Source: Parcubacteria group bacterium Gr01-1014_30 (GTDB lineage: Bacteria; Patescibacteriota; Minisyncoccia; Minisyncoccales; 2-12-FULL-40-12). Taken from it: a DNA stretch of 64,000 bases. This document shows positions 1 through 64,000 of this stretch, piece after piece (position 1 is the first letter of the stretch; every line of letters begins with the position of its first letter). Location: the NCBI GenBank assembly GCA_007376185.1, contig VMFS01000002.1, positions 2,198 to 66,197 of the forward strand, in the 5' to 3' direction. Made by a program: the position numbers and the translations under genes. The notes below the pieces were generated by a model. The model saw nothing but the letters and a program-made list of their open reading frames with translations. It did not search any database and was not told the DNA's origin.

Positions 1-235
1 CGTTGAACTTAACCCTCACAACTATACTAACATGAATTTTATCTCTTTTCAATTTGTAGCCGCCGATTTTTTCAAAAAAGAAAGCCGAGGCCCGCGCGGA
101 TTCCTCCCCAGACCCCTCCTCCGCGCGGGCGAGTCCGTCGCCCCGCCTCCATATCCGGGCAATTGGTTGAGATCTTTTGCTTGGAGTGATACAATTGGCG
201 AAAGGTCGCGTTTTATAATCTTGAATCATTTTGCC

Positions 236-700
236 ATGAATAAAACTCTTCTTTGGGTAATTATTATTGTCGCTGTTATTGTTGGTTTGTGGTTTGTTTT
301 TTGGAACAAGGGAACGAAGCCCGAACCCGTGATTCCGGAACTTGAGGTTGAACAACCGCAGGTAGGCAGAGAGATAATTGTCCAGCTTTCAGAGCAGAAC
401 AATTCCGGCGTGTCAGGATTTGCTTACATCCAGGAAGTAGAAGACGACTTGGTCGTGGCTTTGGCATTGTCAGGCGCGCCGGAAAATGTTGCCCAGCCCG
501 CGCACATACACCGCAACAACTGTGAAGACATAGGAGGGGTTTTGCACCCTTTGGAATTTCCGGTAAACAACTATTCTTCAACAAATCTTTCTTTGACAAT
601 GGATGAACTGCTTTCGCAGGCGCCAATATCCATAAACGTGCATAAATCGGCCGATGAAGCGCAGGTTTACGTTGCCTGCGGAAACATTGAGGTTGAGTAG
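236..700 (+). CDS. membrane-anchored exported hypothetical protein (possible CHRD-like domain)
   Basis: Part of ORF 32..700. The ATG at 236 gives an N-terminal TM helix (LLWVIIIVAVIVGLWFVFW) and lies 18 nt after a TATAAT box at 213-218. His-rich motifs AHIHRNNCEDIGG and INVHKS are present. The 68 upstream codons cross a GC-rich hairpin and are probably not coding. Confidence 0.55.
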   Translation: MNKTLLWVIIIVAVIVGLWFVFWNKGTKPEPVIPELEVEQPQVGREIIVQLSEQNNSGVSGFAYIQEVEDDLVVALALSGAPENVAQPAHIHRNNCEDIGGVLHPLEFPVNNYSSTNLSLTMDELLSQAPISINVHKSADEAQVYVACGNIEVE

Positions 701-705
701 GTGCG

Positions 706-1410
706 ATGCAAAAAAAGAGAAGAGTGGGGATTTTTGATATTGACGGAACTTTGTTCCGTTCCAGCTTGCTCATAGAACTGACTGACGCTTTGGTTCAGGA
801 AGGAGTTTTTCCGCCAAGAACCGGAAAACTTTATTCAAGGGCCGCCAGAAACTGGCTGGATAGAAGAGGACCTTACGAGGACTACATTGAGGCCGTCGTT
901 TCCACGTTTTTGAGAGAAGTCAAAGGCAAAAAATACGACCGCCTTTTGGGAGTTGCCGAAAAGGTGGCGGCTTTTCACGGTCAAGAAGTTTATCGCTACA
1001 CGAGAGAGCTTGTTAGAAAGCTTAAGAGGGAAAATTATTATCTCTTAGCGATTTCGCATTCTCCTCAGTTCTTGGTGAAGGAGTTTGCCAAAAAGCTCGG
1101 GTTTAACAAAATCTACGGCCACATATACGGGGTTGACAAGGGAAAAAAGTTTACCGGCAAGGTTCTTTATCTTGACTTGGAACTTAAAAAATCCGTTGAC
1201 AAAGCGTCACTTTTGAGGCGGGCGATAAAAAGAGAGGGTTTGACGCTTCAGGATTCCTTTGGAGTGGGGGACACAGAAAGCGACATAGGGTTTTTGAAGC
1301 AGGTTTCAAATCCAATTTGCTTCAATCCCAACAAAAAACTTTATAAATATGCCAAACGGCTGGGTTGGAAAATAGTCGTGGAAAGGAAAGACGTAATTTA
1401 TCATTTGTAA
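706..1410 (+). CDS. HAD-superfamily hydrolase, subfamily IB (phosphoserine phosphatase-like)
   Basis: Motif I FDIDGTLF (DxDxT) and motif IV GVGDTESD. 234 aa. Confidence 0.8.
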   Translation: MQKKRRVGIFDIDGTLFRSSLLIELTDALVQEGVFPPRTGKLYSRAARNWLDRRGPYEDYIEAVVSTFLREVKGKKYDRLLGVAEKVAAFHGQEVYRYTRELVRKLKRENYYLLAISHSPQFLVKEFAKKLGFNKIYGHIYGVDKGKKFTGKVLYLDLELKKSVDKASLLRRAIKREGLTLQDSFGVGDTESDIGFLKQVSNPICFNPNKKLYKYAKRLGWKIVVERKDVIYHL

Positions 1411-1413
1411 ATC

Positions 1414-2685
1414 GTGCAAAGCGAATCAGAAAAAAAAGACAAAAAAAACGTAATCTGGCTCGGGGTTACTTCTTTTTTCACCGACGTGAGTTCAGAAATG
1501 ATTTTTGCGGTTTTACCGATTTTCTTAAAAAGTGTTTTGGGAGCTCCTTTTGCCGTTATCGGTCTTATTGAAGGGGTGGCAGAAGGCGTCAGCTCCTTTT
1601 TGAAATATTTTTCGGGTAGATTATCAGACGCGCTTAAAAAGCGCAAACCTTTGGCTTTTGCAGGCTACAGCTTCTCAACTCTTTCAAAACTCTTTTTAAT
1701 AATAGCTAATTCCTGGCCAGTTGTTTTGCTTTTGCGGATTTTGGACAGGGTTGGCAAAGGCGTGCGCACCTCTCCCAGAGACGCTCTTATTTCAGAGTCG
1801 GTCTCTGAGTCAGAGCGCGGCAAGTATTTCGGCCTTCACAGGGCGATGGATTCAGCCGGCGCTTTTTTGGGCGTTGCTGTGGTTCTTTTTATTTTTTGGT
1901 TTGCTTTCCGCCGATTTTCCGTTCCCGAAGAACAGGTAGCTCCAATCATACGAAACGTGTTTTTACTGGCGTTCATACCCGCATTTTTGGCGCTGATTCC
2001 ATTTTTCTTCATCAAGGATGTTATCAAAAAAGAAGAAGGCGGAAGAGAAAAAGCCAGACAGTCCAAAGCAGACCTCTTTGACTTTAAGGGTTTTTCTCCC
2101 TCGTTTTACAAAGGCGTGGCCGTGCTGGCCTTTTTGGCTTTTGGCAATATCAGCTACGCTTTTTTCATTTTGAAAAGCCAAGCCGTGGGTGTTGAAATAT
2201 TTTTGCTGCCGGCTCTCTATCTGGTTTACAATTTTTTTTATGCCCTGTTTTCTTACCCCGCCGGCAGATTTTCAGACCGCCTTGGCCGGGTGAATGTGCT
2301 GACCTTCGGTTTCTTAACTCTGGCCGCGGTTTTATTTGCTTTCGGCCTTTCGCAATCCGGAGTACTGATGTGGGGCTTTTTCGCGCTTTACGGGTTTTCG
2401 CTCGCTATTGTAGATTCTGTTGCCAGGGCTTTTGTTGCTGACATTGCGGATCCTGTTCGCAAAGGGGAATCTTTCGGCTTATACCATATGACAGCTGGTA
2501 TAATGAGTGTTTTAGGTAATTTGGTTTTTGGTTTCCTGTGGGACAGAACCGATTCAACCTTACCTTTCGTGATAGCCGGCGTTTTGGTTACTTTATCGGC
2601 CATCTTGCTGATTATACTTTTCAGGGGCCACGAGGCAACGCCGCAAAAGGTAGGCATTGAAAATTTCCGAGCGTATAGACCATGA
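1414..2685 (+). CDS. MFS transporter
   Basis: GTG start. About 12 hydrophobic segments. MFS loop signatures FSGRLSDALKKRK and PAGRFSDRLGR. Confidence 0.8.
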   Translation: MQSESEKKDKKNVIWLGVTSFFTDVSSEMIFAVLPIFLKSVLGAPFAVIGLIEGVAEGVSSFLKYFSGRLSDALKKRKPLAFAGYSFSTLSKLFLIIANSWPVVLLLRILDRVGKGVRTSPRDALISESVSESERGKYFGLHRAMDSAGAFLGVAVVLFIFWFAFRRFSVPEEQVAPIIRNVFLLAFIPAFLALIPFFFIKDVIKKEEGGREKARQSKADLFDFKGFSPSFYKGVAVLAFLAFGNISYAFFILKSQAVGVEIFLLPALYLVYNFFYALFSYPAGRFSDRLGRVNVLTFGFLTLAAVLFAFGLSQSGVLMWGFFALYGFSLAIVDSVARAFVADIADPVRKGESFGLYHMTAGIMSVLGNLVFGFLWDRTDSTLPFVIAGVLVTLSAILLIILFRGHEATPQKVGIENFRAYRP

Positions 2686-2711
2686 GGCCTTCTTTGTGGT
2701 AGAGTAGGGTA

Positions 2712-3401
2712 ATGGATAGTAAAAAGCCTATTCAACTTTCTCCCAATTCGCTTAACTTGTTTTTGGAATGCCCGAGCTGTTTTTGGCTGGAAAAACGGCT
2801 GGGAATTAAAAGGCCGCCGCCTTATCCATACGCTTTGAACACGGCAGTTGACATCCTTTTGAAGCAAGAATTTGACGAGTATCGCCAGAGACAAGAGCCC
2901 CACCCTTTATTGCTGGAAAACGACATTCCTGCCCTGCTTTTTCCCAACCAGAACCTTCTTAATCAATGGCGTAGCAACTTGAACGGCATTAGGTACTACG
3001 ACCAGAAGGCGGGAGCCACTCTTTTTGGCGCGGTTGACGACGTTTTGCAGTTTGAAGGCGGAAAGCTGGCGCCCCTTGATTACAAATCAACCGGCTCAGC
3101 CGTTGCCAAGGTTTACGACCGCTTCCAGCTGCAAATGGATATTTACACTTATCTCATCGAAAAAAACGGGTTTGCCACGCTAAGAAAAGGGTATCTCGCT
3201 TTTTATATAGTTAACAAAAGCGATGGTTTTGTAGACCGCCTCCCGTTCAAAAAAGAACTTCACGAGATTGAAACAAACCCCGACGACGTTCCCGCGCTTT
3301 TTTACGACGCAGTTTCTTTGCTACGCAACCAAACCCCTCCTCTGCATAATTCTGACTGCAAGTTCGGGCAGTGGTTTAAGGAAGCTTCAAAAATCTCTTG
3401 A
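2712..3401 (+). CDS. PD-(D/E)XK nuclease family protein (RecB/Cas4-like fold)
   Basis: GAVDD, LDYKS (D/E-x-K) and QLQMDIYTY (QxxxY) motifs. N-terminal CPSC plus one C-terminal Cys. Confidence 0.55.
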   Translation: MDSKKPIQLSPNSLNLFLECPSCFWLEKRLGIKRPPPYPYALNTAVDILLKQEFDEYRQRQEPHPLLLENDIPALLFPNQNLLNQWRSNLNGIRYYDQKAGATLFGAVDDVLQFEGGKLAPLDYKSTGSAVAKVYDRFQLQMDIYTYLIEKNGFATLRKGYLAFYIVNKSDGFVDRLPFKKELHEIETNPDDVPALFYDAVSLLRNQTPPLHNSDCKFGQWFKEASKIS

Positions 3402-3402
3402 T

Positions 3403-4167
3403 ATGGAAAAGTTTCTAGAAAGCTTGGTTAAAAAAGCCGGTTTTTATCTTTTGGACAATTTCAAGAAAGATAAAAGTTTACTGAGCTCAAGGGCAACATC
3501 AAAGGAAATTGTCACAAAATACGACAGAGTTGCCGACGAGCTAATCCGGCGCGAGATAGAGAAAAAGTATCCAGAACACAGCATTCTTGGAGAAGAAAGC
3601 GGTTTTAGGAAAAAAAGCGACGAATGGTTGTGGATTGTTGACAGTTTGGACGGCACCGGAAACTTTGCCAACTTCAATCCTTTGTTTTGCGTTTGCGCGG
3701 CGCTTATGAAACAAGATCAATTGCAACTCGGGGCTGTTTTCGCTCCGGCAATCGACGAGTTTTACTTTGCTAAAAGAGGCGGCGGCGCCTATTTTAACGG
3801 AAAGCGAATTAAGGTGTCCGGCGTTTCAAAATTGAGCCAAAGCTACGCTTTTTACTGCGAAGGCAGGGAAAAAAGCAGGCGCAGGATTGCCCGCGTCCTG
3901 CAAAAACTTCACCCTAAAGTTAAAGACATCAGAAAAATCGGCTGCGCCGGCCTGGAAACCTCTTGGGTGGCTTCGGGCAGGGGAGAGATTTACTGGACTC
4001 CTAAGCTGGACCCGTGGGACTTGGCTCCCGGAGTGCTGTTGGTTCAGGAAGCCGGAGGCAAGGTTACCGACCTCAGAGAAAGGCCTTGGCACTTGGGACT
4101 CGACGATTTTTTGTTTACGAACGGAAAACTGCACAAAACTTCCTTGAGAGTTATTCTATCCTCTTGA
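3403..4167 (+). CDS. inositol monophosphatase family protein
   Basis: Internal ATG of ORF 3268..4167, placed just after the upstream stop. Motifs GEESG, WIVDSLDGTGNF and WDLAPG. Confidence 0.8.
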   Translation: MEKFLESLVKKAGFYLLDNFKKDKSLLSSRATSKEIVTKYDRVADELIRREIEKKYPEHSILGEESGFRKKSDEWLWIVDSLDGTGNFANFNPLFCVCAALMKQDQLQLGAVFAPAIDEFYFAKRGGGAYFNGKRIKVSGVSKLSQSYAFYCEGREKSRRRIARVLQKLHPKVKDIRKIGCAGLETSWVASGRGEIYWTPKLDPWDLAPGVLLVQEAGGKVTDLRERPWHLGLDDFLFTNGKLHKTSLRVILSS

Positions 4168-4714
4168 CGTACTCTCCGGTTTCGGTGTTAATCTCAATCA
4201 CATCCTCAACCTCAACAAAAAGAGGAGTCGCTACTTTGGCTCCGGTTTCCAGGACAACCTGTTTTGTGCCCGAGACCGCCCTGCCTCCTTTTTCTCCCGG
4301 AGGAGCTTCAAGAACTTTTAACTGAACTTTGACGGGCAAAGAAACGCTGGCCACTTTTTGATTAAAAGTTATTGCGTCCAGTATCTGTCCCGGTTTCAAG
4401 AACCTGCTTTGTTCTCCAACTTGGCTTTCTGTCAACTCAAAACGCTGGGAAGGATTTTCCTCTTTGCCGAAAATAAACTTATCTCTGTGAGAGTATATAA
4501 ACTTTGCCTTGAACTTTATGAGTTCTGCTTCCTCAAAAACGTCGCCCTGGTGAAAATTTCTGGCCAAAACATTACCCGTGAGCAAGTTCCTCACGCGGCT
4601 TTGAATCACCACCCTCCTTTGAGCTTTTTTCAATGGGGCGGTCTCCAAAACCTCGTATGGCTCGCTGTCCAAGATAATTTGCAAGCCTTTTTTTAAGTCG
4701 CTGTGCGTTAACAT
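4151..4714 (-). CDS. efp: translation elongation factor P
   Basis: Aligns by eye along its whole length to E. coli EF-P (DSEPYEV...NLLTG...GEYVKRIE). Start taken at MLTHSDLKKG. The ORF could extend to 4735. Confidence 0.85.
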   Translation of the reverse strand: MLTHSDLKKGLQIILDSEPYEVLETAPLKKAQRRVVIQSRVRNLLTGNVLARNFHQGDVFEEAELIKFKAKFIYSHRDKFIFGKEENPSQRFELTESQVGEQSRFLKPGQILDAITFNQKVASVSLPVKVQLKVLEAPPGEKGGRAVSGTKQVVLETGAKVATPLFVEVEDVIEINTETGEYVKRIE

Positions 4715-4716
4715 GA

Positions 4717-5385
4717 TTATTTTACTACGCGCCATTCCACATCGCTTTCTTTACCCGCAAACTCAAGCCAGTCGCCTTCAGGCGAAATGACGTACCACTT
4801 TCTTTTAGTTTCAGACCAAATCATCGGGTCGCCACGGTAGTAAGGTTTTTTAACGATTTCTTTGGGTTTTAGACGATCCAGCTCCAGCCACTTTTTGAAA
4901 ACCGTCTCAATGGCGTAGTCCAGATTTCTGGTTTTAGCCCATTGGGCCACTTTGGTCAAGGCCTTTTCGGCCAGCTCCACGGAGCCCGCCAGTTCCAGCA
5001 GTTGTTTTGCGGGTTTGGTGAAACGCGAGTAAATTATTTTTCTTTTTTTAGCATTTCTTTTGAGTTCCTCAAGCGATACGTCTTTTGTTTTGAAATAGTG
5101 AGTGATAATATGTCTGATGGCCGTTTCTTTTTTTAGTTCGTCCAAATACTTAATTCTGCCTTTTTTCAGGAACTCCTCAATTTTCTTTGCCATGCTCTTG
5201 CCGATTTTTGGAAGTTTCTCTAAACCCTTCAAGCCGCCCTTCTCGTAGATTAAGGGAACATCCTCCTTTAACTCTTCAAGAAACTGCGCAGCTTTTCGGT
5301 AGGCGGCTGGTTTGAAAGGCGTTCCTTTAATATCCAAAAGTTGGGCTATCTCAAAAAACAGTTTGGCAATGTATTTATTGTTCAT
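4717..5385 (-). CDS. helix-hairpin-helix protein resembling the PolX N-terminal 8-kDa/HhH region, with an unknown C-terminal domain
   Basis: N-terminus IAKLFFEIAQLLDIKG..FKPAAYRKAA...LEKLPKIGKSMAKKIEEFL resembles the Pol beta/PolX lyase-HhH region. No polymerase palm motifs. Confidence 0.5.
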   Translation of the reverse strand: MNNKYIAKLFFEIAQLLDIKGTPFKPAAYRKAAQFLEELKEDVPLIYEKGGLKGLEKLPKIGKSMAKKIEEFLKKGRIKYLDELKKETAIRHIITHYFKTKDVSLEELKRNAKKRKIIYSRFTKPAKQLLELAGSVELAEKALTKVAQWAKTRNLDYAIETVFKKWLELDRLKPKEIVKKPYYRGDPMIWSETKRKWYVISPEGDWLEFAGKESDVEWRVVK

Positions 5386-5439
5386 GGATTACCCGATTTA
5401 TTATATTTTAGCTCAAATATGCCGTAAAAACCACTTATG

Positions 5440-6009
5440 TTATCCCTTGTAGACGAACATTTTCTCAAAGTTTGGGTTCTTTGGCCGGCTGACAAGGGTT
5501 CTTTCTGGCTGCCACTTTGGAAGAGGGAAAGAGCTTGTGATGAATAGAGCCCCGGGTTTTAACTCTCTTTCGAGCTTTTCTTCAATCTTCTCCATAAAGT
5601 TGGGAAATAAATAACAGAAGACAACATCAGCTTCGCCCAAGTCGGCTTGGTACAGGTTTTTGTAGATAAGTTCAGCCTCCTTACCTGAAAAAAACAACAA
5701 CGCTTTTGCCAAAAAAAATTGAGTTGGCCAGTTTTCGTAGCCCACAACTTTAGTCGGAGGATATTTTTTCTTGACGGCCGCCAAAACCCTGCCTGAACCC
5801 GAACCCAAATCCACGAAAGTTTTTGGATTCGGTTTATCTTTCTCCAAGATTTCCAGGAGAACATTTATCGCTTTTTTGGAAGCAGGAAGAGCCGGAACTT
5901 TTCTTACCCAAAAGTTAACTAGTTCAGACAGTATGAAAAGCGCCCAAAGAAGCGCGATTAGATTTATAGTGATTGATGCCGCGTTGAGAACTGTAAGCAA
6001 GGTGGTCAT
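5440..6009 (-). CDS. class I SAM-dependent methyltransferase with N-terminal TM helix
   Basis: VDLGSGSGRVL (motif I). Start taken at MTTLLTVLN to avoid overlapping the divergent gene. The ORF extends to 6075. Confidence 0.7.
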   Translation of the reverse strand: MTTLLTVLNAASITINLIALLWALFILSELVNFWVRKVPALPASKKAINVLLEILEKDKPNPKTFVDLGSGSGRVLAAVKKKYPPTKVVGYENWPTQFFLAKALLFFSGKEAELIYKNLYQADLGEADVVFCYLFPNFMEKIEEKLERELKPGALFITSSFPLPKWQPERTLVSRPKNPNFEKMFVYKG

Positions 6010-6049
6010 TGCGAATTGAATTTTAGCACAAATTCGGGTATGGTTGAAT

Positions 6050-6616
6050 ATGAAGCGAAGGGTTTTTGTAGCCATTAACTTGCCAAAAGAGATAAAGGAG
6101 AAACTGGCTTCTTTTCAGTTGAAATGGCCAGAACTCCCTTGCCGCTGGACAAAAAAGGATAACTTGCACGTAACTTTGGCGTTTTTGGGATATTTAACTG
6201 ATGAAGAAACAGCTGAAGTTTGTCAAGAAGCAAAAGAAGTCGGTTTGAGGCACAGCCCTTTTTTTGTTAACTTGCGCAAAATAGTTTACGGGCCCCAAAA
6301 GGCGGCGGTTCGTCTTGTTTGGGCAGAGGGAGCTAAATCAGAAGAGCTGGCGAAATTGCGCGATGATTTGGAAGGCGAGTTGATTGGTCTATCTTCTGAG
6401 CTTGAGTCGGAACGTGGCAGAGGATACATTCCTCATATCACCCTGGGCAGGTTGCGGCGATGGGAGTTCAGAAAAATTGAGCCAGAAGAGAGGCCTGAGA
6501 TAAACGAAGACATCAGCTTGAGTTTTGAGGTCTCGTCAGTTGAAGTGATGGAAAGCAGGTTGAAAAGAGGGGGAGCTGAATATGCCGTTTTGGAAAGCTG
6601 TCAGCTTTCCAAATAA
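6050..6616 (+). CDS. thpR: RNA 2',3'-cyclic phosphodiesterase (2H phosphoesterase, LigT/ThpR)
   Basis: Two H-x-T/S-x motifs (HVTLAFLG and HITLGRL). The ATG at 6050 lies within TTG-initiated ORF 6044..6616. Confidence 0.8.
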   Translation: MKRRVFVAINLPKEIKEKLASFQLKWPELPCRWTKKDNLHVTLAFLGYLTDEETAEVCQEAKEVGLRHSPFFVNLRKIVYGPQKAAVRLVWAEGAKSEELAKLRDDLEGELIGLSSELESERGRGYIPHITLGRLRRWEFRKIEPEERPEINEDISLSFEVSSVEVMESRLKRGGAEYAVLESCQLSK

Positions 6617-6736
6617 AATCCGAAGCACGAAGCACGAAATCCGAAACAAATTCAAATAACCAAATGATAAAAATTCAAAACAACTGTTTAGAATTTTAGA
6701 AATTGGAATTTAGATATTGTTTCGAATTTCGAATTT
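6617..6736 (+). repeat. R-family AT-rich imperfect hairpin repeat, copy R1
   Basis: AAATCCGAAGCACGAAGCACGAAATCCGAAACAAATTC...TTGTTTCGAATTTCGAATTT fills the whole thpR-murC spacer. Related copies lie at 27841-28040 (inverted), 30515-30560, 58942-59134 and 59671-59804. Confidence 0.8.
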
Positions 6737-7987
6737 ATGAACATTCATTTCATCGGCATTGGAGGCATTGGCGTTTCTGCTTTGGCAAGGTACTACTTAC
6801 AAAAGGGCCATAAAATTACCGGCTCCGACTTGGTGTCCTCTGAAATTACCTCTTCTTTAGAGAAAAGCGGGGTAAAAATCAAAATAGGGATTCACAAAAA
6901 AAGAAACGTTCCCGGCAACACCGATTTGGTAATTTACAGCGAGGCGGTGCCTGAAGATAACGCCGAACTTAGAGAGGCAAAGAAGCTGAAAATCAAGCGG
7001 ATGAGCGGAGCAAAAGCACTAGGAGAATTGACTAAAAAATATTTTACAATTGCCGTTGCGGGAACGCACGGAAAGAGCACCACAACGGCCATGCTCGGCC
7101 TTGTTTTGGCGAAAGCCGGCTTTGACCCAACCGTGATTGTCGGCACAAAACTTAAAGAATTCAATGGCTCAAACTGCCGGGTAGGGAAGTCAAAGTATCT
7201 TGTTCTGGAGGCGGATGAGTACGGAGCCAAGTTCTTGAACTACCGGCCGAAAATGATTGTTTTAACCAACATTGACAAAGACCACCTGGATTACTATAAA
7301 ACCTTTGCGAACGTTAAAAGAGCTTTCAAGAAATTTATCGGAAATTTGCCAAAAGACGGAGTTTTCATCACCGAAAAGTCGGTAAAACAAAAAGATATAA
7401 AAAAGCTGAAAGGTTTGCTGAAAGTACCCGGAGAACATAATGCTTACAACGCGGCTTTGGCGTTGATAGCTGCCCGAGCACTGAAAATTCCCGACAAAGT
7501 TTCTCTTGGAGCATTGGCACAATACAAGGGTTCCTGGCGCCGCTTTGAAGAAAGGAATATCAAACTAGACGCTAAAAGCTATACGCTAATTAGTGACTAC
7601 GCTCACCATCCAACCGAGATTAAAGTTACCTTAAAAGCGGCTAGGGGAAAATATCCCAAAAAAAAGATTTGGTGTGTTTTTCAACCGCACCAGTACCAAA
7701 GGACTTATTATTTGTTTGACGATTTTGTCAAGGTTTTTCGTAAAGCGCCAATTGATAAATTGATGATTACCGATATTTACGATGTCGTAGGCAGAGAAGA
7801 AAATGAAATAAAGGCAAAAGTGAGTTCGGCAAAACTGGTTCAAAAGATAGGCCAAAGCCGCGCGCTTTATCTGCCGCAGGCCAAGATAATGGATTATCTA
7901 AAGAAGAACCTCCGCGGCGGCGAGGTTGTCATAGTTATGGGAGCAGGGGATATTTACAAAATCGCTGCGGCCTTGACAAAAGATTAG
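6737..7987 (+). CDS. murC: UDP-N-acetylmuramate--L-alanine ligase
   Basis: IHFIGIGGIGVSALA...GSD N-terminus and the P-loop AVAGTHGKSTTTAM. Confidence 0.9.
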   Translation: MNIHFIGIGGIGVSALARYYLQKGHKITGSDLVSSEITSSLEKSGVKIKIGIHKKRNVPGNTDLVIYSEAVPEDNAELREAKKLKIKRMSGAKALGELTKKYFTIAVAGTHGKSTTTAMLGLVLAKAGFDPTVIVGTKLKEFNGSNCRVGKSKYLVLEADEYGAKFLNYRPKMIVLTNIDKDHLDYYKTFANVKRAFKKFIGNLPKDGVFITEKSVKQKDIKKLKGLLKVPGEHNAYNAALALIAARALKIPDKVSLGALAQYKGSWRRFEERNIKLDAKSYTLISDYAHHPTEIKVTLKAARGKYPKKKIWCVFQPHQYQRTYYLFDDFVKVFRKAPIDKLMITDIYDVVGREENEIKAKVSSAKLVQKIGQSRALYLPQAKIMDYLKKNLRGGEVVIVMGAGDIYKIAAALTKD

Positions 7988-8001
7988 ATAGGATGTATAA
8001 T
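7973..8001 (+). promoter_or_regulatory. consensus sigma70-type promoter for the GC-rich island (TTGACA-17-TATAAT)
   Basis: TTGACA at 7973-7978 (inside the last murC codons), a 17-nt spacer, then TATAAT at 7996-8001. Downstream, the hairpin CTGCCCTAAGTGGGGCAG (8039-8056) abuts the SD AAAGGAGG. Confidence 0.6.
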
Positions 8002-8070
8002 TTGTTCATCTTAGGACATTGACATTTAAATACTGAAACTGCCCTAAGTGGGGCAGAAAGGAGGTCTCAA

Positions 8071-8862
8071 ATGAGACGCCTCGCAATCGTTGTGCTCGTG
8101 TTGGTCTCGGTCGCGACAGCTGTCGCGGCCCAAGAGATTACCGGCGAGTTTGTGGTGACAGGTTACCTCCCTGGAGAGTTTGCTGTGAGGGGAGAGGTTG
8201 AACGTCAACTTAACCAGCTGGTTGCGGAAATTAAAAAGAGATTGGAAAATGGCCAACTGCAAATTAGTGTTATCGGCTCTGCTGATGTTACAGGCAGTTC
8301 GCCAATCAATGACCGGCTTGCCCAGGATAGGGCAGGACAGGTTGCTGCTGTGTTGACTGCCAATTTCCCTGAGGCCAGGATAGTTGCTTGGTCAAGGGGG
8401 GATGCAGAGAATATTCGGCAAGTTAGGGTGGAATACAGGATTATTCCTCCGCAGGAAGAAGCTGAGGGTGTGTCTGTTGCAAAAGAGCCGAGCGCGAGTC
8501 CAAAAGCCATTATGCTTGTTGGAGCAGTAGTTCTACTTGCCGTGGTTTTGGCGATTTTGCTCTCCCGTAACATGCTGTACATGCTGTTGCGCGGTAGAGT
8601 AACAGCCCAGCCAGCCCAAGGACCGCGCTGGGTTGATGTGGAGGTCGGCGGTGTAAGTTATTCAGTGAAGATAGCGGTTTTTGACGGCGTATTTGTTTCT
8701 CCGTTTAGAACTAGAAATGGCTTCACGATTAGCCGCAAAAACTTTAGCGGCATTAAGAGCTCTCTGGCAGGGTGCCTGGAGGGGGAGGAATTTGCGTCTC
8801 AGAAACGGGATTTGATTGCTGAAGGCAAAATTATCGTGAAACAGGCCGTGAAAACGGCCTGA
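8071..8862 (+). CDS. island ORF1: signal peptide, OmpA/MotB-like peptidoglycan-binding domain, TM helix, unknown cytoplasmic tail
   Basis: MRRLAIVVLVLVSVATAVAAQ signal. ISVIGSADVTGSSPINDRLAQDRAGQVAAVL matches the OmpA_C pattern (GxTD..G....N..LS..RA..V). TM helix AIMLVGAVVLLAVVLAILL. SD AAAGGAGG. About 60% GC. Confidence 0.7.
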   Translation: MRRLAIVVLVLVSVATAVAAQEITGEFVVTGYLPGEFAVRGEVERQLNQLVAEIKKRLENGQLQISVIGSADVTGSSPINDRLAQDRAGQVAAVLTANFPEARIVAWSRGDAENIRQVRVEYRIIPPQEEAEGVSVAKEPSASPKAIMLVGAVVLLAVVLAILLSRNMLYMLLRGRVTAQPAQGPRWVDVEVGGVSYSVKIAVFDGVFVSPFRTRNGFTISRKNFSGIKSSLAGCLEGEEFASQKRDLIAEGKIIVKQAVKTA

Positions 8863-8876
8863 AAGGAGATGCGAAA

Positions 8877-9614
8877 ATGCCAAACTGGGAAACTCCTCGG
8901 CCCATAGCCGGGGGACTGTCGACACTCAGGGAGACAGCTAAGAAGCTGCGGCGGTTTTGGCCGCTTCTCGCAGCGCTTGGCGCTGTGTTGGTCTTTATTG
9001 GCGGATTCCTGCTTGGCGGAGCTGGCAAGAGCCAGCTCCGCACGCAATTGAGCAACAGGGATGCATTGCTTGAAGGCGTTGAGGCGGATCGAGATGCCTT
9101 GGCTAAGCAGCTGTCGGCTGCTGAAACCAAGTTAGTCGCGTTATCTACGTTAGCCGCACCAGCTCCGTCGGTCGCGGCACCAGTAGTGCCAGAGGCCGCG
9201 GTTGTGAAGCGAGGTGAAGGCATTGAGCATGTCCTGATTCGCCAGTTGGCCGCAAACCCCAAGAGTTTCGGCTTTGATGGCGATGCCGCGGACGCTTCCG
9301 TGGTGAGGCGGTGGGCCGGTGTTCGGGCTCATCAAATTGCGGTTTTGGCTGGCTACGTTGGTGCCAAGACCGGCAACGAGGTCCGCGTCAGAAGGGCGGA
9401 CAAAGCGGCTTATGTTCTTCAGGTTGACTCTGGCGGCAAGTTGTCTGTCGCCCAGTTTGAAAAGGGCGATGATGGCAACTGGCCGTCGCAGAGCCCGGCT
9501 GCGAGCTCAGGTCTGGTAAAGGTTGCGGCTGTTGATTACCAGTCAGTTACCTTCATTGGAGGAGCCACTTCTGCCGGCTTGCAAAGTTATGAGTACCTCT
9601 TTCAAAGAGCTTAA
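8877..9614 (+). CDS. island ORF2: N-in single-pass membrane protein with coiled coil and unknown C-terminal domain
   Basis: TM helix FWPLLAALGAVLVFIGGFLLGGA. Heptad-like region QLRTQLSNRDALLEGVEADRDALAKQLSAAETKL. Ala/Pro linker. SD AAAGGAG 8 nt upstream. Closely follows ORF1. Confidence 0.65.
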   Translation: MPNWETPRPIAGGLSTLRETAKKLRRFWPLLAALGAVLVFIGGFLLGGAGKSQLRTQLSNRDALLEGVEADRDALAKQLSAAETKLVALSTLAAPAPSVAAPVVPEAAVVKRGEGIEHVLIRQLAANPKSFGFDGDAADASVVRRWAGVRAHQIAVLAGYVGAKTGNEVRVRRADKAAYVLQVDSGGKLSVAQFEKGDDGNWPSQSPAASSGLVKVAAVDYQSVTFIGGATSAGLQSYEYLFQRA

Positions 9615-9683
9615 TTAAAACAAGGATTCCGTCCCTCTGAACAAAACGTTTTTTAAAGTTTTCTAAGACCTAACTCCTTTTTC

Positions 9684-9780
9684 TGTCAGGCAGCGCGGCC
9701 AAATGGCCGGCTGACAAAAGGTTCTCAAATGGGAACTCGCTCGTGATGCCAAATGGCATACGGGTCGCCAAAATGGCGCC
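9684..9780 (+). other. array of four short hairpins sharing a CCAAAUGG core (candidate 3'UTR element or small RNA)
   Basis: GGCCAAATGGCC (9697-9708, enclosed by TGTCAG/CTGACA), GTTCTCAAATGGGAAC (9721-9736), ATGCCAAATGGCAT (9746-9759) and CGCCAAAATGGCG (9766-9778). The outer stem pairs differ between copies but stay complementary. Confidence 0.4.
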
Positions 9781-9860
9781 TGAAACAGATAAAAGGATTA
9801 GAGCCGAAAAAAGCTGAAAAAAGCAGTAGTTTGGGAGAGGAGAGATCCATATTGTGTAAG

Positions 9861-10136
9861 GCCGCGTACTTTTGTACAGCGGCTTTATTTGTTATATAAT
9901 AGCCCTTGACAAGTATTCACATAGAGTGCTATAATAGTATATTGCACTTTTACAAAATTATAATTTTTATCTCCTGCTGATTGAGTATGGCTCTTAGAAA
10001 TTCCCCCGACCCCTGGCTTAAGACACCTTCGGTTTCTAAAGTGTTGACTTTTTGCACTGCGGAGGCATATTCTGTCAGCAGGAGATGACTCTCTATGCTG
10101 TAAGGCCGGCATGGCGCCGGCCTGGAAGGAGGAACC
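9861..10136 (+). promoter_or_regulatory. island regulatory module, copy 1: terminator, consensus promoter, palindrome over the -10, structured leader, SD
   Basis: Terminator hairpin GCCGCGTAC-TTTT-GTACAGCGGC plus a T-rich run (9861-9892). TTGACA 9906-9911, 18 nt, TATAAT 9930-9935. AGTGC...GCACT palindrome spanning the -10. A 10-bp stem CTCCTGCTGA (9971-9980) / TCAGCAGGAG (10075-10084). Hairpin GGCCGGCATGGCGCCGGCC, then AAGGAGG and the ATG at 10137. Paralogous to 11359-11561. Confidence 0.6.
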
Positions 10137-11294
10137 ATGCGAAGGTCACGGATAGCGTTGTTCTTTACGCTTACGGCACTCGTTGCTGTGAGCAACCCTG
10201 CGCCAATCGCGGCGCAGACTCAGCCGTCTTACACGGTTCAGCAGGGCGACACGCTCTACGAGCTGGTGGGGATTTACAGCTCCGATCAGCCTGAGATGCG
10301 CGCTCTTGTCATCCTCAATCCGTTCCTTGCGGAGGAAGGAAGGATGTTTAGGGACAAGCAAGGACGTTTTATCGTCCGCATCAGACCCGACGAGATCATT
10401 GAAGGAATTGAACGGCTCAACCTCGCTGTGGAGCCGGTTCCGATCACCGAGCTCTCGCCCACGCCGACACCTTTGTCGGCTGCGGAGGAGCAAGGGGAGG
10501 CCCTCGTCGCCGAAACCGAAGCCGGCTTCAACTGGCTTTGGCTGCTTTACGCGCTTGGCGGACTCGTCGCGCTCTATTTGATTCTCCGGAATTTGCTCGA
10601 GTCGCGGCGGCCGAACCTGCCCTTACTCAGGCAGTTTAACCCCGCGCTTACGGCGAACCCGGTGACTGCCGCGCCGCCGATGCGGCGGGGCGGCATCCTT
10701 TACACCGACCACTTGAGTATCCGGCGCCAACTTGTGGAGCAGGCGGCGCGTCGCCATACGGAGGTCCACGGCTTTATGCCGAGCTTGGATGACATCCGGA
10801 TCGTGGGCGACATAACCCGCGGGCGTCTCTACGACGTTTGGGAAACGCGTGACGCGAACGGTCGCTGGACACCACGACGTTACAACGGCGAGCCGGGGTA
10901 CCAAGCCATGGTGTCTGTGAACGACGGTGAGCCAGGGCTCACCACGTTTTCACAGGGTTGTGCGAACGATCTGCGTTTGGGTGCTCGCTACCGCGGCGGG
11001 CGCTTCGTGCCAGACACGGAGGTTCAGCCCATTCCGGCCGAACCGCCCGAACCGGCACCCACGCGTTCAACGCCCTTCGCGGTGCCCATGACGGCGCGCG
11101 CGACGAGCGAGCAGGTACTCGCCGTTATCGGTGGCTTGAGGATTATGCTTCCGGCCGGCTCCATAATCCGCACCGGAGACGACGGTGAGATTACTCTCAC
11201 CGTGACCGGTCCCTGTGACATCAGGATTGGTCAATGGGCCAAGAAAACGGCGCGGCCAAAGGTGGTTCGCGCCGCGAGTGGCGAGACTCAGTAG
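10137..11294 (+). CDS. island ORF3: signal peptide, LysM domain, TM helix, ~230-aa unknown cytoplasmic domain
   Basis: Signal MRRSRIALFFTLTALVAVSNPAPIAAQ. LysM-like YTVQQGDTLYELVGIY. TM helix WLWLLYALGGLVALYLIL. SD AAGGAGG. About 60% GC. Confidence 0.7.
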   Translation: MRRSRIALFFTLTALVAVSNPAPIAAQTQPSYTVQQGDTLYELVGIYSSDQPEMRALVILNPFLAEEGRMFRDKQGRFIVRIRPDEIIEGIERLNLAVEPVPITELSPTPTPLSAAEEQGEALVAETEAGFNWLWLLYALGGLVALYLILRNLLESRRPNLPLLRQFNPALTANPVTAAPPMRRGGILYTDHLSIRRQLVEQAARRHTEVHGFMPSLDDIRIVGDITRGRLYDVWETRDANGRWTPRRYNGEPGYQAMVSVNDGEPGLTTFSQGCANDLRLGARYRGGRFVPDTEVQPIPAEPPEPAPTRSTPFAVPMTARATSEQVLAVIGGLRIMLPAGSIIRTGDDGEITLTVTGPCDIRIGQWAKKTARPKVVRAASGETQ

Positions 11295-11310
11295 AGAGTA
11301 TTTGTTACAA

Positions 11311-11344
11311 GGAGGCAGCGAAGAGATAATTCTTCGCTGCCTCC
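11311..11344 (+). terminator. 14-bp perfect hairpin after island ORF3 (no U-run)
   Basis: GGAGGCAGCGAAGAG-ATAATT-CTTCGCTGCCTCC. Confidence 0.4.
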
Positions 11345-11358
11345 AACCTCAAACTATG

Positions 11359-11561
11359 ACCGCGTATTTCAGCGGTTTTTTGTTGGGCTAGCTATTGACA
11401 AATACTGGCATATAGTGCAGTAATAATATACTGCACTTTTACAATATTATAGTTCTTACCTCCTGCTGATTGAGTTTGGTTCTTGAAGAGGCAGATTCTG
11501 TCAGCAGGAGATGACTCTCTGCGAATAGGTCGGCATAGTGCCGGCCTACCAAGGAGGAACC
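11359..11561 (+). promoter_or_regulatory. island regulatory module, copy 2
   Basis: Terminator ACCGC-GTATTTCA-GCGGT plus TTTTTTG (11359-11382). TTGACA 11395-11400. Perfect palindrome AGTGCAGTA-N6-TACTGCACT over the -10 region. Stem CTCCTGCTGA (11460-11469) / TCAGCAGGAG (11501-11510). Hairpin GGTCGGCATAGTGCCGGCC, then AAGGAGG and the ATG at 11562. Confidence 0.6.
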
Positions 11562-12038
11562 ATGCCGACAGAAGAAGAGCGCGTAGTCAAGTGGATTATT
11601 ATTCTGTCAGTGATCGCGTTGATTGCATCGCTTGTGCTCGGGTGCTGGGTGGATGATATCTCGGCGCAGACTACGTCTGCGCAGGCTCTACAGATTGGCA
11701 TTGAGGGTCAGCTGCAGGATTTAGAGTCATACGGTTTTGGCAAGTCGACCTCAGGCTCTCAGAATTGCGGGAAGTACTTTCTTTACTACCCGCCTCCGCC
11801 GTCCGGCGATAAGGTTGGCTTACTTTTACTCGTTTCCATTTCAGGCGAAGGAAGCAATAGGCGTGTATCTGTGGTTCCGTGGGGAACGGACAAGTTCCGG
11901 ATTCGTGTGGTGCGAGGGCTCATAGTACCGACACTAAAGCTTTTGCGGATGGGTGGTCAAGTCTATCCTTGGGCGGAGATTTCGATCTCACCTGAGGACC
12001 TAAAGTTGGCCCCCTGCCTGTCGGCTGTGAACCGCTGA
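11562..12038 (+). CDS. island ORF4: small N-terminally anchored exported hypothetical protein
   Basis: ATG 7 nt after AAGGAGG (internal to ORF 11538..12038). TM helix WIIILSVIALIASLVLGCW. No recognisable domain. Confidence 0.6.
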   Translation: MPTEEERVVKWIIILSVIALIASLVLGCWVDDISAQTTSAQALQIGIEGQLQDLESYGFGKSTSGSQNCGKYFLYYPPPPSGDKVGLLLLVSISGEGSNRRVSVVPWGTDKFRIRVVRGLIVPTLKLLRMGGQVYPWAEISISPEDLKLAPCLSAVNR

Positions 12039-12067
12039 AGCGGTAATGGGGAGTTTGTTTACAAGAG

Positions 12068-12089
12068 GGCGTGCAACATTTTGCGCGCC
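12068..12089 (+). terminator. hairpin terminator at the right edge of the island
   Basis: GGCGTGCAA-CATT-TTGCGCGCC followed by TTAATT. Preceded by GAGTTTGTTTACAAGAGGG, which resembles the GAGTATTTGTTACAAGGAGG found after ORF3. Confidence 0.45.
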
Positions 12090-12132
12090 TTAATTATTGA
12101 TATTTTTAAGGAAAGTAGTAGAATAAATAATC

Positions 12133-13515
12133 ATGCAGCGAGTTTTAAATAGTGAGACGCAACAACTTATAGATCAAAAAGTCAAGGTTGCTGGCTGGGT
12201 TAATTCAAGAAGAGACCACGGGAAACTTGTCTTTTTGGACCTTAGAGACCGTTCGGGAATCTTGCAGGTTGTTTGTTCCTCGGAGTTGGCTAAAGACGTT
12301 AAAGACGAGTTTGTTTTGGAGGTGGAAGGAGTCGTTCAGGAGAGGCCGAAAGCAATGATAAACCCGGCTTTGAAAACAGGGGAGATAGAGCTGAAAGCCG
12401 AAAAAGTTAGCGTTTTGGCAAAAGCCGATTCCTTGCCCTTTGATTTGAAGGAATTAAACTTATCTCTGCCCACGCTTTTGGACTGGCGGCCTTTAACTTT
12501 ACGAAATCCTAAAGTCAAAGCAATTTTTAAGGTTCAAGAGCAGGTTGTGGAAAGTTTCAGGCGAGCTCTGAAAGAAATGGATTTTACGGAATTCCAGCCG
12601 CCGACAATAGTTGCTTCGGCCACAGAAGGGGGAGCCGAACTTTTTCCAATTCAATACTATAAATACAAGGCGTATTTGGCTCAAAGCCCTCAGCTTTACA
12701 AGCAAATTTTAGTTGGCGTTTTTGAAAGAGTCTTCGCCGTAACCAAAGCGTATAGAGCAGAACCCAGTGTTACCACGCGCCACATTTCAGAATACATCAG
12801 TTTGGACGCCGAGATGGGTTTTATAAATGCGTGGGAAGAGCTAATGGACACCTGTGCAATTGTAGTAAAAAAAATTTTCTACGACCTCCAAAAAAGTTGT
12901 CAGGAAGAACTGAAAATGTTTAACGTTGATTTACGTGAGGTCGGCGAAAACATACCTCGTTTGAAAATAAGCCAAGCCCAGCGGATTATTTTTGAGAGAA
13001 CGGGCAGAGATAACACAAATGTGCCCGATTTAACTCCTGAAGATGAGAGAGAGATTTGTCAATTCGCAAAAGAAAAGCACGAATCCGAGCTTATTTTTAT
13101 CACACATTTTCCGACAAAAAAGCGGCCTTTTTACACTCAACCGGATCCTGATGGTTCTGACTATACTTTAAGCTTTGATTTGTTGTTCCGCGGGGTAGAG
13201 ATAGTAACAGGAGGTCAACGGATACACGAGTACGAAAAATTATTGAAAAACATAAAAAAATTCGGTTTTTCGCAAGGCGCATTCAAGTTTTATCTGCAAG
13301 CATTTCAATACGGCATGCCGCCAGAAGGCGGATTTTGCATGGGAGCTGAAAGAATGACAAAGCAGATTTTAGGTCTGGAAAACGTAAAAGAAGCAGGGCT
13401 GTTTCCACGTGACATGGAAAGAATTGACCAGAGATTGTCAGCATCCTTGCAAAAAGAAACAAAGAAACCACGCGCCAAAAGGCGCGTTCTCAAAAGACGC
13501 AAGAAGAAAAAATAG
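12133..13515 (+). CDS. aspS: aspartyl-tRNA synthetase (short archaeal/type-2 form) with polybasic C-terminal tail
   Basis: OB-fold N-terminus GKLVFLDLRDRSGILQVV. Class II motifs YRAEPSVTTRHISEY, GGQRIHEYE and MPPEGGFCMGAERM. Tail KKPRAKRRVLKRRKKKK. Confidence 0.85.
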   Translation: MQRVLNSETQQLIDQKVKVAGWVNSRRDHGKLVFLDLRDRSGILQVVCSSELAKDVKDEFVLEVEGVVQERPKAMINPALKTGEIELKAEKVSVLAKADSLPFDLKELNLSLPTLLDWRPLTLRNPKVKAIFKVQEQVVESFRRALKEMDFTEFQPPTIVASATEGGAELFPIQYYKYKAYLAQSPQLYKQILVGVFERVFAVTKAYRAEPSVTTRHISEYISLDAEMGFINAWEELMDTCAIVVKKIFYDLQKSCQEELKMFNVDLREVGENIPRLKISQAQRIIFERTGRDNTNVPDLTPEDEREICQFAKEKHESELIFITHFPTKKRPFYTQPDPDGSDYTLSFDLLFRGVEIVTGGQRIHEYEKLLKNIKKFGFSQGAFKFYLQAFQYGMPPEGGFCMGAERMTKQILGLENVKEAGLFPRDMERIDQRLSASLQKETKKPRAKRRVLKRRKKKK

Positions 13516-13520
13516 CCGCT

Positions 13521-14399
13521 ATGAATGAAAACTTAAAAGTTTTTTTCGCCGCCTTTTTGGTTAGTTTGCCCTTTTGGTGGGGCGCGAATTTAGCGCAGGA
13601 AAATCTGGAGGATTTTTTGTTTTGGAGCAGAATGGCAGATAGTCCCGAACTGCTTTTGGCCCAGGCGGCTCAGGAAGAAAGTTTGGCCAAGCAAAAGCCG
13701 ATTAGAAACAGGCAGGTTGAGGAGCCGTTTTTTGAAGCCGAGTCGGTTATTTCGGTTTTTGTTGACAAAGAGGGTCAAGACCGAGTGCTTTTTGCAAAAA
13801 ACATAGACAGACCGTTACCTTTAGCTTCCATAACTAAACTGATGACGGCTTTGGTTGTTCTTGAGTATTACGATTTAGAATCCTCAGAGACGGCTCGGCT
13901 TCTTTATAGTATGTTGATCGCTTCAGACAACGACGCGGCTGGAGACCTGGCCGAGATAGTCGGAAAGGACGCCTTTTTGGAATTGATGAACTACGAAGCG
14001 CAAAAGCTCGGTCTTTCAAATACTCATTTTTTTAATCCAAGCGGGCTGGACTTAGAGAGTGAAAAGAGCCCTGAACTTTCCGACAAAATAAATTATTCCA
14101 CTACCGAAGATTTGGTAAAACTGGCGAGATACATCAGTGAAGAACATCCGCTGGTTTGGGAAATTTCAAGTATCACGGCATTTGAAGGGAGTGTGACAAC
14201 AAACGAGCTTTTGCAGGAATTTCCAAAGATAATCGGCGGCAAAACAGGCAAAACCGACAGAGCTAAAGAGTGCCTTTTGCTGGTTTTGAAACCGAAAGTT
14301 GGTCGAGGTCAGGTTGTCAATGTAATCCTGAGTTCAAACGATAGATTCGGTGATATGCGAAAGTTAGTTGAATGGGTTAATTCCGCCTACCGGTGGTAA
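13521..14399 (+). CDS. D-alanyl-D-alanine carboxypeptidase (S11, PBP5-like)
   Basis: SITK (SxxK), SDN (SxN) and KTGKT (KTG) motifs. N-terminal signal or anchor. Confidence 0.8.
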   Translation: MNENLKVFFAAFLVSLPFWWGANLAQENLEDFLFWSRMADSPELLLAQAAQEESLAKQKPIRNRQVEEPFFEAESVISVFVDKEGQDRVLFAKNIDRPLPLASITKLMTALVVLEYYDLESSETARLLYSMLIASDNDAAGDLAEIVGKDAFLELMNYEAQKLGLSNTHFFNPSGLDLESEKSPELSDKINYSTTEDLVKLARYISEEHPLVWEISSITAFEGSVTTNELLQEFPKIIGGKTGKTDRAKECLLLVLKPKVGRGQVVNVILSSNDRFGDMRKLVEWVNSAYRW

Positions 14400-14408
14400 T
14401 AATATAAT

Positions 14409-15539
14409 ATGCCCGGGCAAGTTATAACGCTCTTCACTTTCAACTTAACAAAAGTTCTTTTGCTGTCGGCGTTGGCGGCCGCTATAGCTTTCGGATTGAC
14501 CCCTTTCTTAATCGCTCTCTTGAATAAAGCGGAGTTTTGGAAAAAAAACGCACGATCAAAAACCATTACCGGCCAGGAAGCGAAAGTTATTTACTCATTG
14601 CACAAAGACAGAGAGGTTTCCTTGCCCCGGGGCGGGGGAGTGGTAATTTGGTTGACGGTTTTGATTGTCGTTCTAATTTTCTGGGCACTTTCTTTTGCGG
14701 ACAAACCCTGGTGGCTGAAAATGTTTAATTTTTTGTCTAGAGGAGAAACCTGGTTGCCTCTCTTCACGCTTGCCGCTGCATCCCTTATTGGTCTTTTTGA
14801 CGATGCGCTTGTCGTTTTTGGCAATGGAGCCACTCAACTATTAAGCCGGCTTTGGAGAGGGAAAGAATATATAGCTGGCGGACTCCCCTTTACAGCGCGC
14901 CTTTTGGTGGTGTCAGCTATTGGGCTTGTGGGCGGCTGGTGGTTTTGGGCAAAGCTCGGCTGGACCTCAGTTCATATCCCGCTGATTTTTAACTTTCCTT
15001 ACGGTATTGATCTGACGCTCGGAATTTGGATGATACCTCTCTTTATATTCGTGATGGTAGCTTCTTGGTCAAGCGGAGTTGTTGACGGTTTGGATGGTTT
15101 AGCGGGTGGCATTTTTTCGTCAATTTTCGGGGCATTTGCCGTAATCGCTTTTTCGCAAGGAAAAATAGAATTAGCCGCCTTTTGTGCAGCTGTGTTCGGG
15201 GCGCTTTTCGCTTTTTTGTGGTTCAACATTCCTCCGGCGCGTTTTTATATGGGGGAAACAGGTATTCTTGGACTGACTTCCACTATGGCGGTTGTTGCCT
15301 TTCTTACAGATTCTGTTGCGGTTTTGCCTATAATTGCCGGACCTTTAGTCGTTGAAGTCGGCTCAATCATTTTGCAGTTAACTTCCAAGAAGTTTCGCGG
15401 CAAAAAAATATGGTTAGCTACCCCAATACACCACCACTTTGAAGCAAAAGGCCTGCCTTCTTACCAAATTGTGATGCGTTTTTGGATAGTAGGGATAGTG
15501 TTTGCCATAATTGGAACGGCCATACGCTTGTTAGGCTAA
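14409..15539 (+). CDS. mraY: phospho-N-acetylmuramoyl-pentapeptide transferase
   Basis: Polytopic membrane protein. FDDALVVFG, VDGLDGLAGG and PIHHHFE motifs. Confidence 0.9.
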   Translation: MPGQVITLFTFNLTKVLLLSALAAAIAFGLTPFLIALLNKAEFWKKNARSKTITGQEAKVIYSLHKDREVSLPRGGGVVIWLTVLIVVLIFWALSFADKPWWLKMFNFLSRGETWLPLFTLAAASLIGLFDDALVVFGNGATQLLSRLWRGKEYIAGGLPFTARLLVVSAIGLVGGWWFWAKLGWTSVHIPLIFNFPYGIDLTLGIWMIPLFIFVMVASWSSGVVDGLDGLAGGIFSSIFGAFAVIAFSQGKIELAAFCAAVFGALFAFLWFNIPPARFYMGETGILGLTSTMAVVAFLTDSVAVLPIIAGPLVVEVGSIILQLTSKKFRGKKIWLATPIHHHFEAKGLPSYQIVMRFWIVGIVFAIIGTAIRLLG

Positions 15540-15546
15540 ATTCAAA

Positions 15547-16833
15547 ATGCAAAGTGAAAATTCAAAGTTAAAAAATTTCCGCAAAAAGTATCAAAAGTTC
15601 ATTTACAACAATTATTCTTATAGAATTTTGCACAGTAATTTAGAAGTTTTTTTTGATTTTAAAGTTGAACCGGATATTAAGTTCAAGCCAAAAATAGTTA
15701 TAAAAAATGTCAGCAAATCTAGCTTAAAAAGAGTAGGGGAGAGCGCTTTTGAAAACTTAGTATTTCATTTAGGTTTGGTGGAAATCCCCAGCTACTGGAA
15801 AGCAACTTGCTCGCCAATTATTGAAATAAGGGCTGGTTACGTGAATAGGGAGCAGATAAGCTTTTGGAAAGATTTACTAATGAAGGGAATGGGCCAGTTC
15901 TTTTACGAAAACAAAATTGACTTCACTGCACCTGATTTTTTAACAATTAAGAGTGAAGTTCGCCAACTTAACTCTGAAAAACTCAATGAAACGCGGCCTT
16001 TCCGCGTTTCACTAAAAAACAAGGTTTTGGTGCCTGTGGGGGGAGGGAAGGATTCAGTAGTCACCTTAGAGCAGTTAAAGAAGAGGGGAGAAAAAATTGG
16101 TCTTTTTTTGGTAAATCCCAAAAGAGCGGCGCAAGACATAGCAAGGATGTCGGGAATAAAGGACCCTATTATTGTTAGGCGGAAAATTGACCCAGCCCTT
16201 TTAGAATTGAACAAAAAAGGGTTTTTGAATGGGCATACGCCTTTCACGGCGCTTTTGTCTTTTTATAGCTGCTTCGCGGCTGTTTTGTTTGGCTACAAAA
16301 ACATCGCCTTTGCCAACGAGAAATCAGCAGATGAGGGGAACTTGCGCTACCTTGGCACCAAGATTAACCACCAGTGGTCAAAGTCGTCTGAGTTTGAGAG
16401 AAAATTCAGGAAATACTTGAAAAATTACTTGGTCAAAAACATAAACTATTTCAGCTTTTTGCGAAAATACACGGAGCTCGAGATTGCCAAAATGTTTACA
16501 AAGTATCCGCAGTACTTTTCTGTTTTTTCCAGCTGCAATCGCGCCGAGAAGTGGTGTGGTTCTTGCCCCAAATGTTTATTTATATATGCGGTTTTGTACC
16601 CTTACTTGGGGAGTAAAACTCTCTTGAAGATTTTTGGGAAAAATGTCTTTAATAATAAAAAGTTATTCTCAACAATGAAAAGTTTAATAGGGCAGGGGAG
16701 TCATAAACCTTTTGAGTGCGTGGGAACTTTTGCAGAGAACAAGAAAGCATTTGAATTGTGTTTGGAAAAAGCCAAAAGAGAAGGAAGGTTTCCTTATTTA
16801 CTAGAGTGCTACAATGAAATTAGGCGAACTTAA
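15547..16833 (+). CDS. PP-loop (adenine nucleotide alpha-hydrolase-like) protein with Cys cluster; candidate MurL-type UDP-MurNAc-L-Ala-L-Glu epimerase
   Basis: VPVGGGKDSVVT (SGGxDS-like PP-loop). C-terminal CNRAEKWCGSCPKC. Lies between mraY and murD. 428 aa. Confidence 0.4.
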   Translation: MQSENSKLKNFRKKYQKFIYNNYSYRILHSNLEVFFDFKVEPDIKFKPKIVIKNVSKSSLKRVGESAFENLVFHLGLVEIPSYWKATCSPIIEIRAGYVNREQISFWKDLLMKGMGQFFYENKIDFTAPDFLTIKSEVRQLNSEKLNETRPFRVSLKNKVLVPVGGGKDSVVTLEQLKKRGEKIGLFLVNPKRAAQDIARMSGIKDPIIVRRKIDPALLELNKKGFLNGHTPFTALLSFYSCFAAVLFGYKNIAFANEKSADEGNLRYLGTKINHQWSKSSEFERKFRKYLKNYLVKNINYFSFLRKYTELEIAKMFTKYPQYFSVFSSCNRAEKWCGSCPKCLFIYAVLYPYLGSKTLLKIFGKNVFNNKKLFSTMKSLIGQGSHKPFECVGTFAENKKAFELCLEKAKREGRFPYLLECYNEIRRT

Positions 16834-16940
16834 AAATAAAAACCCCGCACCAAATTTTGCGCGAATAATCAAAGCGACGACCTCTCCACAGGAAAGACCT
16901 ATTCGGCCTCGGTCGTCGCGATTAGTTAAAAAATATATTT

Positions 16941-18182
16941 ATGGACAATGACAACCTTAATAAATTAAGGCAAAATTGGTATGGGGCAAGTATTCTAATT
17001 TTGGGATTTGGCAGAGAAGGGAAAGATACTCTGAAGTTCTTAAAAAAAGTGTTTCCTCAAAAAACAATTTCCGTAGCCGACGCAAAGCTTGACAAAAATT
17101 ATCTGAAAACGATTGATAATTACGATGTTGTAATCAAATCGCCCGGCGTTCCCATTCATTTGCCAGAAGTTGAGAAAGCGTATAAAAGGAGCAAAGTCAC
17201 TTCTCAAACGGAAATTTTTCTGGAAAACTGTCCGGGGAAAATCATAGGCGTTACCGGAACCAAGGGTAAGAGCACCACCTCTTTCTGGATTTATCAAATA
17301 CTAAAGAGAGCCGGATTTGGAGTGAAACTGGTCGGGAACATAGGAAAACCCGCTCTATCCCATTTGCTCGGAGCCAAGCCGCGAGACATTTTCGTTTACG
17401 AGATGTCCTCTCACCAACTGTACGGCCTAAAATCAAGCCCTCACGTTGCCGTTCTTTTAAACATTTATCCTGAGCATCTGGACTACTATCAGACTCTAAA
17501 AGAATACACTTTAGCTAAAGCCAACATCACTAAGTTTCAGAAGAAAACGGACTACTTTATTTACAACTCTTTGAGCGAAACCTGCCGCAAGATAGCGAAA
17601 GGATCTTTTGCACAAAAGATTCCAATCCGCGGCAGATACTATGAGTTAAACAAAGCGGCGGCGATTGCCGCGGCTCTAATTTTCGGGGCGCGAGGTTGCA
17701 TAAAGTTTAAAACCTTGCCCCACCGGCTGGAATTTGTCGGGGAATTGGGAAAAATTAGGTTTTACAACGACTCTTTGTCAACCATTCCCCAAGCCGCGAC
17801 CTTGGCTCTGGAGCATTTAGGTCCAGACGTTGAAACGGTAATTTTGGGCGGATTTTATCGGGGACAAGAGTTTGGAAATTTGGCAAAGAAGATTTTAAGT
17901 AGTAAAATTAAAAGTGTAATTCTGTTTCCTACAAGCGGTGAAAAAATTTGGCAAGCCATATTGAAATACCAGAGAAATCCGTCAGCTGTAAATCATTTTT
18001 TTGTCAATAACATGGCCGACGCCGTCAAGCTGGCTTATGAACATACAGGAGCAAATAAAATTTGCCTGCTTTCGCCGGCTTCTCCGAGCTTCGGAATTTT
18101 TAAGGACTATAGAGAGCGGGGTAATTTATTTAAAAAGTACGTGAAATTATATGGAAAAAAAATCTCGTCATCAAGCCCTTGA
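16941..18182 (+). CDS. murD: UDP-N-acetylmuramoyl-L-alanine--glutamate ligase (MurD, or MurD2 type)
   Basis: Mur ligase P-loop GVTGTKGKSTTS. Size and dcw context fit. Confidence 0.85.
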   Translation: MDNDNLNKLRQNWYGASILILGFGREGKDTLKFLKKVFPQKTISVADAKLDKNYLKTIDNYDVVIKSPGVPIHLPEVEKAYKRSKVTSQTEIFLENCPGKIIGVTGTKGKSTTSFWIYQILKRAGFGVKLVGNIGKPALSHLLGAKPRDIFVYEMSSHQLYGLKSSPHVAVLLNIYPEHLDYYQTLKEYTLAKANITKFQKKTDYFIYNSLSETCRKIAKGSFAQKIPIRGRYYELNKAAAIAAALIFGARGCIKFKTLPHRLEFVGELGKIRFYNDSLSTIPQAATLALEHLGPDVETVILGGFYRGQEFGNLAKKILSSKIKSVILFPTSGEKIWQAILKYQRNPSAVNHFFVNNMADAVKLAYEHTGANKICLLSPASPSFGIFKDYRERGNLFKKYVKLYGKKISSSSP

Positions 18183-19299
18183 CTATTTTTTGGCAGGCAG
18201 CTTATTTTTTTTGCTGCTGCTTGGAATCGTAATGCTGGCAAGTGTTTCCGCCTCGCTTTCTTTGGAAAGGTTCGGAAATACCTACTACTTTATGAACCGC
18301 CAGCTCATCTTTGGCATCTTTCCCGGAGTAGTTGTGTTTTTGCTCTTTTGGCGCATGCGCCTGGACTTGCTGAAAAAATGGACGCCCCTTCTTCTTTTCT
18401 TGAACATTCTCTTGATGGCAATGGTTTTTTTGCCAAAAGTGGGTTTGACCTTGGGAGGAGCCACCAGGTGGCTATATTTCGGGGGACCTATGACCTTTCA
18501 GCCCTCTGAGTTCTTAAAGTTAACTTTCGTGCTGTACTTGGCTTCTTTTATGTCGGCAAGGACCGAGAAGTCCTTGGGTCGAGATTTTGTCGCACACCGC
18601 TCCTTTGCTAAAAAGAGAGTTGAGTTTACCCAAACTTTTCTTGCTTTTTTGACTGTAATGGGTTTAATATCCTTGTTGTTGATTTTTCAGCCCGATATCA
18701 GTACTTTGGGAATCATTGTTTTAAGCGCAGTTTTGATCTATTTTTCTTCGGGAACGCCGCTTTGGCACACAATATCAATGGTTACGGCGGGAGCGCTAAC
18801 TTTGTATGCTTTGATTAAAATAGCGCCTTACCGCGCTAATCGGTGGCTTGTTTTTATGGATCCTGAAAGAGAGCCTTTGGGCATAGGATACCAGTTAAAA
18901 CAGGCCTTTATAGCCGTGGGCTCGGGCGGCATTTTTGGGCTGGGCCTTGGTTTGTCGCGTCAGAAATTCGGTTTTTTGCCTCAATCAATGACAGATTCCA
19001 TCTTTGCCGTTTTTTCCGAAGAAACCGGCTTTTTTGGGGCCTTCATATTAATTTTCCTCTTCCTCATATTTTTATGGAGAAGTTTTACAATAGCCAAACG
19101 CTCCCAAGACCAATTCTCAAAACTGGTAGCTCTTGGAATCAGTTCCTGGATTTGCCTTCAGGCATTTGCTAATATCGGAACAATGGTTGGGGTTTTGCCC
19201 CTAGCCGGGGTTCCTCTGCCTTTTATAAGTTATGGCGGAAGCCACTTGGTGGCCGAAATGGCTGGAGCAGGAATATTGCTTAATATATCAAATTCATGA
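18151..19299 (+). CDS. ftsW: SEDS-family peptidoglycan polymerase / cell division protein FtsW
   Basis: 10-TM SEDS pattern: QPSEFLKL, LQPDISTLG, PLPFISYGGS. Confidence 0.85.
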   Translation: MEKKSRHQALDYFLAGSLFFLLLLGIVMLASVSASLSLERFGNTYYFMNRQLIFGIFPGVVVFLLFWRMRLDLLKKWTPLLLFLNILLMAMVFLPKVGLTLGGATRWLYFGGPMTFQPSEFLKLTFVLYLASFMSARTEKSLGRDFVAHRSFAKKRVEFTQTFLAFLTVMGLISLLLIFQPDISTLGIIVLSAVLIYFSSGTPLWHTISMVTAGALTLYALIKIAPYRANRWLVFMDPEREPLGIGYQLKQAFIAVGSGGIFGLGLGLSRQKFGFLPQSMTDSIFAVFSEETGFFGAFILIFLFLIFLWRSFTIAKRSQDQFSKLVALGISSWICLQAFANIGTMVGVLPLAGVPLPFISYGGSHLVAEMAGAGILLNISNS

Positions 19300-20441
19300 A
19301 AATACTTTTCACCGGTGGAGGCACCGCCGGGCACATAATGCCGATAATTGCAGTTGCCAGGGAGCTTAGAAGCAAGGCCGCCGGAGACCTCCGTCTTTTC
19401 TATCTGGGGCCCAAAGACGAATTTTCAGAAAAGCTGCTCTCACAAGAGGGAATAACTATGAATTTTATCTTTGGAGGCAAGCTCAGAAGGTACTTTGATC
19501 CAAAGAGTTTTTTTAAGAATGCGGTTGACGTATTTTTTAAAATTCCCCTAGGTTTTTTCCAGGCGTTTTATCATATTTTTTTGATTTCTCCCGACATTAT
19601 ACTCAGCAAAGGCGGATACGGTTCCTTGCCGACCGTGCTGGCGGGCTGGTTTCTTTTAACTCCAGTTTTTCTGCACGAATCAGATGTTGTCCCTGGACTT
19701 GCCAACAAGATTATGAGTCGTTTTTCCTTGGAAATATTCGCCTCTTTTCCCGTTGAGAAAACAGAGTATTTTCCGCGGAAAAAAATGCTTTTTGTAGGGA
19801 ACCCCATTCGCGCGGAAATTCTGCTAGGTTCCTTAAAAGAAGCCGAAGGAGTTTTTAGGTTAAAAGGAGGAAAACCTTTGATTTTGGTGCTTGGGGGTTC
19901 ACAGGGTTCCCAAAGAATTAACGACGTTCTGTTGGCAATCTTGCCAGACCTCCTTGTGCAATTTGAGATAATACACCAAACCGGAGCCAAAAATCTTGGA
20001 GAAATTGAAGCCGAAACCAATATCGTTCTTGCCCCGAAGGGGGCGAGTGGGGAGAAACTCCAAGATTACTATCACGCGCGGCCTTTTTTAGAAGAACCTG
20101 AGTTGAAGCACGCTTTTGCAGCCGCGGACCTGGTAATCTCACGCGCAGGCTCGGGCACCATTTTTGAGATAGCGGCTTTGGGAAAACCGAGTTTGTTGAT
20201 TCCTTTGCCAGAAGCCGCCCAAAACCATCAACTGAAAAACGCTTATGTTTTTGCGTCAAGCGGCGCCTGCCAGGTTCTTGAGGAGTCGAATTTAACGCCG
20301 CGATTTTTTCTTGAAAGGGTAAAGTATCTTTTGGGAACCCCAGACAAGTTGGCGCAAATGGCAGAGAGTGCGCGTGAATTTTCAAAACCTCTATCGGCCA
20401 AACTAATTGCCGATTACATTGAAGAATACTTGAATCAGTAA
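19296..20441 (+). CDS. murG: undecaprenyldiphospho-muramoylpentapeptide beta-N-acetylglucosaminyltransferase
   Basis: FTGGGTAGHIMP N-terminus. SRAGSGTIFE. 4-nt overlap with ftsW. Confidence 0.9.
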   Translation: MKILFTGGGTAGHIMPIIAVARELRSKAAGDLRLFYLGPKDEFSEKLLSQEGITMNFIFGGKLRRYFDPKSFFKNAVDVFFKIPLGFFQAFYHIFLISPDIILSKGGYGSLPTVLAGWFLLTPVFLHESDVVPGLANKIMSRFSLEIFASFPVEKTEYFPRKKMLFVGNPIRAEILLGSLKEAEGVFRLKGGKPLILVLGGSQGSQRINDVLLAILPDLLVQFEIIHQTGAKNLGEIEAETNIVLAPKGASGEKLQDYYHARPFLEEPELKHAFAAADLVISRAGSGTIFEIAALGKPSLLIPLPEAAQNHQLKNAYVFASSGACQVLEESNLTPRFFLERVKYLLGTPDKLAQMAESAREFSKPLSAKLIADYIEEYLNQ

Positions 20442-21902
20442 ATGCGCTCAAAGAACTTTAAGTTTATAAAGCCAGGAGAGGTGAGAACAAGATTTGCTCC
20501 TTCTCCAACGGGTTTTCTGCATATCGGCGGGGCAAGGACGGCCTTATTTAATTATCTTTTTGCCAAAAAACACCAAGGAGCTTTTATTTTAAGAATTGAA
20601 GATACTGACAGGGAGCGGTCAAAGCCGGAGTTTGAAAAAGATATTTTGGACTCCTTAAAATGGCTTGGCATCGACTGGTCTGAAGGGCCATATCACGCCA
20701 GCTCGCGGCGGGATGTTTACGCAAAGTACTTGGAAAGATTACTGGCAGAAAAAAAGGCCTACCGATGCTTTTGTTCTGAGGAAGAGCTGGAAGCCCAGCG
20801 GCAGTATTCTCTAAGTCAAGGTCAGCCATGGCGATACAACGGAAAATGCGCAAAGCTTGCGCCAAGAGAGATTGAAAAAAAGCTGTCTGAAGACCTGCCT
20901 TCAATCATCAGATTCAGAACCACTGCGAAAAAAGTGGAGTTTGACGACGTGGTGCGCGGCAGGGTGGGGTTTGAGTCTTCTTTGATAGGGGATTTCAGCA
21001 TTGCCAGAGATATCAGGGAGCCCTTGTATAACCTCGCCGTGGTGGTTGACGACTTTGAAATGCGGATATCGCATGTAATAAGAGCTGAAGAACACATCGC
21101 CAACACGCCCAAGCAAATTTTAATTCAGGAAGCCCTTAACTTTCCTAGGCCAAAATACGCTCACTTGCCCCTGATTTTGGGGTCTGATAGGAGTAAGCTG
21201 AGCAAAAGGCACGGAGCCGAGGCCGTTTCAGATTTCAGGAAACAAGGATATTTGCCAGAAGCCCTTGTTAATTTTATGGCTTTTTTGGGCTGGAATCCGG
21301 GAGGCGAAAGAGAAATATACTCCCTTCCTTCTTTAGTCAAAGAGTTCGGGCTGGAAAGGGTGCAAAAAGGCGGGGCCGTTTTTAACGTCAGTCGCCTTGA
21401 TTTCATCAACGGCTTTTACATCCGGAAAAAATCGGTTGACAAACTGACAAAACTTTGTCTGCCTTACTTTGGCGCAAAAAATGTGAGTTTTGACTACTTA
21501 AAAAAGATTGTGGCGATTTACCAAGAGCGCTTAAAGAAACTTTCTGAATTAAAGGAGCTGACCGACTTTTTTTTCCAAGACAAGCTGAATTACGACAAAA
21601 AACTTTTGCGGTGGAAGCAAATGGGGGACAGGGAAGTGGAGCAGGTGTTTGATGAGCTGGAAAAAGTATTGTCAAAGGTAAAGGCAAAGGACTGGAACAA
21701 GGATAGTCTGACAAAGGTTTTGTTTAAAGAAGCCGAAAAAATAGGCGACAAGGGCAGAATACTGTGGCCTTTGAGGGTAGCTCTAACTGGAAAAGAGGCT
21801 TCAGCTCCTCCTTTTGACGTAGCTGAAATTCTTGGGAAAGAAAAAACTTTTGGGCGCCTCAAAGACGCCAAAAAAGCTATTGCAGCGAAAAACAATGTCT
21901 AA
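20442..21902 (+). CDS. gltX: glutamyl-tRNA synthetase
   Basis: RFAPSPTGFLHIGGARTALFN (HIGH region) and KLSKRHG (KMSKS). Confidence 0.9.
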   Translation: MRSKNFKFIKPGEVRTRFAPSPTGFLHIGGARTALFNYLFAKKHQGAFILRIEDTDRERSKPEFEKDILDSLKWLGIDWSEGPYHASSRRDVYAKYLERLLAEKKAYRCFCSEEELEAQRQYSLSQGQPWRYNGKCAKLAPREIEKKLSEDLPSIIRFRTTAKKVEFDDVVRGRVGFESSLIGDFSIARDIREPLYNLAVVVDDFEMRISHVIRAEEHIANTPKQILIQEALNFPRPKYAHLPLILGSDRSKLSKRHGAEAVSDFRKQGYLPEALVNFMAFLGWNPGGEREIYSLPSLVKEFGLERVQKGGAVFNVSRLDFINGFYIRKKSVDKLTKLCLPYFGAKNVSFDYLKKIVAIYQERLKKLSELKELTDFFFQDKLNYDKKLLRWKQMGDREVEQVFDELEKVLSKVKAKDWNKDSLTKVLFKEAEKIGDKGRILWPLRVALTGKEASAPPFDVAEILGKEKTFGRLKDAKKAIAAKNNV

Positions 21903-22302
21903 GAAAACCTTAATAATTTTGGCAATACCGATTGTTCTTTTTACGGCTGTTCCATTTGCTCTTCCAGAAAGCATCGAAAGCATCGGAGGGTTTCAGGAAG
22001 TACTCTCCAGAACAATAAAAGACCTTCCAGAGTTTTTCAAAGAGATACGGCAAGGGTTTATCAATGCTCTTGAGCAAATATGGAGCTGGATAAAGACAAT
22101 TTGGAGTTCTTACATTAGGCCATTTTTTCAAAACATTTGGCAAAAAACCAAGGACTTTTTTCTTAGAGAATACGAGCGAAGAAAATCATCGGCTGAAGAA
22201 GAATTCGTAAGAGATAAAGAACAACTTAAAGAAAAGGTAAAATCGCTCATCATTAAAATCCCCTTGTCGCTCTGGGCGAAAATCAAAGGTTTGTTTAAGT
22301 AG
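21895..22302 (+). CDS. small membrane-anchored hypothetical protein
   Basis: Internal ATG of ORF 21832..22302, overlapping the gltX stop by 8 nt. TM helix LIILAIPIVLFTAVPFAL. Confidence 0.5.
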   Translation: MSKKTLIILAIPIVLFTAVPFALPESIESIGGFQEVLSRTIKDLPEFFKEIRQGFINALEQIWSWIKTIWSSYIRPFFQNIWQKTKDFFLREYERRKSSAEEEFVRDKEQLKEKVKSLIIKIPLSLWAKIKGLFK

Positions 22303-22432
22303 GGGAAGAAAGATGGCCGCTTGACAGGGCCTTTCGAGGTCTATATTATTAAAGTAGTGAGTGTCGCACAATATAGATAAAGCGACAAATAATGTGCCTT
22401 GCGAATAGACCCCAAGAATACTTCCCCGGAAT

Positions 22433-23395
22433 ATGAGAAAATCAAGCAAACCAATCGTAGAGCATATTAAGGATTTTTTAGATTATTGCGAGGTAGAAAA
22501 GGGATTAGCCAATAAAACTCAAGAAAACTATCAGCACTATCTTACTAAGTTTGTTTCTTGGTTGGAAAAGACGCAAAAAGGAGCTCTTTTACCTCACGCC
22601 TTGACCCCAGACCATATCTGGGCTTATCGTTTATATTTAAGCCGTTATAGCGACAAAAGGGGCTATCCCTTGAAAAGAACCACCCAAAACTACTATTTAA
22701 TCGCGCTTAGGGCGCTTTTGGCTTATTTCACGGCCAAAGACATAGTTTCTTTGCCGGCGGACAAGATTAATCTCGCAAAAGACGTTAAAGCCGAGAAAAC
22801 AGTTAAATTCCTCAACTTGGAGCAAATAGAGAAGCTTTTGCTGTCCCCGAACGTGGAAACAAGAGATGGATTAAGGGACAGAGCTATTTTAGAATCCCTT
22901 TTCTCTGGCGGTCTTAGAATAGCCGAGTTAGTCGCCTTAAACAGAGAGCAATTTGCCAATATAAGCGATAAAAAGGATTTAGAATTGGGTATTATTGGTA
23001 AAGGCAACCGTCCCAGAACTGTTTATTTTTCTGAACGAGCTCTATCTTGGTTAAAGCAATACCTGAAAACCCGCAAAGATAAGGAAAAGGCCTTGTTTAT
23101 CCACTATAAAGCCAGAAAAGACACCGAGAATCGCTTAACCGCCCGTTCCATAGAAAGAATCGTAAAAAAATACGCCGTTTTGTCCGGCGTTCCTGTTTTT
23201 ACCACCCCCCATACCCTTCGTCACTCGTACGCGACTGACTTATTAATGCAAGGCGTGGATTTAAGAACGGTTCAGGAATTTTTGGGTCACCGAAGCATTA
23301 TCACCACGCAAATCTATACACATATAACAAATAAACGTCTCCGCGATATTCACCGACAGTACCACAGCGGTAAAAATCTTAAACAACAACGATAA
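22433..23395 (+). CDS. tyrosine recombinase XerC/XerD family
   Basis: RDRAILESLFSGGLRIAEL, HTLRHSYATDLL and LGHRSIITTQIYTH (R-H-R-Y catalytic set). Preceded by TTGACA-17-TATTAT at 22318-22346. Confidence 0.8.
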   Translation: MRKSSKPIVEHIKDFLDYCEVEKGLANKTQENYQHYLTKFVSWLEKTQKGALLPHALTPDHIWAYRLYLSRYSDKRGYPLKRTTQNYYLIALRALLAYFTAKDIVSLPADKINLAKDVKAEKTVKFLNLEQIEKLLLSPNVETRDGLRDRAILESLFSGGLRIAELVALNREQFANISDKKDLELGIIGKGNRPRTVYFSERALSWLKQYLKTRKDKEKALFIHYKARKDTENRLTARSIERIVKKYAVLSGVPVFTTPHTLRHSYATDLLMQGVDLRTVQEFLGHRSIITTQIYTHITNKRLRDIHRQYHSGKNLKQQR

Positions 23396-23406
23396 CAGCA
23401 ACTTTG

Positions 23407-24084
23407 CTACTTGCCGAACCTCCTCTGTCTTCTGGCGTACTCCGTGAAGGCCTTGTCAAGGTCTTTTTGTGTAAAATCGGGCCAAAACTTGGGGCAAAAG
23501 TAAAACTCCGAATAAGCTGACTGCCAAATCAAAAAGTTTGAAATACGCTGCTCCTTTCCGGTTCTGATTACCAGGTCAACGTCTGAAGTCCACAGGTTGT
23601 TTTTAATCACGTCTTCAGTTATCTTTTCGGGGTTGATTTTTTGCTTAACGATCTTTTTTATCGCTTCCACGATTTCCGCTCTCCCTCCGTAGCTCAAAGC
23701 CAAGTTCAAGGTCATCTCTCTGTTATTTTGGGTAAGTTTCTCCACATCCTTTATATCTTTCTGCAGGTCTTCGGGAAGTTTGGTTTTCTGGCCGATGACT
23801 TTAATTCTTACGCCTTCGGAGCCAAGCTTCTCAAAGTCGTTGGTTAACGCTTTTTTTGTCAGCCTCATTAAAAAGTTAACCTCTTTTTCGGCTCTTTTCC
23901 AGTTTTCGGTTGAAAAAACAAAAAGCGTTAAGGCTTTGACTCCCCTTTTCTTGCAGTAATTTATTACTTTTTTGACTGTTTCCAAGCCCCTTCTGTGTCC
24001 TTCAAAAGAAGGCAAACCTTTTTCTTTCGCCCATCTTCTGTTACCGTCTAAAATAATTCCCAAATGCTGAGGTATATTTTGCAT
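23407..24084 (-). CDS. uppS: undecaprenyl (isoprenyl) diphosphate synthase
   Basis: HLGIILDGNRRWA, FSTENWKR and RTGKEQRISNFLIWQ. Start taken at MQNIPQH. The ORF extends to 24156. Confidence 0.85.
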   Translation of the reverse strand: MQNIPQHLGIILDGNRRWAKEKGLPSFEGHRRGLETVKKVINYCKKRGVKALTLFVFSTENWKRAEKEVNFLMRLTKKALTNDFEKLGSEGVRIKVIGQKTKLPEDLQKDIKDVEKLTQNNREMTLNLALSYGGRAEIVEAIKKIVKQKINPEKITEDVIKNNLWTSDVDLVIRTGKEQRISNFLIWQSAYSEFYFCPKFWPDFTQKDLDKAFTEYARRQRRFGK

Positions 24085-24107
24085 AGTAAGATTTTCGTCT
24101 TTCGCAG

Positions 24108-25034
24108 CTAAATCAAGAAGTCGCTTTCTATTTGCCAGTTCCGAAGAAGCAGCCAAGGAGTTCGGGTTCCCAAAAGATAAATCGTCTTTGTGGCCGCTTT
24201 GGAAAGGATAATTTTCGGCAAAAAGAATCGCTTAGCTTGATTTCTATATTTTACAAAATCCGGGAAATTTTTCAAGAGCATGTTGGCGGAGGTTAAATTC
24301 CAAGCCACTCCCCCGCCAGACCAGGGTTTTGTCATACCAGCTGCATCACCTAAAAGGGTAACCTTCGGATTTTTCGGAATTATCAACCCTTGGGGCACAA
24401 GAGTTGATTTTAAGTTGGAGACGCGAACTGATTTTTTTGATAAGAACTCTTCAAACATTTTCCTGGCCATTGTCGGTTTTTCAATAATCCCCCACTCTGC
24501 TTCTTGGCCTCTTGGAATTTTCCACAAAAAACCCTCTTTGGTTGGCCAAGCGTCAACATAGTTTTCTTTGCTTTGCTCTTGGGTGAACCCTTGAATACCT
24601 AGGCGGAAACTGGGCTCTTGCAGCCCCAAACTTTTTCTGACCTTTGAACTTGCTCCGTCAGAGCCAATTATTCTGTCGTAGTTATGAGGCAAGGACTCAA
24701 CGTGATTGTTGAAAGCGATTTTTACCCCCGCCTTTTTTGCCAAATCGGCCACTAAGTTATCTAACGCGTGGTGGCTCATTACAAAAAACTTTTTTGAAAA
24801 ATTGATTTTCAAGGTTTTTTTCGGGAAATGGAGCAGACAAAAATCAACGCGATTTTGCACCAAAACTTTGCTCTGCGGAATATATCCCAAAATTCTTTCA
24901 GAAAAGAGACCAGAACAGGCCTCCTTTCCAACTCCACCTCTTTTTTCAAACAAGGTTACCTCCTCTCCTCTTTCGGCCAGCTTCCAGGCCGTGTACAAAC
25001 CTGCAATTCCGCCTCCGATAATTGCGACTTTCAT
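24108..25034 (-). CDS. FAD-dependent oxidoreductase, geranylgeranyl reductase family
   Basis: KVAIIGGGIAGLYTAWKLAERGEEVTLFEK (GxGxxG beta-alpha-beta fold) and GDAAG. Confidence 0.7.
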   Translation of the reverse strand: MKVAIIGGGIAGLYTAWKLAERGEEVTLFEKRGGVGKEACSGLFSERILGYIPQSKVLVQNRVDFCLLHFPKKTLKINFSKKFFVMSHHALDNLVADLAKKAGVKIAFNNHVESLPHNYDRIIGSDGASSKVRKSLGLQEPSFRLGIQGFTQEQSKENYVDAWPTKEGFLWKIPRGQEAEWGIIEKPTMARKMFEEFLSKKSVRVSNLKSTLVPQGLIIPKNPKVTLLGDAAGMTKPWSGGGVAWNLTSANMLLKNFPDFVKYRNQAKRFFLPKIILSKAATKTIYLLGTRTPWLLLRNWQIESDFLI

Positions 25035-25201
25035 ATGGATTCTTCAACGTTAGGTTCCTCAATAGTAAGTTGAGGTTGGTCAGCCGTTTTGGCAACAATG
25101 TATCCCATAGCGAAAGACAAAAGGGAAATTAAAACGACGCCAACAACTAAAGCAATGTCGGCTTGATTATCTTTGACAAAATCCTTAATTTTTGTTAACA
25201 T
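25031..25201 (-). CDS. small single-TM hypothetical protein
   Basis: Internal ATG of ORF 25031..25312. TM helix IALVVGVVLISLLSFAMGYIV. 4-nt overlap with the downstream gene. Confidence 0.45.
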   Translation of the reverse strand: MLTKIKDFVKDNQADIALVVGVVLISLLSFAMGYIVAKTADQPQLTIEEPNVEESI

Positions 25202-25276
25202 CCTATTATCATTTAAGTCGCCAGCTCGGAGAGGGGGCGGGAGAACTTGACCAGTTCTCCCGTGTAGGAAAACAGC

Positions 25277-25395
25277 GAGCGAAGAGAACTTCGTTCTCTT
25301 CTTTACCTTCACTTCCTACGGAAGTTTGGTGAGCGAAGAGAACTTCGTTCTCTTCTTTACCTTCACTTCCTACGGAAGTTTGGTGAGCGAAGCGA
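25277..25395 (+). repeat. 54-bp tandem repeat (about 2.2 copies) of the S-family double-hairpin element
   Basis: The unit GAGCGAAGAGAACTTCGTTCTCTTCTTTACCTTCACTTCCTACGGAAGTTTGGT starts at 25277 and 25331, with a partial third copy at 25385. Flanked by further hairpins GGGAGAACT..AGTTCTCCC and TTAGAAACC-GCG-GGTTTCTAA. Confidence 0.85.
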
Positions 25396-25466
25396 GCGTT
25401 AGAAACCGCGGGTTTCTAAAGAGCGGCGTAGTGCAACGAGCCGCGACTGATTATATATTACCACTT

Positions 25467-25739
25467 ATGGCTAAGACGAAAGCCGCAGGAGCCACAAAAT
25501 TAGGCCGGGATTCTCTGCCAAAATACTTGGGGATAAAACTAGCTGAAGGGCAAAAAGCCAGAATTGGCCAGATTTTAGTTCGCCAACGAGGAACAAAATT
25601 TCTTGCCGGAAAGAACGTTGCCAGAGCAGGAGACGATACCTTGTATGCGTCAAAGGAAGGGGTTGTTCGTTTTGGAACACGTAGAAAAACACGGTTTGAC
25701 GGATCTCAGCGCCGTGTAAAAATTGTTAACGTAGAATAG
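25467..25739 (+). CDS. rpmA: 50S ribosomal protein L27
   Basis: MAKTKAAGATKLGRDSLPKYLGIK...RQRGTKF..G.NV. Internal ATG of ORF 25326..25739. Confidence 0.9.
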   Translation: MAKTKAAGATKLGRDSLPKYLGIKLAEGQKARIGQILVRQRGTKFLAGKNVARAGDDTLYASKEGVVRFGTRRKTRFDGSQRRVKIVNVE

Positions 25740-27345
25740 CCGCTCCAAGGAATTCTCTAAACAGCGGGTGCGGCCTCTCAGGCCGCGATTTTAGTTCGGG
25801 GTGAAACTGCGTGCCTAAAAAAAACGGATGATTTTTCAATTCAATTATTTCAACCAGGTTTCTTTCAGGGTTTAGGCCGGAAATCACAAGGCCGTTTTTT
25901 TCAAGCCGCTCCCTAAAGTTATTGTTTACTTCGTATCTGTGCCGGTGCCGTTCGGTCACCAGTTTTTCCTTGTACGCTCTTTGCGCGCAGGTCCCGGGCA
26001 GAATCTCGCATGAGTAGGCTCCCAGGCGCATTGAACCCCCCATTTTCTTTTCGCTGATGTTCACTAGTTGTTCGGGAAGCGTGTCAATGACGGGGTATCT
26101 CGTTCTCGATGACACCTCCGTGGTATGAGCTCCTTTTAAGCGGCAAACGTTTCTGGCAAATTCAACAACGGCCAATTGCAACCCGTAGCAGAGTCCCAAA
26201 AAAGGGATTTTGTTTTTGCGGCAAAACTCAATAACCTTTATTTTTCCTTCCACTCCCCTGTTCCCAAAACCCCCGGGCACAATAACTCCTCCATATTTTT
26301 TCAGGTGCCCAAGAACTCCAGTTGATTTTTCATAGATTTCAGCGTCAAGCCAGGATATTTCTGGTGTCTTCCAGAGGTTCCAGGCGGCGTGTTTTATTGC
26401 TTCAATCACCGAAATGTAGGAATCGGCGAGCTGGAAGGAGCCTGAGCCGAAATACTTCCCCACTATGCCTATTTTTACAACTTTTTTTAAACCTTTAACC
26501 TTTGACATAAGTTTCCGCCACTCTCGCATGTCCTGCTTTCGCGCCTTCACTCTGAATTTCTCCAGAATTATTGCGCCGAGATTGTCTTTTTCAAAGTTAA
26601 CAGGCACCTCGTATATATTGCTGACGTCGGGCGCAGAAATGATGTCGCGGTCCGAAACGTTACAGAAAACGGATAACCGCTTTTTTCGCGGCTCATCTAA
26701 GGGAAAAGAAGACCTCGCGATTATTATGTCTGGCTGAATACCGGTTGCATTCATTGCGCGAACGGCGTGTTGAGTTGGCTTGGTTTTCATCTCCCCTATC
26801 ATTTTTGGCACCGGAAGGTAACTAACCAAGATAAAAATGACGTCTAGGGGCCTTGCCAGATGCATCATACGAGCGGCTTCCAGAAACAATATGTTTTCAT
26901 ACTCACCCACCGTTCCTCCTATTTCCACCACGGTAAAGTCCGACCTGGATTTTGCCGAAGCTGCTTTTAAGCGGCGTATCACTTCTTCTGGAATGTCTGG
27001 AACCACTTGAACACATCTGCCCCCGTATCCTAGGTTTCGTTCCTTGTTTATCACCGCCTGATATACAGAACCAGTGGTCATATAGTTTTCTCTGGGAATG
27101 TTTTCGTTCAAAAAACGTTCGTAGTTGCCAATATCTTGATCTGTTTCCATGCCGTCCTCGGTAACAAAAACCTCTCCGTGTTCAACGGGGTTCATGGTTC
27201 CGGCGTCAATATTGATATAAGGGTCAATTTTAACGGCGCAAACTTTAAAACCGCGGCTTTTCAAAATCCTGGCGATGGAGGCCACAGCCACTCCTTTGCC
27301 GATGCCCGACATCACGCCGCCTGAGACAAAAATATATTTTGCCAT
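25726..27345 (-). CDS. pyrG: CTP synthase
   Basis: KYIFVSGGVMSGIGKG N-terminus. Glutamine amidotransferase GLCYGLQ and HRHRYE. The ORF could start at 27351. Confidence 0.9.
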   Translation of the reverse strand: MAKYIFVSGGVMSGIGKGVAVASIARILKSRGFKVCAVKIDPYINIDAGTMNPVEHGEVFVTEDGMETDQDIGNYERFLNENIPRENYMTTGSVYQAVINKERNLGYGGRCVQVVPDIPEEVIRRLKAASAKSRSDFTVVEIGGTVGEYENILFLEAARMMHLARPLDVIFILVSYLPVPKMIGEMKTKPTQHAVRAMNATGIQPDIIIARSSFPLDEPRKKRLSVFCNVSDRDIISAPDVSNIYEVPVNFEKDNLGAIILEKFRVKARKQDMREWRKLMSKVKGLKKVVKIGIVGKYFGSGSFQLADSYISVIEAIKHAAWNLWKTPEISWLDAEIYEKSTGVLGHLKKYGGVIVPGGFGNRGVEGKIKVIEFCRKNKIPFLGLCYGLQLAVVEFARNVCRLKGAHTTEVSSRTRYPVIDTLPEQLVNISEKKMGGSMRLGAYSCEILPGTCAQRAYKEKLVTERHRHRYEVNNNFRERLEKNGLVISGLNPERNLVEIIELKNHPFFLGTQFHPELKSRPERPHPLFREFLGAAILR

Positions 27346-27388
27346 AGGCAATAGCGATACAAATATACTAATAAATTAGTATCGCGTG

Positions 27389-27835
27389 TTACTTTTCTTC
27401 AACAACGATTATTTTTACGTCTGCTTCCAAGTTGTGGTTAAACTTAATTTTAATCGGGAACTCGCCAAGTTCCTTGATGGGAGAGGCTAGAATAATTTGG
27501 CTTTTTTTTATTTCAAAGCCGAGCTCTCCAAGTTTATCTGCAACTCTCTGAGCCGAGATGGATTCAAACAACTGCCCTTCCTGCCCAACTTTAACTGCTA
27601 TGGCAATTTCCTGGCCGTCAATCTTTGAAGCCAGGCCTTGAATTGCTTTCAGTTCCTCCTCGGACTTCGCAACTTCAATCTCTTGCTGGGCATTCACCCA
27701 TTTTAAGGCCTGCTTGGTTGAGGGTTTTGCCAGCCCTTGAGGGAACAAAAAATTCCTGGCATAGCCCGCCTTGACTTCTTTGATATCATACTTCTTGCCT
27801 AATTTATCTACGTCTTGAAGAAGGATAACCCGCAT
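27389..27835 (-). CDS. rplI: 50S ribosomal protein L9
   Basis: [36 protein letters not shown]. Confidence 0.9.
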
Positions 27836-27840
27836 GAAAT

Positions 27841-28040
27841 TTTAATTAAATTCGAAATTCTAATATCGAAATTCGAAACACTATCTAAATTCTAATTTTC
27901 TAAATTCAAAACGTTTTGGAAGGTCGCTGAGGGCTTCGCCCTCCTCTCACGCCTCGTTCAGCTTTGCTAAACTTCGGCTTTAGAATTTTGGTCATTGGGA
28001 TTTGTTTTGGATTTCGTGCTTCGTGCTTCGGATTTTTTAA
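27841..28040 (-). repeat. R-family AT-rich hairpin repeat, copy R2, carrying an S-family double hairpin (27921-27979) in its centre
   Basis: AAATTCGAAATTC...TTGGATTTCGTGCTTCGTGCTTCGGATTT is the inverted orientation of R1. The central insert is AGGTCGCTGAGGGCTTCGCCCTCCTCTCACGCCTCGTTCAGCTTTGCTAAACTTCGGC. Confidence 0.8.
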
Positions 28041-28042
28041 TT

Positions 28043-29278
28043 CTACCTCATTTCTTTAATTATTTCAAGTGCTCTTTGCAGCTGGGGGTCAAGTTCTTTT
28101 TCATAGTCCTCGTCCGTCATTTCCACCTTTATGTCCGGCTCAAGTCCCTGGTCTGTCAGAACGGTTCCCTTCGGGGTTAGCCAGCGGGCAACCGTAATTT
28201 TCAAAGAGGAACCATCTCTCAGCTTTTCTATTCCTTGTACAGACCCCTTGCCAAAGGATTTCTTCCCTATCAGCAAGACCCCGCGGTTGTCTCTTAAGGC
28301 GCCTGCTAAAATTTCAGAGGCGGAAGCCGAGCCTTCGTTGATTAAAACAACTATGGGCCAGCGAGCTAAGCTACCGGGGCCTTTAGACGAAAACTCCACC
28401 TTTTCGCTTTCGCCGAAATCCTCAATTGCGACAACTTGACCTTTTGGTAAAAACCAGCCGCCAATGTCTTGAGCCACTTCAAGGAATCCGCCCGGGTTGT
28501 TGCGCAAGTCCAAAACTATTTTTGAGGCCCCGCTGCCCAAGATTTCAACAGCGGCAACTCTGAAATCGTAGGCGGCTTGTTCGCTAAAGTGATATAATTT
28601 CAAGTAAGCAACGTTTCCTTCTTTTTCCGAACCTTCTTTCGAAGGGCGAGAAGAAGATTTATCTTCTGCGAGCATCTCCCAAGTCAGTGAAGGAATTTGT
28701 ATTAAGGCCCTTTCAACAGTTACTTCGCGGCTTTCACCCCACTCTTGTCTGAAAATCGTTAAGACGACTTTCGTGCCTCGCGGCCCTCGGATTATATTAA
28801 TGGCTTCGTCAATCGTCAGGCCCGCGGTCTCCGCTGTGTCAACTTTAATGATTTTATCGCCTGCCCTCAAACCCGCTCTTTGGGCAGGGGTTCCTTCAAG
28901 AGGCGCTATGACTTGGAGTTGGCCGCCCTTTATGCCGATTTCCATGCCTACTCCTTCAAAAATTCCCTTAACGTCTTCTTCAAATCTTTTTGCGTCTTCG
29001 GGCGGGAAGAAAACCGTATAAGGGTCACCCAACGCCTCAACCATGCCTGAAATCGCCCCGTAAATAATTGTTTTTGAATCCAGCTTTTCCCCGTTTACAA
29101 AGTTTTCCTGGAGTTTGTGATACGCCTCCCAAAAAAGAGAAAAGTCAAGCGCTTCGGGCTTGCAAACCAGGCATTGCGCTTGGCCTGAAGAATAACCGAC
29201 CAAAGTTCCTATGCCAAAAGCGCCTCCAATTAACAAAAGGCCCAAAACAGCGAAGATAACTTTATGCTTTGCTGTCAT
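28043..29278 (-). CDS. carboxyl-terminal processing protease (S41) with PDZ domain
   Basis: PAQRAGLRAGDKIIKVD (PDZ), GSASASEI (catalytic Ser region) and SFGKGSVQ. N-terminal anchor. Confidence 0.85.
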   Translation of the reverse strand: MTAKHKVIFAVLGLLLIGGAFGIGTLVGYSSGQAQCLVCKPEALDFSLFWEAYHKLQENFVNGEKLDSKTIIYGAISGMVEALGDPYTVFFPPEDAKRFEEDVKGIFEGVGMEIGIKGGQLQVIAPLEGTPAQRAGLRAGDKIIKVDTAETAGLTIDEAINIIRGPRGTKVVLTIFRQEWGESREVTVERALIQIPSLTWEMLAEDKSSSRPSKEGSEKEGNVAYLKLYHFSEQAAYDFRVAAVEILGSGASKIVLDLRNNPGGFLEVAQDIGGWFLPKGQVVAIEDFGESEKVEFSSKGPGSLARWPIVVLINEGSASASEILAGALRDNRGVLLIGKKSFGKGSVQGIEKLRDGSSLKITVARWLTPKGTVLTDQGLEPDIKVEMTDEDYEKELDPQLQRALEIIKEMR

Positions 29279-29313
29279 TGGTTTATTTTAGCAGATTACA
29301 ACAAATCAAAAAA

Positions 29314-29346
29314 GGGCTTGGGCTAAGACTGTCTTAGCCCAAGCCC
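29314..29346 (-). terminator. rho-independent terminator
   Basis: GGGCTTGGGCTAAGAC/GTCTTAGCCCAAGCCC is a 16-bp stem followed on the minus strand by TTTTTTG. Confidence 0.8.
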
Positions 29347-29354
29347 GATTAGGG

Positions 29355-30443
29355 TTAAATGGTTTTCTCAATATCTTCCACCTCTTTGCTTATGTGTCTT
29401 TCAATTTCTGCCAGGTCTCTGAGTAAGTGTTCCTCTTTTTCCTTTTCTTCGCGAGAGAGCGATTTTTGAAGCTTGACTCTTTTGATAAGGGCAAGCTCAA
29501 CTTCAATGTCGCGTCTCAATTCCTCAAAGCCGCGTCTTACCGCCTCTTCAGCTTCGTGAATTTCTCTTATTAATTCCTTTCTCAGATGTTTTGCTCTTTT
29601 GCTCCAAACAAGAGTAAATGCAGCCAACCCAATCAGCGCCATCAGCAGAATAGTTGCCAAGCCGGCAAAAAGTGTTTCGTAACTTATTCTTGAAGAACCA
29701 AATTGCAAAGCTGTCGGATTAACTCTGAGAGTAATTTGGGGGCTGGGCGGCGAAACTGCGTCTCCCAGTTGCGATTGAGTCCACACGATATATTCTCCGG
29801 ATGAAAGGAAAGAAGGATGCCGGTAGAACCATTCTCCGTTTTTGTCGGAAGTTTCTGAATAACTGAAGGTTTCCCCGCTGCTCAAGTTTTGCACGTATAT
29901 AATAATTTCCATGTCAGGGGCTTCTGTCCTGCCGCCTAAGTAGAAAATTTCTTCGTTTGAAATCTGGCGCGGGAAAGTGCTGATGAAGGGCGGCCCAAGC
30001 TGGGAAATTTGCGCCAGAGCCGCAGGCACAAAAGCGAATAGCAAATTAAGAAACAAGGCAAGTAGTATAACCAGATGGCCGTATTTATTTTTATACTTTT
30101 CCAGTTCTCTGAGTTTTTCGCGAATTCCTAAGGGAAATTCTTTTATCAGACGCCTGTTCTCAATTTGGAGATGACGCAGGTAGATTTTGCGAGCAACAAA
30201 TGCGAAAGCGACAACCAGAAGAGCCAGTAAAATAAGAACATAAACATTGGTTGCGTAAAAAATAAATGGCGACAGACTTCTTATCCTTTCTTGGACCTCG
30301 CGGAAGTTCCCTGCTTTATCGTAAGCCCTGACAACAATATCATAAGTTCCCCTGGCAAGGCTAAGCACTTTCGGGCTTTGCGTTTCCACAAATAACAGCG
30401 ACGCGTCAAGGTCCTCTGTGATTGGGCGAAAATGCCCTTGCAA
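29355..30443 (-). CDS. hypothetical polytopic membrane protein, probably the 3' part of a larger surface-protein gene
   Basis: TTG-initiated ORF. It begins mid-domain (TYDIVVRAYDKAGN is typical of Ig-like surface repeats). 3 TM helices and a charged coiled-coil tail. Its 5' end abuts an unrelated gene fragment. Confidence 0.5.
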   Translation of the reverse strand: MQGHFRPITEDLDASLLFVETQSPKVLSLARGTYDIVVRAYDKAGNFREVQERIRSLSPFIFYATNVYVLILLALLVVAFAFVARKIYLRHLQIENRRLIKEFPLGIREKLRELEKYKNKYGHLVILLALFLNLLFAFVPAALAQISQLGPPFISTFPRQISNEEIFYLGGRTEAPDMEIIIYVQNLSSGETFSYSETSDKNGEWFYRHPSFLSSGEYIVWTQSQLGDAVSPPSPQITLRVNPTALQFGSSRISYETLFAGLATILLMALIGLAAFTLVWSKRAKHLRKELIREIHEAEEAVRRGFEELRRDIEVELALIKRVKLQKSLSREEKEKEEHLLRDLAEIERHISKEVEDIEKTI

Positions 30444-30514
30444 AATTCAATAACATTCTCACCAAATTTAGCGGTTCTTTCTTCTAAATCATAATTGTTT
30501 CTAATTTCAGTCAT
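30431..30514 (-). pseudogene. 5' fragment (28 codons) of a four-helix-bundle / 23S rRNA intervening-sequence protein family gene
   Basis: MTEIRNNYDLEERTAKFGENVIEFCKGI matches the N-terminal YDLEERT..F....I.F pattern I recall for that family. The rest of ORF 30281..30514 is out-of-frame readthrough of the neighbouring gene. Confidence 0.5.
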
Positions 30515-30560
30515 TCAAAATTGATTCAAAATTAAAAATTCGAAATTCTAAATTTTAACA
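30515..30560. repeat. R-family repeat, partial copy R3
   Basis: CAAAATTGATTCAAAATTAAAAATTCGAAATTCTAAATTTTA lies immediately 5' of the four-helix-bundle fragment. Confidence 0.55.
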
Positions 30561-30634
30561 AGCTGGTTATCAAAACAAGAGTTATTGAAATTTTCCCGGC
30601 ATTATAGACGCTCATTAGATATTAGACTATTTTA

Positions 30635-31699
30635 TCAAATCTTAACGCGCAAGCCAATCAAGCGCAAAGGTTTTTTGTTCTCCAACAAGAATTTTAGAAG
30701 CAGTCTTTTGGCTTCTTTTGTTAAAATTTCCAGGTTGTCGGTTTTTTCTTTCGCCCCGCTCTTGCTCGCAAGGGCGGGGTTCAAGGTTTTTGACTTGGTA
30801 TGAGTTTCAAAGCCCTGAAAGCGGCAAACAACAGTTATTGTTTTAAAGGTAAACTCATTCTCAGTAAGCTCTTGCCAAACACTTTTAATAATTTTATCAA
30901 AAATTCCAAAAATAATCTCAGGATCTCGTGTGTCTTTTTCAAATGTATGTTCTTTGCCGATGGATTTAACAACTTCCTCTGAGCTTACTGGCGCCTCATC
31001 AATTCCTCGAGATCTATCGTAAATCCCCTCTCCCCATTTGCCAAACATTTCTTTAAGTTTAGCTTTGGATAATTTTTTCAATTCTTTTATTTTACTTATA
31101 CCGATACTTCTTAGTTTCTCGCTCGTCTTTTCGCCTATGCCCGGTAAATCATCAATATCTAGCGGTTCTAAAAATGTTCGAACTTGTTCTGGTTTAATCG
31201 CTAGCAATCCATCTGGCTTGGCCTTTTCTGATACCATTTTGGCAATCAATTTATTGGGCCCAATTCCAACTGTCGCGGTAAGTCTTTCTTTGTCAAAAAT
31301 CTCTTGCTTTAATTTTTTCGCCAAGCTTGGCGTTTCTTCATAAGTTCCTGAAAAACTCATGTCCAAAAATGCTTCGTCCAAAGAAACAATTTCCCATTGT
31401 GGAGAATACTTTTTGATAATTTCCATTATCCTGTCAGACACCTTTGCGTAAAGCGGCATATTAACCGGCAAAAATATGGCAGTGGGACAAAGCTGATATG
31501 CCCTTGAAATGGGAAGAGCGGAGTGAATTCCATATTTTCGCGCCTCGTAAGAAGCACTACTAACAACCCCGCGTCCACTCCCCTGCTTGGGGTCTGCGCC
31601 AACTACTACGGGTAATCCTTGAAAGCGCAGATTCTCTCTTTGTTCAATTGAAGGGAAAAACGCATCCATATCTATATGCAAGACAATTCTATCTACCAT
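30635..31699 (-). CDS. dinB: DNA polymerase IV (Y-family)
   Basis: LHIDMDAFFPSIE, SLDEAFLD, and the HhH motif LDIDDLPGIGEKT. Confidence 0.9.
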   Translation of the reverse strand: MVDRIVLHIDMDAFFPSIEQRENLRFQGLPVVVGADPKQGSGRGVVSSASYEARKYGIHSALPISRAYQLCPTAIFLPVNMPLYAKVSDRIMEIIKKYSPQWEIVSLDEAFLDMSFSGTYEETPSLAKKLKQEIFDKERLTATVGIGPNKLIAKMVSEKAKPDGLLAIKPEQVRTFLEPLDIDDLPGIGEKTSEKLRSIGISKIKELKKLSKAKLKEMFGKWGEGIYDRSRGIDEAPVSSEEVVKSIGKEHTFEKDTRDPEIIFGIFDKIIKSVWQELTENEFTFKTITVVCRFQGFETHTKSKTLNPALASKSGAKEKTDNLEILTKEAKRLLLKFLLENKKPLRLIGLRVKI

Positions 31700-31892
31700 A
31701 AAGATATACGTATTGCATGTTCTCTATTTTGTTGCCTTTGAGAACATACTCCCACGTTTTTAGGAAAGTTTCCTGCATCAATTCTTCGGCTCTCTGCTTT
31801 TGACGCAAGCGAAAATAGCAGTGCCTGTAAATGGCGTTGGCCCAAGTATCGTAAGCCGCCGTAATTTCGTTTTTTTTATCATCTCTACTCAT
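31689..31892 (-). pseudogene. truncated sigma-70/ECF-family sigma factor (region 2 only, 67 aa)
   Basis: IYRHCYFRLRQKQRAEELMQETFLKTWEYV matches sigma region 2.1-2.2. The ORF stops where dinB begins, and regions 2.4 to 4 are absent. Confidence 0.55.
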
Positions 31893-32043
31893 AGATGACG
31901 CAAGAGTCGTTTGCCTCTTACTTTAAACGAAGCTAAAATAAGGTTGGTGGAAGAGATAAATCTCTTCCTTGACTTTAAGCTGGCGCTTAAGTAAAGGAGT
32001 ACTAAAAACGGCCCAGCGAAAGCTGCTTCGTGCTTTTTAACAA

Positions 32044-32114
32044 TGCCCCCACCAGGACTCGAACCTGGATTTCCTCCTTAAAAGGGAGATACTCTACCAT
32101 TGAGTTATGGGGGC
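32044..32114 (-). tRNA. tRNA-Lys (anticodon UUU)
   Basis: Folded by hand. Acceptor GCCCCCA/TGGGGGC, D arm ACTC-AATGGTA-GAGT, anticodon arm TCTCC-CTTTTAA-GGAGG, T arm CCAGG-TTCGAGT-CCTGG, discriminator A, no encoded CCA. Confidence 0.85.
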
Positions 32115-32157
32115 AAAATTGACTGCGTCAATTTTGCCGGGTTCTAACTTTTGGGGA

Positions 32158-32215
32158 GGTTGCTCGTTGAGTCTTCGTCTCCTCTCGCGCCTCGTCCGCC
32201 TTTGGCGGACTCGGC
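32158..32215 (+). repeat. S-family double-hairpin element, copy S2
   Basis: AGGTTGCTCGTTGAGTCTTCGTCTCCTCTCGCGCCTCGTCCGCCTTTGGCGGACTCGGC aligns with 27921-27979 and with the 54-bp units at 25277-25384. Confidence 0.7.
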
Positions 32216-32287
32216 ATATGATGAACCCTGGCCTCATTTTCCCCTCTTTGTAGGAGGGGAAAATGAGAACTCGCGAAGCGAGTTTAA

Positions 32288-33394
32288 TTAAATGCCCTCT
32301 TCGTTCAACTTCTCCAACAAATCTCTCTGTTTTTTTGTCAGCTTCTTTGGAGTTTTTACAACTAGTTCAACGTACAAGTCACCTCTCCCCCACCCCGAAT
32401 AATGCGGCACGCCTTTGCCTGAAATCCTCAAAACTTTTCCGGGTTCAGAGCCCTCGGGCACTGTCAATAAAATTTTTCCTCCTTCCAAAGTCGCCAACTC
32501 CACTTCATCTCCCAGAGCCGCTTGTGAAAAAGAAATAGGTAGAGAAACGTACAAGTCGTCCCCTTTTCTCTCAAAAACTCGGTGTTTTTTGACAAAAATC
32601 CGAACGTATAAGTCGCCTGTTTTGCCTCCTTTTTTGCCGGTTTCTCCCTTGCCCTCAACTCTGATAACTTGGTTCGTGTCAATGCCAGCCGGAATGGAGA
32701 TTTTAATCTTTTCCTCGCCCTTCGCTCTTCCTTCGCCTTTGCAAACGTTGCAGGGTTTTTCCGGTCTTTGGCCTTCCCCTTTGCATTCCGGGCAAGTCGT
32801 ATACCTGGTAAAAGAGCCGAAAACGCTTCTTTTTATCTGCTGAACTTGGCCGGTTCCCCGGCAGGAAAAGCATTCGTTTATTTTGGTATCAGGTTCAGCT
32901 CCCGTTCCGACGCACCTTGCGCAAAGTACGTACTTTTCAATGAAAATTTCTCGCTCCTGGGCCTTTAAAGTATCTTCAAGCGGAAGCTCAATTTCAACTT
33001 CAATGTCTTTCCCTCTTTTGAGATCTTGTTTTCTGCGAGAACTTCCAAATCCGAACATATCTTCGACCATCTCGCCCAAGTCGCTAAAGTCTCCGCCAAA
33101 GGCGGACTCAAAATCCATATCGGGTCTGGCGCCCCAAGCCCATTGAAAATCAAACCCCTCTTGGCCGCCAGGTCCTTGTCCTCCTTCCGTCGTAAACACG
33201 CGGCCATACCTGTCGTACTGGCTTCTCTTTTCTTTGTTTGAAAGAACCTGATAGGCCTCGTTTACTTCCTTGAACTTTTTCTCGTCTCCTCCTTTGTCCG
33301 GATGAAATTTGTGAGCAAGTTTGTAATAGGCCTTCTTGATGTCTTCCGAGGAAGCATCTTTTTTAACTCCCAAAATTTGGTAGTAATTCTTCAT
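32288..33394 (-). CDS. dnaJ: molecular chaperone DnaJ
   Basis: J domain YYQILGV...HPDK. Four CxxCxGxG zinc-finger repeats. Confidence 0.9.
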
Positions 33395-35268
33395 TTTTCT
33401 TTATATTCACCTTCTTCCGGCGGCTTTTGTTGACTCTCTGTCTGTTTATACATTTCAGCTCCCACTTTCTGTATCGCTTGCGATAATTCCTGCGTTTTCT
33501 GCTTTATATCTTCAATATTATCACTGTCTTTAACTTTCTTCAACTCGGCGATTTTTTCTTCAATCTCTTTTTTTGCCTCTGCTGAAACTTTATCTCCCGC
33601 GTCTCTCAAGGCCTTCTCGGAAGTATAAATCAAGTTGTCGGCCAAGTTTCTCGCCTCTATCAATTCCCTTTTCTTTTTATCTTCCTCGGCGTACAACTCT
33701 GCGTCTCTTTTCATCTTTTCTATTTCCTCTTTTGACAAACCGATTGACCCTTCAACTCTGATTGACTGCGATTTTCCGGTTGCTTTGTCCTTTGCCACAA
33801 CCTGCAAAATGCCGTTGACATCAATGTCAAAAGTAACTTCTACCTGCGGCATGCCGCGTGGAGCAGGCGGGATTCCATCAAGAATAAACCTGCCTATTGA
33901 CCTGTTGCCTTGCGCCATTGGCCTTTCCCCTTGCAAAACGTTGATTTCCACGGACGTTTGGTTATCGGCGGCCGTAGAAAACACCTGGGTTTTGGAAGTA
34001 GGTATAGTGGTGTTTTTTGCAATCATTTGCGTGGCCACTTCCCCCAAGGTTTCAATGCCCAAGGATAAAGGCAGAACGTCCAAAAGCAAAACCGATTTTA
34101 TGTCGCCCTCCGGCGCTTGGCCTTGCTCTTGAGCCCGCAGAATTTCGGCTTGAATGGCGGCTCCCATTGCCACCACTTCTTCGGGGTTAATGCTTTTGTT
34201 GGGTTCTTTATTAAAGAGGTTCTTGACCGCCTCTCTAACCCCGGGAACCAAAGTTGTGCCGCCAACCAAAACGACTTCGTTAACTTCTACTTTATCTAAT
34301 TTGGCCTCTTGTAAAGTTTTCCTGGTTCTTTCAATTGAGCGGTCAATCAGCTCTCGTGTCATTGACTCAAACTGCGAGCGCGAAAGTTTATACAACAAGT
34401 GCTTAGGTCCTGCCGAGTCAGAACTTATAAATGGCAGGTTAATTTCGGTTTCCAAAGCCGACGACAATTCAATTTTGGCTTTCTCGGCCGCTTCTTTTAA
34501 GCGCTGAAGAGCCAAAGGATCTTTTGAAAGGTCAATGCCTTGCTCTTTTTTAAACTCCTCAACAATCCAGTTGATAATTTTCTGGTCAAAGTCGCGTCCT
34601 CCCAAGTGCGCTTCTCCGCCCGTGGCAATCACTTCCACGGTGTCTGGCGCAATGTTCAAAACAGTCACGTCAAAAGTGCCCCCGCCAAAGTCGTAAACAG
34701 CCACCTTGGCTTGTTCTTTTTTGCCAAATCCGTAAGCTAAAGCTGCAGCCGTAGGTTCGTTAATAATGCGATAAACTTTGAATCCGGCTATTTCGCCTGC
34801 CGCCTTTGTAGCTTTTCTTTGAGAGTCGTCAAAGTTGGCAGGGCAAGTGATAACTGCTGATTCTATTTTTTCTCCCAATTTTTCTTCAGAGTCCAATTTC
34901 AGTTTTTGTAAAATCATTGCCGAAATCTCAATTGGGGTTAACCATTTGTCGCCCATCTTCACTTCCACTTCGCCGTCTTTTCTTTCCCTGGTTTCGTAGC
35001 TCAAAAGTTTTAGTTCCTTTTGCACTTCGGGGTCGGAATACCTTCTGCCAATGAATCTTTTTACCGAGTGAATTGTGTTTTTGGGGTTGGTTACCGATTG
35101 GCGCTCTGCCAAGACCCCAACTAAACGCTCGCCCGACTTTGACAGGGCCACAACCGAAGGCGTCAAAATTGACCCCTCTCTGTTTTCAAGGCATTTTGGC
35201 TCTCCCTGAACAATGGCCGCCACTTTGGAAATGGCAGTCCCCAAGTCTATTCCTAATACTTTCGCCAT
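33391..35268 (-). CDS. dnaK: molecular chaperone DnaK (Hsp70)
   Basis: [15 protein letters not shown] and VLVGGTT motifs. 625 aa. Confidence 0.95.
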
Positions 35269-35306
35269 ACTTTTATATTGGAAATTTAATTTATTTTACG
35301 ACTTTT

Positions 35307-36032
35307 TTATTTTAGTAATTCTTTTGCCAAATTAATGGGTTTCGCACCAGCTATATGCATTGGCTCCCTTATGTCCAAATTTTGAACAGTTTGCGATTTG
35401 GTGCGAAAGGCAATGGTCATTACGCCAATAACTTTATTGGTTTCTATATCAATAAGCGGACATCCGCTATTACCTGGATTACTTATCGCATCAACTATCA
35501 GCCAGTTTCTCTTACGATTTGGATCGGTGCCGTCTCTCTTTATATTGCTGATAATACTCCTATTTACGATTAAAGTTATTCCAAGGCCGTCATTTATCAA
35601 CTGAGCAGCGTATGGAAAACCGATAAAATAAACTTCCTGCCCTACTTCAACTTTTTCAGAATCCCCTAAATCTAATTTTCTTAAGAGAGTATCTTTATAC
35701 TCTTCTAATTGAAATAAGGCTATATCATTTTTGTCATCTTTGTTAATCAATTTAATTGGTATCCATTTATATCTCTCTAGATTGTTAGCCGCTCGTTCAA
35801 TCATTACATTAGCTTTTAGATTTTTTATCTGTTCAGCATTTAGTTTGTTATAAAGATGAGCTGAGCTAAGAATCCTTCCATCATCAGAGACACTGAAACC
35901 GCTTCCCGTGATTGTTATTTTATCAGGAGATGGATTAAATCCGATTGCCGCAATTGATTGCCTTACTTCTTTTATTTTTTCTTGTAAATTACTCATATTC
36001 TTTAGGAAAATTATATTTTTTTTCTTCATCAT
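35307..36032 (-). CDS. trypsin-like (chymotrypsin-fold) serine peptidase
   Basis: GNSGCPLID (GDSG-type catalytic Ser motif), DIALFQL (Asp region) and SSAHLY (His region). AT-rich. The start is ambiguous (36032 or 35996). Confidence 0.65.
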   Translation of the reverse strand: MMKKKNIIFLKNMSNLQEKIKEVRQSIAAIGFNPSPDKITITGSGFSVSDDGRILSSAHLYNKLNAEQIKNLKANVMIERAANNLERYKWIPIKLINKDDKNDIALFQLEEYKDTLLRKLDLGDSEKVEVGQEVYFIGFPYAAQLINDGLGITLIVNRSIISNIKRDGTDPNRKRNWLIVDAISNPGNSGCPLIDIETNKVIGVMTIAFRTKSQTVQNLDIREPMHIAGAKPINLAKELLK

Positions 36033-36291
36033 CGTTTATTGTTCGTGTAGTAGTACTACTACTAGTATCTCCCAATCTTACGGGGTATTGATTTATTATA
36101 AGATTAATATTTTGGATTAAATTTTGACCTTCATTGCTTTTTTGCATTATATCTTTTTGCTCTATCTTATTATTGGTCTTTTTGATATTTATATGCTTAT
36201 AAATTTTATAGACGCTAATGCCTAATACTGCCAATATAATAGTAGATAGTAAATTTGACAAAAAATTCGGAAGAAAACTTTCCCAAAACAT
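35989..36291 (-). CDS. small N-terminally anchored hypothetical protein
   Basis: TM helix LLSTIILAVLGISVYKIY, then a Asn/Lys/Ile-rich tail. Very AT-rich (about 27% GC in 36061-36120 by hand count). Confidence 0.45.
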   Translation of the reverse strand: MFWESFLPNFLSNLLSTIILAVLGISVYKIYKHINIKKTNNKIEQKDIMQKSNEGQNLIQNINLIINQYPVRLGDTSSSTTTRTINDDEEKKYNFPKEYE

Positions 36292-36292
36292 T

Positions 36293-36790
36293 TTACTTAA
36301 TGACTTTTACCTTGGCTGGCCTTAATAATCTGCCGTTTATTGTATAGCCTTTTTGAGTTTCTTCCAAGATAATTCCGCTTTCTTTGTCCGGTGTCTCCAA
36401 CTCTTCCATCACTTCATGCAAATTAGGGTCAAACTTTTCGCCTATTGATTTTATTTCTTCAATGCCCTGCTCTTTCAAAAAGGTTAAAATTTGCTCTTTA
36501 ATTTGCGAAAATCCCTTTATTACTTCTTCACTATTCCCGATTCCTGATTCCTGATTCATAATTCCTTTTATCGCAATTTCAAAGTTGTCTAAAATCGGCA
36601 ATATTTTCACAATTAAGCCCTCATTGGCGTACTTCAGAATGTCGCCTACTCTCTCCATCTCGTCTTTTTTGTAATTCAGAAAGTCGGCTCTGGCCAGCTG
36701 CCAGCCGGCCAAGTATTCATTCTTTAACTTCTCGCATTCATCAAGTTTTTTTTGTATTTCTTCGAGTGTCAGCTTTTTTTCCTCAGACAT
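36293..36790 (-). CDS. grpE: nucleotide exchange factor GrpE
   Basis: ADFLNYKKD, FDPNLHEV and GYTINGRLLRPAKV. Confidence 0.9.
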   Translation of the reverse strand: MSEEKKLTLEEIQKKLDECEKLKNEYLAGWQLARADFLNYKKDEMERVGDILKYANEGLIVKILPILDNFEIAIKGIMNQESGIGNSEEVIKGFSQIKEQILTFLKEQGIEEIKSIGEKFDPNLHEVMEELETPDKESGIILEETQKGYTINGRLLRPAKVKVIK

Positions 36791-36792
36791 AA

Positions 36793-37548
36793 TTATAAAT
36801 TTTCCAGTGCATTTCTCAAGGAACTCATTAAACCGATATTTTTATCATAATCCATTCTTTTGGGACCCAAAATAGATACAATACTTTCGTCATCCCCCGG
36901 CAAATGACATCTGGAAATTATTATGCTGAATTCGCCCGCGTTTTTCAAAGGGTTTTCTTTACCGATAAAAATCTTGATTTCCGAGTTCACTTTCAAGTCC
37001 TCGATGGCCGACCCGCGCGAAGGCGCGGGGAGGCGGGAGAAGAAACTTGTTTCTGCGACCATTTCTTCAAAGCTTTCCAGGAACTCCGCAAAGTTGACGG
37101 TGCAGTCCTGTTCGCTAAATTCTGGCTCGCGCAATACTTCTTCCCATCCTTCTTTCCAGAGTATTTTTTCCTTTTCAAGATAGGTTAAAACTAAGGTTTC
37201 CGCCGCCTGAGCCAATTTTTTTGTTACTGACTGAATGAATTTAATGCTATCTTCGGTTTCTTCGTCGATGAACCAACTTCTGGGGTCTGAATAGTCAAAA
37301 TCATCCTCAAGCAATTCGTCAACAAAAAATCTGTAACCCTTGTCGGTTGGCACTCTGCCAGATGACGTATGCGGCTGCATAATATATCCATCGTCGGTCA
37401 AGCGCTGCATTTCAAGGCGAATAGACGCAGGTTTAATTCCAAAATTATGCCTATCTTGAAGCAACTGGGAAGAAACGGGCTTTGCCGACTCAATGTATTC
37501 TTCAATTAGGCAGTTTAGGATGTTTGATTGTCGTTCTGTTATACTCAT
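36793..37548 (-). CDS. hrcA: heat-inducible transcription repressor HrcA (short form)
   Basis: N-terminal winged helix ERQSNILNCLIEEYIESAKPVSSQ. Positioned 5' of grpE-dnaK-dnaJ with a CIRCE element upstream. Confidence 0.8.
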   Translation of the reverse strand: MSITERQSNILNCLIEEYIESAKPVSSQLLQDRHNFGIKPASIRLEMQRLTDDGYIMQPHTSSGRVPTDKGYRFFVDELLEDDFDYSDPRSWFIDEETEDSIKFIQSVTKKLAQAAETLVLTYLEKEKILWKEGWEEVLREPEFSEQDCTVNFAEFLESFEEMVAETSFFSRLPAPSRGSAIEDLKVNSEIKIFIGKENPLKNAGEFSIIISRCHLPGDDESIVSILGPKRMDYDKNIGLMSSLRNALENL

Positions 37549-37578
37549 TAAACTAATTATTATATTAGCAAATCAAGA

Positions 37579-37605
37579 TTAGCAGTCAAGGCCTAAGAGT
37601 GATAA
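37579..37605. promoter_or_regulatory. CIRCE operator (HrcA binding site)
   Basis: TTAGCAGTC-N9-GAGTGATAA compared with the consensus TTAGCACTC-N9-GAGTGCTAA (2 mismatches). Lies about 30 nt upstream of the hrcA start. Confidence 0.75.
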
Positions 37606-37650
37606 TACAACCGCTTTTATTTGTTTCTTACTGTATGATACTATATTGTA

Positions 37651-38898
37651 ATGCCAAAGAAAACCCTGATATTTCTGTTAATTATTCTGGCAATAGCCGC
37701 TTTTTTTCGACTTTGGCGACTTGACTCTTTGCCGCCCGGTCTCTGGCCCGATGAAACGGCTTACGTCAATGACGCAATAGAAACTTTGGAAACGGGCGAC
37801 TTTAAGGTTTTTTATCCTGAAAACCACGGCAGAGAGGGTCTTTTTATGTGGCTTCTTGCCGGCTTCTTTTCTCTTTTCGGGATCTCGGTTCTGTCTTTCA
37901 AAATAGTGCCGGCACTCATTGGCATTTTGACCGTTCTCGGCATTTACCTTTTAGCTAAGGAGCTTTTTAGAAATGAAGCTATATCCCTGCTAGCTTCATT
38001 TTTTCTGGCCATTTCTTTTTGGCACGTTAACTTTTCCAGAATCGGCTTCAGGGCGATTTTACTGCCCCTGGTGCTGACTTTCGCTTTTTACTTTTTCTTT
38101 CGCGCCCTGAGAACAAAAAACTCTCTTGATTTTATTTTAACCGGCCTAATCTTCGGCCTCGGTTTTTACACCTACATCAGTTTTCGCCTAGCTGTGCTGG
38201 TTTTTGGCTTTGTTCTTCTTCTTTGGATGTTTGTTGCCAAAAGGGAAAATTGGCTAAAAAGATATCTTGGCGGGACTGCCTTGTTGCTTATGACAACTTT
38301 TATTGTTGCCTTGCCCATAGGGCTTTATTTTTTGGAAAATCCCGAACACTTCGTTTCGCGGGCGCTCGGCGTGTCCGTGTTTGAAACAGAACAACCTGTA
38401 AAGGAGTTTTTAAAAAGTTTTGGAAAACACCTCGCAATGTTTAATTTTGTTGGCGACCGCAACTTGAGGCACAACCTTTCGGGATTTCCTCAACTGTCAC
38501 CTTCGGCCGGAATCTTTTTCCTTGTTGGGATTATTTTTGCGGTTTTTCGCGGCTTTGCGGGCAGTTTCAAAGAGCGCGGGATTTATTTATTTTTATTCGT
38601 GTGGCTCTTTGCGCTTTTGCTGCCAGGGGCTCTGACGGTTGAAGGAGTACCCCACGCTTTAAGAACAATAGGCGTAATACCCGCAGCTTATATTTTTGCG
38701 GGGCTGGGCGCATGGCTGATTTATGATTGGGCTAAAAATAAATTTAGGGATATTAAAGTTGTTGCCTTTGGCTTGCTGGCGCTGATGCTTGTTTCTTCTT
38801 TTGTTATGTATTTTGTTGTTTGGGCAAAAACCCCTGAGCTTAAAAATGCTTTTCCTCTAAATCCTGACGACCAGAAAGTATGGAGAATCGTGCCATAA
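37651..38898 (+). CDS. GT39/GT83-type (ArnT/PMT-like) membrane glycosyltransferase
   Basis: Polytopic protein. The N-terminal loop LWPDETAY (DE motif after TM1) is typical of lipid-carrier-dependent glycosyltransferases. Confidence 0.7.
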   Translation: MPKKTLIFLLIILAIAAFFRLWRLDSLPPGLWPDETAYVNDAIETLETGDFKVFYPENHGREGLFMWLLAGFFSLFGISVLSFKIVPALIGILTVLGIYLLAKELFRNEAISLLASFFLAISFWHVNFSRIGFRAILLPLVLTFAFYFFFRALRTKNSLDFILTGLIFGLGFYTYISFRLAVLVFGFVLLLWMFVAKRENWLKRYLGGTALLLMTTFIVALPIGLYFLENPEHFVSRALGVSVFETEQPVKEFLKSFGKHLAMFNFVGDRNLRHNLSGFPQLSPSAGIFFLVGIIFAVFRGFAGSFKERGIYLFLFVWLFALLLPGALTVEGVPHALRTIGVIPAAYIFAGLGAWLIYDWAKNKFRDIKVVAFGLLALMLVSSFVMYFVVWAKTPELKNAFPLNPDDQKVWRIVP

Positions 38899-40637
38899 AC
38901 ATTATTGCGTTTTTGCTCCTTTCAATGCTCTTTCTGACGGCTGTTTTGAGTATGAAAGATGACTCGCTTACTTTTGACGAATTGGCTCACATTCCTGCCG
39001 GGTACTCTTATCTTACAAAGCAGGACTACCGCTTGAACCCGGAACACCCGCCTCTTGTCAAAGATATTCCGGCTTTGCCTCTGCTTTTTTTGAACCTTAA
39101 CTTTCCGGATGAGTCGCCAAACTGGCTGCAGAAGGACTCCTCGCCGCCATGGTGGGTTCAGTTTGATTTGGGAATGGAGTTTATCTATGGCTCTGGCAAC
39201 AACCCAAGGGCAATTATTTTTTGGCCGCGCCTGGCAATGGTTGTTTTGTTGGTATTTACAGGGTGGCTGTTATACGTATGGACAAGAAAAACCGCCAACA
39301 ACGTTGTGGCGTTGCTAGCGCTAACACTCTTTGCTTTCTCCCCCACTTTTTTAGCGCACGGCCACTTAGGAAACACTGACTTGGGAGCCGCTTTCGGGGC
39401 GTTGCTCGCCGCTATTTTTTGGCTAAAGTTTCTTGATAAACCTTACTGGAAAAACGTTTTATTTGCGGGGCTCGCTCTCGGAGTCGCTCTTCTTTTGAAA
39501 TTCTCTCTTATTTTACTAATTCCTTTTTTTGTGATTATCACCTTCCTATACGCCTTTTTATTCTCAGTGAACATTTGGCAGTACATCGGCAAAGCCGTCG
39601 CCTCAGGCCTCATAGCGTTTATTTTAGTTATTTGGCCTGTTTATCAGTTCCATATTTGGAATTATCCGGCAGAGCAGCAAATAAGAGACACGATAGCTGA
39701 CATTTCAGGCCACCCCGTGCCTTTTGCCCGCGATTTAACCTTCTGGATGGCGGAAAGCGACTTTTTCCGCGCACCGGCTCAATACTTCAGAGGCCTGCTT
39801 ATGGCTTCGCAAAGAACTGCCTGGGGCAACACAACTTATTTCTTGGGCGAGGTTTCAGCCGATGCTCGGCTGGCATACTTCCCTCTTTTGTATCTGGTTA
39901 AAGAAACATTGGCTTTTCAGGTTCTTTCATTGCTTGCTTTGTGTTTTCTCGCCCTTTGGTTCTGGCATGCTCTGCGCGATAAAGAAAATTGGCTCGAGTC
40001 CTTTAAGGGTCATTTTTGGATATTGGCTTTCCTTATATGGATTTTGGGCTATTGGGTTGCGGCTTTGGCCGGCAACTTGAATATTGGCATACGTCACCTA
40101 ATGCCGGCTTTGCCTTTCACTTATATTTTGGTTGTCTTTGCCATTTGGCAAGGCATAAAGCGGTTTGACTCACTTGTTTTGCGCCGCGCCCTCGCGGCTA
40201 TAGCTTTTATTATGTTTTTGTGGCACGCTGTTTCTTCTTTTCTCGCGTTTCCTCACTATATTTCGTATTACAATAAGTTGGGAGGCGGCATTAGCGAAGG
40301 ATATCAAATAGCCGTTGATTCAAACTACGATTGGGGTCAGGATTTTTATCGCTTGCTTGCTTTTGTTGAAGAAGAAAAGATAGATAAAATATACGTTGAT
40401 TATTTTGGCGGTGAGTCGGTCCAATACTGGCTTGGCGAAAAATATATCCGGCTAAACCCAAGAGAAATAACGGAACCACCCAAGGGGTGGCTGGCGGTAT
40501 CGACAAATCATTTAATGGGCGGGCTGGCAAAACCAGTCCAAGGCTTTGACCAAGAAACCGGCTACTACAACTGGCTGAAAGGTTATACTCCCGTCGCAAA
40601 AGCCGGCCACTCAATTTTCATTTATAAAATCGATTAA
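38880..40637 (+). CDS. GT39/GT83-type membrane glycosyltransferase (second paralog) with C-terminal soluble domain
   Basis: TFDELAHIPAGY after TM1, at least 10 TM helices. Overlaps the upstream gene by 19 nt. Confidence 0.65.
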   Translation: MENRAINIIAFLLLSMLFLTAVLSMKDDSLTFDELAHIPAGYSYLTKQDYRLNPEHPPLVKDIPALPLLFLNLNFPDESPNWLQKDSSPPWWVQFDLGMEFIYGSGNNPRAIIFWPRLAMVVLLVFTGWLLYVWTRKTANNVVALLALTLFAFSPTFLAHGHLGNTDLGAAFGALLAAIFWLKFLDKPYWKNVLFAGLALGVALLLKFSLILLIPFFVIITFLYAFLFSVNIWQYIGKAVASGLIAFILVIWPVYQFHIWNYPAEQQIRDTIADISGHPVPFARDLTFWMAESDFFRAPAQYFRGLLMASQRTAWGNTTYFLGEVSADARLAYFPLLYLVKETLAFQVLSLLALCFLALWFWHALRDKENWLESFKGHFWILAFLIWILGYWVAALAGNLNIGIRHLMPALPFTYILVVFAIWQGIKRFDSLVLRRALAAIAFIMFLWHAVSSFLAFPHYISYYNKLGGGISEGYQIAVDSNYDWGQDFYRLLAFVEEEKIDKIYVDYFGGESVQYWLGEKYIRLNPREITEPPKGWLAVSTNHLMGGLAKPVQGFDQETGYYNWLKGYTPVAKAGHSIFIYKID

Positions 40638-40687
40638 AATTTCTCCTTGACACTTGATTCCAAAGTGATACACTTAAGTTGTAATTT

Positions 40688-41035
40688 ATGACAGACGACA
40701 TCAGAAAAATCATAGGTGAGTATAAAGACGAAACCAAGCGGCATTTTGATGAAAAAACTGAAGAAATCAAACGGCATTTTGATGTTGTAAAAGAAGGTTT
40801 GGAAAACAAAATGGATGGAATCTCTGAACAAGTTGCTACGAATACCGAGCAAATTACCGCACTTCAAGGGGATATGAAGGTTGTTAGACAAGACCTTGGG
40901 AAAGTTAGAGACGACGTAGAGGTAATCAAGCTTGACCTTGAAGTCATAAAAAACGACCTTAAACAAAAAGTTTCCCGCGATGAATTTGTTATTCTGGAAA
41001 GAAGAGTTAGCATGCTGGAAGAAAAACAAAGATAG
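40688..41035 (+). CDS. coiled-coil hypothetical protein
   Basis: Heptad-rich with an internal KRHFD repeat. 115 aa. Confidence 0.5.
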   Translation: MTDDIRKIIGEYKDETKRHFDEKTEEIKRHFDVVKEGLENKMDGISEQVATNTEQITALQGDMKVVRQDLGKVRDDVEVIKLDLEVIKNDLKQKVSRDEFVILERRVSMLEEKQR

Positions 41036-41056
41036 AAAAATTTCACTCCAAATTGA

Positions 41057-41086
41057 AAAGCGGCTCCTTAAAAAGCGAGCCGCTTT
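41057..41086. terminator. bidirectional hairpin terminator between convergent genes
   Basis: AAAGCGGCTC...GAGCCGCTTT flanked by A/T runs on both sides. Confidence 0.7.
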
Positions 41087-41173
41087 GTTGTATAAACGCG
41101 TAGGAAGTCGAATTTCCTAAGATCACTTCGTCAGATACATACTAAAGCTGATTACCCTGGGTTCCACGAATGC

Positions 41174-41509
41174 TCAGGGCCCCCACTGGTGACGAGGCTT
41201 AGTACGAGCTGGCTTCATCTCTGAGCTGGCACAATATGCGTCAACAAGCATTTCACAAATATATTCCCTGAGCGAAAATTTGCCATCGGGAGAACCGCTC
41301 TCAATCAAGGCCCTAAGCAATGCTCCTTCCTTAGACGTTAGACTAACCTCTACAATATGCAGAACTCTATCTCCAAATGCTAAGTCAGGATTAGTTGGGT
41401 TTTTTAATCTTTCTAACCAGTCTTTCTCGTCGGTGCGCCTTTCTTCGTCATAACCACACATGACAAAGCCACTTTGTTGATAAATAACGAACGCTCCCCA
41501 CTTTGACAT
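41174..41509 (-). CDS. hypothetical cytoplasmic protein
   Basis: 111-aa ORF with a strong SD (GAGGAGG 6 nt upstream). No recognisable motif. Confidence 0.5.
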   Translation of the reverse strand: MSKWGAFVIYQQSGFVMCGYDEERRTDEKDWLERLKNPTNPDLAFGDRVLHIVEVSLTSKEGALLRALIESGSPDGKFSLREYICEMLVDAYCASSEMKPARTKPRHQWGP

Positions 41510-41680
41510 ATCTTCCTCCTCAGATCAGTACTTCGCGCCGGCCTTGCTTGCAATAAACAATTCTTCAATTTATAAAGGACGGTCTTCTATCATACCATTC
41601 AAATATTCTTTTGTAAAACATAGCTTCCACGTTTTATTTGCTCCAGCAATTCTTTTTTTCTGGCATTGTGATAGTGAAGG

Positions 41681-42493
41681 TTACAGCGCCGGGTACACAA
41701 AGATCCGGTCAAAGCGCAAGTCAATGTATTCCAAAAGCGTTCTTTTCTCTGGCGGCAAAGCGCTTTCAAGAAGCGTTAATAAAGCAGTTATCTGCTCACC
41801 TAAGCTCTTTTTCAAGCTGAAATAAACTTCAAAGCCGTCTTGCGTTTTAACGTTCAAGCGCTCTGTCGAAACCAGCAGAAACTCCTCTGGGGAAATGTTT
41901 TTTAAGTTTTTCTCAAGTTCCAAAATTATATTCAGAGTTTCTTGGTCAATAACCTTGCTCCCTAAGGTTGGTTCAGTTTCCAAGGTTAGGTTGCTCAATT
42001 TAGGCAAAGTTAAATCCTCTGTGGCAGGAGCGAATATTACGCCATTTTTATCCAAAAGAAAACAATTGTCTAGCCCGCCTTCGCTAAAGCTTCGGCGGGT
42101 AAAACAAAAAACTCCAACCTCCTGCCTTTCAGCCAAAGCCAAGTTCAAAATGTTGGGAAAAGTTTTTTCAATCTCAAGCTCCCCCACTTGAGGAAACTTC
42201 TGCAGTATAACTTCTCTCAATTTGCCCGAGTTCACCAAAAAAATGCTCCTGCTGCCTATGAACAAAAATTTTTTCTCAAGCCTTCCCTCCACAAGATCCT
42301 CAATGTGCTGCGCCAGTTCACTTTCTTGACCCTGAACGCTTATTCCCGCAACCTGGAAAAAGTCGGAAAAGATGAACAAGTATAAAAGGCCGGCAAAAGA
42401 AGCAAGTGTAAAACTAGAAACCCAAAAAAACTTTCGCTTGAAAATTGATTTTCTCCTTCTGTGGCGGTGCGGTTTTCTGTATCTTTTTCTCAT
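41681..42493 (-). CDS. ftsQ: cell division protein FtsQ/DivIB-like (POTRA domain)
   Basis: Basic N-terminus, a single TM helix, then a POTRA-like region FQVAGISVQG. Cell-wall gene context. Confidence 0.65.
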   Translation of the reverse strand: MRKRYRKPHRHRRRKSIFKRKFFWVSSFTLASFAGLLYLFIFSDFFQVAGISVQGQESELAQHIEDLVEGRLEKKFLFIGSRSIFLVNSGKLREVILQKFPQVGELEIEKTFPNILNLALAERQEVGVFCFTRRSFSEGGLDNCFLLDKNGVIFAPATEDLTLPKLSNLTLETEPTLGSKVIDQETLNIILELEKNLKNISPEEFLLVSTERLNVKTQDGFEVYFSLKKSLGEQITALLTLLESALPPEKRTLLEYIDLRFDRIFVYPAL

Positions 42494-42504
42494 ATCAAAA
42501 CTGA

Positions 42505-43506
42505 TTACAGCCCTCTTTTAAGTTTTCTCAGCTTTTCAAAAGTATAAGTCAGCCAGTACTTTTTGGAAAGAGGCAGGTCTTGCGTCTTCATATACTCATA
42601 TGCCTTCCCGTTAAAACCCAACTTGAACAAAGTGGGGCCTGCCCAGGGGTGTTTTGGATATTTTTTTGGGTCAATATACCCCCAAAAGTCGTAAATTCTA
42701 CAGCCGCGTTTCTTTGCTTCTTTTATTGCTTCCCATTGAAGTAAATAGGCCAAGGGGACTTTGTGGTGTTTGTCAGAAAGCGCTGCTTGATGGTAAAAGC
42801 CGATGTTTGACCAAAAAATAATCAAGACGGCCGCCTCTGCTTCGCTTCTATATTTCGCGAAAAGCAACAGGGCTTTATTATCTTTGGCAAAAACTTCGAA
42901 CTCGGCTTTAACCACTTCTTCTGAAAATGGAACGAAATGCTGCTTTTTTGCAGTTTCTTTGGCAAGTTGGTTATAAAGTTCCAAGTCGCTTATCTTGTCA
43001 CTCATCACAACTTCAATATCGGCATTTTTCTCTGCCTGCCTTATGAGATAGCGCGTGGTTTTGCGCATGTTCCTGATTAATTCTTCTTCAGAAGGAGCGA
43101 TATCCAGTTTCCACGTGGCCTCGTAGGCCGAGGCGTGCATCGACGACTCTATGAATCCGGAATCCTTGAATAATTTTATGTTTTCTTCGTTTCTTGGTAG
43201 AAGCGGAGCCACCCTAATAAAAGAGCAGTTTTCTCTTGAAGCTATTTCCTTTAATATATTCAATAAAACTCCCGACATGGAAATCCCGTGCGGCACCAAT
43301 AAGAAATTTCCCCTTTTTGCCTGAATCTTTACCGCTAAAATAGCGGAGGATAGACCTCCGCTATTTAAAAGTCCGAGGCGCCAAACCTTGTTTCCCAGTT
43401 TTTTTTGAACCTCACCCCAAGCCCAGCTCTGCAAAAAGCTTTTATCTTCTTTGTTTTCAAAAAAACTTTCCCAAGCGTTTTTGTCGTTCACTTCTCTTAT
43501 TTCCAT
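42505..43506 (-). CDS. FemAB-family peptidoglycan interpeptide-bridge aminoacyltransferase
   Basis: FLQSWAWGEV N-terminus and YDFWG near the C-terminus are typical of FemX/MurM-like proteins. Confidence 0.7.
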   Translation of the reverse strand: MEIREVNDKNAWESFFENKEDKSFLQSWAWGEVQKKLGNKVWRLGLLNSGGLSSAILAVKIQAKRGNFLLVPHGISMSGVLLNILKEIASRENCSFIRVAPLLPRNEENIKLFKDSGFIESSMHASAYEATWKLDIAPSEEELIRNMRKTTRYLIRQAEKNADIEVVMSDKISDLELYNQLAKETAKKQHFVPFSEEVVKAEFEVFAKDNKALLLFAKYRSEAEAAVLIIFWSNIGFYHQAALSDKHHKVPLAYLLQWEAIKEAKKRGCRIYDFWGYIDPKKYPKHPWAGPTLFKLGFNGKAYEYMKTQDLPLSKKYWLTYTFEKLRKLKRGL

Positions 43507-44765
43507 GGCTCAAGAAACTTGACTACTTTTTCTGCGTCCTGGATTGAAATATTAATGTGCGTGGGCAGGTTTAAGGTCTGCTTTGCCAATTTTTCCGCTT
43601 TCTTGCAGCTCCCTCCAACGTACCCCAATTTATCAAGCTGGGTGTCAGAAGGCGCAATGGGACTATCATACCAATCCCCAAGCAAAATATTCTTTTTCCA
43701 GGCCTTTTTTATTATATCATGGGCTTTGAGGTGTTTTACCGCAAATCTAAGATATATTTGCTGCGCTTTTGGCGGCAATTCAAAAGAAGTGCTTTTCAGC
43801 GCTTTGCGGTAAAACTCGGCGATTTTCCTGCGATGATTGTTAAACCGCTTAATCTTTTTCATTTGCGCCAAGGCCAAAGTGGCCAAAGCCGAAGGCAAAC
43901 GTTTTGGAAAGTAAGCTGGTTTTTTGCCCCTTTTTTCTCTCCAGTGAACCGCCTTTGATAAAATGCGCAGTCCCTGGGCAATGACCAAGATGTATTTCCC
44001 GAAAACTCTATAGGTCGGTAGAATTTTCCAGTTCATAAGCAAAGGGTGCAAGAGCTGCTGGAAAATCCAGCAGTAAGATGGCTCTCCGATTCTACCTTGA
44101 TATTCTTTTAGCTTCTTTGCCAAATCATCGTCATTGACGGCAACCATACCTCCATAAACTGAAGATATCACTTTGTCTCTTGAAAAACTGAAGAAAGAGA
44201 CCTTTCCAAAGGTTCCGACTTTTCTATTCTTGTATTTGGCCCCTAAAGCATGGGCGCAGTCCTCAATTAAAATTAAGTTATTCTCGCGGCAAATCTTCAT
44301 AATCTTTTGCATTTCAGCTGGCAAGCCAAAGGTATGCTGAACTATCAATACTTTTGCTTTCCTGCCCTTTGGTTTCTTACCTCGGGGAGTAAAACGACGA
44401 AGGGTTCGCTTCAGATCATCAACATCAATATTAAAACTGCTTTCGTCACAATCAACGTAAACCGGTTTTAGTCCAACCCAGATTATGGGATTTGCCGCGG
44501 CGTTGCAGGTAAAAGCTTGCAGTAAAACTTCGTCGTTTTTTTTAAGTCCTAATGCATCTAAAATGACCATCAAAGCCGACCTCCCGCTGTTAAATGAAAA
44601 CGCATATTTTACGCCCAAGTATTTAGCAAACTCTTCCTCAAGTCGGCCAACAGCTCCCTTTTTCTTCCAGCGCCACGGCTGAAAAAGCAATTTAAAAGCC
44701 AGCCGCACGTCATCACTCTCCGTATTTGGCGATAAAGAAATTGAAATCGGCCTAAACAGATTCAT
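43497..44765 (-). CDS. DegT/DnrJ/EryC1/StrS-family PLP-dependent aminotransferase
   Basis: FNSGRSAL, EDCAHALGA and FSFSRDKVIS (PLP lysine). Confidence 0.75.
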   Translation of the reverse strand: MNLFRPISISLSPNTESDDVRLAFKLLFQPWRWKKKGAVGRLEEEFAKYLGVKYAFSFNSGRSALMVILDALGLKKNDEVLLQAFTCNAAANPIIWVGLKPVYVDCDESSFNIDVDDLKRTLRRFTPRGKKPKGRKAKVLIVQHTFGLPAEMQKIMKICRENNLILIEDCAHALGAKYKNRKVGTFGKVSFFSFSRDKVISSVYGGMVAVNDDDLAKKLKEYQGRIGEPSYCWIFQQLLHPLLMNWKILPTYRVFGKYILVIAQGLRILSKAVHWREKRGKKPAYFPKRLPSALATLALAQMKKIKRFNNHRRKIAEFYRKALKSTSFELPPKAQQIYLRFAVKHLKAHDIIKKAWKKNILLGDWYDSPIAPSDTQLDKLGYVGGSCKKAEKLAKQTLNLPTHINISIQDAEKVVKFLEPWK

Positions 44766-46104
44766 TGTTAATTGTTAACTGTTGAATTAATTTATCTGGT
44801 ACTCTGCCTTCCAAAAGCACGGTGTCTCCCTCTCGGCAAAACGATTTTATTTTAGCAAAAATCTCATCGGCTCGCTCAAGGAGCTCGGCTTTTTCTCCTG
44901 CCGTTTCTCTTATTTCATCAAACCTATCATTTGTCGTAATTATCGCCAAGTCGCAAACTTGGGTGATTTTTTGCCCGACTCGTCTATGAATTTCGGCGGA
45001 GGCAGAACCTAGTTCAATTAAGCAAGGCATCACAATAACAAGCTTGCCCTGAGCTTGTCGAAGGGTTTTCAAATACTCCAGGTGCGCAAGAACGCCCGTG
45101 GGGTTGGCCGAGTAAGAAGCGTCAATAACGGTTATTCTCAAGGAGCTTGTTTTTATATTGATTCCCGGAAGTTTGTTAGGAATTTTTCCTGCAGCCTTGG
45201 CTATTTCCTTATCAGTCATTCCAAGTTCTTTAGCAACCGTCATAGCCCCTAACAAGTTTTCCTCGCTAAAATTTTTCGCTTCCTCGCCATATAGAAATTT
45301 CTTAATCGTGGTTGCTTCATACAGAGTGCGGCAGTGTTCGTTCTTGGCATTGAAAAATGCCATGCCGTCTTCTGGCAGAGAGTCAATCAATTCTTTGCCA
45401 CCTTCCGAGGAAAGCAGATTTTCCATTGAACCGAAGGTTGACAAGTGTTGTTCATTTACACCTGTCACTACTCCTATTTTCGGCCTGACAATATCGGCTA
45501 AAAGTTTAATTCCTCCTTTTTTATAAGCTCCCATCTCGCAAATGAAAATCTCGTGCTTTTGCTTCAAGTCATTCAAAATACACAGAGAAACTCCTATTTC
45601 CGAGTTTTGATGTTCTTTTGTTTTTAGAACTTTCTCGGAGCTGAATTTTTCTCCCAAGATTGTGGCTAAAAATTCTTTTGTTGAGGTTTTGCCAAAAGAC
45701 CCCGTAATTCCGATTGTCAATAAACTTTTCATTTCGCTTCTCTTTTTTGCCGCTTCTGCAATGACAAAACTTCGCCAAATCGCGGTTATCACTTGGGCAC
45801 AAAAGACCAATAGAGGCAGCAAAACTAAAGTCAGGATAATAACTGAAAAAAGACCAAACGAAAAAAGCAAAAAAAATTCCAAAATCAAACAAGCGGCTAA
45901 AATGGCGCTGGCTTTGAAAGTGAACTTAGGATATCTTAATCGCCACAAGGACGAGAGGATTTTTTTAAATGCTTGTGTTTCAAAATGAGCTCTAAATCTG
46001 CCCCAATGGTACTCCTTCAACTGCCAGAGCCAAAGCCAAAACAGCAGGAGTTTTAGAAAAACAAAAAACCAGAGGAAATACGCCAAAATCATAACACGAA
46101 TCAT
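44752..46104 (-). CDS. murF: Mur ligase (MurF-like) with an N-terminal 3-4 TM domain replacing the usual N-terminal domain
   Basis: ITGSFGKTSTKE P-loop, ICEMGA and NAKNEH. The first ~125 aa are hydrophobic helices. Confidence 0.65.
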   Translation of the reverse strand: MIRVMILAYFLWFFVFLKLLLFWLWLWQLKEYHWGRFRAHFETQAFKKILSSLWRLRYPKFTFKASAILAACLILEFFLLFSFGLFSVIILTLVLLPLLVFCAQVITAIWRSFVIAEAAKKRSEMKSLLTIGITGSFGKTSTKEFLATILGEKFSSEKVLKTKEHQNSEIGVSLCILNDLKQKHEIFICEMGAYKKGGIKLLADIVRPKIGVVTGVNEQHLSTFGSMENLLSSEGGKELIDSLPEDGMAFFNAKNEHCRTLYEATTIKKFLYGEEAKNFSEENLLGAMTVAKELGMTDKEIAKAAGKIPNKLPGINIKTSSLRITVIDASYSANPTGVLAHLEYLKTLRQAQGKLVIVMPCLIELGSASAEIHRRVGQKITQVCDLAIITTNDRFDEIRETAGEKAELLERADEIFAKIKSFCREGDTVLLEGRVPDKLIQQLTINNESV

Positions 46105-46838
46105 AACACGCTTTCCAAAATTGTTCTTACAAACAGTTCAGGAGCTTCTTCTCTTGGAATGTGGCCGATACCCTCAAGAACTTTGAGTTCTGCGCCCGGA
46201 ATTTTTGCTTTCACAAAATGAGCGAACTTGAAAGGGGTAACGTTGTCCTTATCGCCCCAAATTAACACCGTGGGTACAGAAACACTGGAGAGCTGATTTG
46301 AAAAGTCCTGCTTGACAACTTTCAGATAAGTTTCTCTCATTGGCCCCTTTGTACCAGGATAGTCGCTTTTGACAAAGAATCTATAAAAAGCTCGTCTGAT
46401 CTCAGAATGAAACGGCAAAAAAGGAAATTTGTTAAACGCTTTGGCCATTTTCGCCATAAATTCTTTTTTCCAGTCGTTTACTCTAATTATGGCAGGAGCT
46501 ACAAGCAATAGCTTCTTGACGTCTCCGGGAAACATCAATGAGTACTTTAGCGCAATTGAGCCGCCAAAAGAATGTCCCATCAAAAAAAATTGAGGTCGCT
46601 GAGGCTTTGCCTCCTCTCCCGCCTCACCCTTCGGCGAAAGATTATTCTCTTTGCAGTACTTTTTTACCCAGTTGGCGTAATCCTCAACCGCCCAAGTTTC
46701 TTCCAAAGGTGGGCTTTGACCAAAACCAGGCAAATCCGGTAAAAAAACTTTGAGACCTTCTATTTCCAGCATTTCTTTAATCTTGCCCCAGTTTTTGGCA
46801 GAGGACCCCCAGCCGTGAAGAATCAAAATGTCCTTCAT
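46101..46838 (-). CDS. alpha/beta hydrolase
   Basis: ILHGWGSS and the GHSFGG nucleophile elbow. C-terminal GHIP. Confidence 0.75.
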   Translation of the reverse strand: MKDILILHGWGSSAKNWGKIKEMLEIEGLKVFLPDLPGFGQSPPLEETWAVEDYANWVKKYCKENNLSPKGEAGEEAKPQRPQFFLMGHSFGGSIALKYSLMFPGDVKKLLLVAPAIIRVNDWKKEFMAKMAKAFNKFPFLPFHSEIRRAFYRFFVKSDYPGTKGPMRETYLKVVKQDFSNQLSSVSVPTVLIWGDKDNVTPFKFAHFVKAKIPGAELKVLEGIGHIPREEAPELFVRTILESVL

Positions 46839-48067
46839 CTTAAAGTTGTCTTTTTGAACTTTGTATATTTCTGTAAAACCGGAGGTATCGAAACACTGCC
46901 ATCTCTTTGTTGAAGGTTTTCAATAAGCATAATCAATGTTCTGCCAATGGCAAAAGCAGTGCCGTTTAACGTGTGCACAAAATTTAATTTGCCCGATTTA
47001 TCCTTATAACGAATATTCAGTCGCCTTGCTTGAAAATCGGTGCAGTTTGATGCCGAGTGCGTTTCTCTGTAGCGGTTTTCGGAAGGCAGCCAGGCCTCAA
47101 TGTCGTACTTTTGGGCTGCTGGCCTGCCAAGCTCGGCCGTGCACATTTCAACCACCTGATAAGGAATCTTCAAGGGCTTCATGAGTTTTTCTTGAATTTT
47201 TAGTAAAAACCGGTGCTCCTTTCTTGAATCCTCTGGCTTGCAAAAAGAAACCATTTCCACTTTATCAAACTGGTGAACTCTGAATATGCCTTTGGTGTCT
47301 TTGCCGTAAGAACCGGCTTCCCTTCTGAAGCAAGTGGAAAAACCAACATATCTCATCGGCAGCTTTTTTTCTTCTAAAATATCGTCCTCATGCATGGTTA
47401 TGATCGATTGTTCAGAGGTCCCGGCCAAAAATAAGTTATCTTTTGGCAGAAAGTAGGCTTCGTCGCGGTCCGTCGCCTCAAAGTACCCCGTACCCTGCGC
47501 GGCTTCCTCTTTTAGCATAACCGGAGGAATAACGGGAATGAACTTTTCCTTTAACAAAGTTTCAAACGCGAAGTTGACCAAAGCAAATTCCAAAAGGGCC
47601 GCCTCTCTTTTCAGAATGCCGAACCTTGACCCTGATATCTTGGCCGCTCTTTTAACGTCAATCAAATCCAATTCCTCGGCTACTTGTAAATAATCTTTCG
47701 GTTTGAAGGCGAATTTGGGCAGCTTGCCAACTTTTCTCAAAACAACGTTGTCTCTCTCATCCCTGCCCACGGGCACTTCGTCCAAAGGCATATTTGGAAC
47801 TTGAAGAATTAAAGAACTAAGCTCCTTTTCAGCTTTTTCCAGTTGCGGCTCCAACCCTTTAATTTCTGATTTTACTTTCTGAGCTCGTTCTATTTCTTCT
47901 CTGCTAAGTTTGTTTTGTTCGGCCCTCAAGGCCTCTATTTTCTGAAGTAATCCCCGCTTTTTTTTGTCCACCTCCAAAAACAGGTCAATGTCAACCTTAA
48001 CGCCCTTTTTTTGAGCGCCTTCTTTTACTTTTTGCGGATTTTGACGAATAAAATTAATGTCTAACAT
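46835..48067 (-). CDS. serS: seryl-tRNA synthetase
   Basis: MLDINFIRQNP start, FRREAGS, TAELG...YD(I)EAW and NGTAFA. The ORF extends to 48103 but the conserved N-terminus begins at 48067. Confidence 0.9.
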   Translation of the reverse strand: MLDINFIRQNPQKVKEGAQKKGVKVDIDLFLEVDKKKRGLLQKIEALRAEQNKLSREEIERAQKVKSEIKGLEPQLEKAEKELSSLILQVPNMPLDEVPVGRDERDNVVLRKVGKLPKFAFKPKDYLQVAEELDLIDVKRAAKISGSRFGILKREAALLEFALVNFAFETLLKEKFIPVIPPVMLKEEAAQGTGYFEATDRDEAYFLPKDNLFLAGTSEQSIITMHEDDILEEKKLPMRYVGFSTCFRREAGSYGKDTKGIFRVHQFDKVEMVSFCKPEDSRKEHRFLLKIQEKLMKPLKIPYQVVEMCTAELGRPAAQKYDIEAWLPSENRYRETHSASNCTDFQARRLNIRYKDKSGKLNFVHTLNGTAFAIGRTLIMLIENLQQRDGSVSIPPVLQKYTKFKKTTLR

Positions 48068-48243
48068 GTAAGGAAGCAAGCCGCATTCCCGTGAGGGGTG
48101 CACCTCGCAGCCCCGCCCGCTGAGAGTTTTGTATGACCACCTGTCCTTCTGAGGCGGGGCGAGAGATAGCAGCGCCAGTGAATATAGTTTGTACTACCAT
48201 CTTACGGCGACTGCGTGCTCCCCGAGGGGGATGCGGCGAGCGA
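48068..48243 (-). other. GC-rich structured spacer between lysS and serS (candidate cis-regulatory or small RNA)
   Basis: 176 nt, much more GC-rich than other spacers. GCCCCGCC/GGCGGGGC 8-bp pairing around a ~35-nt loop, a TCCCC-CTC-GGGGA hairpin, and the direct repeat AGTCGC(T)CGCCG twice. Confidence 0.3.
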
Positions 48244-49707
48244 CTACTTAGGTTTCATTGTTGGAAACAAAATCACTTCTCGCAAACTATGCGAATCGGT
48301 CAGCAAAGCCACTAATCTGTCAATTCCCATGCCAAAGCCGGCAGTCGGGGGCATACCGTATTCCAATGCTTCAACAAACTCCATATCCATTCTCTGGGCT
48401 TCTTTCAAACCCTTGCGATAAAGTTCTTCCTGTTCTTCAAATGCCTTTCTTTGTTGCACTGGGTCTGTTTGCTCAGAATACGCTTTTACCAGCTCCCATC
48501 CAGCAACAAGCAATTGAATGGTTTCAGCCTCTTTGGGATTCTCAACTCTCTGTTTTGCCAAAGGATACATTTCAGAAGAGTGATGAATCACAAAAGTCGG
48601 CTGCCACACTTTTGGACGGCAGTATTTTTTGTAAATTTCGTCAACTATTGCGCCTTTATTCCAATTGTCTTCAAGGTTCAATCCTAATTTTTTTGCTTCT
48701 TGAAATAGTGAATCGCGATTCAGCAACTCAATATCCAGCTTAGTGTATTTTTTTATTAACTTTGCGTACTCAACCCTTGGCCAAGGTCCTTTAAAGTCAA
48801 TTTCTCTGCCTTCATACTTTATTTTTGTTTTTCCAAAAATGCCTTTTAGCAAAACAGCAAACATTTTTTCCGTAAACTTCATCATATCTTTGTAATCAGC
48901 CCAGGCCCAGTAAAACTCAAGCTCGGTAAAGTCAGGGTTGTGCTGTCTATCCACTCCCTCGTTGCGGAAAACTCTACCGATTTCATACACTTTCTCAAAA
49001 CCGCCCACTATCAAACGCTTCAACGGCAACTCCAGTGATATGCGCAAGTACATATCCATATCAAAAGCGTTAATATGTGTTTTGAAGGGCTTTGCGTCGG
49101 CTCCGCCATAGATATTCTGCAAAACAGGTGTTTCCACTTCCAAGAAGCCATTTTTATCCAAAAACTCACGCAGTAACTTTATTATTTGGGCGCGCTTGGC
49201 AAACTTTTCTTTGACTTCACTGTTGAACAGCAAGTCAAGATAGCGCTTGCGAAACCTTTCCTCCTCGTCTTTCAGGCCGTGCCATTTTTCGGGCAGAGGC
49301 AGCAACGACTTTGCCAGCGGATTGAAATCTGAAACCTCAATGGTTTTTTCTCCCCTTTTGGTGGTAAACAAAACTCCTTTTACTTCAATAAAATCGCCTA
49401 TGTCAAAATTGTCCAAAAAAAATTTATACCCTCGCTCCCCTATTACGTTTTTTTTAAAAAACCCTTGGAGCCGACCTGAACCATCTTCAATATGCAAAAA
49501 CGTGGAACCACCATGCTCCCTTAAGGAACGAATGCGCCCCGCCAAAATCACTTGCTTCTTGGAACGTGCCAAAGAAGCGAAATTTTCAAGGACTTGGCTT
49601 ATCGTGTGAGTTCTTTTTGTGCTCGCGGGGTAAGCTGAAATGCCGGCTTTTTGTATTGCCTCCAGCTTTTTTAGGCGAATTTTCCTCAATTCATCTGTAT
49701 TTGCCAT
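48244..49707 (-). CDS. lysS: lysyl-tRNA synthetase (class II)
   Basis: FLHIEDGSGRLQ OB fold, FRNEGVDRQHNPDFT, and GMPPTAGFGMGIDRL. Confidence 0.9.
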   Translation of the reverse strand: MANTDELRKIRLKKLEAIQKAGISAYPASTKRTHTISQVLENFASLARSKKQVILAGRIRSLREHGGSTFLHIEDGSGRLQGFFKKNVIGERGYKFFLDNFDIGDFIEVKGVLFTTKRGEKTIEVSDFNPLAKSLLPLPEKWHGLKDEEERFRKRYLDLLFNSEVKEKFAKRAQIIKLLREFLDKNGFLEVETPVLQNIYGGADAKPFKTHINAFDMDMYLRISLELPLKRLIVGGFEKVYEIGRVFRNEGVDRQHNPDFTELEFYWAWADYKDMMKFTEKMFAVLLKGIFGKTKIKYEGREIDFKGPWPRVEYAKLIKKYTKLDIELLNRDSLFQEAKKLGLNLEDNWNKGAIVDEIYKKYCRPKVWQPTFVIHHSSEMYPLAKQRVENPKEAETIQLLVAGWELVKAYSEQTDPVQQRKAFEEQEELYRKGLKEAQRMDMEFVEALEYGMPPTAGFGMGIDRLVALLTDSHSLREVILFPTMKPK

Positions 49708-49754
49708 TATGATAAATAATAGCTCATTTGGCTTTGCAGGTCAAAATAATAAAA

Positions 49755-49775
49755 CCACACCAAAATTGGTGTGGG
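49755..49775 (-). terminator. rho-independent terminator
   Basis: CCACACCAA/TTGGTGTGG stem followed on the minus strand by TTTTATTATTTT. Confidence 0.75.
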
Positions 49776-49796
49776 GAAGCAAAAACCTTACGGCTA

Positions 49797-50561
49797 TTAT
49801 TTAATCTCGTATTTAATGACTACGCTGACTTTAATTTCTTGAGAACCTGGCTCAATGGCTGGGGGTTCTGCTGGCAGGGCTCCACCGAACGGCAAATCGG
49901 TGCTAAGCTCGCGCGCCGCAAAAGGCGTGAAAAAACTTTCGTTTATTGAAACGATTTTACCCAAACGCACTCCCGAGGAATCTGCGATTTCTGCTGCCTT
50001 TTTCTTTGCATTTTGTATAGCAAGGGAACGCGCCTGACTTTGCACCGCTTCCAAATCGTCTATGGTGAAATTAAGACCGGAAGCGGAGTTTGCTCCAGAG
50101 GCCACCACGCCAGAAAGCAATTCTCCTACAAGCGTCAAATCTCTCACTTTTACTCCAACTGAGTGAGCTACCGTGTAACCGACTATTTCACTAGGCGGAC
50201 AAATTCTTGCGTCCGAGGGACAAGGGAAAAATTGATAACGGGGGCTTATGTTGTATCCAACGGTTTTTATGTCTTCTTGTGAGACGCCTTTTTCTTTCAA
50301 AAATGAATTTACGCGGTTTGACTTAGCCGAGTTCTCTTCCTGCAATACAGGAAGATCGTCAACCACCTCGGTAATAACCGCATAGGTGAACTCAGCGATG
50401 TCCGGTATTGCGATAACTTCTCCTTCGGCTGACACGGTGAAGGTCCTTGCTGGCTCTTTTGCGTCCAAAAAAGCCGAAGCTAAGATGAACATGCTAAAAG
50501 CGAAAACCAGCGAGCTTGCCGCCAAAGAAAGCCCAATAATATTTTTTACGTTATCTTGCAT
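49797..50561 (-). CDS. SIMPL/DUF541-domain exported protein
   Basis: N-terminal anchor. Overall pattern (GYNISP, GLNFTIDD, EIKVSV) fits the 26-kDa periplasmic immunogenic protein family. Confidence 0.6.
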   Translation of the reverse strand: MQDNVKNIIGLSLAASSLVFAFSMFILASAFLDAKEPARTFTVSAEGEVIAIPDIAEFTYAVITEVVDDLPVLQEENSAKSNRVNSFLKEKGVSQEDIKTVGYNISPRYQFFPCPSDARICPPSEIVGYTVAHSVGVKVRDLTLVGELLSGVVASGANSASGLNFTIDDLEAVQSQARSLAIQNAKKKAAEIADSSGVRLGKIVSINESFFTPFAARELSTDLPFGGALPAEPPAIEPGSQEIKVSVVIKYEIK

Positions 50562-50619
50562 ACTTTAAGTATAACGTTTCCTGAAAAAGTTATCAAATTA
50601 GTCAAAAAGGGTGCAGTGG

Positions 50620-51429
50620 TTACATTTCAACTTTCGCCAATTTTCCTTTTTCTCTGGCTTTTTCAAACATAAAAACGAAAAACCAGCCCGCGAGCGCCAA
50701 GTAAACGACATTGAGCGCGAAAGCCCAAATTAAGTGCTCTGGCGATGCCTGCCCGCTGGACAAAACCTCGCGCATTCCTTCAAAGATGTGGGCTGTGGGT
50801 AAAAACTGAGCCACTTTTTGCAAGAAGTCAGGCAGAACAGAGACGGGGTAGAAAACAGCTGAAACGGGATATAGCAAAAAAATTAAACTCCACACAAAAG
50901 CTTGAATCCTCATTCCAAAACGGATGACCAAACCGTTGATTAAAATGCCCGAAGCCCAGCCGAAAAGAATTAAACTGATGAAAAAAGGCAAAAAGTAAGG
51001 CCCGAGAGAAAAAATGTTAAAAGAGTAAAACACAAAAGCAATTGTTGAGATGACAACAAGCGTCAAAATAATTTTTACAAGACCCAAAGCCATGGTGGCA
51101 AACATAAACTCCCATGGCGTTAGGGGTGAAGAAAAAAGATTTAATATGTTTCTTGACCAGACGTTTCGCAAGAGAGCAAAGCCAATATCCTGCTGAGCTC
51201 TCCAAACTATATTCCACAAAATCAGGCCGCCAAGAAGAAAAAGAACAATGCTCGATGCTTCTCCCTCGCGTCTTGTGAAATAAACTGTTATGAAACCCCA
51301 CAGAATAACATCAATAAACGGCCAAAAAAACGTTTCCACAAGGTCTTCCAAAGAATGCCTAAGATTATATAAACTCTGGAGTATCACTGCCTTAATTCTT
51401 GAGATTGACATATTACTTTCTACGGGCAA
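50620..51429 (-). CDS. ABC-2 type transporter permease
   Basis: 6 TM helices, directly downstream of the ATPase. Alternative start at 51411. Confidence 0.75.
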   Translation of the reverse strand: MPVESNMSISRIKAVILQSLYNLRHSLEDLVETFFWPFIDVILWGFITVYFTRREGEASSIVLFLLGGLILWNIVWRAQQDIGFALLRNVWSRNILNLFSSPLTPWEFMFATMALGLVKIILTLVVISTIAFVFYSFNIFSLGPYFLPFFISLILFGWASGILINGLVIRFGMRIQAFVWSLIFLLYPVSAVFYPVSVLPDFLQKVAQFLPTAHIFEGMREVLSSGQASPEHLIWAFALNVVYLALAGWFFVFMFEKAREKGKLAKVEM

Positions 51430-52156
51430 TTTTTAAGAATACTTCTTCCAAATCAGGTTCTTCAGCGGATGAGTCCTTAATTATTTTTGTTAAATTAAGA
51501 GGGGTGTCCGAAGCCACAATTTTGCCTTTGTGCAAAAATATGACTCTATCGCACATTTGAGTCACTTCTCGCATATTATGGGAAGTATAAAGCATAGAGA
51601 TGTTTCTTTCTTGCTTTATTTTGAGCAACAATTCTCTTGTTTTTTGAGCTATGTCGGGGTCCAAACTTGAGGTGGGTTCGTCCAAAAAGAGAACTTGAGG
51701 GTCGTTAATCAACGCCTTACACAGGTTGAGGCGCGTCGCTTCGCCAGAAGAAAGGTTGCCTGTATCTTCATTTTTTAAGCCACTTAATTCAAAGCTCTCC
51801 AGGAGGTTTTCAACTCTGGCGCGAGGGTTTGGGATATTGTATAGCTTGGCGAAAACATATAGGTTTTCTCGAGCAGTAATCCTGGCTGGCAAAGCAATGT
51901 AGGCAGAGGAAAAGTTGATTCGACTCAAAATTTTTTCTCTGTTTTGCTCCAAATCCATGCCAAAAATTCTGATTTTGCCGTTGGTCGGCTTAATAAGCCC
52001 CAATAGCATCATGATTGTCGTTGTCTTGCCTGCTCCGTTTGGCCCAAGAAAGCCCAAAATCTCGCCTTCAGCCATCTCAAAAGAAACATTATCTACCGCT
52101 CGGAACCCATCAAACTCCTTGGTCAAATTTTCAACTTCCAGAACCAAGTTTTTCAT
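51413..52156 (-). CDS. ABC transporter ATP-binding protein
   Basis: GPNGAGKTT (Walker A), LSSGEATR (signature) and LFLDEPTSSLD (Walker B). Confidence 0.9.
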   Translation of the reverse strand: MKNLVLEVENLTKEFDGFRAVDNVSFEMAEGEILGFLGPNGAGKTTTIMMLLGLIKPTNGKIRIFGMDLEQNREKILSRINFSSAYIALPARITARENLYVFAKLYNIPNPRARVENLLESFELSGLKNEDTGNLSSGEATRLNLCKALINDPQVLFLDEPTSSLDPDIAQKTRELLLKIKQERNISMLYTSHNMREVTQMCDRVIFLHKGKIVASDTPLNLTKIIKDSSAEEPDLEEVFLKIARRK

Positions 52157-52159
52157 AAA

Positions 52160-54124
52160 TTACTCCTGAGCAAAGTACCACTGCAGGACTTCTTTTGCTA
52201 CGGGTAAGGCGGCGGCTTGCACTCCTTTGACGTTTTCCAGCATTATGGTAATCACGATTTGCGGATCCTCATAAGGCGTGAAAACCGTAACCCAGTTGTT
52301 GAAATAATCGTTTCCCAGCTCTGCCGTGCCCGTTTTTGCGGCCGCGGAAACTGGCAAAGAGTTCAAGGCTACCGAGGAAGCCAAGGGCGAGTTCACCCCG
52401 GTTACGGCTTGCCGCATTCCTTGCCTGACTATTTCAAGATTTTCTGGCGAAATGAAATTCTCGCGAATGACTTGCGGCTCAAAACGTTCAAGAATATTTT
52501 TGTCGCGATCAACCACCTCTTTAACAACACGGGGTTGCATTAGTTTGCCGCCGTTGGCAATTGACGCAAATGCTGAAACCACCTCCAAAGGCGTAATCTG
52601 CAAATACTGCTGGCCGATTGACAAAAAGTAAGTGTCGCCGTCCCACCACCCCTCCCCTAAGGTCGCTCTTTTCCACGCGGGGTCGGGAACGAAACCTTGG
52701 GCTTCGCCGGGAAGGTCAATTCCCGTTTTTTCACTCCATCCGAAAAGGTTCAAATACTCTTTTATTTTTGTGGGGCCCAAGCCCTTTTGGTCTCCAAACC
52801 CCCCGCCAACCGTATAAAAATAAACGTTTGAGGATTGAGCTATGGCCTTTCTCATATCCACCCAGCCGTGAACCGCGTGGTCGCGCAAAGTATATACAAT
52901 TTCGGGGTTATAGCGATGGGGAATCTCAATGGCTCCCGAGCTGTAAATCTGCTTTTGCGGGCTTATTATTTGCTCTTGTAAAGCGGCTGAAGCAATAAAT
53001 GGCTTTATCGTGGATCCGGTCAAATATTTTCCCGAAATCACGCGGTTGAACAAGGGCTCACGCGGGTCCTGCAAAATAGCTGTTGCTTGCTCAGCTGACT
53101 GCTGGAATAAACTGGCATCAAAGTCAGGCAGAGAAACCATAGCTAATATTCCGCCTGTTTTCGGGTCAAGAGCCACACCCACTCCTGCTCGCGCCCCCAG
53201 ATCCCTAACTCTCTGGTCCAGCTCCTCTCTTAGCTTTTCTTGAAGTTCTGCGTCAAGCCACAAAACCAAACTGTTTCCGGGTTCGGGAAGAGAAGACACC
53301 TCTTGCGAAATTACGTTTCCCAAAGCATCCCTTTCAACGCGAATTTTTCCAGGATTCTTTCTTAACACGCTTTCATAAGAATGCTCAAGGCCTACCCTAC
53401 CCACCCAGTCGGAAATGGTATAAACATCCGGGGCCTTAGCAAACTCCTCTTTGTTTATTTTTCCCATATATCCGATCAGGTGCGAAAAAGCCCAAAAACC
53501 TCTGTAGTCTCTGACTGTGTTGTTTTGAATGCTGAAACCTTCCAGGTCGTCTATCTTGGCTTCCAAAACAATTAAAGTTTCAAGCGGAATGTTTCTGGCA
53601 ATTAAAACTTCCCCAAAAGCGCTTTCAGCCGCCAGCTGTTCCAATTCGCGCACGTCCTTTTGCAGGATGCCCGATACCTCGCCCAAGGCATCTTGAGATA
53701 ATTTTGTTTTATCCAAAATCAAATCAAAAGAAGGTTTATTCCAGACGAGTTGACGCCCCTTGCTGTCGTAAATTACCCCTCTTTGGGCGGCTATTTTTTG
53801 AAAAGTGAATTTATTTCTCTCTGAAAGCAAAGAGTATTCTTTTCCCTCAATGACTTGGAGCTGAAAACTTTTGAAAAACAGCGTCCCCAGTAAAATAGCG
53901 CCAACCAGCAAGAAGGCCTTCAGGACATTTCTTGAAAGCGGCGTCTCAAGTTTCATTTCGGGAATGCCCATTTGCTCTGCTTTCTTTTTTGCCAGAGAGT
54001 CCAAAAGAACCTCCTGGGGCTCAATATGCTCGGCAAACCTGGTTTTTACCTTTCTGCCGTTAAGCTCTTTTAAGAGATGGAATTCTAACATATTTTTTAA
54101 ATACGAAGTTGAGAAAAACAGCAA
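52160..54124 (-). CDS. mrdA: penicillin-binding protein 2 (elongation transpeptidase)
   Basis: STIKPF (SxxK), SSN and KTGTA. The start is ambiguous: 54124, 54091 or 53971. The longer forms overlap mreD. Confidence 0.85.
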   Translation of the reverse strand: MLFFSTSYLKNMLEFHLLKELNGRKVKTRFAEHIEPQEVLLDSLAKKKAEQMGIPEMKLETPLSRNVLKAFLLVGAILLGTLFFKSFQLQVIEGKEYSLLSERNKFTFQKIAAQRGVIYDSKGRQLVWNKPSFDLILDKTKLSQDALGEVSGILQKDVRELEQLAAESAFGEVLIARNIPLETLIVLEAKIDDLEGFSIQNNTVRDYRGFWAFSHLIGYMGKINKEEFAKAPDVYTISDWVGRVGLEHSYESVLRKNPGKIRVERDALGNVISQEVSSLPEPGNSLVLWLDAELQEKLREELDQRVRDLGARAGVGVALDPKTGGILAMVSLPDFDASLFQQSAEQATAILQDPREPLFNRVISGKYLTGSTIKPFIASAALQEQIISPQKQIYSSGAIEIPHRYNPEIVYTLRDHAVHGWVDMRKAIAQSSNVYFYTVGGGFGDQKGLGPTKIKEYLNLFGWSEKTGIDLPGEAQGFVPDPAWKRATLGEGWWDGDTYFLSIGQQYLQITPLEVVSAFASIANGGKLMQPRVVKEVVDRDKNILERFEPQVIRENFISPENLEIVRQGMRQAVTGVNSPLASSVALNSLPVSAAAKTGTAELGNDYFNNWVTVFTPYEDPQIVITIMLENVKGVQAAALPVAKEVLQWYFAQE

Positions 54125-54368
54125 TTGCCAGCAAAGTTAAGCTCCAAAAGCCGATAAAATTATTGGAAAAAATGTCAAGGAAAAGCCCGCCAATGACAGC
54201 CGCTCCAACTCCCAACTTAACGTCAGGATTAAAAATATTGAACAGGACAACCACAATCACAATGAGATTGGGCACATACCACCACAAACTAAAATGCACC
54301 AGAAAACTCGTCTGCAGCAAAGCGAAAATGTAAAATAGCAGAATTAAAATGAGAATATTTTTGACCAT
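54060..54368 (-). CDS. mreD: rod shape-determining protein MreD
   Basis: Small 4-5 TM protein between mreC and mrdA. Confidence 0.65.
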   Translation of the reverse strand: MVKNILILILLFYIFALLQTSFLVHFSLWWYVPNLIVIVVVLFNIFNPDVKLGVGAAVIGGLFLDIFSNNFIGFWSLTLLAIAVFLNFVFKKYVRIPSLKRA

Positions 54369-54470
54369 AAACGATCCCCCGAATAGCCGCTTTAAGATAG
54401 CGGGCTTTTGCCAAAATCTCCTCTCTTTCTTTTCGCGAATATCCGCGAAAAACTATGTCAAGTCGCGTGT

Positions 54471-55259
54471 TTAAAAACTGGTGATAATAAATAAATATTC
54501 TAGTTGTTTAATGTCAAAAGCTGGCTGGATTTCTATTTGCTGGAAGGGCTCAACGTCTGATTTTTTGACTGATTTAACGTAACCTACCAAAAGACCCGGC
54601 GGGAAAATGCCGCCAAGCGCAGTAGTTGTCAAAAGCTCGCCTTGATGGACTTCTTCATACTGAGGGACCAAATCAAAAGTAACTTTGGAATTTCCAGCTC
54701 CTCTAACCAGGCCCTGGATTTCGCTACCGAGTATTTTCCCGTCAAAAGATGATTTTCTTCCAGAAGGAACCTCCACCCTTGAAAAATTATCGTAAACTTG
54801 TACTACTCTGCCCAGCAAAACTTTCTGCTGAGTAACAACCGGCATATCGTTTTTAACTCCGTCTTTTGAGCCTTTGTTGATTATTAAAGAATCTTCTGTA
54901 ATATTTTTCCCGGTAACTTGCGCCAAAATCAGATTAAATTCTTCCTGTAAACCGATTTCAAACGCCTTCCTTAAAACCTTATTTTCAGCCTCAATTTCGT
55001 AAAACTGTGCAGTTTTTGCCAGCAGTTCTTGAACTGTTAAACGAAGTTTTTCGTTTTCCTTTTCAATGCGCGTTGTGTGAAAAAAGGTACGTAAAAATCC
55101 CGCGCCTGCCTGACCCGCCGCCCAAAGAGGTTTTTGCAGAGGTTCTGAAATTGAATAAAAAAAGTTTCTTGTTTCGCTTTGGTAAAAGTTGGCCAAAGTA
55201 ATGACAAAAGCGCCAAGAACCAATAAAACGAGCAGTTTTTTATTAAGAAGCAGCCGCAT
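54471..55259 (-). CDS. mreC: rod shape-determining protein MreC
   Basis: N-terminal anchor, coiled coil (ENEKLRLTVQELL), then beta-rich domains GSKDGV and GGIFPPGLLVG. Confidence 0.8.
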   Translation of the reverse strand: MRLLLNKKLLVLLVLGAFVITLANFYQSETRNFFYSISEPLQKPLWAAGQAGAGFLRTFFHTTRIEKENEKLRLTVQELLAKTAQFYEIEAENKVLRKAFEIGLQEEFNLILAQVTGKNITEDSLIINKGSKDGVKNDMPVVTQQKVLLGRVVQVYDNFSRVEVPSGRKSSFDGKILGSEIQGLVRGAGNSKVTFDLVPQYEEVHQGELLTTTALGGIFPPGLLVGYVKSVKKSDVEPFQQIEIQPAFDIKQLEYLFIITSF

Positions 55260-55385
55260 TCCAGGTAGTAGGAATTCGCCTGAACTTCGTTTATATCACT
55301 GCTGCAGGCAGTGGGCGAATTTTCACTACCTGGCATTCTTCCATTATAGCCATATCATTAAAAAACGCACGCCTTTGCAAACATT

Positions 55386-55497
55386 GTAAGAGACCTACCT
55401 ACTTTCTCGGGAAAACCCAATATCATCGGCCTTGAGAGATTTCACTTCTGTGTTCGGAATGGGAACAGGTGGAGCACTCTCGGTATAGGCCTCTTAC
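55386..55497 (-). rRNA. 5S ribosomal RNA
   Basis: The reverse complement reads GTAAGAGGCC...CACCTGTTCCCATTCCGAACACAGAAGTGAAATCTCTCAAGGCCGATGA...GGTCTCTTAC. Helix I closes the molecule. Confidence 0.85.
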
Positions 55498-55537
55498 AAT
55501 ATCTGCAAATTGTTTGCGTGCGTTTTGCATGCGGTCA

Positions 55538-55553
55538 TTAATTGCCAGCCAAA
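55538..55553 (-). other. 23S trailer half of the rRNA processing stem
   Basis: The trailer UUUGGCUGGCAAUUAA pairs over 16 bp (one G-U) with the leader UUAAUUGCUAGCCAAA at 59972-59987. Confidence 0.65.
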
Positions 55554-55779
55554 GAAAATTGCGCGGATTTATTAGTACCGCTTCTCTCAACTGATTACTC
55601 AGCTTACAAGTGCGGCCTATCAACCTCATCATCTCTGAGGAATCCATAGAATCTTCATCTTGGGGTGGGCTTCGAGCTTAGATGCTTTCAGCTCTTATCC
55701 CTTCCTAACATAGCTACCCAGCAATGCTCCTGGCGGAACAGCTGGCACACCAGAGGTTAGTTCACTCCGGTCCTCTCGT

Positions 55780-56217
55780 CAAGTTAATCTTATATTTCTA
55801 TAAGCTTAGACTATATCTTCACCGAATACATAGCATTATGTGTTCGGGTCAACGTATTATGGTAGCTTTATAAACCTACCATCTATTCCAGAATTGGAAT
55901 AAGTCGTTACGGGGACAAACTATAGCTGCAAAATTTCTCTTAAATCTGGCGGAGTATCACTTCTTCTTTTCAGCTGAATCATAATACTCCCATCGCCATC
56001 TAGAAAACCAGCGATATACGCGAAATCAGTAGATTTTGCCTTGGTTTGTCTTCCCACGGTATCGCCTTAATAATTATCCGGTCCTCAAGTAAATTATACC
56101 ACACATTATTTGGACCGCAAATATACTGTGGTCATTGCAACCGGATAACTAATGAAGGTTTCACCGTTATTAGTTGAGTTGTCATCATGGATTGCTCCAT
56201 GAAGTAGCAATTTCCTT
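55780..56217 (-). mobile_element. group I intron in the sarcin-ricin loop (after the U of AGU|ACGAGAGGACC)
   Basis: The exons join to GCTCTTAGT|ACGAGAGGACCGG. Exon 1 ends in U and the intron ends in G. The intron carries GGTGAAGATATAGTCTAA (J8/7-P7-like) and CCCCGTAACGACT. Confidence 0.75.
55920..56057 (-). pseudogene. 45-codon remnant of a LAGLIDADG homing endonuclease inside the intron
   Basis: The minus-strand translation is VGRQTKAKSTDFAYIAGFLDGDGSIMIQLKRRSDTPPDLREILQL*. It has one LAGLIDADG motif and is far shorter than functional enzymes. Confidence 0.7.
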
Positions 56218-56257
56218 ACTAAGAGCAACTCCCCTCAAGATTCTAAACGCCTGCGGT

Positions 56258-56288
<31 letters not shown>

Positions 56289-56348
56289 GAACCCAGCTCA
56301 CGTACCACTTTAATTGGCGAACAGCCAAACCCTTGGGAGCTTCTCCAC

Positions 56349-56381
<33 letters not shown>

Positions 56382-56425
56382 GAACAGGGCCGTTGATGTG
56401 GACTCGCGGGCCCTACTAGCCTGTT

Positions 56426-56856
56426 CAATCCTTTTTTTGGATTAGACTATATCTTCACCGAGCGCGTAAATACCTTATGCGCTCGGGACGGCGTATTATG
56501 ACGGGTAATGTTCACCGCCATATCGGTCAAAAGACCTCAGTCGTTACGGGGTCAAATCTAAAATTACTTTGGCCCAATTAATCTATCTAAGTAAAACTCA
56601 TTCACTTGATATTTAATAGAATGAATTTCATTCCTAATTATTATTAATTGCCAAAGGCAAAGAAATAAAATTAAGAGAATAATTATTTTAAACCAATTTT
56701 GTTTTATGTAATTCACAATTTTAGATCGACTTCCCACGGTGTTGGAAGAACTCAAAACCTTTTAATAAAGGAAGACCAGTTCTTATTTCACCGTTATAAG
56801 CCGTACATTTCACGCATTACTGCGTGATTGGACAACAAACTCTTTTTTCAGAGTTT
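56426..56856 (-). mobile_element. group I intron at the L2449 site of the peptidyl-transferase centre
   Basis: The exons join to CCCCGGGGAT|AACAGGCTAGTAG (E. coli GGGGAU|AACAGGCUGAUA). U before and G at the end of the intron. It shares the 3' core with the other intron (CCCCGTAACGACT...ATAATACG...TCGGTGAAGATATAGTCTAA). The interior is AT-rich. Confidence 0.75.
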
Positions 56857-57418
56857 ATCCCCGGGGTAACTTTTGGCTGATGATCTTTGCCGGTCCTACC
56901 AACCAGCATCGGTTCACTAAGTTCCGCTTTCGCGACAGCTCGACATATCCGTCTCGCTGTAAAGCCGGCTTGTGCCTTTGCGCGACCAGTCCGATTTCCA
57001 TCCGGACATAGCCGACCTTATAAACGCCTCCGTTACTCTTTTGGAGGCAAGCGCCCCACTTAAACTGACCGCCACCCACTGTTTTCCTTGCGGAATTAGT
57101 CCTACCATTTTAAAAGACGGGTGTTTCATTGGCGGCTCCATTGGGTCCGAAAACCCAACTTCAAAGCCTACCCGCTACGCTACGCATCCAAAGTAATAAG
57201 ACAATGGAAAGCTACAGTAAAGCTCCCGGGGTCTTTCCGTCTAGCCGCAGGTAACCGGCATCTTTACCGGTATTGCATTTTCACCGGGCGCCTCGTTGAG
57301 ACAGTTCCCCAGTCGTTAAGCCTTTCATGCGGGACAGAACTTACCTGTCAAGGGATTACGCTACTTTAACACGGTCAGAGTTACCGCGGACGTTCACTCG
57401 TGGCTTAACTCGCTCAGC

Positions 57419-57515
57419 CCCCGCTCTCTAAGCTCTATATATTCTGTAATTACTCAGACAAACAACATAGTGTTTGCCCAAATTTCTACATTCACATACA
57501 GCATAGAGAGCGGGG
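57419..57515 (+). repeat. TIR-bounded 97-nt insertion A in 23S (helix 68 tip region)
   Basis: CCCCGCTCTCTAAGCTC...CAGCATAGAGAGCGGGG, with 12-bp terminal inverted repeats and an AT-rich interior. Confidence 0.8.
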
Positions 57516-57630
57516 ACCGGCAAGGATAACACACAAGCACTGGTCAGGCCTCAGCCCCTATACATCCTCTTACGAGTTTAGCAGGGACCTGTGTTTTAGG
57601 TAAACAGTCGCCAGGGACACTTTCGCTGCG

Positions 57631-57731
57631 CCCCGCCCTCTATGCCCGTCGTCATTTTTTTCTCACAATACTTTTTCAGTTGTAGAATTTCAAAACGAAT
57701 TAATCTATGACTACGAGCTTAGAGGGCGGGG
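57631..57731 (-). repeat. TIR-bounded 101-nt insertion B in 23S (helix 63 variable region), flipped relative to A and C
   Basis: CCCCGCCCTCTATGCCC...GAGCTTAGAGGGCGGGG. The CTATGC and CTAAGC ends are swapped compared with A and C. Confidence 0.8.
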
Positions 57732-58206
57732 AAGGCATATTGCGAACTTACGCCTGCTTTTTTGCCGAGTTCCTTAACGAGGTTTCACCCGTTCACCTTG
57801 GTCTGCTCGACCTGCCCACCTGTGTCGGTTTGCGGTACGGATTCCGCGTTTTTAACTTAGCAAGGTTTTTCTTGGAAGAATTTTCTATTAAGTTGTCTCA
57901 GACGTAACCGAAACTCCCCTTTCAGAAGAGAATCCAATAACTCTCTCAATATCCAATTCTCCGTCGCCTTGCCAAAAAAGCGCAGAAGGGCCGGAATATT
58001 AACCGGCTGTCCATCCCCTAAACCCTTTCGGGGTCGGGTTAGGCCCGCCTAACCCTTGGCTGATTGACATTGCCAAGGAAACCTCGGGCTTTCGGTGTCC
58101 AGGGATCTCACCTGGATTGTGGTTACTCATGCCAACATTCTCACTTCGCAGCGCTCCACCCCGACTCGCGTCGTGGGCTTCACTGCACTGCAAACGCTCC
58201 CCTACC

Positions 58207-58305
58207 CCCCGCCCTCTAAGCCGTATGTTCAAGGTAGCCAGAATTTATCAACTGTTAATAGTTTGATATTTCGATTACCTAAAATACACAGCATAGAGGG
58301 CGGGG
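58207..58305 (+). repeat. TIR-bounded 99-nt insertion C in 23S helix 45 (classic IVS site)
   Basis: CCCCGCCCTCTAAGCCG...CAGCATAGAGGGCGGGG replaces the helix following GCTCCCCTACC. Confidence 0.8.
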
Positions 58306-58941
58306 TCTTGTCTTCGGTACTGAGTTTTAGTCCCGTAAATCTTTGGCGCAGAACTCCTTAGTTAGTAAGCTGTTACGCACTTTTTAAAGGATAGCTGCTT
58401 CTAAGCTAACCTCCTAACTATCAGAGGTGCTCCACTTCCTTGAGTACACTTAACTCAAATTTTGGGACCTTAGACAAAGATCGTGGGCTTTTTCCCTTTT
58501 GAGCTTGGACCTTAGCGCCCAAGTTCTGACTCCCCGCAAAACGTTTGGTATTCGGAGTTTGGTAAGAGTACCTACCGTAAGGCACGATATTCTTTCCAGT
58601 GCTCTACCCCCAAACGTTATTTGTCGCGGGGGCTAGCCCTAAAGCTATTTCGGGGAGAACCAGCTATTACCAAGCTCGATTAGCTTTTCACTTCTTGCCA
58701 CAAGTCATCCGAGAGTATTGCACGGCTCACCGGTTCGGGCCTCCTCAAAGATTTCTCTTTGACTCACCCTGCTCATGGCAAGCTCGCTTGGCTTCGGGTC
58801 TTACGCGTACCACTTTTTTTCGCGCTGTTAACACTTGGTTTCCCTTTGTCTGCTCCCTAAAGGGGATTAGACAGCGGCACGCATAAAGTCGTTGGCTCAT
58901 TCTTCAATAGGCACCCCGTCGCACCTCGCTAACGCTCGGTG

Positions 58942-59134
58942 CCCCCAAATCCGAAATTCGACCACAGCCCATTTCCAATGGGCTGGGTCGCCCAGCCCTT
59001 TAGTAAGGGCTGTGGCGAAATTCGAAATCCTAAACAATATCAAAATTCAAAATCCAAATGACCAAAATTTTGTTTCTGTTTTGAATTTTGGGTTTTGGAT
59101 TTGTTTCGTATTTAGGATTTCGTGCTTCGGATTT
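58942..59134. repeat. R-family repeat copy R4 plus a GC-rich cloverleaf-like module, inserted in 23S helix 25 (classic IVS site)
   Basis: AAATCCGAAATTCG, then CCACAGCCC...GGGCTGTGG, then CGAAATTCGAAATCCTAAACAATATCAAAATTC...TTGGATTTGTTTCGTATTTAGGATTTCGTGCTTCGGATTT. Flanked by the helix-25 stem ACGCTCAGTG/CACCGAGCGT (RNA sense). Confidence 0.75.
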
Positions 59135-59670
59135 ACGAGGAACACTGAGCGTCAGCGAAATGTTCCGAGTCCTTGTGGGCATGATGGTTTCAGGTTCTAT
59201 TTCACCGGGGTCAACCCCCTACTTTTCACCTTTCCCTCACGGTACTGGTTCACTATCGGTGAGATTGAGTATTTAGCCTTTCCGCGTAGTCGCGGATGCT
59301 TCCCGCAGGGTTGTCTTTTCCCGCGGTACTAAAGAAAAATATCAAGGAGCATAAAGTCGTTTTCATCTACGGGACTATTACCCTCTATGGTTGCCCTTTC
59401 CAGGGTCATTTAATTAACGAAACTTTACCTAAGTGCTCTCCCTCAGAAGTTTTTGTCTTAAGAACAAAAGCTCCTGACAATATTTCCTTACAACCCCAAG
59501 CATAAAAATACTTGGTTTTGGCTTCTCCCTGTTCGCTCGCCGCTACTGAGGGAATAATCCTTCGACATGCTCAGGATTACCCTGAACTTGTTGAAGGGTA
59601 ACTGTGTTTTCTTTTCCTCCGCTTACTGAGATGTTTCACTTCAGCGGGTACGCCACCGCGCTCTGCAGCG

Positions 59671-59804
59671 GAAGCACGAAATCCTAAATACGAAGCACGA
59701 AACAAATCCTAAATTCAAAATTATAATGTCCAAAACGTGTTTTGAATTTTGGTCATTTGGATTTTGATACTGTTTCGAATTTCGATATTCGAGTTTCGAA
59801 TTTC
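59671..59804. repeat. R-family repeat copy R5 inserted in the 5' domain of 23S (helix 9/10 variable region)
   Basis: GAAGCACGAAATCCTAAATACGAAGCACGAAACAAATCC...TTGGTCATTTGGATTTTGATACTGTTTCGAATTTCGATATTCGAGTTTCGAATTTC. Confidence 0.75.
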
Positions 59805-59971
59805 CGGTGCAAAGCACGGCTTGCCGCGTTTTGCACGGCAGGGTTTCCCCATTCGGACATCCCCGGTTCTAAGGTTGGTAGCCACCTCCCCGAGGCTTAT
59901 CGCAGGCACCCCACGTCCTTCATCGCCTCAATCTCCCAAGGCATCCTCCATCTGCCCTTAAAAATGCAATT

Positions 59972-59987
59972 GTTTGGCTAGCAATTA
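59972..59987 (-). other. 23S leader half of the rRNA processing stem
   Basis: Complementary to 55538-55553. An adjacent 11-bp hairpin CAATTAATAAC-AGC-GGTTATTAATTG lies at about 59981-60008. Confidence 0.65.
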
Positions 59988-60011
59988 ATAACCGCTGTTA
60001 TTAATTGTTTA

Positions 60012-60087
60012 CCCCGTATATTATCTTCGACAGGATTTTTTTAAAAAATCCTACAATCACGAAGTGAGTCGAAGTTGTATTACGGGG
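60012..60087. repeat. Y-family structured repeat, copy Y1 (in the 23S leader)
   Basis: CCCCGTATATTATCTTCGAC...GTCGAAGTTGTATTACGGGG. The conserved ends are shared with 63195-63262 and 63902-63968. Confidence 0.7.
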
Positions 60088-60135
60088 TTTATTAAATTAT
60101 CAAAGTTCTTTCCCACTCAATCTTTCAACAAAAAA

Positions 60136-60151
60136 CCGCTTCAAGAAGCGG
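60136..60151 (-). terminator. rho-independent terminator after the Kazal-domain protein gene
   Basis: The minus strand reads CCGCTT-CTTG-AAGCGG followed by TTTTTT. Confidence 0.65.
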
Positions 60152-60282
60152 CTTCTCAACACCAAAAATGCGAATTGCTTTAGCCGCTTCTTTTTTTATT
60201 TGCAGTATTTCGTGCCTTATCCATGCTGTGTGTTTTATTTTAACAAACCCAGAGCGTTTGTCAAGCGCTTGGCCAATCCCTT

Positions 60283-61326
60283 TCAATTAACGATTATCCT
60301 AATCTCGTATCCTTTGCGCACGCCGCTGGCTGGCCAGTAAGGAATAAACTCAAAGGAAGATTGAGCTGTAAAGGTTATGGTTTTTGATTCCCCGGGTGAA
60401 ATTGTGCCCGTGTTTATAACCTGGCTTCTAAAATCCAATCCGCCGTAATACACGTTTTGAGAACTAACATTAAAAGTAATGGTAACTTGAGAGTTGACTG
60501 CAACAGTAAATTCAGACGGCGTAGCCTTATTGTCGTCGGCCGTTAACGAAAAATTATATGTTGGCGGCTGCAGGGCTTCTGGTTCTGGCTCAGGTTCAGG
60601 CGCGGGCGCGGGTTGAGGTGCTGGTTGTGGCGTTGGCTGAGCCTGCGGCTTGGGTTCCGACTTTATGCATTCGCCTTCATAAGCTACCTGCACCTTTTGC
60701 TGCTGCTCTGCTATGCAGCGATTTCCGTATGTTCTGCCGTCAATACCGCATACGGGCGCGTATGCCATGGTGCAGAAAACTTGTTCTTCAGGCGGAGGCG
60801 CTGCGGAGCGACTTTCCATAGCAAACGTTATTGGAACTTCCAAAACGTCTTCATTTTCCGGCAGACCCGAAGGATTGTCCTTTTGTAAAATCAAATATCC
60901 TCGGCGCGAAAAGTGCTCTTGGTCGACTCCGGGGAATACCGGACTTTCAAACTCAAGCACTGCTTCAAAGGGAACGTAATCTTGGGTCATCCAATCGCTT
61001 TTTGCAGTGGCAAAACTCTCAGCGATTATCAAGCCGTCCCAATTTGTAAGGACGATTGGAAAGTTAGCTTCAAAAAACCACGAGCCCCGCGCCTCTCCTT
61101 TAACAACCAGAGGCGATTCTATTGTTTCTCCCTTTTTTGGCGAAAACAATCTAATCACGTCGGAGTTCCTTCTTTCGGTTGTCCAAATTTCTTCCGGCGC
61201 GCTAACATCTGGCTGCGCGGCGTCTTTTACGCCGCGCAGCCAGAAAAATGTATAAACTAAAGCAACGGCGATAACCGCCGCTGCAAAAACAGCAATCGCA
61301 AGTTTTTTAGTGATTAAGCCATACAT
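60283..61326 (-). CDS. secreted multidomain protein: Gmad2-like Ig domain, Kazal-type inhibitor-like domain, PQ/PE linker, beta-sandwich C-terminal domain
   Basis: N-terminal anchor. IRLFSPKKGETIESPLVVKGEARGSWFFEANFP (Gmad2-like). CTMAYAPVCGIDGRTYGNRCIAEQQQKVQVAYEGEC (Kazal Cys pattern). Linker PKPQAQPTPQPAPQPAPAPEPEPEPE. Confidence 0.65.
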   Translation of the reverse strand: MYGLITKKLAIAVFAAAVIAVALVYTFFWLRGVKDAAQPDVSAPEEIWTTERRNSDVIRLFSPKKGETIESPLVVKGEARGSWFFEANFPIVLTNWDGLIIAESFATAKSDWMTQDYVPFEAVLEFESPVFPGVDQEHFSRRGYLILQKDNPSGLPENEDVLEVPITFAMESRSAAPPPEEQVFCTMAYAPVCGIDGRTYGNRCIAEQQQKVQVAYEGECIKSEPKPQAQPTPQPAPQPAPAPEPEPEPEALQPPTYNFSLTADDNKATPSEFTVAVNSQVTITFNVSSQNVYYGGLDFRSQVINTGTISPGESKTITFTAQSSFEFIPYWPASGVRKGYEIRIIVN

Positions 61327-61339
61327 CAGAAATATGTAG

Positions 61340-62908
61340 TTATCTCAATAAGTTCAAAAACGGAGCGGCAAGCCATGCCGTCAGCCGTTGGAAGAAACCT
61401 GTCGGCCCTTCTTGTTGCTGCTGTTGCTGGTATTGCTTCTCGAATTGTTGCCGGTATTGCTCTTCAAACTGTTGTTGAAATTCCTCTTTATGCTCTTCTG
61501 GGAACTGTTGAAATTCGCTGGGTGGCGGCATTGTTGGCGGTTGAAATTGGCCGCATTCTTCCGGATGTTGCTGGCAATACGCCATGCATTCTTCCTGGCT
61601 TTTACAGCCGCCGGGACCTGTAAAGCCAGACGGTATTCCTTCAGGGGGAGCAAACCCTTCTGGTGGGAAAGAACCTTCTTCTCCTGGCCGCGGTCCAAAT
61701 TCTTCCGGAGACGGCATAAATTGTTCAAAACATTCGCGCATAACATCGCCCATATGAGGAGCTACAGTGCCGCTTCCTGTCCTTATTCCTTCTATAACTT
61801 CAGGTCCTAATTTCCCTTCCAAGCATGAGGCAATTTCAGGTGGCGCGTTGGAAAGGCCTTCTCGCATCATGCGCAATCCCTCTTCCATCTGACGCATGTC
61901 TTGGTCAGAAAGCAGACCATGCTCTTTGGCAAAATCAAAGCAGGTTTCTTGATTTGCGGGATTCTGGCAGAATTGTTCGCATTCCTGCTGGCCTTGGCAG
62001 TCGCCAGGCCCCTTTCCGCCTGTTTTACGGGCCATCTCAGCTTCCTCTGGCGTCATAAATCCGGCAGCTTCCGCAAAAACAATGCACTCTTGAATATGCT
62101 CTTCCTGCGAGCAGTAGACATTGCATTCTTCCTCGCTTTGGCAGGCAGGCGGCTTTACTCCTTTTCTGAGGGCTGTCAGCATTTTTTCGGCATCCTGAAG
62201 CTCTTGGTCCGACATCAATCCCGCCTCCTTGGCAAAGCTAATGCACACCTCAAAGTTTTCTGACTGCCGACAATAGGCCTCGCACGCCTCCTTGCCTCCT
62301 GCTCCCATGCAAGGGGGCGGCGTTACTCCTCTTTTGATTGCGGCCAGAACTTTTTTTGCTTCTTCCAGCTCGTCAGGGGGAATGAACCCCGCAGATTCAG
62401 CAAACGCTATACACTCTTCCATGTGATTTGATGAAGTGCAGTAGGCCTCGCATGCCTGCTTATTTCGGCACCCGCCCGGCAGTTGAGCGCCTCTGGCTAA
62501 AGCGGCTTGAATTTTTTTAGCCTCCTTAAGTTCGTCAGGTTCTATAAAACCGCTCCTTTCAGCAAAGGTTAGGCATTCTGAAATGTTGTTGATATCGTTG
62601 CAGTAGTTTTCGCATTCAAGGTGATTTGAGCAGCCGCCGGGGCCTGAGCCGCCCAGCTCAAGAAATTTTTTCGCTCTGGCTAACTCTTCAGCTGAAAGCA
62701 AATTATGTCTTTCTGCAAAGGCAAGGCACTTAGCGATATTAGCGGGAGAGTCGCAATATACTTTGCACTCCTGCTCGCTTTTACAATTGCCCAACTCTGG
62801 CACCGGAAAAACTATGTCGTCTTTTGAAGTAGCGTAAACGACTATACCAATACCCAAAAGCAGGACCGTGACAACAAATATTTTATTCAAATGGATTTTT
62901 ATAAACAT
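61340..62908 (-). CDS. anchored secreted protein with 6.5 tandem 4-Cys repeat modules and a Q-rich tail
   Basis: The repeat C-x5-6-C-x3-C-x9-10-C-x2-FAE-x2-G-[LF]-x4-5-[ED]-[LM]-x2-A-x-K occurs seven times. Tail QQQFEEQYRQQFEKQYQQQQQQE. Confidence 0.7.
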   Translation of the reverse strand: MFIKIHLNKIFVVTVLLLGIGIVVYATSKDDIVFPVPELGNCKSEQECKVYCDSPANIAKCLAFAERHNLLSAEELARAKKFLELGGSGPGGCSNHLECENYCNDINNISECLTFAERSGFIEPDELKEAKKIQAALARGAQLPGGCRNKQACEAYCTSSNHMEECIAFAESAGFIPPDELEEAKKVLAAIKRGVTPPPCMGAGGKEACEAYCRQSENFEVCISFAKEAGLMSDQELQDAEKMLTALRKGVKPPACQSEEECNVYCSQEEHIQECIVFAEAAGFMTPEEAEMARKTGGKGPGDCQGQQECEQFCQNPANQETCFDFAKEHGLLSDQDMRQMEEGLRMMREGLSNAPPEIASCLEGKLGPEVIEGIRTGSGTVAPHMGDVMRECFEQFMPSPEEFGPRPGEEGSFPPEGFAPPEGIPSGFTGPGGCKSQEECMAYCQQHPEECGQFQPPTMPPPSEFQQFPEEHKEEFQQQFEEQYRQQFEKQYQQQQQQEGPTGFFQRLTAWLAAPFLNLLR

Positions 62909-63155
62909 CTTTAAATGGGTTGGCTTTATCTATAGGGTTAAGTTCAGGCGTATTCTCCAAAGGATTTGTAAGCGATTTTGTTTCTGGCAGGGTGCCGTAA
63001 GTTGAACCTTCTGATTCTTCAGGTCCAGAGAAAGGTTCTACCACTGACGGCCCTGTTGGATTCCTCCAGAACAAAAAACCGGCAACCGCTAACAAAGCTA
63101 AAATTACGGCTGCGCCGGCTACTATAAGATAAACTTGTTTCCTCCCAAGAACCAT
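62883..63155 (-). CDS. small N-terminally anchored hypothetical protein
   Basis: TM helix VYLIVAGAAVILALLAVAGFLFW, then a Pro/Glu-rich tail. Overlaps the downstream gene by 26 nt. Confidence 0.5.
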   Translation of the reverse strand: MVLGRKQVYLIVAGAAVILALLAVAGFLFWRNPTGPSVVEPFSGPEESEGSTYGTLPETKSLTNPLENTPELNPIDKANPFKDVYKNPFE

Positions 63156-63194
63156 ATTGTTATATTATCGCTTACTGCCTAAATACATGTCAAG

Positions 63195-63262
63195 CCCCGT
63201 ATATCATCTTCTGACGCCTGCGGCGATTTCGCGCGAAGCGCGCCGAAAGTTGTATTACGGGG
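63195..63262. repeat. Y-family structured repeat, copy Y2
   Basis: CCCCGTATATCATCTTCTGACGCCTGCGGCGATTTCGCGCGAAGCGCGCCGAAAGTTGTATTACGGGG. Confidence 0.75.
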
Positions 63263-63280
63263 TCAAGTGCTTTATGTTTT

Positions 63281-63541
63281 TTAAAAGAGGCGCCGCAGCT
63301 CTTTTTTTGCATGTTCTAAAATTCTTTTCTGCTTTGGGTTTAGATTCTTGCTAGCTCTGTTGATATAAAAATTGAGCATTGACATTGCCGACTGAAAGAG
63401 CCCTGCTTTGCGGCGCAAGCTCGCCTTGGCTGAGCGCTTTAATGACTGAGCAATGCGCTTTGGATTCTTCCACGTAAAAACTCCTTTCTCCAAATCCAGC
63501 GCGTTACTCTCTTTAGTAACCCTCTGCGCCCACTTTCTCAT
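63281..63541 (-). CDS. DUF3175-like small basic protein
   Basis: SNALDLEKGVF...IAQSLKRSA..S.RRK...FQSAMSMLNFYINRA matches the DUF3175 pattern as I recall it. Confidence 0.55.
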   Translation of the reverse strand: MRKWAQRVTKESNALDLEKGVFTWKNPKRIAQSLKRSAKASLRRKAGLFQSAMSMLNFYINRASKNLNPKQKRILEHAKKELRRLF

Positions 63542-63780
63542 TATTTTTTCAACTCTTTGTTTTTAAATAATTTTCCCAAAATCGCAACAAAGTCAATTCT
63601 GTCAACTACTACCTCGCCCAAGAAAGCAAAAGGCACTGCGATCAAAACGATAATGCCAAAAACTCTCCACGTTATTGCCGCATCGGTAACCGCCTTAATC
63701 GCCACTATGTCTTCAATGACACCTATAATTATCCCAAAACATAAAAATTCCAAAAAAACTTCCAGCCTTTTTAAGTTCAT
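63541..63780 (-). CDS. small two-TM membrane protein
   Basis: 79 aa with two hydrophobic helices. Its stop overlaps the start of the next gene. Confidence 0.5.
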   Translation of the reverse strand: MNLKRLEVFLEFLCFGIIIGVIEDIVAIKAVTDAAITWRVFGIIVLIAVPFAFLGEVVVDRIDFVAILGKLFKNKELKK

Positions 63781-63901
63781 ACCTTTCTTAATTTTTATTT
63801 CTCAATTAATTCTTCGACCTTATTTTTCGCCTGTTCCAAGAATTGTTTTGCCCCAGTAGCAGAACAAGTTCGCTACGGGGTAAACTTTTGAGCGGGCTTC
63901 G

Positions 63902-63968
63902 CCCCGTATATCATCTTCTGACGCCTGCGGCGTTTTGCGCGAAGCGCGCCGAAAGTTGTATTACGGGG
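63902..63968. repeat. Y-family structured repeat, copy Y3 (a 30-nt mini copy lies at 63851-63880)
   Basis: CCCCGTATATCATCTTCTGACGCCTGCGGCGTTTTGCGCGAAGCGCGCCGAAAGTTGTATTACGGGG is nearly identical to Y2. The mini copy is CCCCAGTAGCAGAACAAGTTCGCTACGGGG. Confidence 0.75.
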
Positions 63969-64000
63969 CTTCGTGGGATTTTTGAACCAAATCGGCATTT

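Follow-up and report, generated by a model that had tools for sequence, protein, structure and literature searches.

Two unrelated envelope-protein genes, ORF3 and ORF4, in the genome of Parcubacteria bacterium Gr01-1014_30 (metagenome-assembled, from groundwater) are preceded by intergenic regions of one and the same type, which raises the question of what this shared region is and how its two copies have stayed alike. To our knowledge, gene regulation in bacteria of the Candidate Phyla Radiation (CPR), which cannot be grown alone, is almost wholly unknown. We analyzed a window of 64,000 nucleotides (64 kb) around the locus, starting from a sequence-only reading that had described the two regions as paralogous regulatory modules with a translational switch.

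Genomic context of the island

In the window, which is followed downstream by a further 48.7 kb of the contig, murC and a gene resembling those for aspartyl/asparaginyl-tRNA synthetases are separated by an inserted GC-rich island (about 8000-12100) whose four genes encode envelope proteins. ORF3 (10137-11294) has homologs at 39-47% identity, and for ORF4 (11562-12038) a single homolog was found, at 49% identity; the two proteins are unrelated, yet they share the same leader type. In searches with Pfam, NCBIfam and PHROGs, the OmpA-like domain of ORF1 is the sole domain found in the island, in keeping with the earlier statement that no repressor is encoded there; these searches return no DNA-binding domain in the four island proteins and no integrase or transposase in the island. 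A scan of 20 window proteins shows HrcA as the sole regulator, and neither a candidate repressor for the promoter dyad described below nor a gene for RNase III (rnc) was identified within the window. The N-terminal segment of ORF3 appears LysM-like by eye, although Pfam does not call LysM. An SD is carried by only 6 of the 49 window genes, and the SD-bearing genes of the island stand out sharply from the host genes that lack one; promoter-like sites number 11 in the island, compared with 2.5 expected.

Two copies of one cassette

The non-coding cassettes at 9858-10139 and 11356-11564 are paralogous: a MAFFT alignment of 9855-10145 with 11350-11570 gives 79% column identity, and an independent repeat search recovers both blocks (D3, 96 nt at 82%; D19, 33 nt at 97%), which bears out the first description of the two regions as paralogous regulatory modules. 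The sequence features on which that description was built are likewise all present where it placed them. In both copies the order is a terminator hairpin, TTGACA, a 24-bp dyad over the -10 region, an AU-rich stretch, hairpin P1, ATGACTCTCT, hairpin P3 and AAGGAGGAACCATG, which holds a strong SD and the start codon. Within the window, TCAGCAGGAGATGACTCTCT occurs only at 10075-10094 and 11501-11520 (0 expected), and GCACTTTTACAAWATTATA only at 9944-9962 and 11433-11451. The leader measures ~195 nt in copy 1 and ~130 nt in copy 2, and the similarity is block-wise, with identical tracts of 26 and 16 nt adjoining strongly diverged ones. The cassette is real, regulatory and so far two-copy, and the module consists of two parts with different histories, the terminators and the promoter-leader. 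A template/variable repeat pair of a DGR was also considered and rejected, as the differences are not adenine-specific and no reverse transcriptase is present.

Terminators and the adjoining structured RNA

The upstream part of each module is a hairpin followed by a T-run, and a further structured RNA and a hairpin lie next to these in the 3' regions of the preceding genes:

9615-9857, + strand: element X, a structured RNA of ~245 nt in the 3' region of ORF2, adjoining T1a on its upstream side
9858-9893, + strand: T1a, intrinsic-terminator-like hairpin GGCCGCGUAC/GUACAGCGGCC with tail UUUAUUUGUU, -17.1 kcal/mol
11311-11344, + strand: perfect 14-bp hairpin in the ORF3 3' region (inverted repeat I5), -28.9 kcal/mol, conserved in L018
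11356-11386, + strand: T1b, terminator-like hairpin (GACCGC/GCGGUU) with tail UUUUUUGUUG, -9.4 kcal/mol

T1a closes the ORF1-ORF2-X unit and T1b the ORF3 unit; both lie 3' of stop codons and combine a GC-rich hairpin with a U-run at the end of a unit, as intrinsic terminators do. At the base of the hairpin, a G-C pair in T1b is replaced by A-U in T1a, a true double change. The closest relatives, L016-L018, retain these elements: an ortholog of T1a with its U-run stands at the equivalent place in L016, and the ortholog of T1b in L018 is nearly identical, its U-run also kept, with homology ending directly after the T-run. Judged by this sequence conservation, the terminators are old and are conserved in relatives along with the upstream genes. 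T1a and T1b are each nearer to their own ortholog than to each other, so any conversion tract between the copies excludes the terminators.

Element X adjoins the cassette and lies outside the duplicated unit. In its predicted fold, an outer stem, long and imperfect, closes a multiloop from which four small hairpins with loops of the C-AAAU-G type project; the + strand folds to -89 kcal/mol (z=-6.3, or z=-7.45 with T1 included) and the minus strand more weakly, to -77.4 kcal/mol. In L016/L017 a conserved counterpart of X follows the ORF2 homolog, and compensatory double changes affect 14 of its 57 consensus pairs, compared with 0-2 in slid controls. No Rfam match was obtained for X, and IMG/VR scans with X and with the ORF3 3' hairpin returned nothing. 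As a strongly covarying conserved RNA without an Rfam family, X may be more useful than the cassette itself, and the same may hold for another by-product, the contrast in SD use between the island and its host.

Promoters and the dyad

Downstream of each terminator lies a promoter region overlapped by an inverted repeat:

9906-9935, + strand: copy 1 promoter of sigma-70 type (TTGACA at 9906-9911, 18-nt spacer, TG at 9927-9928, TATAAT at 9930-9935)
11395-11432, + strand: copy 2 promoter region (TTGACA at 11395-11400, 18 nt, TGC-AGTAAT with the hexamer at 11419-11424)
9925-9948, unstranded: copy 1 dyad AGTGCTATA-N6-TATTGCACT, symmetric at 8/9 positions, covering the -10 and predicted start
11414-11437, unstranded: copy 2 dyad AGTGCAGTA-N6-TACTGCACT, perfect

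The copy 1 promoter scores 12/12 against the consensus and has the TG extension in addition. In copy 2 the -35 is perfect and the -10 at the copy 1 register is a degenerate AGTAAT; an alternative, overlapping promoter, CTGGCA-16-TATACT (11405-11432), places TATACT 8 nt downstream of AGTAAT. Hexamers and spacing agree with the sigma-70 type, as a consensus match with predicted start sites. The palindrome had been described as perfect in copy 2 and imperfect in copy 1, where the -10 reads TATAAT, and both are seen. The general pattern AGTGCNNTA-N6-TANNGCACT occurs in the window only at these two positions, with 0.08 chance matches expected.

The symmetry element covers the core promoter as 9-N6-9 over the -10 and predicted start, and repressor operators classically have this geometry, a perfect 9-N6-9 dyad centred on the -10/start site; on this sequence evidence the dyad is a plausible candidate operator. 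The same repeat, read as RNA, could instead form a hairpin followed by UUUU that acts as a second weak terminator or insulator against read-through, or be some other structure selected as a hairpin. The copy 2 dyad folds to -12.4 kcal/mol, a conserved UUUUACAA follows the hairpin, and copy 2 carries, relative to copy 1, a symmetric A·T to G·C change, which preserves pairing as a hairpin constraint predicts and costs the -10 hexamer its -11A (position 2). However, the U-run is only 4 nt, the copy 1 hairpin contains a U·U mismatch and reaches only -7.8 kcal/mol, T1 lies only about 30 nt upstream, and the 9-N6-9 arrangement on the -10/start site is that of an operator, so that we regard the hairpin function as distinctly unlikely. 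A search for CIRCE, the HrcA operator, with up to 3 mismatches finds only the canonical site at 37579-37605 beside hrcA, and CIRCE identity of the dyad was rejected.

Structure of the leader RNA

The transcribed part of each copy can be divided into an AU-rich 5' stretch, a long hairpin (P1), a short helix with the SD region (P2) and a GC hairpin (P3):

9944-9968, + strand: copy 1 AU-rich 5' leader stretch GCACTTTTACAAAATTATAATTTTT, predicted single-stranded
9969-10086, + strand: copy 1 hairpin P1, its lower 22 bp common to copy 2
10085-10094, + strand: copy 1 ATGACTCTCT, 5' strand of P2
10103-10123, + strand: copy 1 hairpin P3, AGGCCGGC-AUGGC-GCCGGCCU, ending 2 nt before the SD
10126-10139, + strand: copy 1 SD and start codon AAGGAGGAACCATG of ORF3
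11433-11458, + strand: copy 2 AU-rich 5' leader stretch
11459-11511, + strand: copy 2 hairpin P1, 11 + 7 + 4 bp with a 3-nt loop
11511-11520, + strand: copy 2 ATGACTCTCT, 5' strand of P2
11527-11547, + strand: copy 2 hairpin P3, AGGUCGGC-AUAGU-GCCGGCCU
11551-11564, + strand: copy 2 SD and start codon AAGGAGGAACCATG of ORF4

Both leaders fold better than shuffled sequence (z = -4.1 for copy 1, -4.5 for copy 2), and their RNAalifold consensus comprises 37 pairs, every one of which is formed in both copies. Substitutions fall in 4 of 74 paired columns and in 15 of 57 unpaired columns (Fisher p = 0.001), and all four in paired columns retain pairing. The leader covariation amounts to one double change, equalled by 265 of 500 shuffles, and is not statistically informative because there are just two copies.

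P1 consists in both copies of 11 + 7 + 3-4 bp, about 22 bp in all, with two 1x1 mismatches, and contains a true double change, A-U to U·G. The sequence-only reading had seen a 10-bp stem with loops of 31 and 94 nt; those loop counts are right, whereas the stem really extends to ~22 bp, the supposed loop is no loop, and the genuine difference between the copies is a 63-nt indel confined to the apex of the continuing stem, a branched insertion in copy 1 (about 9999-10061). In copy 1, P1 reaches -47.3 kcal/mol (+ strand) and -38.2 kcal/mol (minus strand), and in copy 2 -32.8 and -19.8 kcal/mol, respectively; it is specific to the + strand, where it is 9-13 kcal/mol more stable, because of its G·U pairs. 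With 21-22 pairs and two 1x1 mismatches, it has the ~20 bp or more of dsRNA expected of an RNase III substrate. In the predicted helix P2, ATGACTCTCT pairs with the SD (UCUCU:GGAGG) and with the CAU of the start region; being identical in both copies, P2 offers no covariation. As for the 7-bp hairpin P3, the reported G-U change is present, but it is a one-sided C-to-U change from G-C to G·U and not a double compensatory one. A conserved upstream ORF was tried and rejected, as AGGAG and AUG have no spacer and the reading frames differ between copies; nor is there a conserved leader peptide, copy 2 encoding MTLCE* where copy 1 has an open frame.

The inverted arms of P1 (10-25 nt), its variable centre and its total lengths of 51 nt (copy 2) and 114 nt (copy 1) would also suit a miniature inverted-repeat element (MITE) or an integron attC-like recombination site inserted into both leaders, and attC sites are superficially similar in length range and single-base mismatches. 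Against such an insertion, no target-site duplication flanks the P1 arms, and no other copy exists in the 64 kb, the other loci examined or three public collections. On the minus strand the upper stem, being dependent on G·U pairs, collapses, the island lacks an integrase or transposase, the P1 arms CTCCTGCTGATTGAGT / ATTCTGTCAGCAGGAG are missing the GTTRRRY/RYYYAAC core, and P1 lies inside a leader downstream of a promoter and not at a cassette 3' end. The suggestion of a miniature inverted-repeat insertion is unlikely in view of the missing third copy and the + strand stability that G·U pairs confer, and insertion of either kind is highly improbable.

Pairing at the SD

A functional proposal of the sequence-only reading was that the 5' arm of P1 (CUCCU) alternates between the decoy AGGAG and the true SD, switching ORF3 and ORF4 translation on or off. 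The four alternately complementary elements CUCCU, AGGAG, UCUCU and AGGAGG do occur in both copies, and an energy calculation indicates that the alternative fold, 5' arm with SD plus decoy with UCUCU, can be reached. However, the energies of the alternative pairings speak against the 5' arm as partner of the true SD: forcing CUCCU onto it costs +4.7 kcal/mol in copy 2 and +10.1 kcal/mol in copy 1. The SD still stays paired in the alternative fold, so that such a switch would have no ON state; P1 is the first structure to form in transcription and alone is worth -31 to -44 kcal/mol; and the leader, with its variable apex, lacks a conserved core of the ligand-binding kind. Given these costs and the ordinary SD occlusion described below, we consider a switch of this design quite improbable.

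In minimum-energy and consensus folds, the SD pairs not with the P1 5' arm but with the conserved UCUCU of ATGACTCTCT, its unpaired probability being 0.02-0.3. Opening it is predicted to cost 2.0 kcal/mol for ORF3 and 4.2 kcal/mol for ORF4, compared with 4.3-6.6 kcal/mol for the other SD genes of the window, a baseline of only four genes and too few for a distribution. In these models ORF3 and ORF4 do not have SDs that are more occluded than the rest in the window, and because their opening energies are ordinary, translational control through P2 appears weak in silico. When the RNA is cut at the P1 3' arm, the predicted opening cost in this calculation falls in copy 1 from 2.5 kcal/mol to 1.15 kcal/mol and in copy 2 from 4.2 kcal/mol to 2.2 kcal/mol. 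In the same truncated RNAs the decoy forms a hairpin with UCUCU, 10 bp long in copy 1 and 7 bp long in copy 2.

Distribution of the cassette

Searches for relatives of the leader were made at several levels. At the gathering threshold, Rfam returns only 23S, 5S and one tRNA over the whole window, and an Infernal scan of 7900-12200 against Rfam 15 at E<=10 gives three weak matches to unrelated families, none inside the modules, so that neither module matches an Rfam family even at this permissive limit. The covariance model R1, built from both leaders, recovers just these two copies when run on the 64-kb window together with eight other loci. In GTDB genomes, exact-word scans give 0 matches to TGTCAGCAGGAGATGACTCTCT and 4 matches to CTCCTGCTGATTGAGTWTGG, all in coding sequence of unrelated phyla and lacking the 3' arm; TCAGCAGGAGATGACTCTCT has 0 matches in IMG/VR and 1 chance match, within a coding region, in JGI metagenomes; and blastn of 9600-10140 against phages and plasmids returns nothing. 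Further copies, for which a search had been proposed, were found in none of these: the window, the eight loci, GTDB, JGI metagenomes or IMG/VR.

The ORF3 homologs L001, L003 and L004 and the ORF4 homolog L007 stand in other contexts with non-homologous leaders. Leaders of unrelated ORF3 homologs likewise pair a TTGACA promoter with stable hairpins, that of L004 having z = -10 and a 22-bp stem. The contigs of the closest relatives, L016-L018, are short and break off right where the promoter-leader would begin and end, and these relatives conserve only the terminators and what lies upstream, element X included. Their 33-70 nt after the terminator cannot be aligned with the promoter-leader part; neither the TTGACA promoter nor the dyad is seen over this distance in L016/L018, which leaves both without orthologous support.

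These searches also bear on whether the leader responds to a small molecule as a riboswitch, akin for instance to the lysM-associated candidate motifs or to the c-di-AMP riboswitches found ahead of cell-wall genes. Structured candidate RNAs upstream of lysM genes are known from TM7, Actinobacteria and Prevotella (PMC5737381), and ORF3 has the LysM-like N-terminal segment noted by eye, although not by Pfam. The leader, however, has two simple hairpins without a multi-stem junction or conserved internal loops, its P1 apex differs by 63 nt between copies, and it is shared by ORF4, which is unrelated to ORF3. As the sequence-only reading had already judged, an aptamer is unlikely given the variable apex, to which the Rfam result at E<=10 now adds, and the probability that we assign to a riboswitch is very small.

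Proposed function of the cassette

The reading that we prefer, with a probability of about one half, is that a complete cassette for intergenic expression is present here in two paralogous copies, lineage-specific and serving co-regulation, with a strong, near-consensus promoter of sigma-70 type and an operator-like dyad. The symmetric change in the dyad, retained at the cost of the -11A, speaks for this reading, as do the leaders of ORF3 homologs in which a TTGACA promoter and stable hairpins are likewise combined. The shared promoter and dyad would place ORF3 and ORF4 under one trans-acting DNA-binding factor encoded elsewhere. P1, two helical turns of dsRNA in the + transcript only, would be cut by an enzyme of the RNase III type or bound by a dsRNA-binding protein, and in these models it is most plausibly a processing or stability element. 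In a cleaved leader, P3 would become the 5'-terminal structure next to the SD and be stabilising, and with the P1 5' arm removed the decoy AGGAG would capture the UCUCU box, loosening the SD only modestly. The cassette would be neither a ligand sensor nor a self-contained thermodynamic SD switch, and the likeness of the lineage-specific promoter-leader pair may have been kept by selection for co-regulation or by gene conversion.

Gene conversion also enters an alternative in which an ordinary intergenic region was recently duplicated or converted, its hairpins being generic mRNA-end structures that imply no specific shared regulation. Just two copies are known, the promoter-leader has no orthologous conservation in relatives, identical tracts of 26 and 16 nt stand beside strongly diverged ones, and the relatives' contigs break here, as expected for repeats homogenised within each genome; the block-wise identity could indeed partly reflect conversion tracts rather than purifying selection. 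On the other hand, the differences are not spread at random over the structure (p = 0.001), every stem change preserves pairing, the indel falls exactly at the P1 apex, and T1a and T1b, nearer to their own orthologs, lie outside any conversion tract. The flanking genes are not paralogs, so that only regulatory DNA was copied and kept. On balance, recency by itself is an unlikely explanation, although one with appreciable weight.

A bolder extension of the co-regulation cassette would be a new factor-dependent relay of four segments (anti-SD1 / decoy SD / anti-SD2 / SD) operated by RNase III or a dsRNA-binding protein, for which we see only a slight chance. If it were true, removing or holding the P1 5' arm would let the decoy take the UCUCU box and release the SD, providing coordinated post-transcriptional control of SD-dependent envelope genes in a host whose genes are almost all SD-less, and the relay might work jointly with the neighbouring X RNA and its four C-AAAU-G hairpins.

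Comparison with known systems

The locus is a compact, delimited example in which two unrelated envelope genes are wired to the same promoter, dyad and leader, and it supplies testable parts, namely the dyad, the 22-bp dsRNA stem and the SD-complementary box. The value of the cassette is limited by its two copies in one metagenome-assembled genome and by the resemblance of each part to a known type of signal.

At the DNA level, the promoter dyad resembles the CIRCE/HrcA operator (TTAGCACTC-N9-GAGTGCTAA) in carrying GAGTGC/GCACT with hrcA in the same window, but the cassette half-sites are everted (GAGTGC outside, TA inside) and spaced 9-N6-9. The leader shares with trp-type attenuators four consecutive, alternately complementary segments that can pair 1:2 plus 3:4, or 2:3. 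Unlike those attenuators, its 1:2 helix is about 25-35 kcal/mol stronger than 2:3, an external factor would be needed to remove segment 1, and neither a conserved leader peptide nor a following terminator is present.

The candidate lysM motifs (2017, PMC5737381) are likewise structured 5' UTRs before cell-wall-binding (LysM-type) genes, including in a CPR phylum; the present leader differs in having no Rfam 15 match at E<=10, in that ORF3 is not a Pfam LysM protein, and in also preceding the unrelated ORF4. In common with SD-sequestering leaders and RNA thermometers (ROSE, fourU), a weak, G·U-containing UCUCU:GGAGG pairing is predicted, whereas no Rfam thermometer matches and the SD opening energy is not elevated.

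RNase III-processed leaders and intercistronic hairpins (phage T7 R sites, the lambda N leader, E. coli rnc/pnp/adhE) form the remaining comparison set. In the case of P1, cleavage is a prediction and no rnc is seen in the window, the sequence is unrelated to any described site, and the in silico effect on SD accessibility is small, at 1.3-2 kcal/mol. The architecture is nevertheless alike: P1 lies in a 5' UTR and offers ~22 bp, or two helical turns, in which single bases are mismatched, the apex varies and is dispensable, and a rearrangement of the RBS region is predicted on losing one arm, while the GC hairpin immediately 5' of the SD recalls the 5' stabiliser hairpins of Gram-positive mRNAs.

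Gene island and duplicated cassette

Both copies of the cassette lie in a GC-rich stretch at ~8000-12100 (50-60% GC, against ~43% in the surroundings), flanked by murC (6737-7987) and an aspartyl/asparaginyl-tRNA synthetase-like gene (12133-13515) and surrounded by cell-wall and division genes. The island comprises the following features:

8071-8862: ORF1, with an OmpA-like peptidoglycan-binding domain
8877-9614: ORF2, without family assignment
9615-9857, + strand: X, an RNA of ~245 nt between the ORF2 stop and T1a, the terminator hairpin of copy 1; counterparts at 2027-2250 of L016 and 1027-1250 of L017, homolog loci in other contigs
9858-10139: copy 1 of the cassette, before ORF3
10137-11294: ORF3, without family assignment
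11356-11564: copy 2 of the cassette, before ORF4
11562-12038: ORF4, without family assignment and unrelated to ORF3

All four island proteins carry N-terminal hydrophobic segments, and domain searches found no DNA-binding protein among them, in agreement with the sequence-only reading, whose description of both cassettes also matches base for base. Aligned over the span from terminator hairpin to ATGC, the copies are 79% identical; repeat finding recovered them independently (families D3 and D19), and they share three diagnostic sub-motifs that occur exactly twice each in the 64 kb, where 0-0.09 occurrences are expected. Each cassette combines terminator-type and promoter-type signals with a GC hairpin (P3) adjoining a strong Shine-Dalgarno (SD) sequence. 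We regard the pair as very probably a real duplicated promoter-leader cassette.

The starts of about 42 window genes were compared (e.g. 8071, 8877, 10137 and 11562 versus 12133, 14409 and 37651). A canonical SD (AAGGAGG or AAAGGAG) lies 5-8 nt before the ATG in 4/4 island genes, whereas any GGAG-like motif is found in only about 2 of the 38 host genes inspected; the other 36 or so are without one. Before most host starts the sequence is AT-rich, and in some cases a -10-like hexamer adjoins the ATG. Strong SDs recur in the island-gene homologs of other contigs.

Promoter and dyad

The copy 1 promoter, TTGACA-18-TATAAT, matches the consensus at 12/12 positions and has a TG extension. Copy 2 keeps the -35 element, and the -10 at the same register reads AGTAAT, with an alternative -10, TATACT, 8 nt downstream. 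The 9-N6-9 inverted repeat (dyad) covers the -10 and the predicted start; its symmetry is perfect in copy 2 and 8/9 in copy 1. One position of the dyad is changed symmetrically between the copies, A·T to G·C, and copy 2 thereby loses the key A from the second position of the -10 hexamer; symmetry thus appears to have been favoured over promoter strength, which fits an operator or a hairpin alike. That the dyad is an operator is a plausible assignment at slightly less than even odds. Its reading as a hairpin or second terminator is rather improbable: together with the UUUU, the dyad folds as RNA at -7.8 and -12.4 kcal/mol, which would make a weak terminator only. A canonical CIRCE element does occur at 37579-37605 (TTAGCAGTC-N9-GAGTGATAA), in the divergent promoter region beside hrcA-grpE-dnaJ; the dyad was excluded as a CIRCE because its half-sites are everted and its spacing is different.

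Leader structure

The leaders are more stable than dinucleotide shuffles (z = -4.1 and -4.5), and all 37 pairs of the consensus fold are formed in both copies. Substitutions between the copies fall in 4/74 paired versus 15/57 unpaired columns (Fisher p = 0.001), the four in stems all preserve pairing, and length differences are confined to loops or the apex. Double compensatory changes were found in the long leader hairpin P1 (A-U to U·G) and at the base of the terminator hairpin (G-C to A-U); the compensating change claimed for P3 proved to be one-sided. With two sequences the covariation count is uninformative, its one double change being equalled in 265 of 500 shuffles, so that the case for structure has to be made from stability, strand asymmetry and where the substitutions fall. 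Gene conversion, or a duplication that is largely neutral, would account for the paralogy of the copies; given that their differences are concentrated outside the stems, we consider it improbable.

A perfect 10-bp stem closing a 31- or 94-nt loop had been proposed; its arms hold, but not its loop, as P1 is really a hairpin of ~22 bp, in which two single mismatches separate segments of 11, 7 and 3-4 pairs. The two copies differ at the apex, where one has a branched insertion of 63 nt. Each cassette carries a 22-bp strand-specific hairpin whose apex is dispensable. Owing to G·U pairs in its upper half, P1 is 9-13 kcal/mol more stable as + strand RNA than as the complement. A riboswitch is a very remote prospect for a leader with this apex and without a match for the cassette region in Rfam 15 even at E<=10 (Infernal).

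Access to the Shine-Dalgarno sequence

The true SD is occupied in the minimum-energy and the consensus fold alike. Both partner strands come from the conserved ATGACTCTCT: in helix P2, which encloses P3, its UCUCU pairs with GGAGG of the SD and its AUG with CAU of the start region. The sequence-only reading had proposed a switch in which CUCCU in the 5' arm of P1 alternates between the decoy AGGAG of the 3' arm and the true SD. When CUCCU is forced onto the true SD, the penalty is +4.7 (copy 2) and +10.1 kcal/mol (copy 1), and the forced fold keeps the SD paired and therefore offers no ON state; although the complementarity exists, such a switch is quite unlikely.

When the 5' arm is removed, mimicking RNase III cleavage, the UCUCU box is captured by the decoy AGGAG and adjoining bases in a hairpin of 7-10 bp, and the predicted cost of opening the SD falls in copy 1 from 2.5 to 1.15 kcal/mol and in copy 2 from 4.2 to 2.2 kcal/mol. 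In these models the decoy/UCUCU relay does exist, with a small effect. The same opening energy, computed as a control for all SD-bearing window genes (n=6), ranges from 2.0 to 6.6 kcal/mol; ORF3 (2.0) and ORF4 (4.2) are among the lower values, and thus there is no computational evidence of special SD sequestering.

Further copies and relatives

No third copy was found in the window by motif search (<=3 mismatches), in the window or eight other loci with a leader covariance model, in GTDB representative genomes, in IMG/VR, or among phages and plasmids; JGI metagenomes gave no further copy and one chance match inside a gene. A MITE or attC site is scarcely credible, as these searches gave no copy besides the two in the window.

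ORF3 homologs (39-47% identity) sit in other Parcubacteria-type contexts, and their leaders are unrelated, though a TTGACA promoter and stable hairpins occur together in each. The ~660-nt (666-nt) leader at L004 7345-8000, before the ORF3 homolog P0005, has z = -10, a 22-bp perfect stem (GCGCAGCGAACUGGGGCC...) and a second hairpin reusing CAGCGAAYUG; it has no match in Rfam.

A closer relative is represented by short Logan contigs. On L016 and L017, homologs of ORF1 and ORF2 are followed by the conserved structured region and a T1-type terminator; on L018 there is an ORF3 homolog that matches the window at ~85% identity over its 3' end, 14-bp hairpin and terminator. This L018 protein, P0004, resembles window ORF3 at both termini (N and C), as do its 3' UTR hairpin and terminator, while its centre is like P0005; this apparent mosaic suggests recombination within the gene family.

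In L016 and L018, alignable homology ends directly after the terminator T-run. Beyond it the relatives read TTGC(T/C)ATTTTTGG..., L016 having TTGCTA-17-TAAAAT there; TTGACA and the dyad are both missing from the 33-70 nt of contig past the terminator. Read from the sequences, the terminator hairpins T1a and T1b (copy 2) each resemble their respective ortholog more closely than the other copy. The cassette therefore has two layers, which from these alignments would be an old terminator pair tied to the upstream genes and a lineage-specific promoter-leader pair. The relatives' contigs begin exactly at AAGGAGGA and stop at a shared TTGCYATTTTTGG, the leader interval being bounded by TTGCYATTTTTGG... 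and ...AAGGAGGACATATG. This pattern, as from repeat-induced assembly breaks, hints at, without proving, a duplicated promoter-leader of the relative's own.

Element X and related hairpins

The fold of X has z = -6.3 (-7.45 with T1 included) and favours the + strand; a long outer stem encloses four hairpins, which differ in their stems and have C-AAAU-G, AAUU or AAUA loops. Both L016 and L017 conserve X, with compensatory double changes in 14/57 pairs versus 0-2 in slid controls, and X matched no Rfam family. As a candidate for a new RNA class, X probably ranks above the cassette.

The relative's ORF1 leader (L016 115-235) has three tandem hairpins with CC-AAUN-GG loops (GGGCAAUUGCCC, UGCCCAAUCGGGCA, GUGUCCAAUAGGACA), the same hairpin type as in X. 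There and at 8002-8070 of the window, a hairpin ending in CAG adjoins AAAGGAG, with different stem sequences.

Other features of the window

The 23S rRNA gene (55555-59971, - strand) is 4417 nt long against a 2925-nt model, which implies insertions totalling ~1.5 kb; the 5S gene comes next (55386-55496), and there is no adjacent 16S gene. A family of AT-rich dispersed intergenic repeats (AAATTCGAAATTCTAA / TTTAGAATTTTGG-like units) occurs at 6685-6732, 27835-28035, 59018-59134 and 59684-59803, including sites to either side of the 5' end of 23S; a contig of the same organism in another assembly (L014) stops just short of the first copy. A perfect tandem duplication of a 54-nt unit (D8, 25277-25384) lies directly upstream of, and overlaps the start of, ORF 25326-25739. 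Near the window end, two 97%-identical GC-rich copies of ~70 nt (63194-63262 and 63901-63968; families D17 and D18), 706-707 nt apart, contain a TTTCGCGCGAAGCGCGCCGAAA palindrome. A 522-aa ORF (61340-62908, - strand) has internal repeats of ~35-39 nt (GCATTCTTCCTGGC...) at irregular 144-642-nt spacing, and its neighbour encodes a 347-aa protein with Kazal and Gmad2 domains.

Proposed mechanism and comparison with known systems

Our main reading, with a probability of roughly 0.5, is a composite of the duplicated cassette, a trans-acting factor, processing or stabilization through P1 and protection by P3. Through the shared promoter and dyad, a single trans-acting factor, encoded elsewhere, would control ORF3 and ORF4 together, and P1 would serve as a dsRNA processing or stability element, RNase III-type processing in particular being possible though doubtful. 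After processing, P3 may shield the new 5' end next to the SD, and the decoy/UCUCU exchange would then mildly favour ribosome access.

The nearest thematic precedent is the lysM-associated candidate RNA motifs, one of them from TM7 (PMC5737381); the cassette differs from these in lacking any Rfam match (Infernal) and in that its leader also serves the unrelated ORF4. Its promoter and dyad resemble sigma-70-type promoters with overlapping operators, and its other parts resemble intrinsic terminators, RNase III-processed leaders, SD-complementary boxes and 5' stabiliser hairpins. Since all of its parts resemble known kinds, the cassette is not a new kind of element.

Follow-up and report, generated by a model that had tools for sequence, protein, structure and literature searches.

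The window analysed in this study, the whole 64-kb stretch of DNA, which comes from a candidate-phyla-radiation (CPR) genome, carries five copies of a repeat element, R, which is short (120-200 nt) and non-coding and has inverted ends (Table 1). R1 and R2 lie in spacers between protein-coding genes, R3 adjoins the start of a four-helix-bundle gene, and R4 and R5 are embedded in the 23S rRNA gene. An earlier reading of the sequence had placed five copies at these positions and all of them were recovered by blastn and nhmmer profiles, four as full copies and R3 as a truncated one.

Table 1. R elements and associated features in the 64-kb window.
Feature	Coordinates	Strand	Evidence
R1, ORF-less hairpin	6617..6736	+	nhmmer E 2.7e-29, match 6604-6736(+)
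R2, ORF-less hairpin	27841..28040	-	nhmmer E 9.9e-30, match 28039-27845(-)
R3, degenerate left arm (5′ UTR arm) of predicted truncated cassette	30515..30559	-	cassette profile
PF05635 gene start, ~28 codons MTEIRNNYDLEERTAKFGENVIEFCKGI	30431..30514	-	translation and DNA profile
R4, hairpin, 23S rRNA helix 25 tip	58942..59134	-	nhmmer E 5.5e-28, match 59144-58944(-)
GC-rich double hairpin, 54 nt, inside R4 right arm	58962..59015	.	sequence
R5, hairpin, 23S rRNA helix 10 tip	59671..59804	+	nhmmer E 2.3e-29, match 59666-59813(+)
Host 23S rRNA gene	55555..59971	-	Rfam RF02541, 2102.9 bits

Both spacer copies share the orientation of the genes around them, as identified by Pfam. R1 occupies the entire spacer between the stop codon of a LigT-like 2H phosphoesterase gene (6614-6616) and the ATG of murC (6737), and R2 occupies that between the stop codon of an S41 peptidase gene (28043) and the ATG of rplI/L9 (27835). 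The nested sequence that had been noticed in the centre of R2 is real: a GC-richer segment of ~59 nt (27921-27979) sits in the loop, and part of it recurs once, in a short match of 35 nt (89% identity) at 46593-46625. The double hairpin nested in R4 is flanked by a TCG(A) duplication within a TTCGAA heptad. No second copy of this nested segment was found in the window or in the loci of our genome and metagenome scans (L002-L201); a similar nesting at the identical arm position was seen in one of them (L153).

Membership of a single family was examined with an nhmmer hairpin profile for which 75 hairpins were taken from unrelated genomes and none from the window. This profile matched R1, R2, R4 and R5 at E values of 1e-28 to 1e-30 and found no further match across the window, while a blastn search of the window with R1 as the query returned R2, R4 and R5 at 1e-12 to 2e-16. 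The window copies are 68-79% identical to one another and 71-76% identical to their best foreign copy, and a period of 7 was detected by TRF in the arms of every one of them. Each full copy folds as a single long hairpin, with z-scores against dinucleotide shuffles of -4.2/-5.1 for R1, -3.0/-3.5 for R2 and, on the rRNA strand, -13.0 for R4 and -8.1 for R5. The original prediction that the arms pair into a long hairpin therefore holds for these four copies and fails for R3, which has no fold signal (z about 0). R1 matched no Rfam family at E values up to 5, the only hits being chance-level matches to miRNAs and CRISPR repeats, and nothing for the R family was found in the window at the Rfam gathering score. 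Intrinsic terminators (a U run behind a GC-rich stem shorter than ~20 bp) and REP palindromes (35-40 nt, GC-rich) were rejected as identities, as the R stems are AT-rich and at least 50 bp long. Read from the sequence, these stems finish in ...CGRATTT, with three T at most.

The host 23S rRNA gene spans 4417 nt against a model of 2925 positions and contains nine insertions, two of which are R elements, as mapped against E. coli rrlH and the Rfam LSU model. R4 follows LSU model position 583, in place of E. coli 542-551, which bears out its earlier assignment to helix 25; it lies in the sense orientation, with the GAAGCAC arm on the 5′ side in the rRNA, and the fold of R4 plus host helix reaches -117.8 kcal/mol (z -13). 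R5, previously assigned to the 23S 5′ domain, can now be located more exactly: 147 nt stand in place of 8 at model positions 161-168 (E. coli 131-176 region), at the tip of a hairpin (model 152-177) that corresponds to E. coli helix 10 and adjoins helix 9. It is antisense to the rRNA (nhmmer 2.3e-29 on the + strand vs 1.4e-24 on the - strand) and its fold on the rRNA strand reaches -71.7 kcal/mol. Both copies have two of the features by which intervening sequences (IVSs) are recognised, namely a position at the tip of a surface helix (H25 for R4; H10, beside H9, for R5) and complementary termini that prolong this helix, with the long stem continuing the host helix and the two helix halves pairing at its base. 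Published IVS sites are helices 9, 25 and 45 (PMC4990558), and the rRNA genes of CPR bacteria contain short ORF-less insertions at IVS sites as well as 23S_rRNA_IVP ORFs (PMC11270868). The window's other 23S insertions recur neither within the window nor in loci L002-L201, and four of them are missing from the relative L227. A signature search for an RNase III gene in the 64-kb window found none.

The protein family PF05635 takes its name from the intervening sequences of 23S rRNA, and its link to the R elements became clear from full-length cassettes in other genomes. In these, a PF05635 (23S_rRNA_IVP) gene encoding a four-helix bundle of 121-122 aa lies in the loop between two arms made of imperfect 7-nt repeats. 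The left arm reads (AAATYCG/AAGCACG)n-AAACAAATTCAA-ATG-ACC-GAA-ATT-CAA-AAT and includes the ATG of the gene and about seven codons, so that the start codon and the first codons after it are part of the stem; the right arm approximates the reverse complement of the left and begins directly after the stop codon. Conservation extends to the non-repetitive parts, that is, the ATG region and GATAYTGTTTCG. Intact genes flanked by R arms were found in two genomes (L046 and L079), with cargo proteins that score over the PF05635 gathering threshold, and among related metagenomic genes the left arm was present in 71 of 79 and the right arm in 63 of 75. The suspected past connection of R elements with four-helix-bundle genes is thereby supported. 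Among solved structures, 2RLD comes nearest to the cargo protein (E 5e-13), and we know of no catalytic activity for this four-helix-bundle protein. R1, R2, R4 and R5 have no ORF between their arms and R3 retains 28 codons. With no complete PF05635 gene in any of the five, they are classed as truncated or ORF-less derivatives. Short ORF-less hairpins likewise make up 83 of the 131 foreign pattern matches (vs 2 that carry the gene).

R3 is the copy that connects the window itself to the gene. A blastn search with R1 did not detect it significantly (E about 0.08), nor did the hairpin profile alone, but a profile of the arm plus the ORF start, built from 62 full-length cassettes, matched at 30559-30459(-) with an E value of 7.7e-10 over model positions 31-137. 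A period-7 array is present at 30524-30554, and in a pairwise alignment the adjoining 28 codons share 48% identity with the N-terminal part of the L079 protein (E 5e-7). The fragment had been recognised earlier as part of a four-helix-bundle gene, and the cassette profile and the L079 similarity agree with this; it has no match in Pfam or NCBIfam because it is too short. Neither the right arm nor the remainder of the gene is left, and R3 with its 28 codons is thus, judged from its sequence, a truncated full-length cassette. In tblastn searches of the window, neither this fragment nor the intact cassette proteins found a paralogue.

The family reaches far beyond this genome. A scan of a genome collection with a 17-base left-arm pattern returned at least 120 loci; nhmmer confirmed 110 of the 120 listed, amounting to 140 elements. 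The confirmed set includes Planctomycetota, Desulfobacterota, Patescibacteria, Omnitrophota, Aminicenantes, Chloroflexi, Verrucomicrobiota, Binatia, Nitrospiraceae and Hydrogenedentes. Of the external elements, 74/84 fold with z below -3, with a median of 96% of pairs spanning the centre. Most members lie in spacers, at non-homologous sites across many phyla, and only 1 of 200 foreign loci is in rRNA, a copy in a 16S helix (L032). The occupancy of rRNA helix tips and spacers, as first described, therefore stands; restriction to the source genome does not, given conservation across many phyla. This nucleotide conservation across phyla is greater than expected for decaying selfish DNA and hints at constraint of some kind.

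The Parcubacteria relative L229 was informative at orthologous sites. An R-like hairpin fills its S41-L9 spacer, as R2 does here, whereas the L9-pyrG spacer is filled in L229 and empty (37 nt) in the window genome. L229 also has a family member in 23S helix 98, which is empty in the window genome, and occupancy by the family is thus polymorphic at a spacer as well as at an rRNA helix. The contigs recovered for relatives stop within or short of the 23S 5′ domain. In the L229 variant of the element, each heptad of the two arms carries a compensatory G-C to C-G flip, identical in all three copies, so that pairing of the arms is maintained. Among ORF-less spacer copies between co-directional genes, 19 are sense and 21 antisense, and folding energy shows no asymmetry between strands; with neither an orientation bias nor a strand asymmetry, nothing argues for selection on RNA over selection on a DNA palindrome.

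Taken together, R1, R2, R4 and R5 are probably ORF-less "solo hairpin" members, and R3 a truncated member, of a widespread PF05635 cassette family. The earlier reading of R elements as ORF-less, IVS-like elements is supported by the position of R4 and R5 in helix tips with long stems and by the PF05635 gene of their cassette relatives. The hairpins are most likely selfish or near-neutral passengers, persisting only at places that tolerate a long additional stem, i.e., surface rRNA helix tips and intergenic spacers. R4 and R5 would act as intervening sequences in the 23S precursor, their stem prolonging the host helix and most likely being cut out by RNase III without religation, and in operon transcripts the same stem could serve as a double-strand-specific processing site between cistrons. 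We found no paper joining the arms, the PF05635 gene and the spacer copies, nor any account of the family in the searchable literature.

It is also conceivable, though we consider it somewhat unlikely, that R4 and R5 are kept when the 23S rRNA matures and form additional stems at its surface, in the manner of expansion segments. Both lie at helix tips, where they lengthen the host helix and leave the conserved flanks undisturbed, and with nine insertions in the 23S rRNA the removal of all is not required. Their opposite orientations, which imply that no specific RNA sequence is needed, are likewise compatible with retention. On the other hand, perfect or near-perfect stems of at least 50 bp are standard RNase III substrates. 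IVS stems are substrates of this enzyme too, and the IVSs published for these sites are removed (PMC4990558). In the CPR survey, short insertions at IVS sites are also read as IVSs cleaved by RNase III (PMC11270868).

A host function in the spacers, with the rRNA copies as by-products, is unlikely in our judgment. Under such domesticated operon punctuation, the host would keep spacer copies as cis elements that mark sites for RNase III processing, stabilise mRNA or control translation of the downstream gene. R1 and R2 do span from stop to start, leaving no space for a separate ribosome-binding site, and other CPR genomes carry the element between groES and groEL and also upstream of atpB, where it is followed, a few bases before the ATG, by a conserved mini-hairpin CTTTTACGAAGTAAAAG. 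Occupation of the S41-L9 spacer both here and in a relative of only 54% MreC identity points the same way, as do the sequence conservation across phyla and the recurrence of GAAGCAC opposite GATATTC, a non-complementary heptad pair found in 16 cassettes vs 5 with complementary combinations. However, the two orientations are equally frequent between co-directional genes and stability does not differ between strands. Positions also vary by genome, with elements between convergent and divergent genes as well, and no copy is present in the relatives L203, L227 and L228 (11-21 kb each).

The MITE-type label, which had been suggested alongside the IVS reading, fares worse. Classical MITEs are non-autonomous transposon derivatives whose transposase is supplied in trans, and R elements resemble them in being short, AT-rich and multi-copy, with inverted arms and a place in spacers. 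Copies often occur at contig ends, as assembly-breaking repeats do, and family members are present in 7 predicted viral contigs; phage genomes gave two weak protein matches only. Nevertheless, flanking 2-5-mers are identical no more often than shuffled pairs, and no target-site duplication was detected (k=2, 9 vs 5.6±2.2 shuffled; k=3, 0 vs 1.6; k=4, 1 vs 0.5). No transposase was recognised, and no other recombinase seen in the cargo, downstream of ~30 arms or in 80 full-length cassettes, where the sole recurrent cargo is the four-helix bundle, and the whole element is a conserved inverted region rather than a pair of short terminal repeats. With no target duplication and, in the cargo and cassettes inspected, no transposase, the elements do not qualify as classical MITEs, an origin that we regard as highly improbable. 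Insertion into pre-existing spacer hairpins was not indicated either, flank complementarity being equal to that of the shuffled control. Lastly, a chance likeness of AT-rich low-complexity sequence, with heptamer runs made by slippage, might be suspected from the period-7 arms and from the commonness of heptamer repeats in bacterial spacers (PMC4692102, PMC4679880), but it is rejected as having practically no probability by the independent profile (E about 1e-29 for the full copies), the conserved non-repetitive core and the same arms flanking one specific gene family.

As members of a PF05635 cassette family, the R elements can be compared with several known systems. They are likened by architecture to the classical IVSs with an S23p/PF05635 ORF, as in Leptospira and, in helix 45, Coxiella burnetii, which form a hairpin from complementary termini in a helix tip, are AT-richer than the rRNA, hold the four-helix-bundle ORF in the loop and occur sporadically (PMC4990558). 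In contrast to these, R4 and R5 are ORF-less and lie in H25 and H10, and the family is mostly outside rRNA with heptamer-repeat arms kept across phyla. R4 resembles the ORF-less IVSs known from Salmonella, Yersinia, Proteus and other bacteria, in helices 25 and 45, and the short uncharacterised insertions at the IVS sites of CPR 23S genes (PMC11270868). Common to them are ORF-less stems of 90-200 nt in helix 25, presumed to be substrates of RNase III. Unlike these earlier ORF-less insertions, the R elements have been assigned to a sequence family common to spacers and PF05635 gene flanks. Correia elements, the RPEs of Rickettsia, ERIC and Nezha are likewise small, multi-copy, hairpin-forming and intergenic, and RPEs insert into RNA and protein genes as well. 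For R, no target duplication or transposase-bearing parent was found, and its range crosses phyla rather than being confined to one genus. The heptanucleotide repeats of bacteria (cyanobacterial STRR, Nostoc GGGGAYT, Xanthomonas GGGAATC, Beggiatoaceae TAACTGA) resemble the R arms as period-7 spacer arrays, often just before start codons (PMC4692102, PMC4679880). The R arms differ in being imperfect heptads in inverted arrays around a conserved core, and a PF05635 link is not mentioned in either of those two papers. Avd, the accessory protein of diversity-generating retroelements, is also reported as a member of PF05635 (PMC10053308); no reverse transcriptase or template repeat lies beside the R cassettes that were read in detail.

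A wider reading, which we put forward tentatively, is that PF05635 genes with heptamer-repeat inverted arms make up an unrecognised class of cassettes across phyla, with classical IVSs as its rRNA-resident rarities and with a protein that recognises the stem. In a set of nine distant PF05635 genes, all from Cyanobacteriota and Chloroflexota plasmids, six are flanked by inverted, lineage-specific heptamer arrays (e.g., AATTCAA/TTGAATT, AATCCCC+AATCGTA/CGATTTA and TAATTCG/TTACGAA) and the remaining three have direct short repeats in their flanks. The heptad-wide flip in the three copies of the L229 variant lends further support. If such a class exists, its ORF-less descendants would explain many of the short unexplained insertions in CPR rRNA genes and part of the excess of heptanucleotide repeats in bacterial spacers, and the protein would recognise the stem formed by the heptamers, in its RNA or DNA form, and aid its processing or spread.

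That rRNA can contain intervening sequences has been known since 1990; where these come from and what the S23p/PF05635 protein does are standing questions (PMC4990558). The R family would tie these classical rRNA elements to a much larger and mostly intergenic family. IVSs would then be the rRNA minority of a family of hairpin cassettes found mainly between protein genes, also within an essential operon like groES-groEL. The short ORF-less insertions that swell CPR rRNA genes could be placed in a defined sequence family by means of a profile, and such a profile would also improve the annotation of rRNA genes and spacers in metagenome-assembled genomes. For the four-helix-bundle family, which is present in thousands of genomes and includes the Avd relatives of diversity-generating retroelements, a heptamer-repeat stem that sequesters the start codon would be a concrete candidate ligand.

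The copies of the AT-rich hairpin family R in the window are real repeats. A blastn search of the 64-kb window with R1 recovered R2, R4 and R5 at E 1e-12 to 2e-16, and an nhmmer profile built from 75 hairpins, all from genomes of other organisms, matched these four copies (table) and nothing else in the window. Since even the weakest of these profile matches reached E 6e-28, the alternative that R is simple low-complexity sequence without significant alignment fails. All four fold as single long hairpins with greater stability than their dinucleotide shuffles (z -3 to -5 for R1 and R2; -71.7 kcal/mol, z -8.1 for R5; -117.8 kcal/mol, z -13 for R4 with its rRNA flanks), bearing out the pairing of arms originally proposed; R3 showed no significance as a hairpin. 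Imperfect period-7 repeats make up the arms of all five copies, and the non-repetitive core is also conserved. The right arm of R4 contains a nested GC-rich double hairpin of 54 nt; at the same heptad, a gene-carrying element at another locus (L153) holds a GC-rich double hairpin that differs from it. Each has a TCG(A) duplication within TTCGAA at its borders, as though this site were the target of a second, tiny element. Elsewhere, the start of ORF 15547-16833 has a junction, TAAATTCAAA-ATG-CAA-AGT-GAA-AAT-TCA-AAG, similar to the loop-proximal left arm of R, at a level under significance with every R profile tried.

Beyond the window, a 17-base left-arm pattern, GAAGCACGAAATCCNAAA, was found at at least 120 loci in one-genome-per-species contigs. 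Profile-validated R elements were present in 110 of the 120 loci listed (140 elements, 84 near full length), and 74 of these 84 foreign elements form a single hairpin with z < -3. By record title, the hosts include Planctomycetota, Desulfobacterota, many Patescibacteria lineages, Omnitrophota, Aminicenantes, Chloroflexi, Verrucomicrobiota, Lentisphaerota, Binatia, Nitrospiraceae and Hydrogenedentes. The window copies share 68-79% identity among themselves and 71-76% with their best foreign match. Thus, R is a nucleotide-conserved family across many bacterial phyla and not a repeat specific to the Gr01-1014_30 genome; the original prediction, essentially right in its interpretation, was too narrow in this respect. 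Among predicted viral contigs, 7 of 12 pattern matches were true R elements, with hairpins at E 1e-16 to 1e-33 in what may be phage DNA or host flanks (L206, L207, L208, L212, L213, L214 and L216).

The suspected link of R to four-helix-bundle (4HB) genes is seen directly in cassettes, in which the gene lies between the arms. The arms in L046 (Pirellulales) and L079 (Patescibacteria) surround ORFs of 121 and 122 aa whose products, 57% identical, are PF05635 (23S_rRNA_IVP) proteins above the gathering score (E 7e-10 and 7e-13), with 2RLD as the nearest solved structure. Direct reading shows that the left arm ends ...GAAACAAATTCAA-ATG-ACC-GAA-ATT-CAA-AAT-TCA-AAA-C, so the start codon and about seven codons are part of the stem; the right arm directly follows the stop codon and opens with the complement GTTTTGAACATTTG... 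When the two proteins were aligned and used to scan metagenome contigs, at least 353 relatives were detected. In the 80 best of these loci, the left arm abuts the ATG in 71 of 79 testable genes, the right arm follows the stop in 63 of 75, and 62 genes have both; one of the search peptides extends into the coding section of the left arm; neither the ~45 nt upstream nor any of the right arm depends on it. Short ORF-less hairpins account for 83 of 131 left-arm pattern matches and gene-carrying forms for only 2. The ATG is retained in R1, R2 and R5, and the ORF-less copies look as if the ORF had been cleanly removed from codon ~7 to the stop. A profile of the cassette 5′ end, made from 62 full-length cassettes and covering the arm and 120 nt of the ORF, matches at R3, where the ORF starts with MTEIRNNYDLEERTAKFGENVIEFC and shares 48% identity with the L079 protein at its N-terminus (pairwise E 5e-7), a similarity that ends after about codon 28. 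R3 is therefore what is left of a gene-carrying cassette in this genome, in keeping with the central proposal that R was once linked to 4HB genes.

The window belongs to a candidate-phyla-radiation (CPR) genome, and its MreC matches a protein of Parcubacteria group bacterium Gr01-1014_30 at 100% identity. It has a 23S rRNA gene of 4417 nt, compared with a model of 2925 positions, followed by 5S; no 16S rRNA gene lies within the window. Comparison with E. coli rrlH identified nine insertions (table). Rfam alignment, with which E. coli BLAST is concordant, confirms R4 in helix 25, after model position 583, and R5 in the 5′ domain, where the hairpin of model positions 152-177 (E. coli helix 10, directly after helix 9) has 147 nt in place of its 8-nt loop. 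Published sites of intervening sequences (IVSs) are helices 9, 25 and 45 (PMC4990558). By the polarity of the GAAGCAC arm and the better-scoring profile strand, R4 has the sense and R5 the antisense orientation relative to the rRNA; therefore the rRNA tolerates either orientation. Two further insertions, one at the classical IVS site in helix 45, have in common GC-rich arms CCCCGCCCTCTA...TAGAGGGCGGGG with AT-rich loops between them and form a second hairpin insertion family, unrelated to R. The ~438-nt insertion matches the group I intron model below threshold (RF00028, 30.7 bits, E 1e-5) and contains a 45-aa ORF remnant with a LAGLIDADG motif (FAYIAGFLDGDGS), so it reads as a decayed homing-endonuclease intron. 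The 430-nt insertion in the peptidyl-transferase region has no Rfam match and a hydrophobic 63-aa sequence as its sole ORF, and is lacking in the relative L227.

Ribosomal RNA copies also occur elsewhere. In L032, the 16S hairpin spanning model positions 178-197 carries an R element at its tip, as a 138-nt insert antisense to the rRNA. The relative L229 (54% MreC identity; S41-L9-pyrG and 23S-5S synteny conserved with the window) has R-like sequence of 187 nt inserted at the tip of helix 98 of its 23S, a helix that is uninterrupted in the window. Occupancy at orthologous sites, proposed as a comparison, differs by site: the S41-L9 spacer, the site of R2, holds an R-like hairpin in L229 too, and the L9-pyrG spacer has an R-like hairpin in L229 and is empty (37 nt) in the window. 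In all three L229 copies, every heptad has CC instead of CG on the left arm and GG instead of CG on the right, a uniform compensatory G-C to C-G flip; pairing is therefore maintained, and the copies of one genome have lineage-specific changes in common. No R copies occur in 11-21 kb from each of the relatives L203, L227 and L228, and four of the non-R insertions of the window are missing from the partial 23S of L227.

In spacers, R1 spans the stop of a LigT-like gene to the murC ATG, and R2 the stop of the S41 peptidase gene to within 20 nt of the rplI ATG, both in gene orientation. Other CPR genomes have R in the groES-groEL spacer, ahead of atpB and downstream of ychF. Several CPR loci have a conserved mini-hairpin, CTTTTAC-GAA-GTAAAAG, 3′ of R and 2-4 nt before the downstream ATG (atpB, groEL, others); it is absent from the window. 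Among 58 foreign elements with callable neighbors, the element was sense in 19 and antisense in 21 cases with co-directional neighbors, and the neighbors were convergent in 8 cases and divergent in 10. R folding energy showed no transcribed-strand bias, and R flanks showed neither target-site duplication nor complementarity hinting at insertion into host hairpins. The window also contains a perfect tandem duplication of a 54-nt unit; a ~70-nt sequence with ends GCCCCGTA...TACGGGG, present twice 707 nt apart at 97% identity; and repeats of 82-97% identity with TTGACA...TATAAT-like motifs and an inverted CAGCAGGAGAT arm, which bracket a gene in an island of 60% GC against ~44% in the surrounding genome.

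Features and their positions (window coordinates unless a locus or E. coli is named)
Feature	Position	Strand	Detail
R1	6604-6736	+	hairpin profile, E 3e-29
R2	28039-27845	-	hairpin profile, E 1e-29
R3	30559-30459	-	cassette 5′ profile, E 8e-10, model positions 31-137
R4	59144-58944	-	hairpin profile, E 6e-28
R5	59666-59813	+	hairpin profile, E 2e-29
Double hairpin in R4	58962-59015
Arm-like junction	15537-15570
23S rRNA gene	55555-59971	-
23S insertion	E. coli 131-176
23S insertion	E. coli 226-233		+43 nt
23S insertion	E. coli 268-305		+80 nt
23S insertion	E. coli 542-551
23S insertion	E. coli 1157-1185		+77 nt
23S insertion	E. coli 1695-1770		+57 nt
23S insertion	E. coli 1843-1889		+85 nt
23S insertion	E. 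coli 2451		+430 nt; window 56425-56855
23S insertion	E. coli about 2657		+438 nt
RF00028 match	55788-56037	-	in ~438-nt insertion
LAGLIDADG ORF	55920-56057	-	in ~438-nt insertion
Second hairpin family	58207-58305		helix 45
Second hairpin family	57631-57731		E. coli 1695-1770 region
R-like variants	L229 3031-3190, 18030-18143, 18618-18744		one in 23S helix 98
Mini-hairpin	L058 4412-4428, L105 1229-1245, L051 2371-2387		also L144, L156
Tandem duplication	25277-25384
~70-nt repeat	63194-63262, 63901-63968
Bracketing repeats	9900-10094, 11389-11520
GC island	10137-11294
PF05635 flanks	Nostoc		AATTCAA/TTGAATT
PF05635 flanks	Planktothrix		AATCCCC+AATCGTA/CGATTTA
PF05635 flanks	Dolichospermum		TAATTCG/TTACGAA
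PF05635 flanks	Gloeocapsa		TTTTAGA/TCTAAAA
PF05635 flanks	Chlorohelix		ATGAAGG/AATTCAT
PF05635 flanks	Anabaena		upstream ...TTTTTACCTTTAC; downstream array of AAAGTAA-type units

Nine plasmid PF05635 genes with <50% identity to the R-type protein were compared: six have inverted heptamer arrays on their flanks, with a sequence specific to the lineage (table), and three (Treponema, Bernardetia, Pseudanabaena) have direct short repeats there. Since the sample is small (n=9) and has no matched control, a general association of PF05635 with heptamer arrays is only a lead. Several of the plasmid 4HB genes lie between genes of defence operons (L221, L223, L224, L225, L226), each between short inverted heptamer arrays, with helicase/DNA methylase, DUF1156/HEPN or cas2/cas1 as neighbors, in line with a previous report of 23S_rRNA_IVP genes within cas loci (PMC3936711).

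A survey of CPR rRNA insertions reported that IVS sites can hold short insertions with no ORF and that insertions in 16S and 23S can contain 23S_rRNA_IVP ORFs but, in contrast to what is described here for R, defined no family and drew no link to spacers (PMC11270868). Papers on heptamer repeats do not mention the 4HB protein (PMC4692102, PMC4679880), and the origin and function of IVSs remain unclear according to work on Coxiella (PMC4990558). The literature searched held no description of the arms, cassette or solo (ORF-less) hairpins; its coverage was limited, and an earlier description elsewhere is possible. R4 and R5 would act as IVSs, to be removed by RNase III, and the spacer copies would be tolerated passengers that create double-stranded processing sites. 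The non-complementary heptad pair GAAGCAC opposite GATATTC occurs in 16 cassettes, versus 5 with complementary pairs. Because this pair recurs and the family is conserved across phyla, the sequences suggest constraint, possibly arising from recognition by the 4HB protein.
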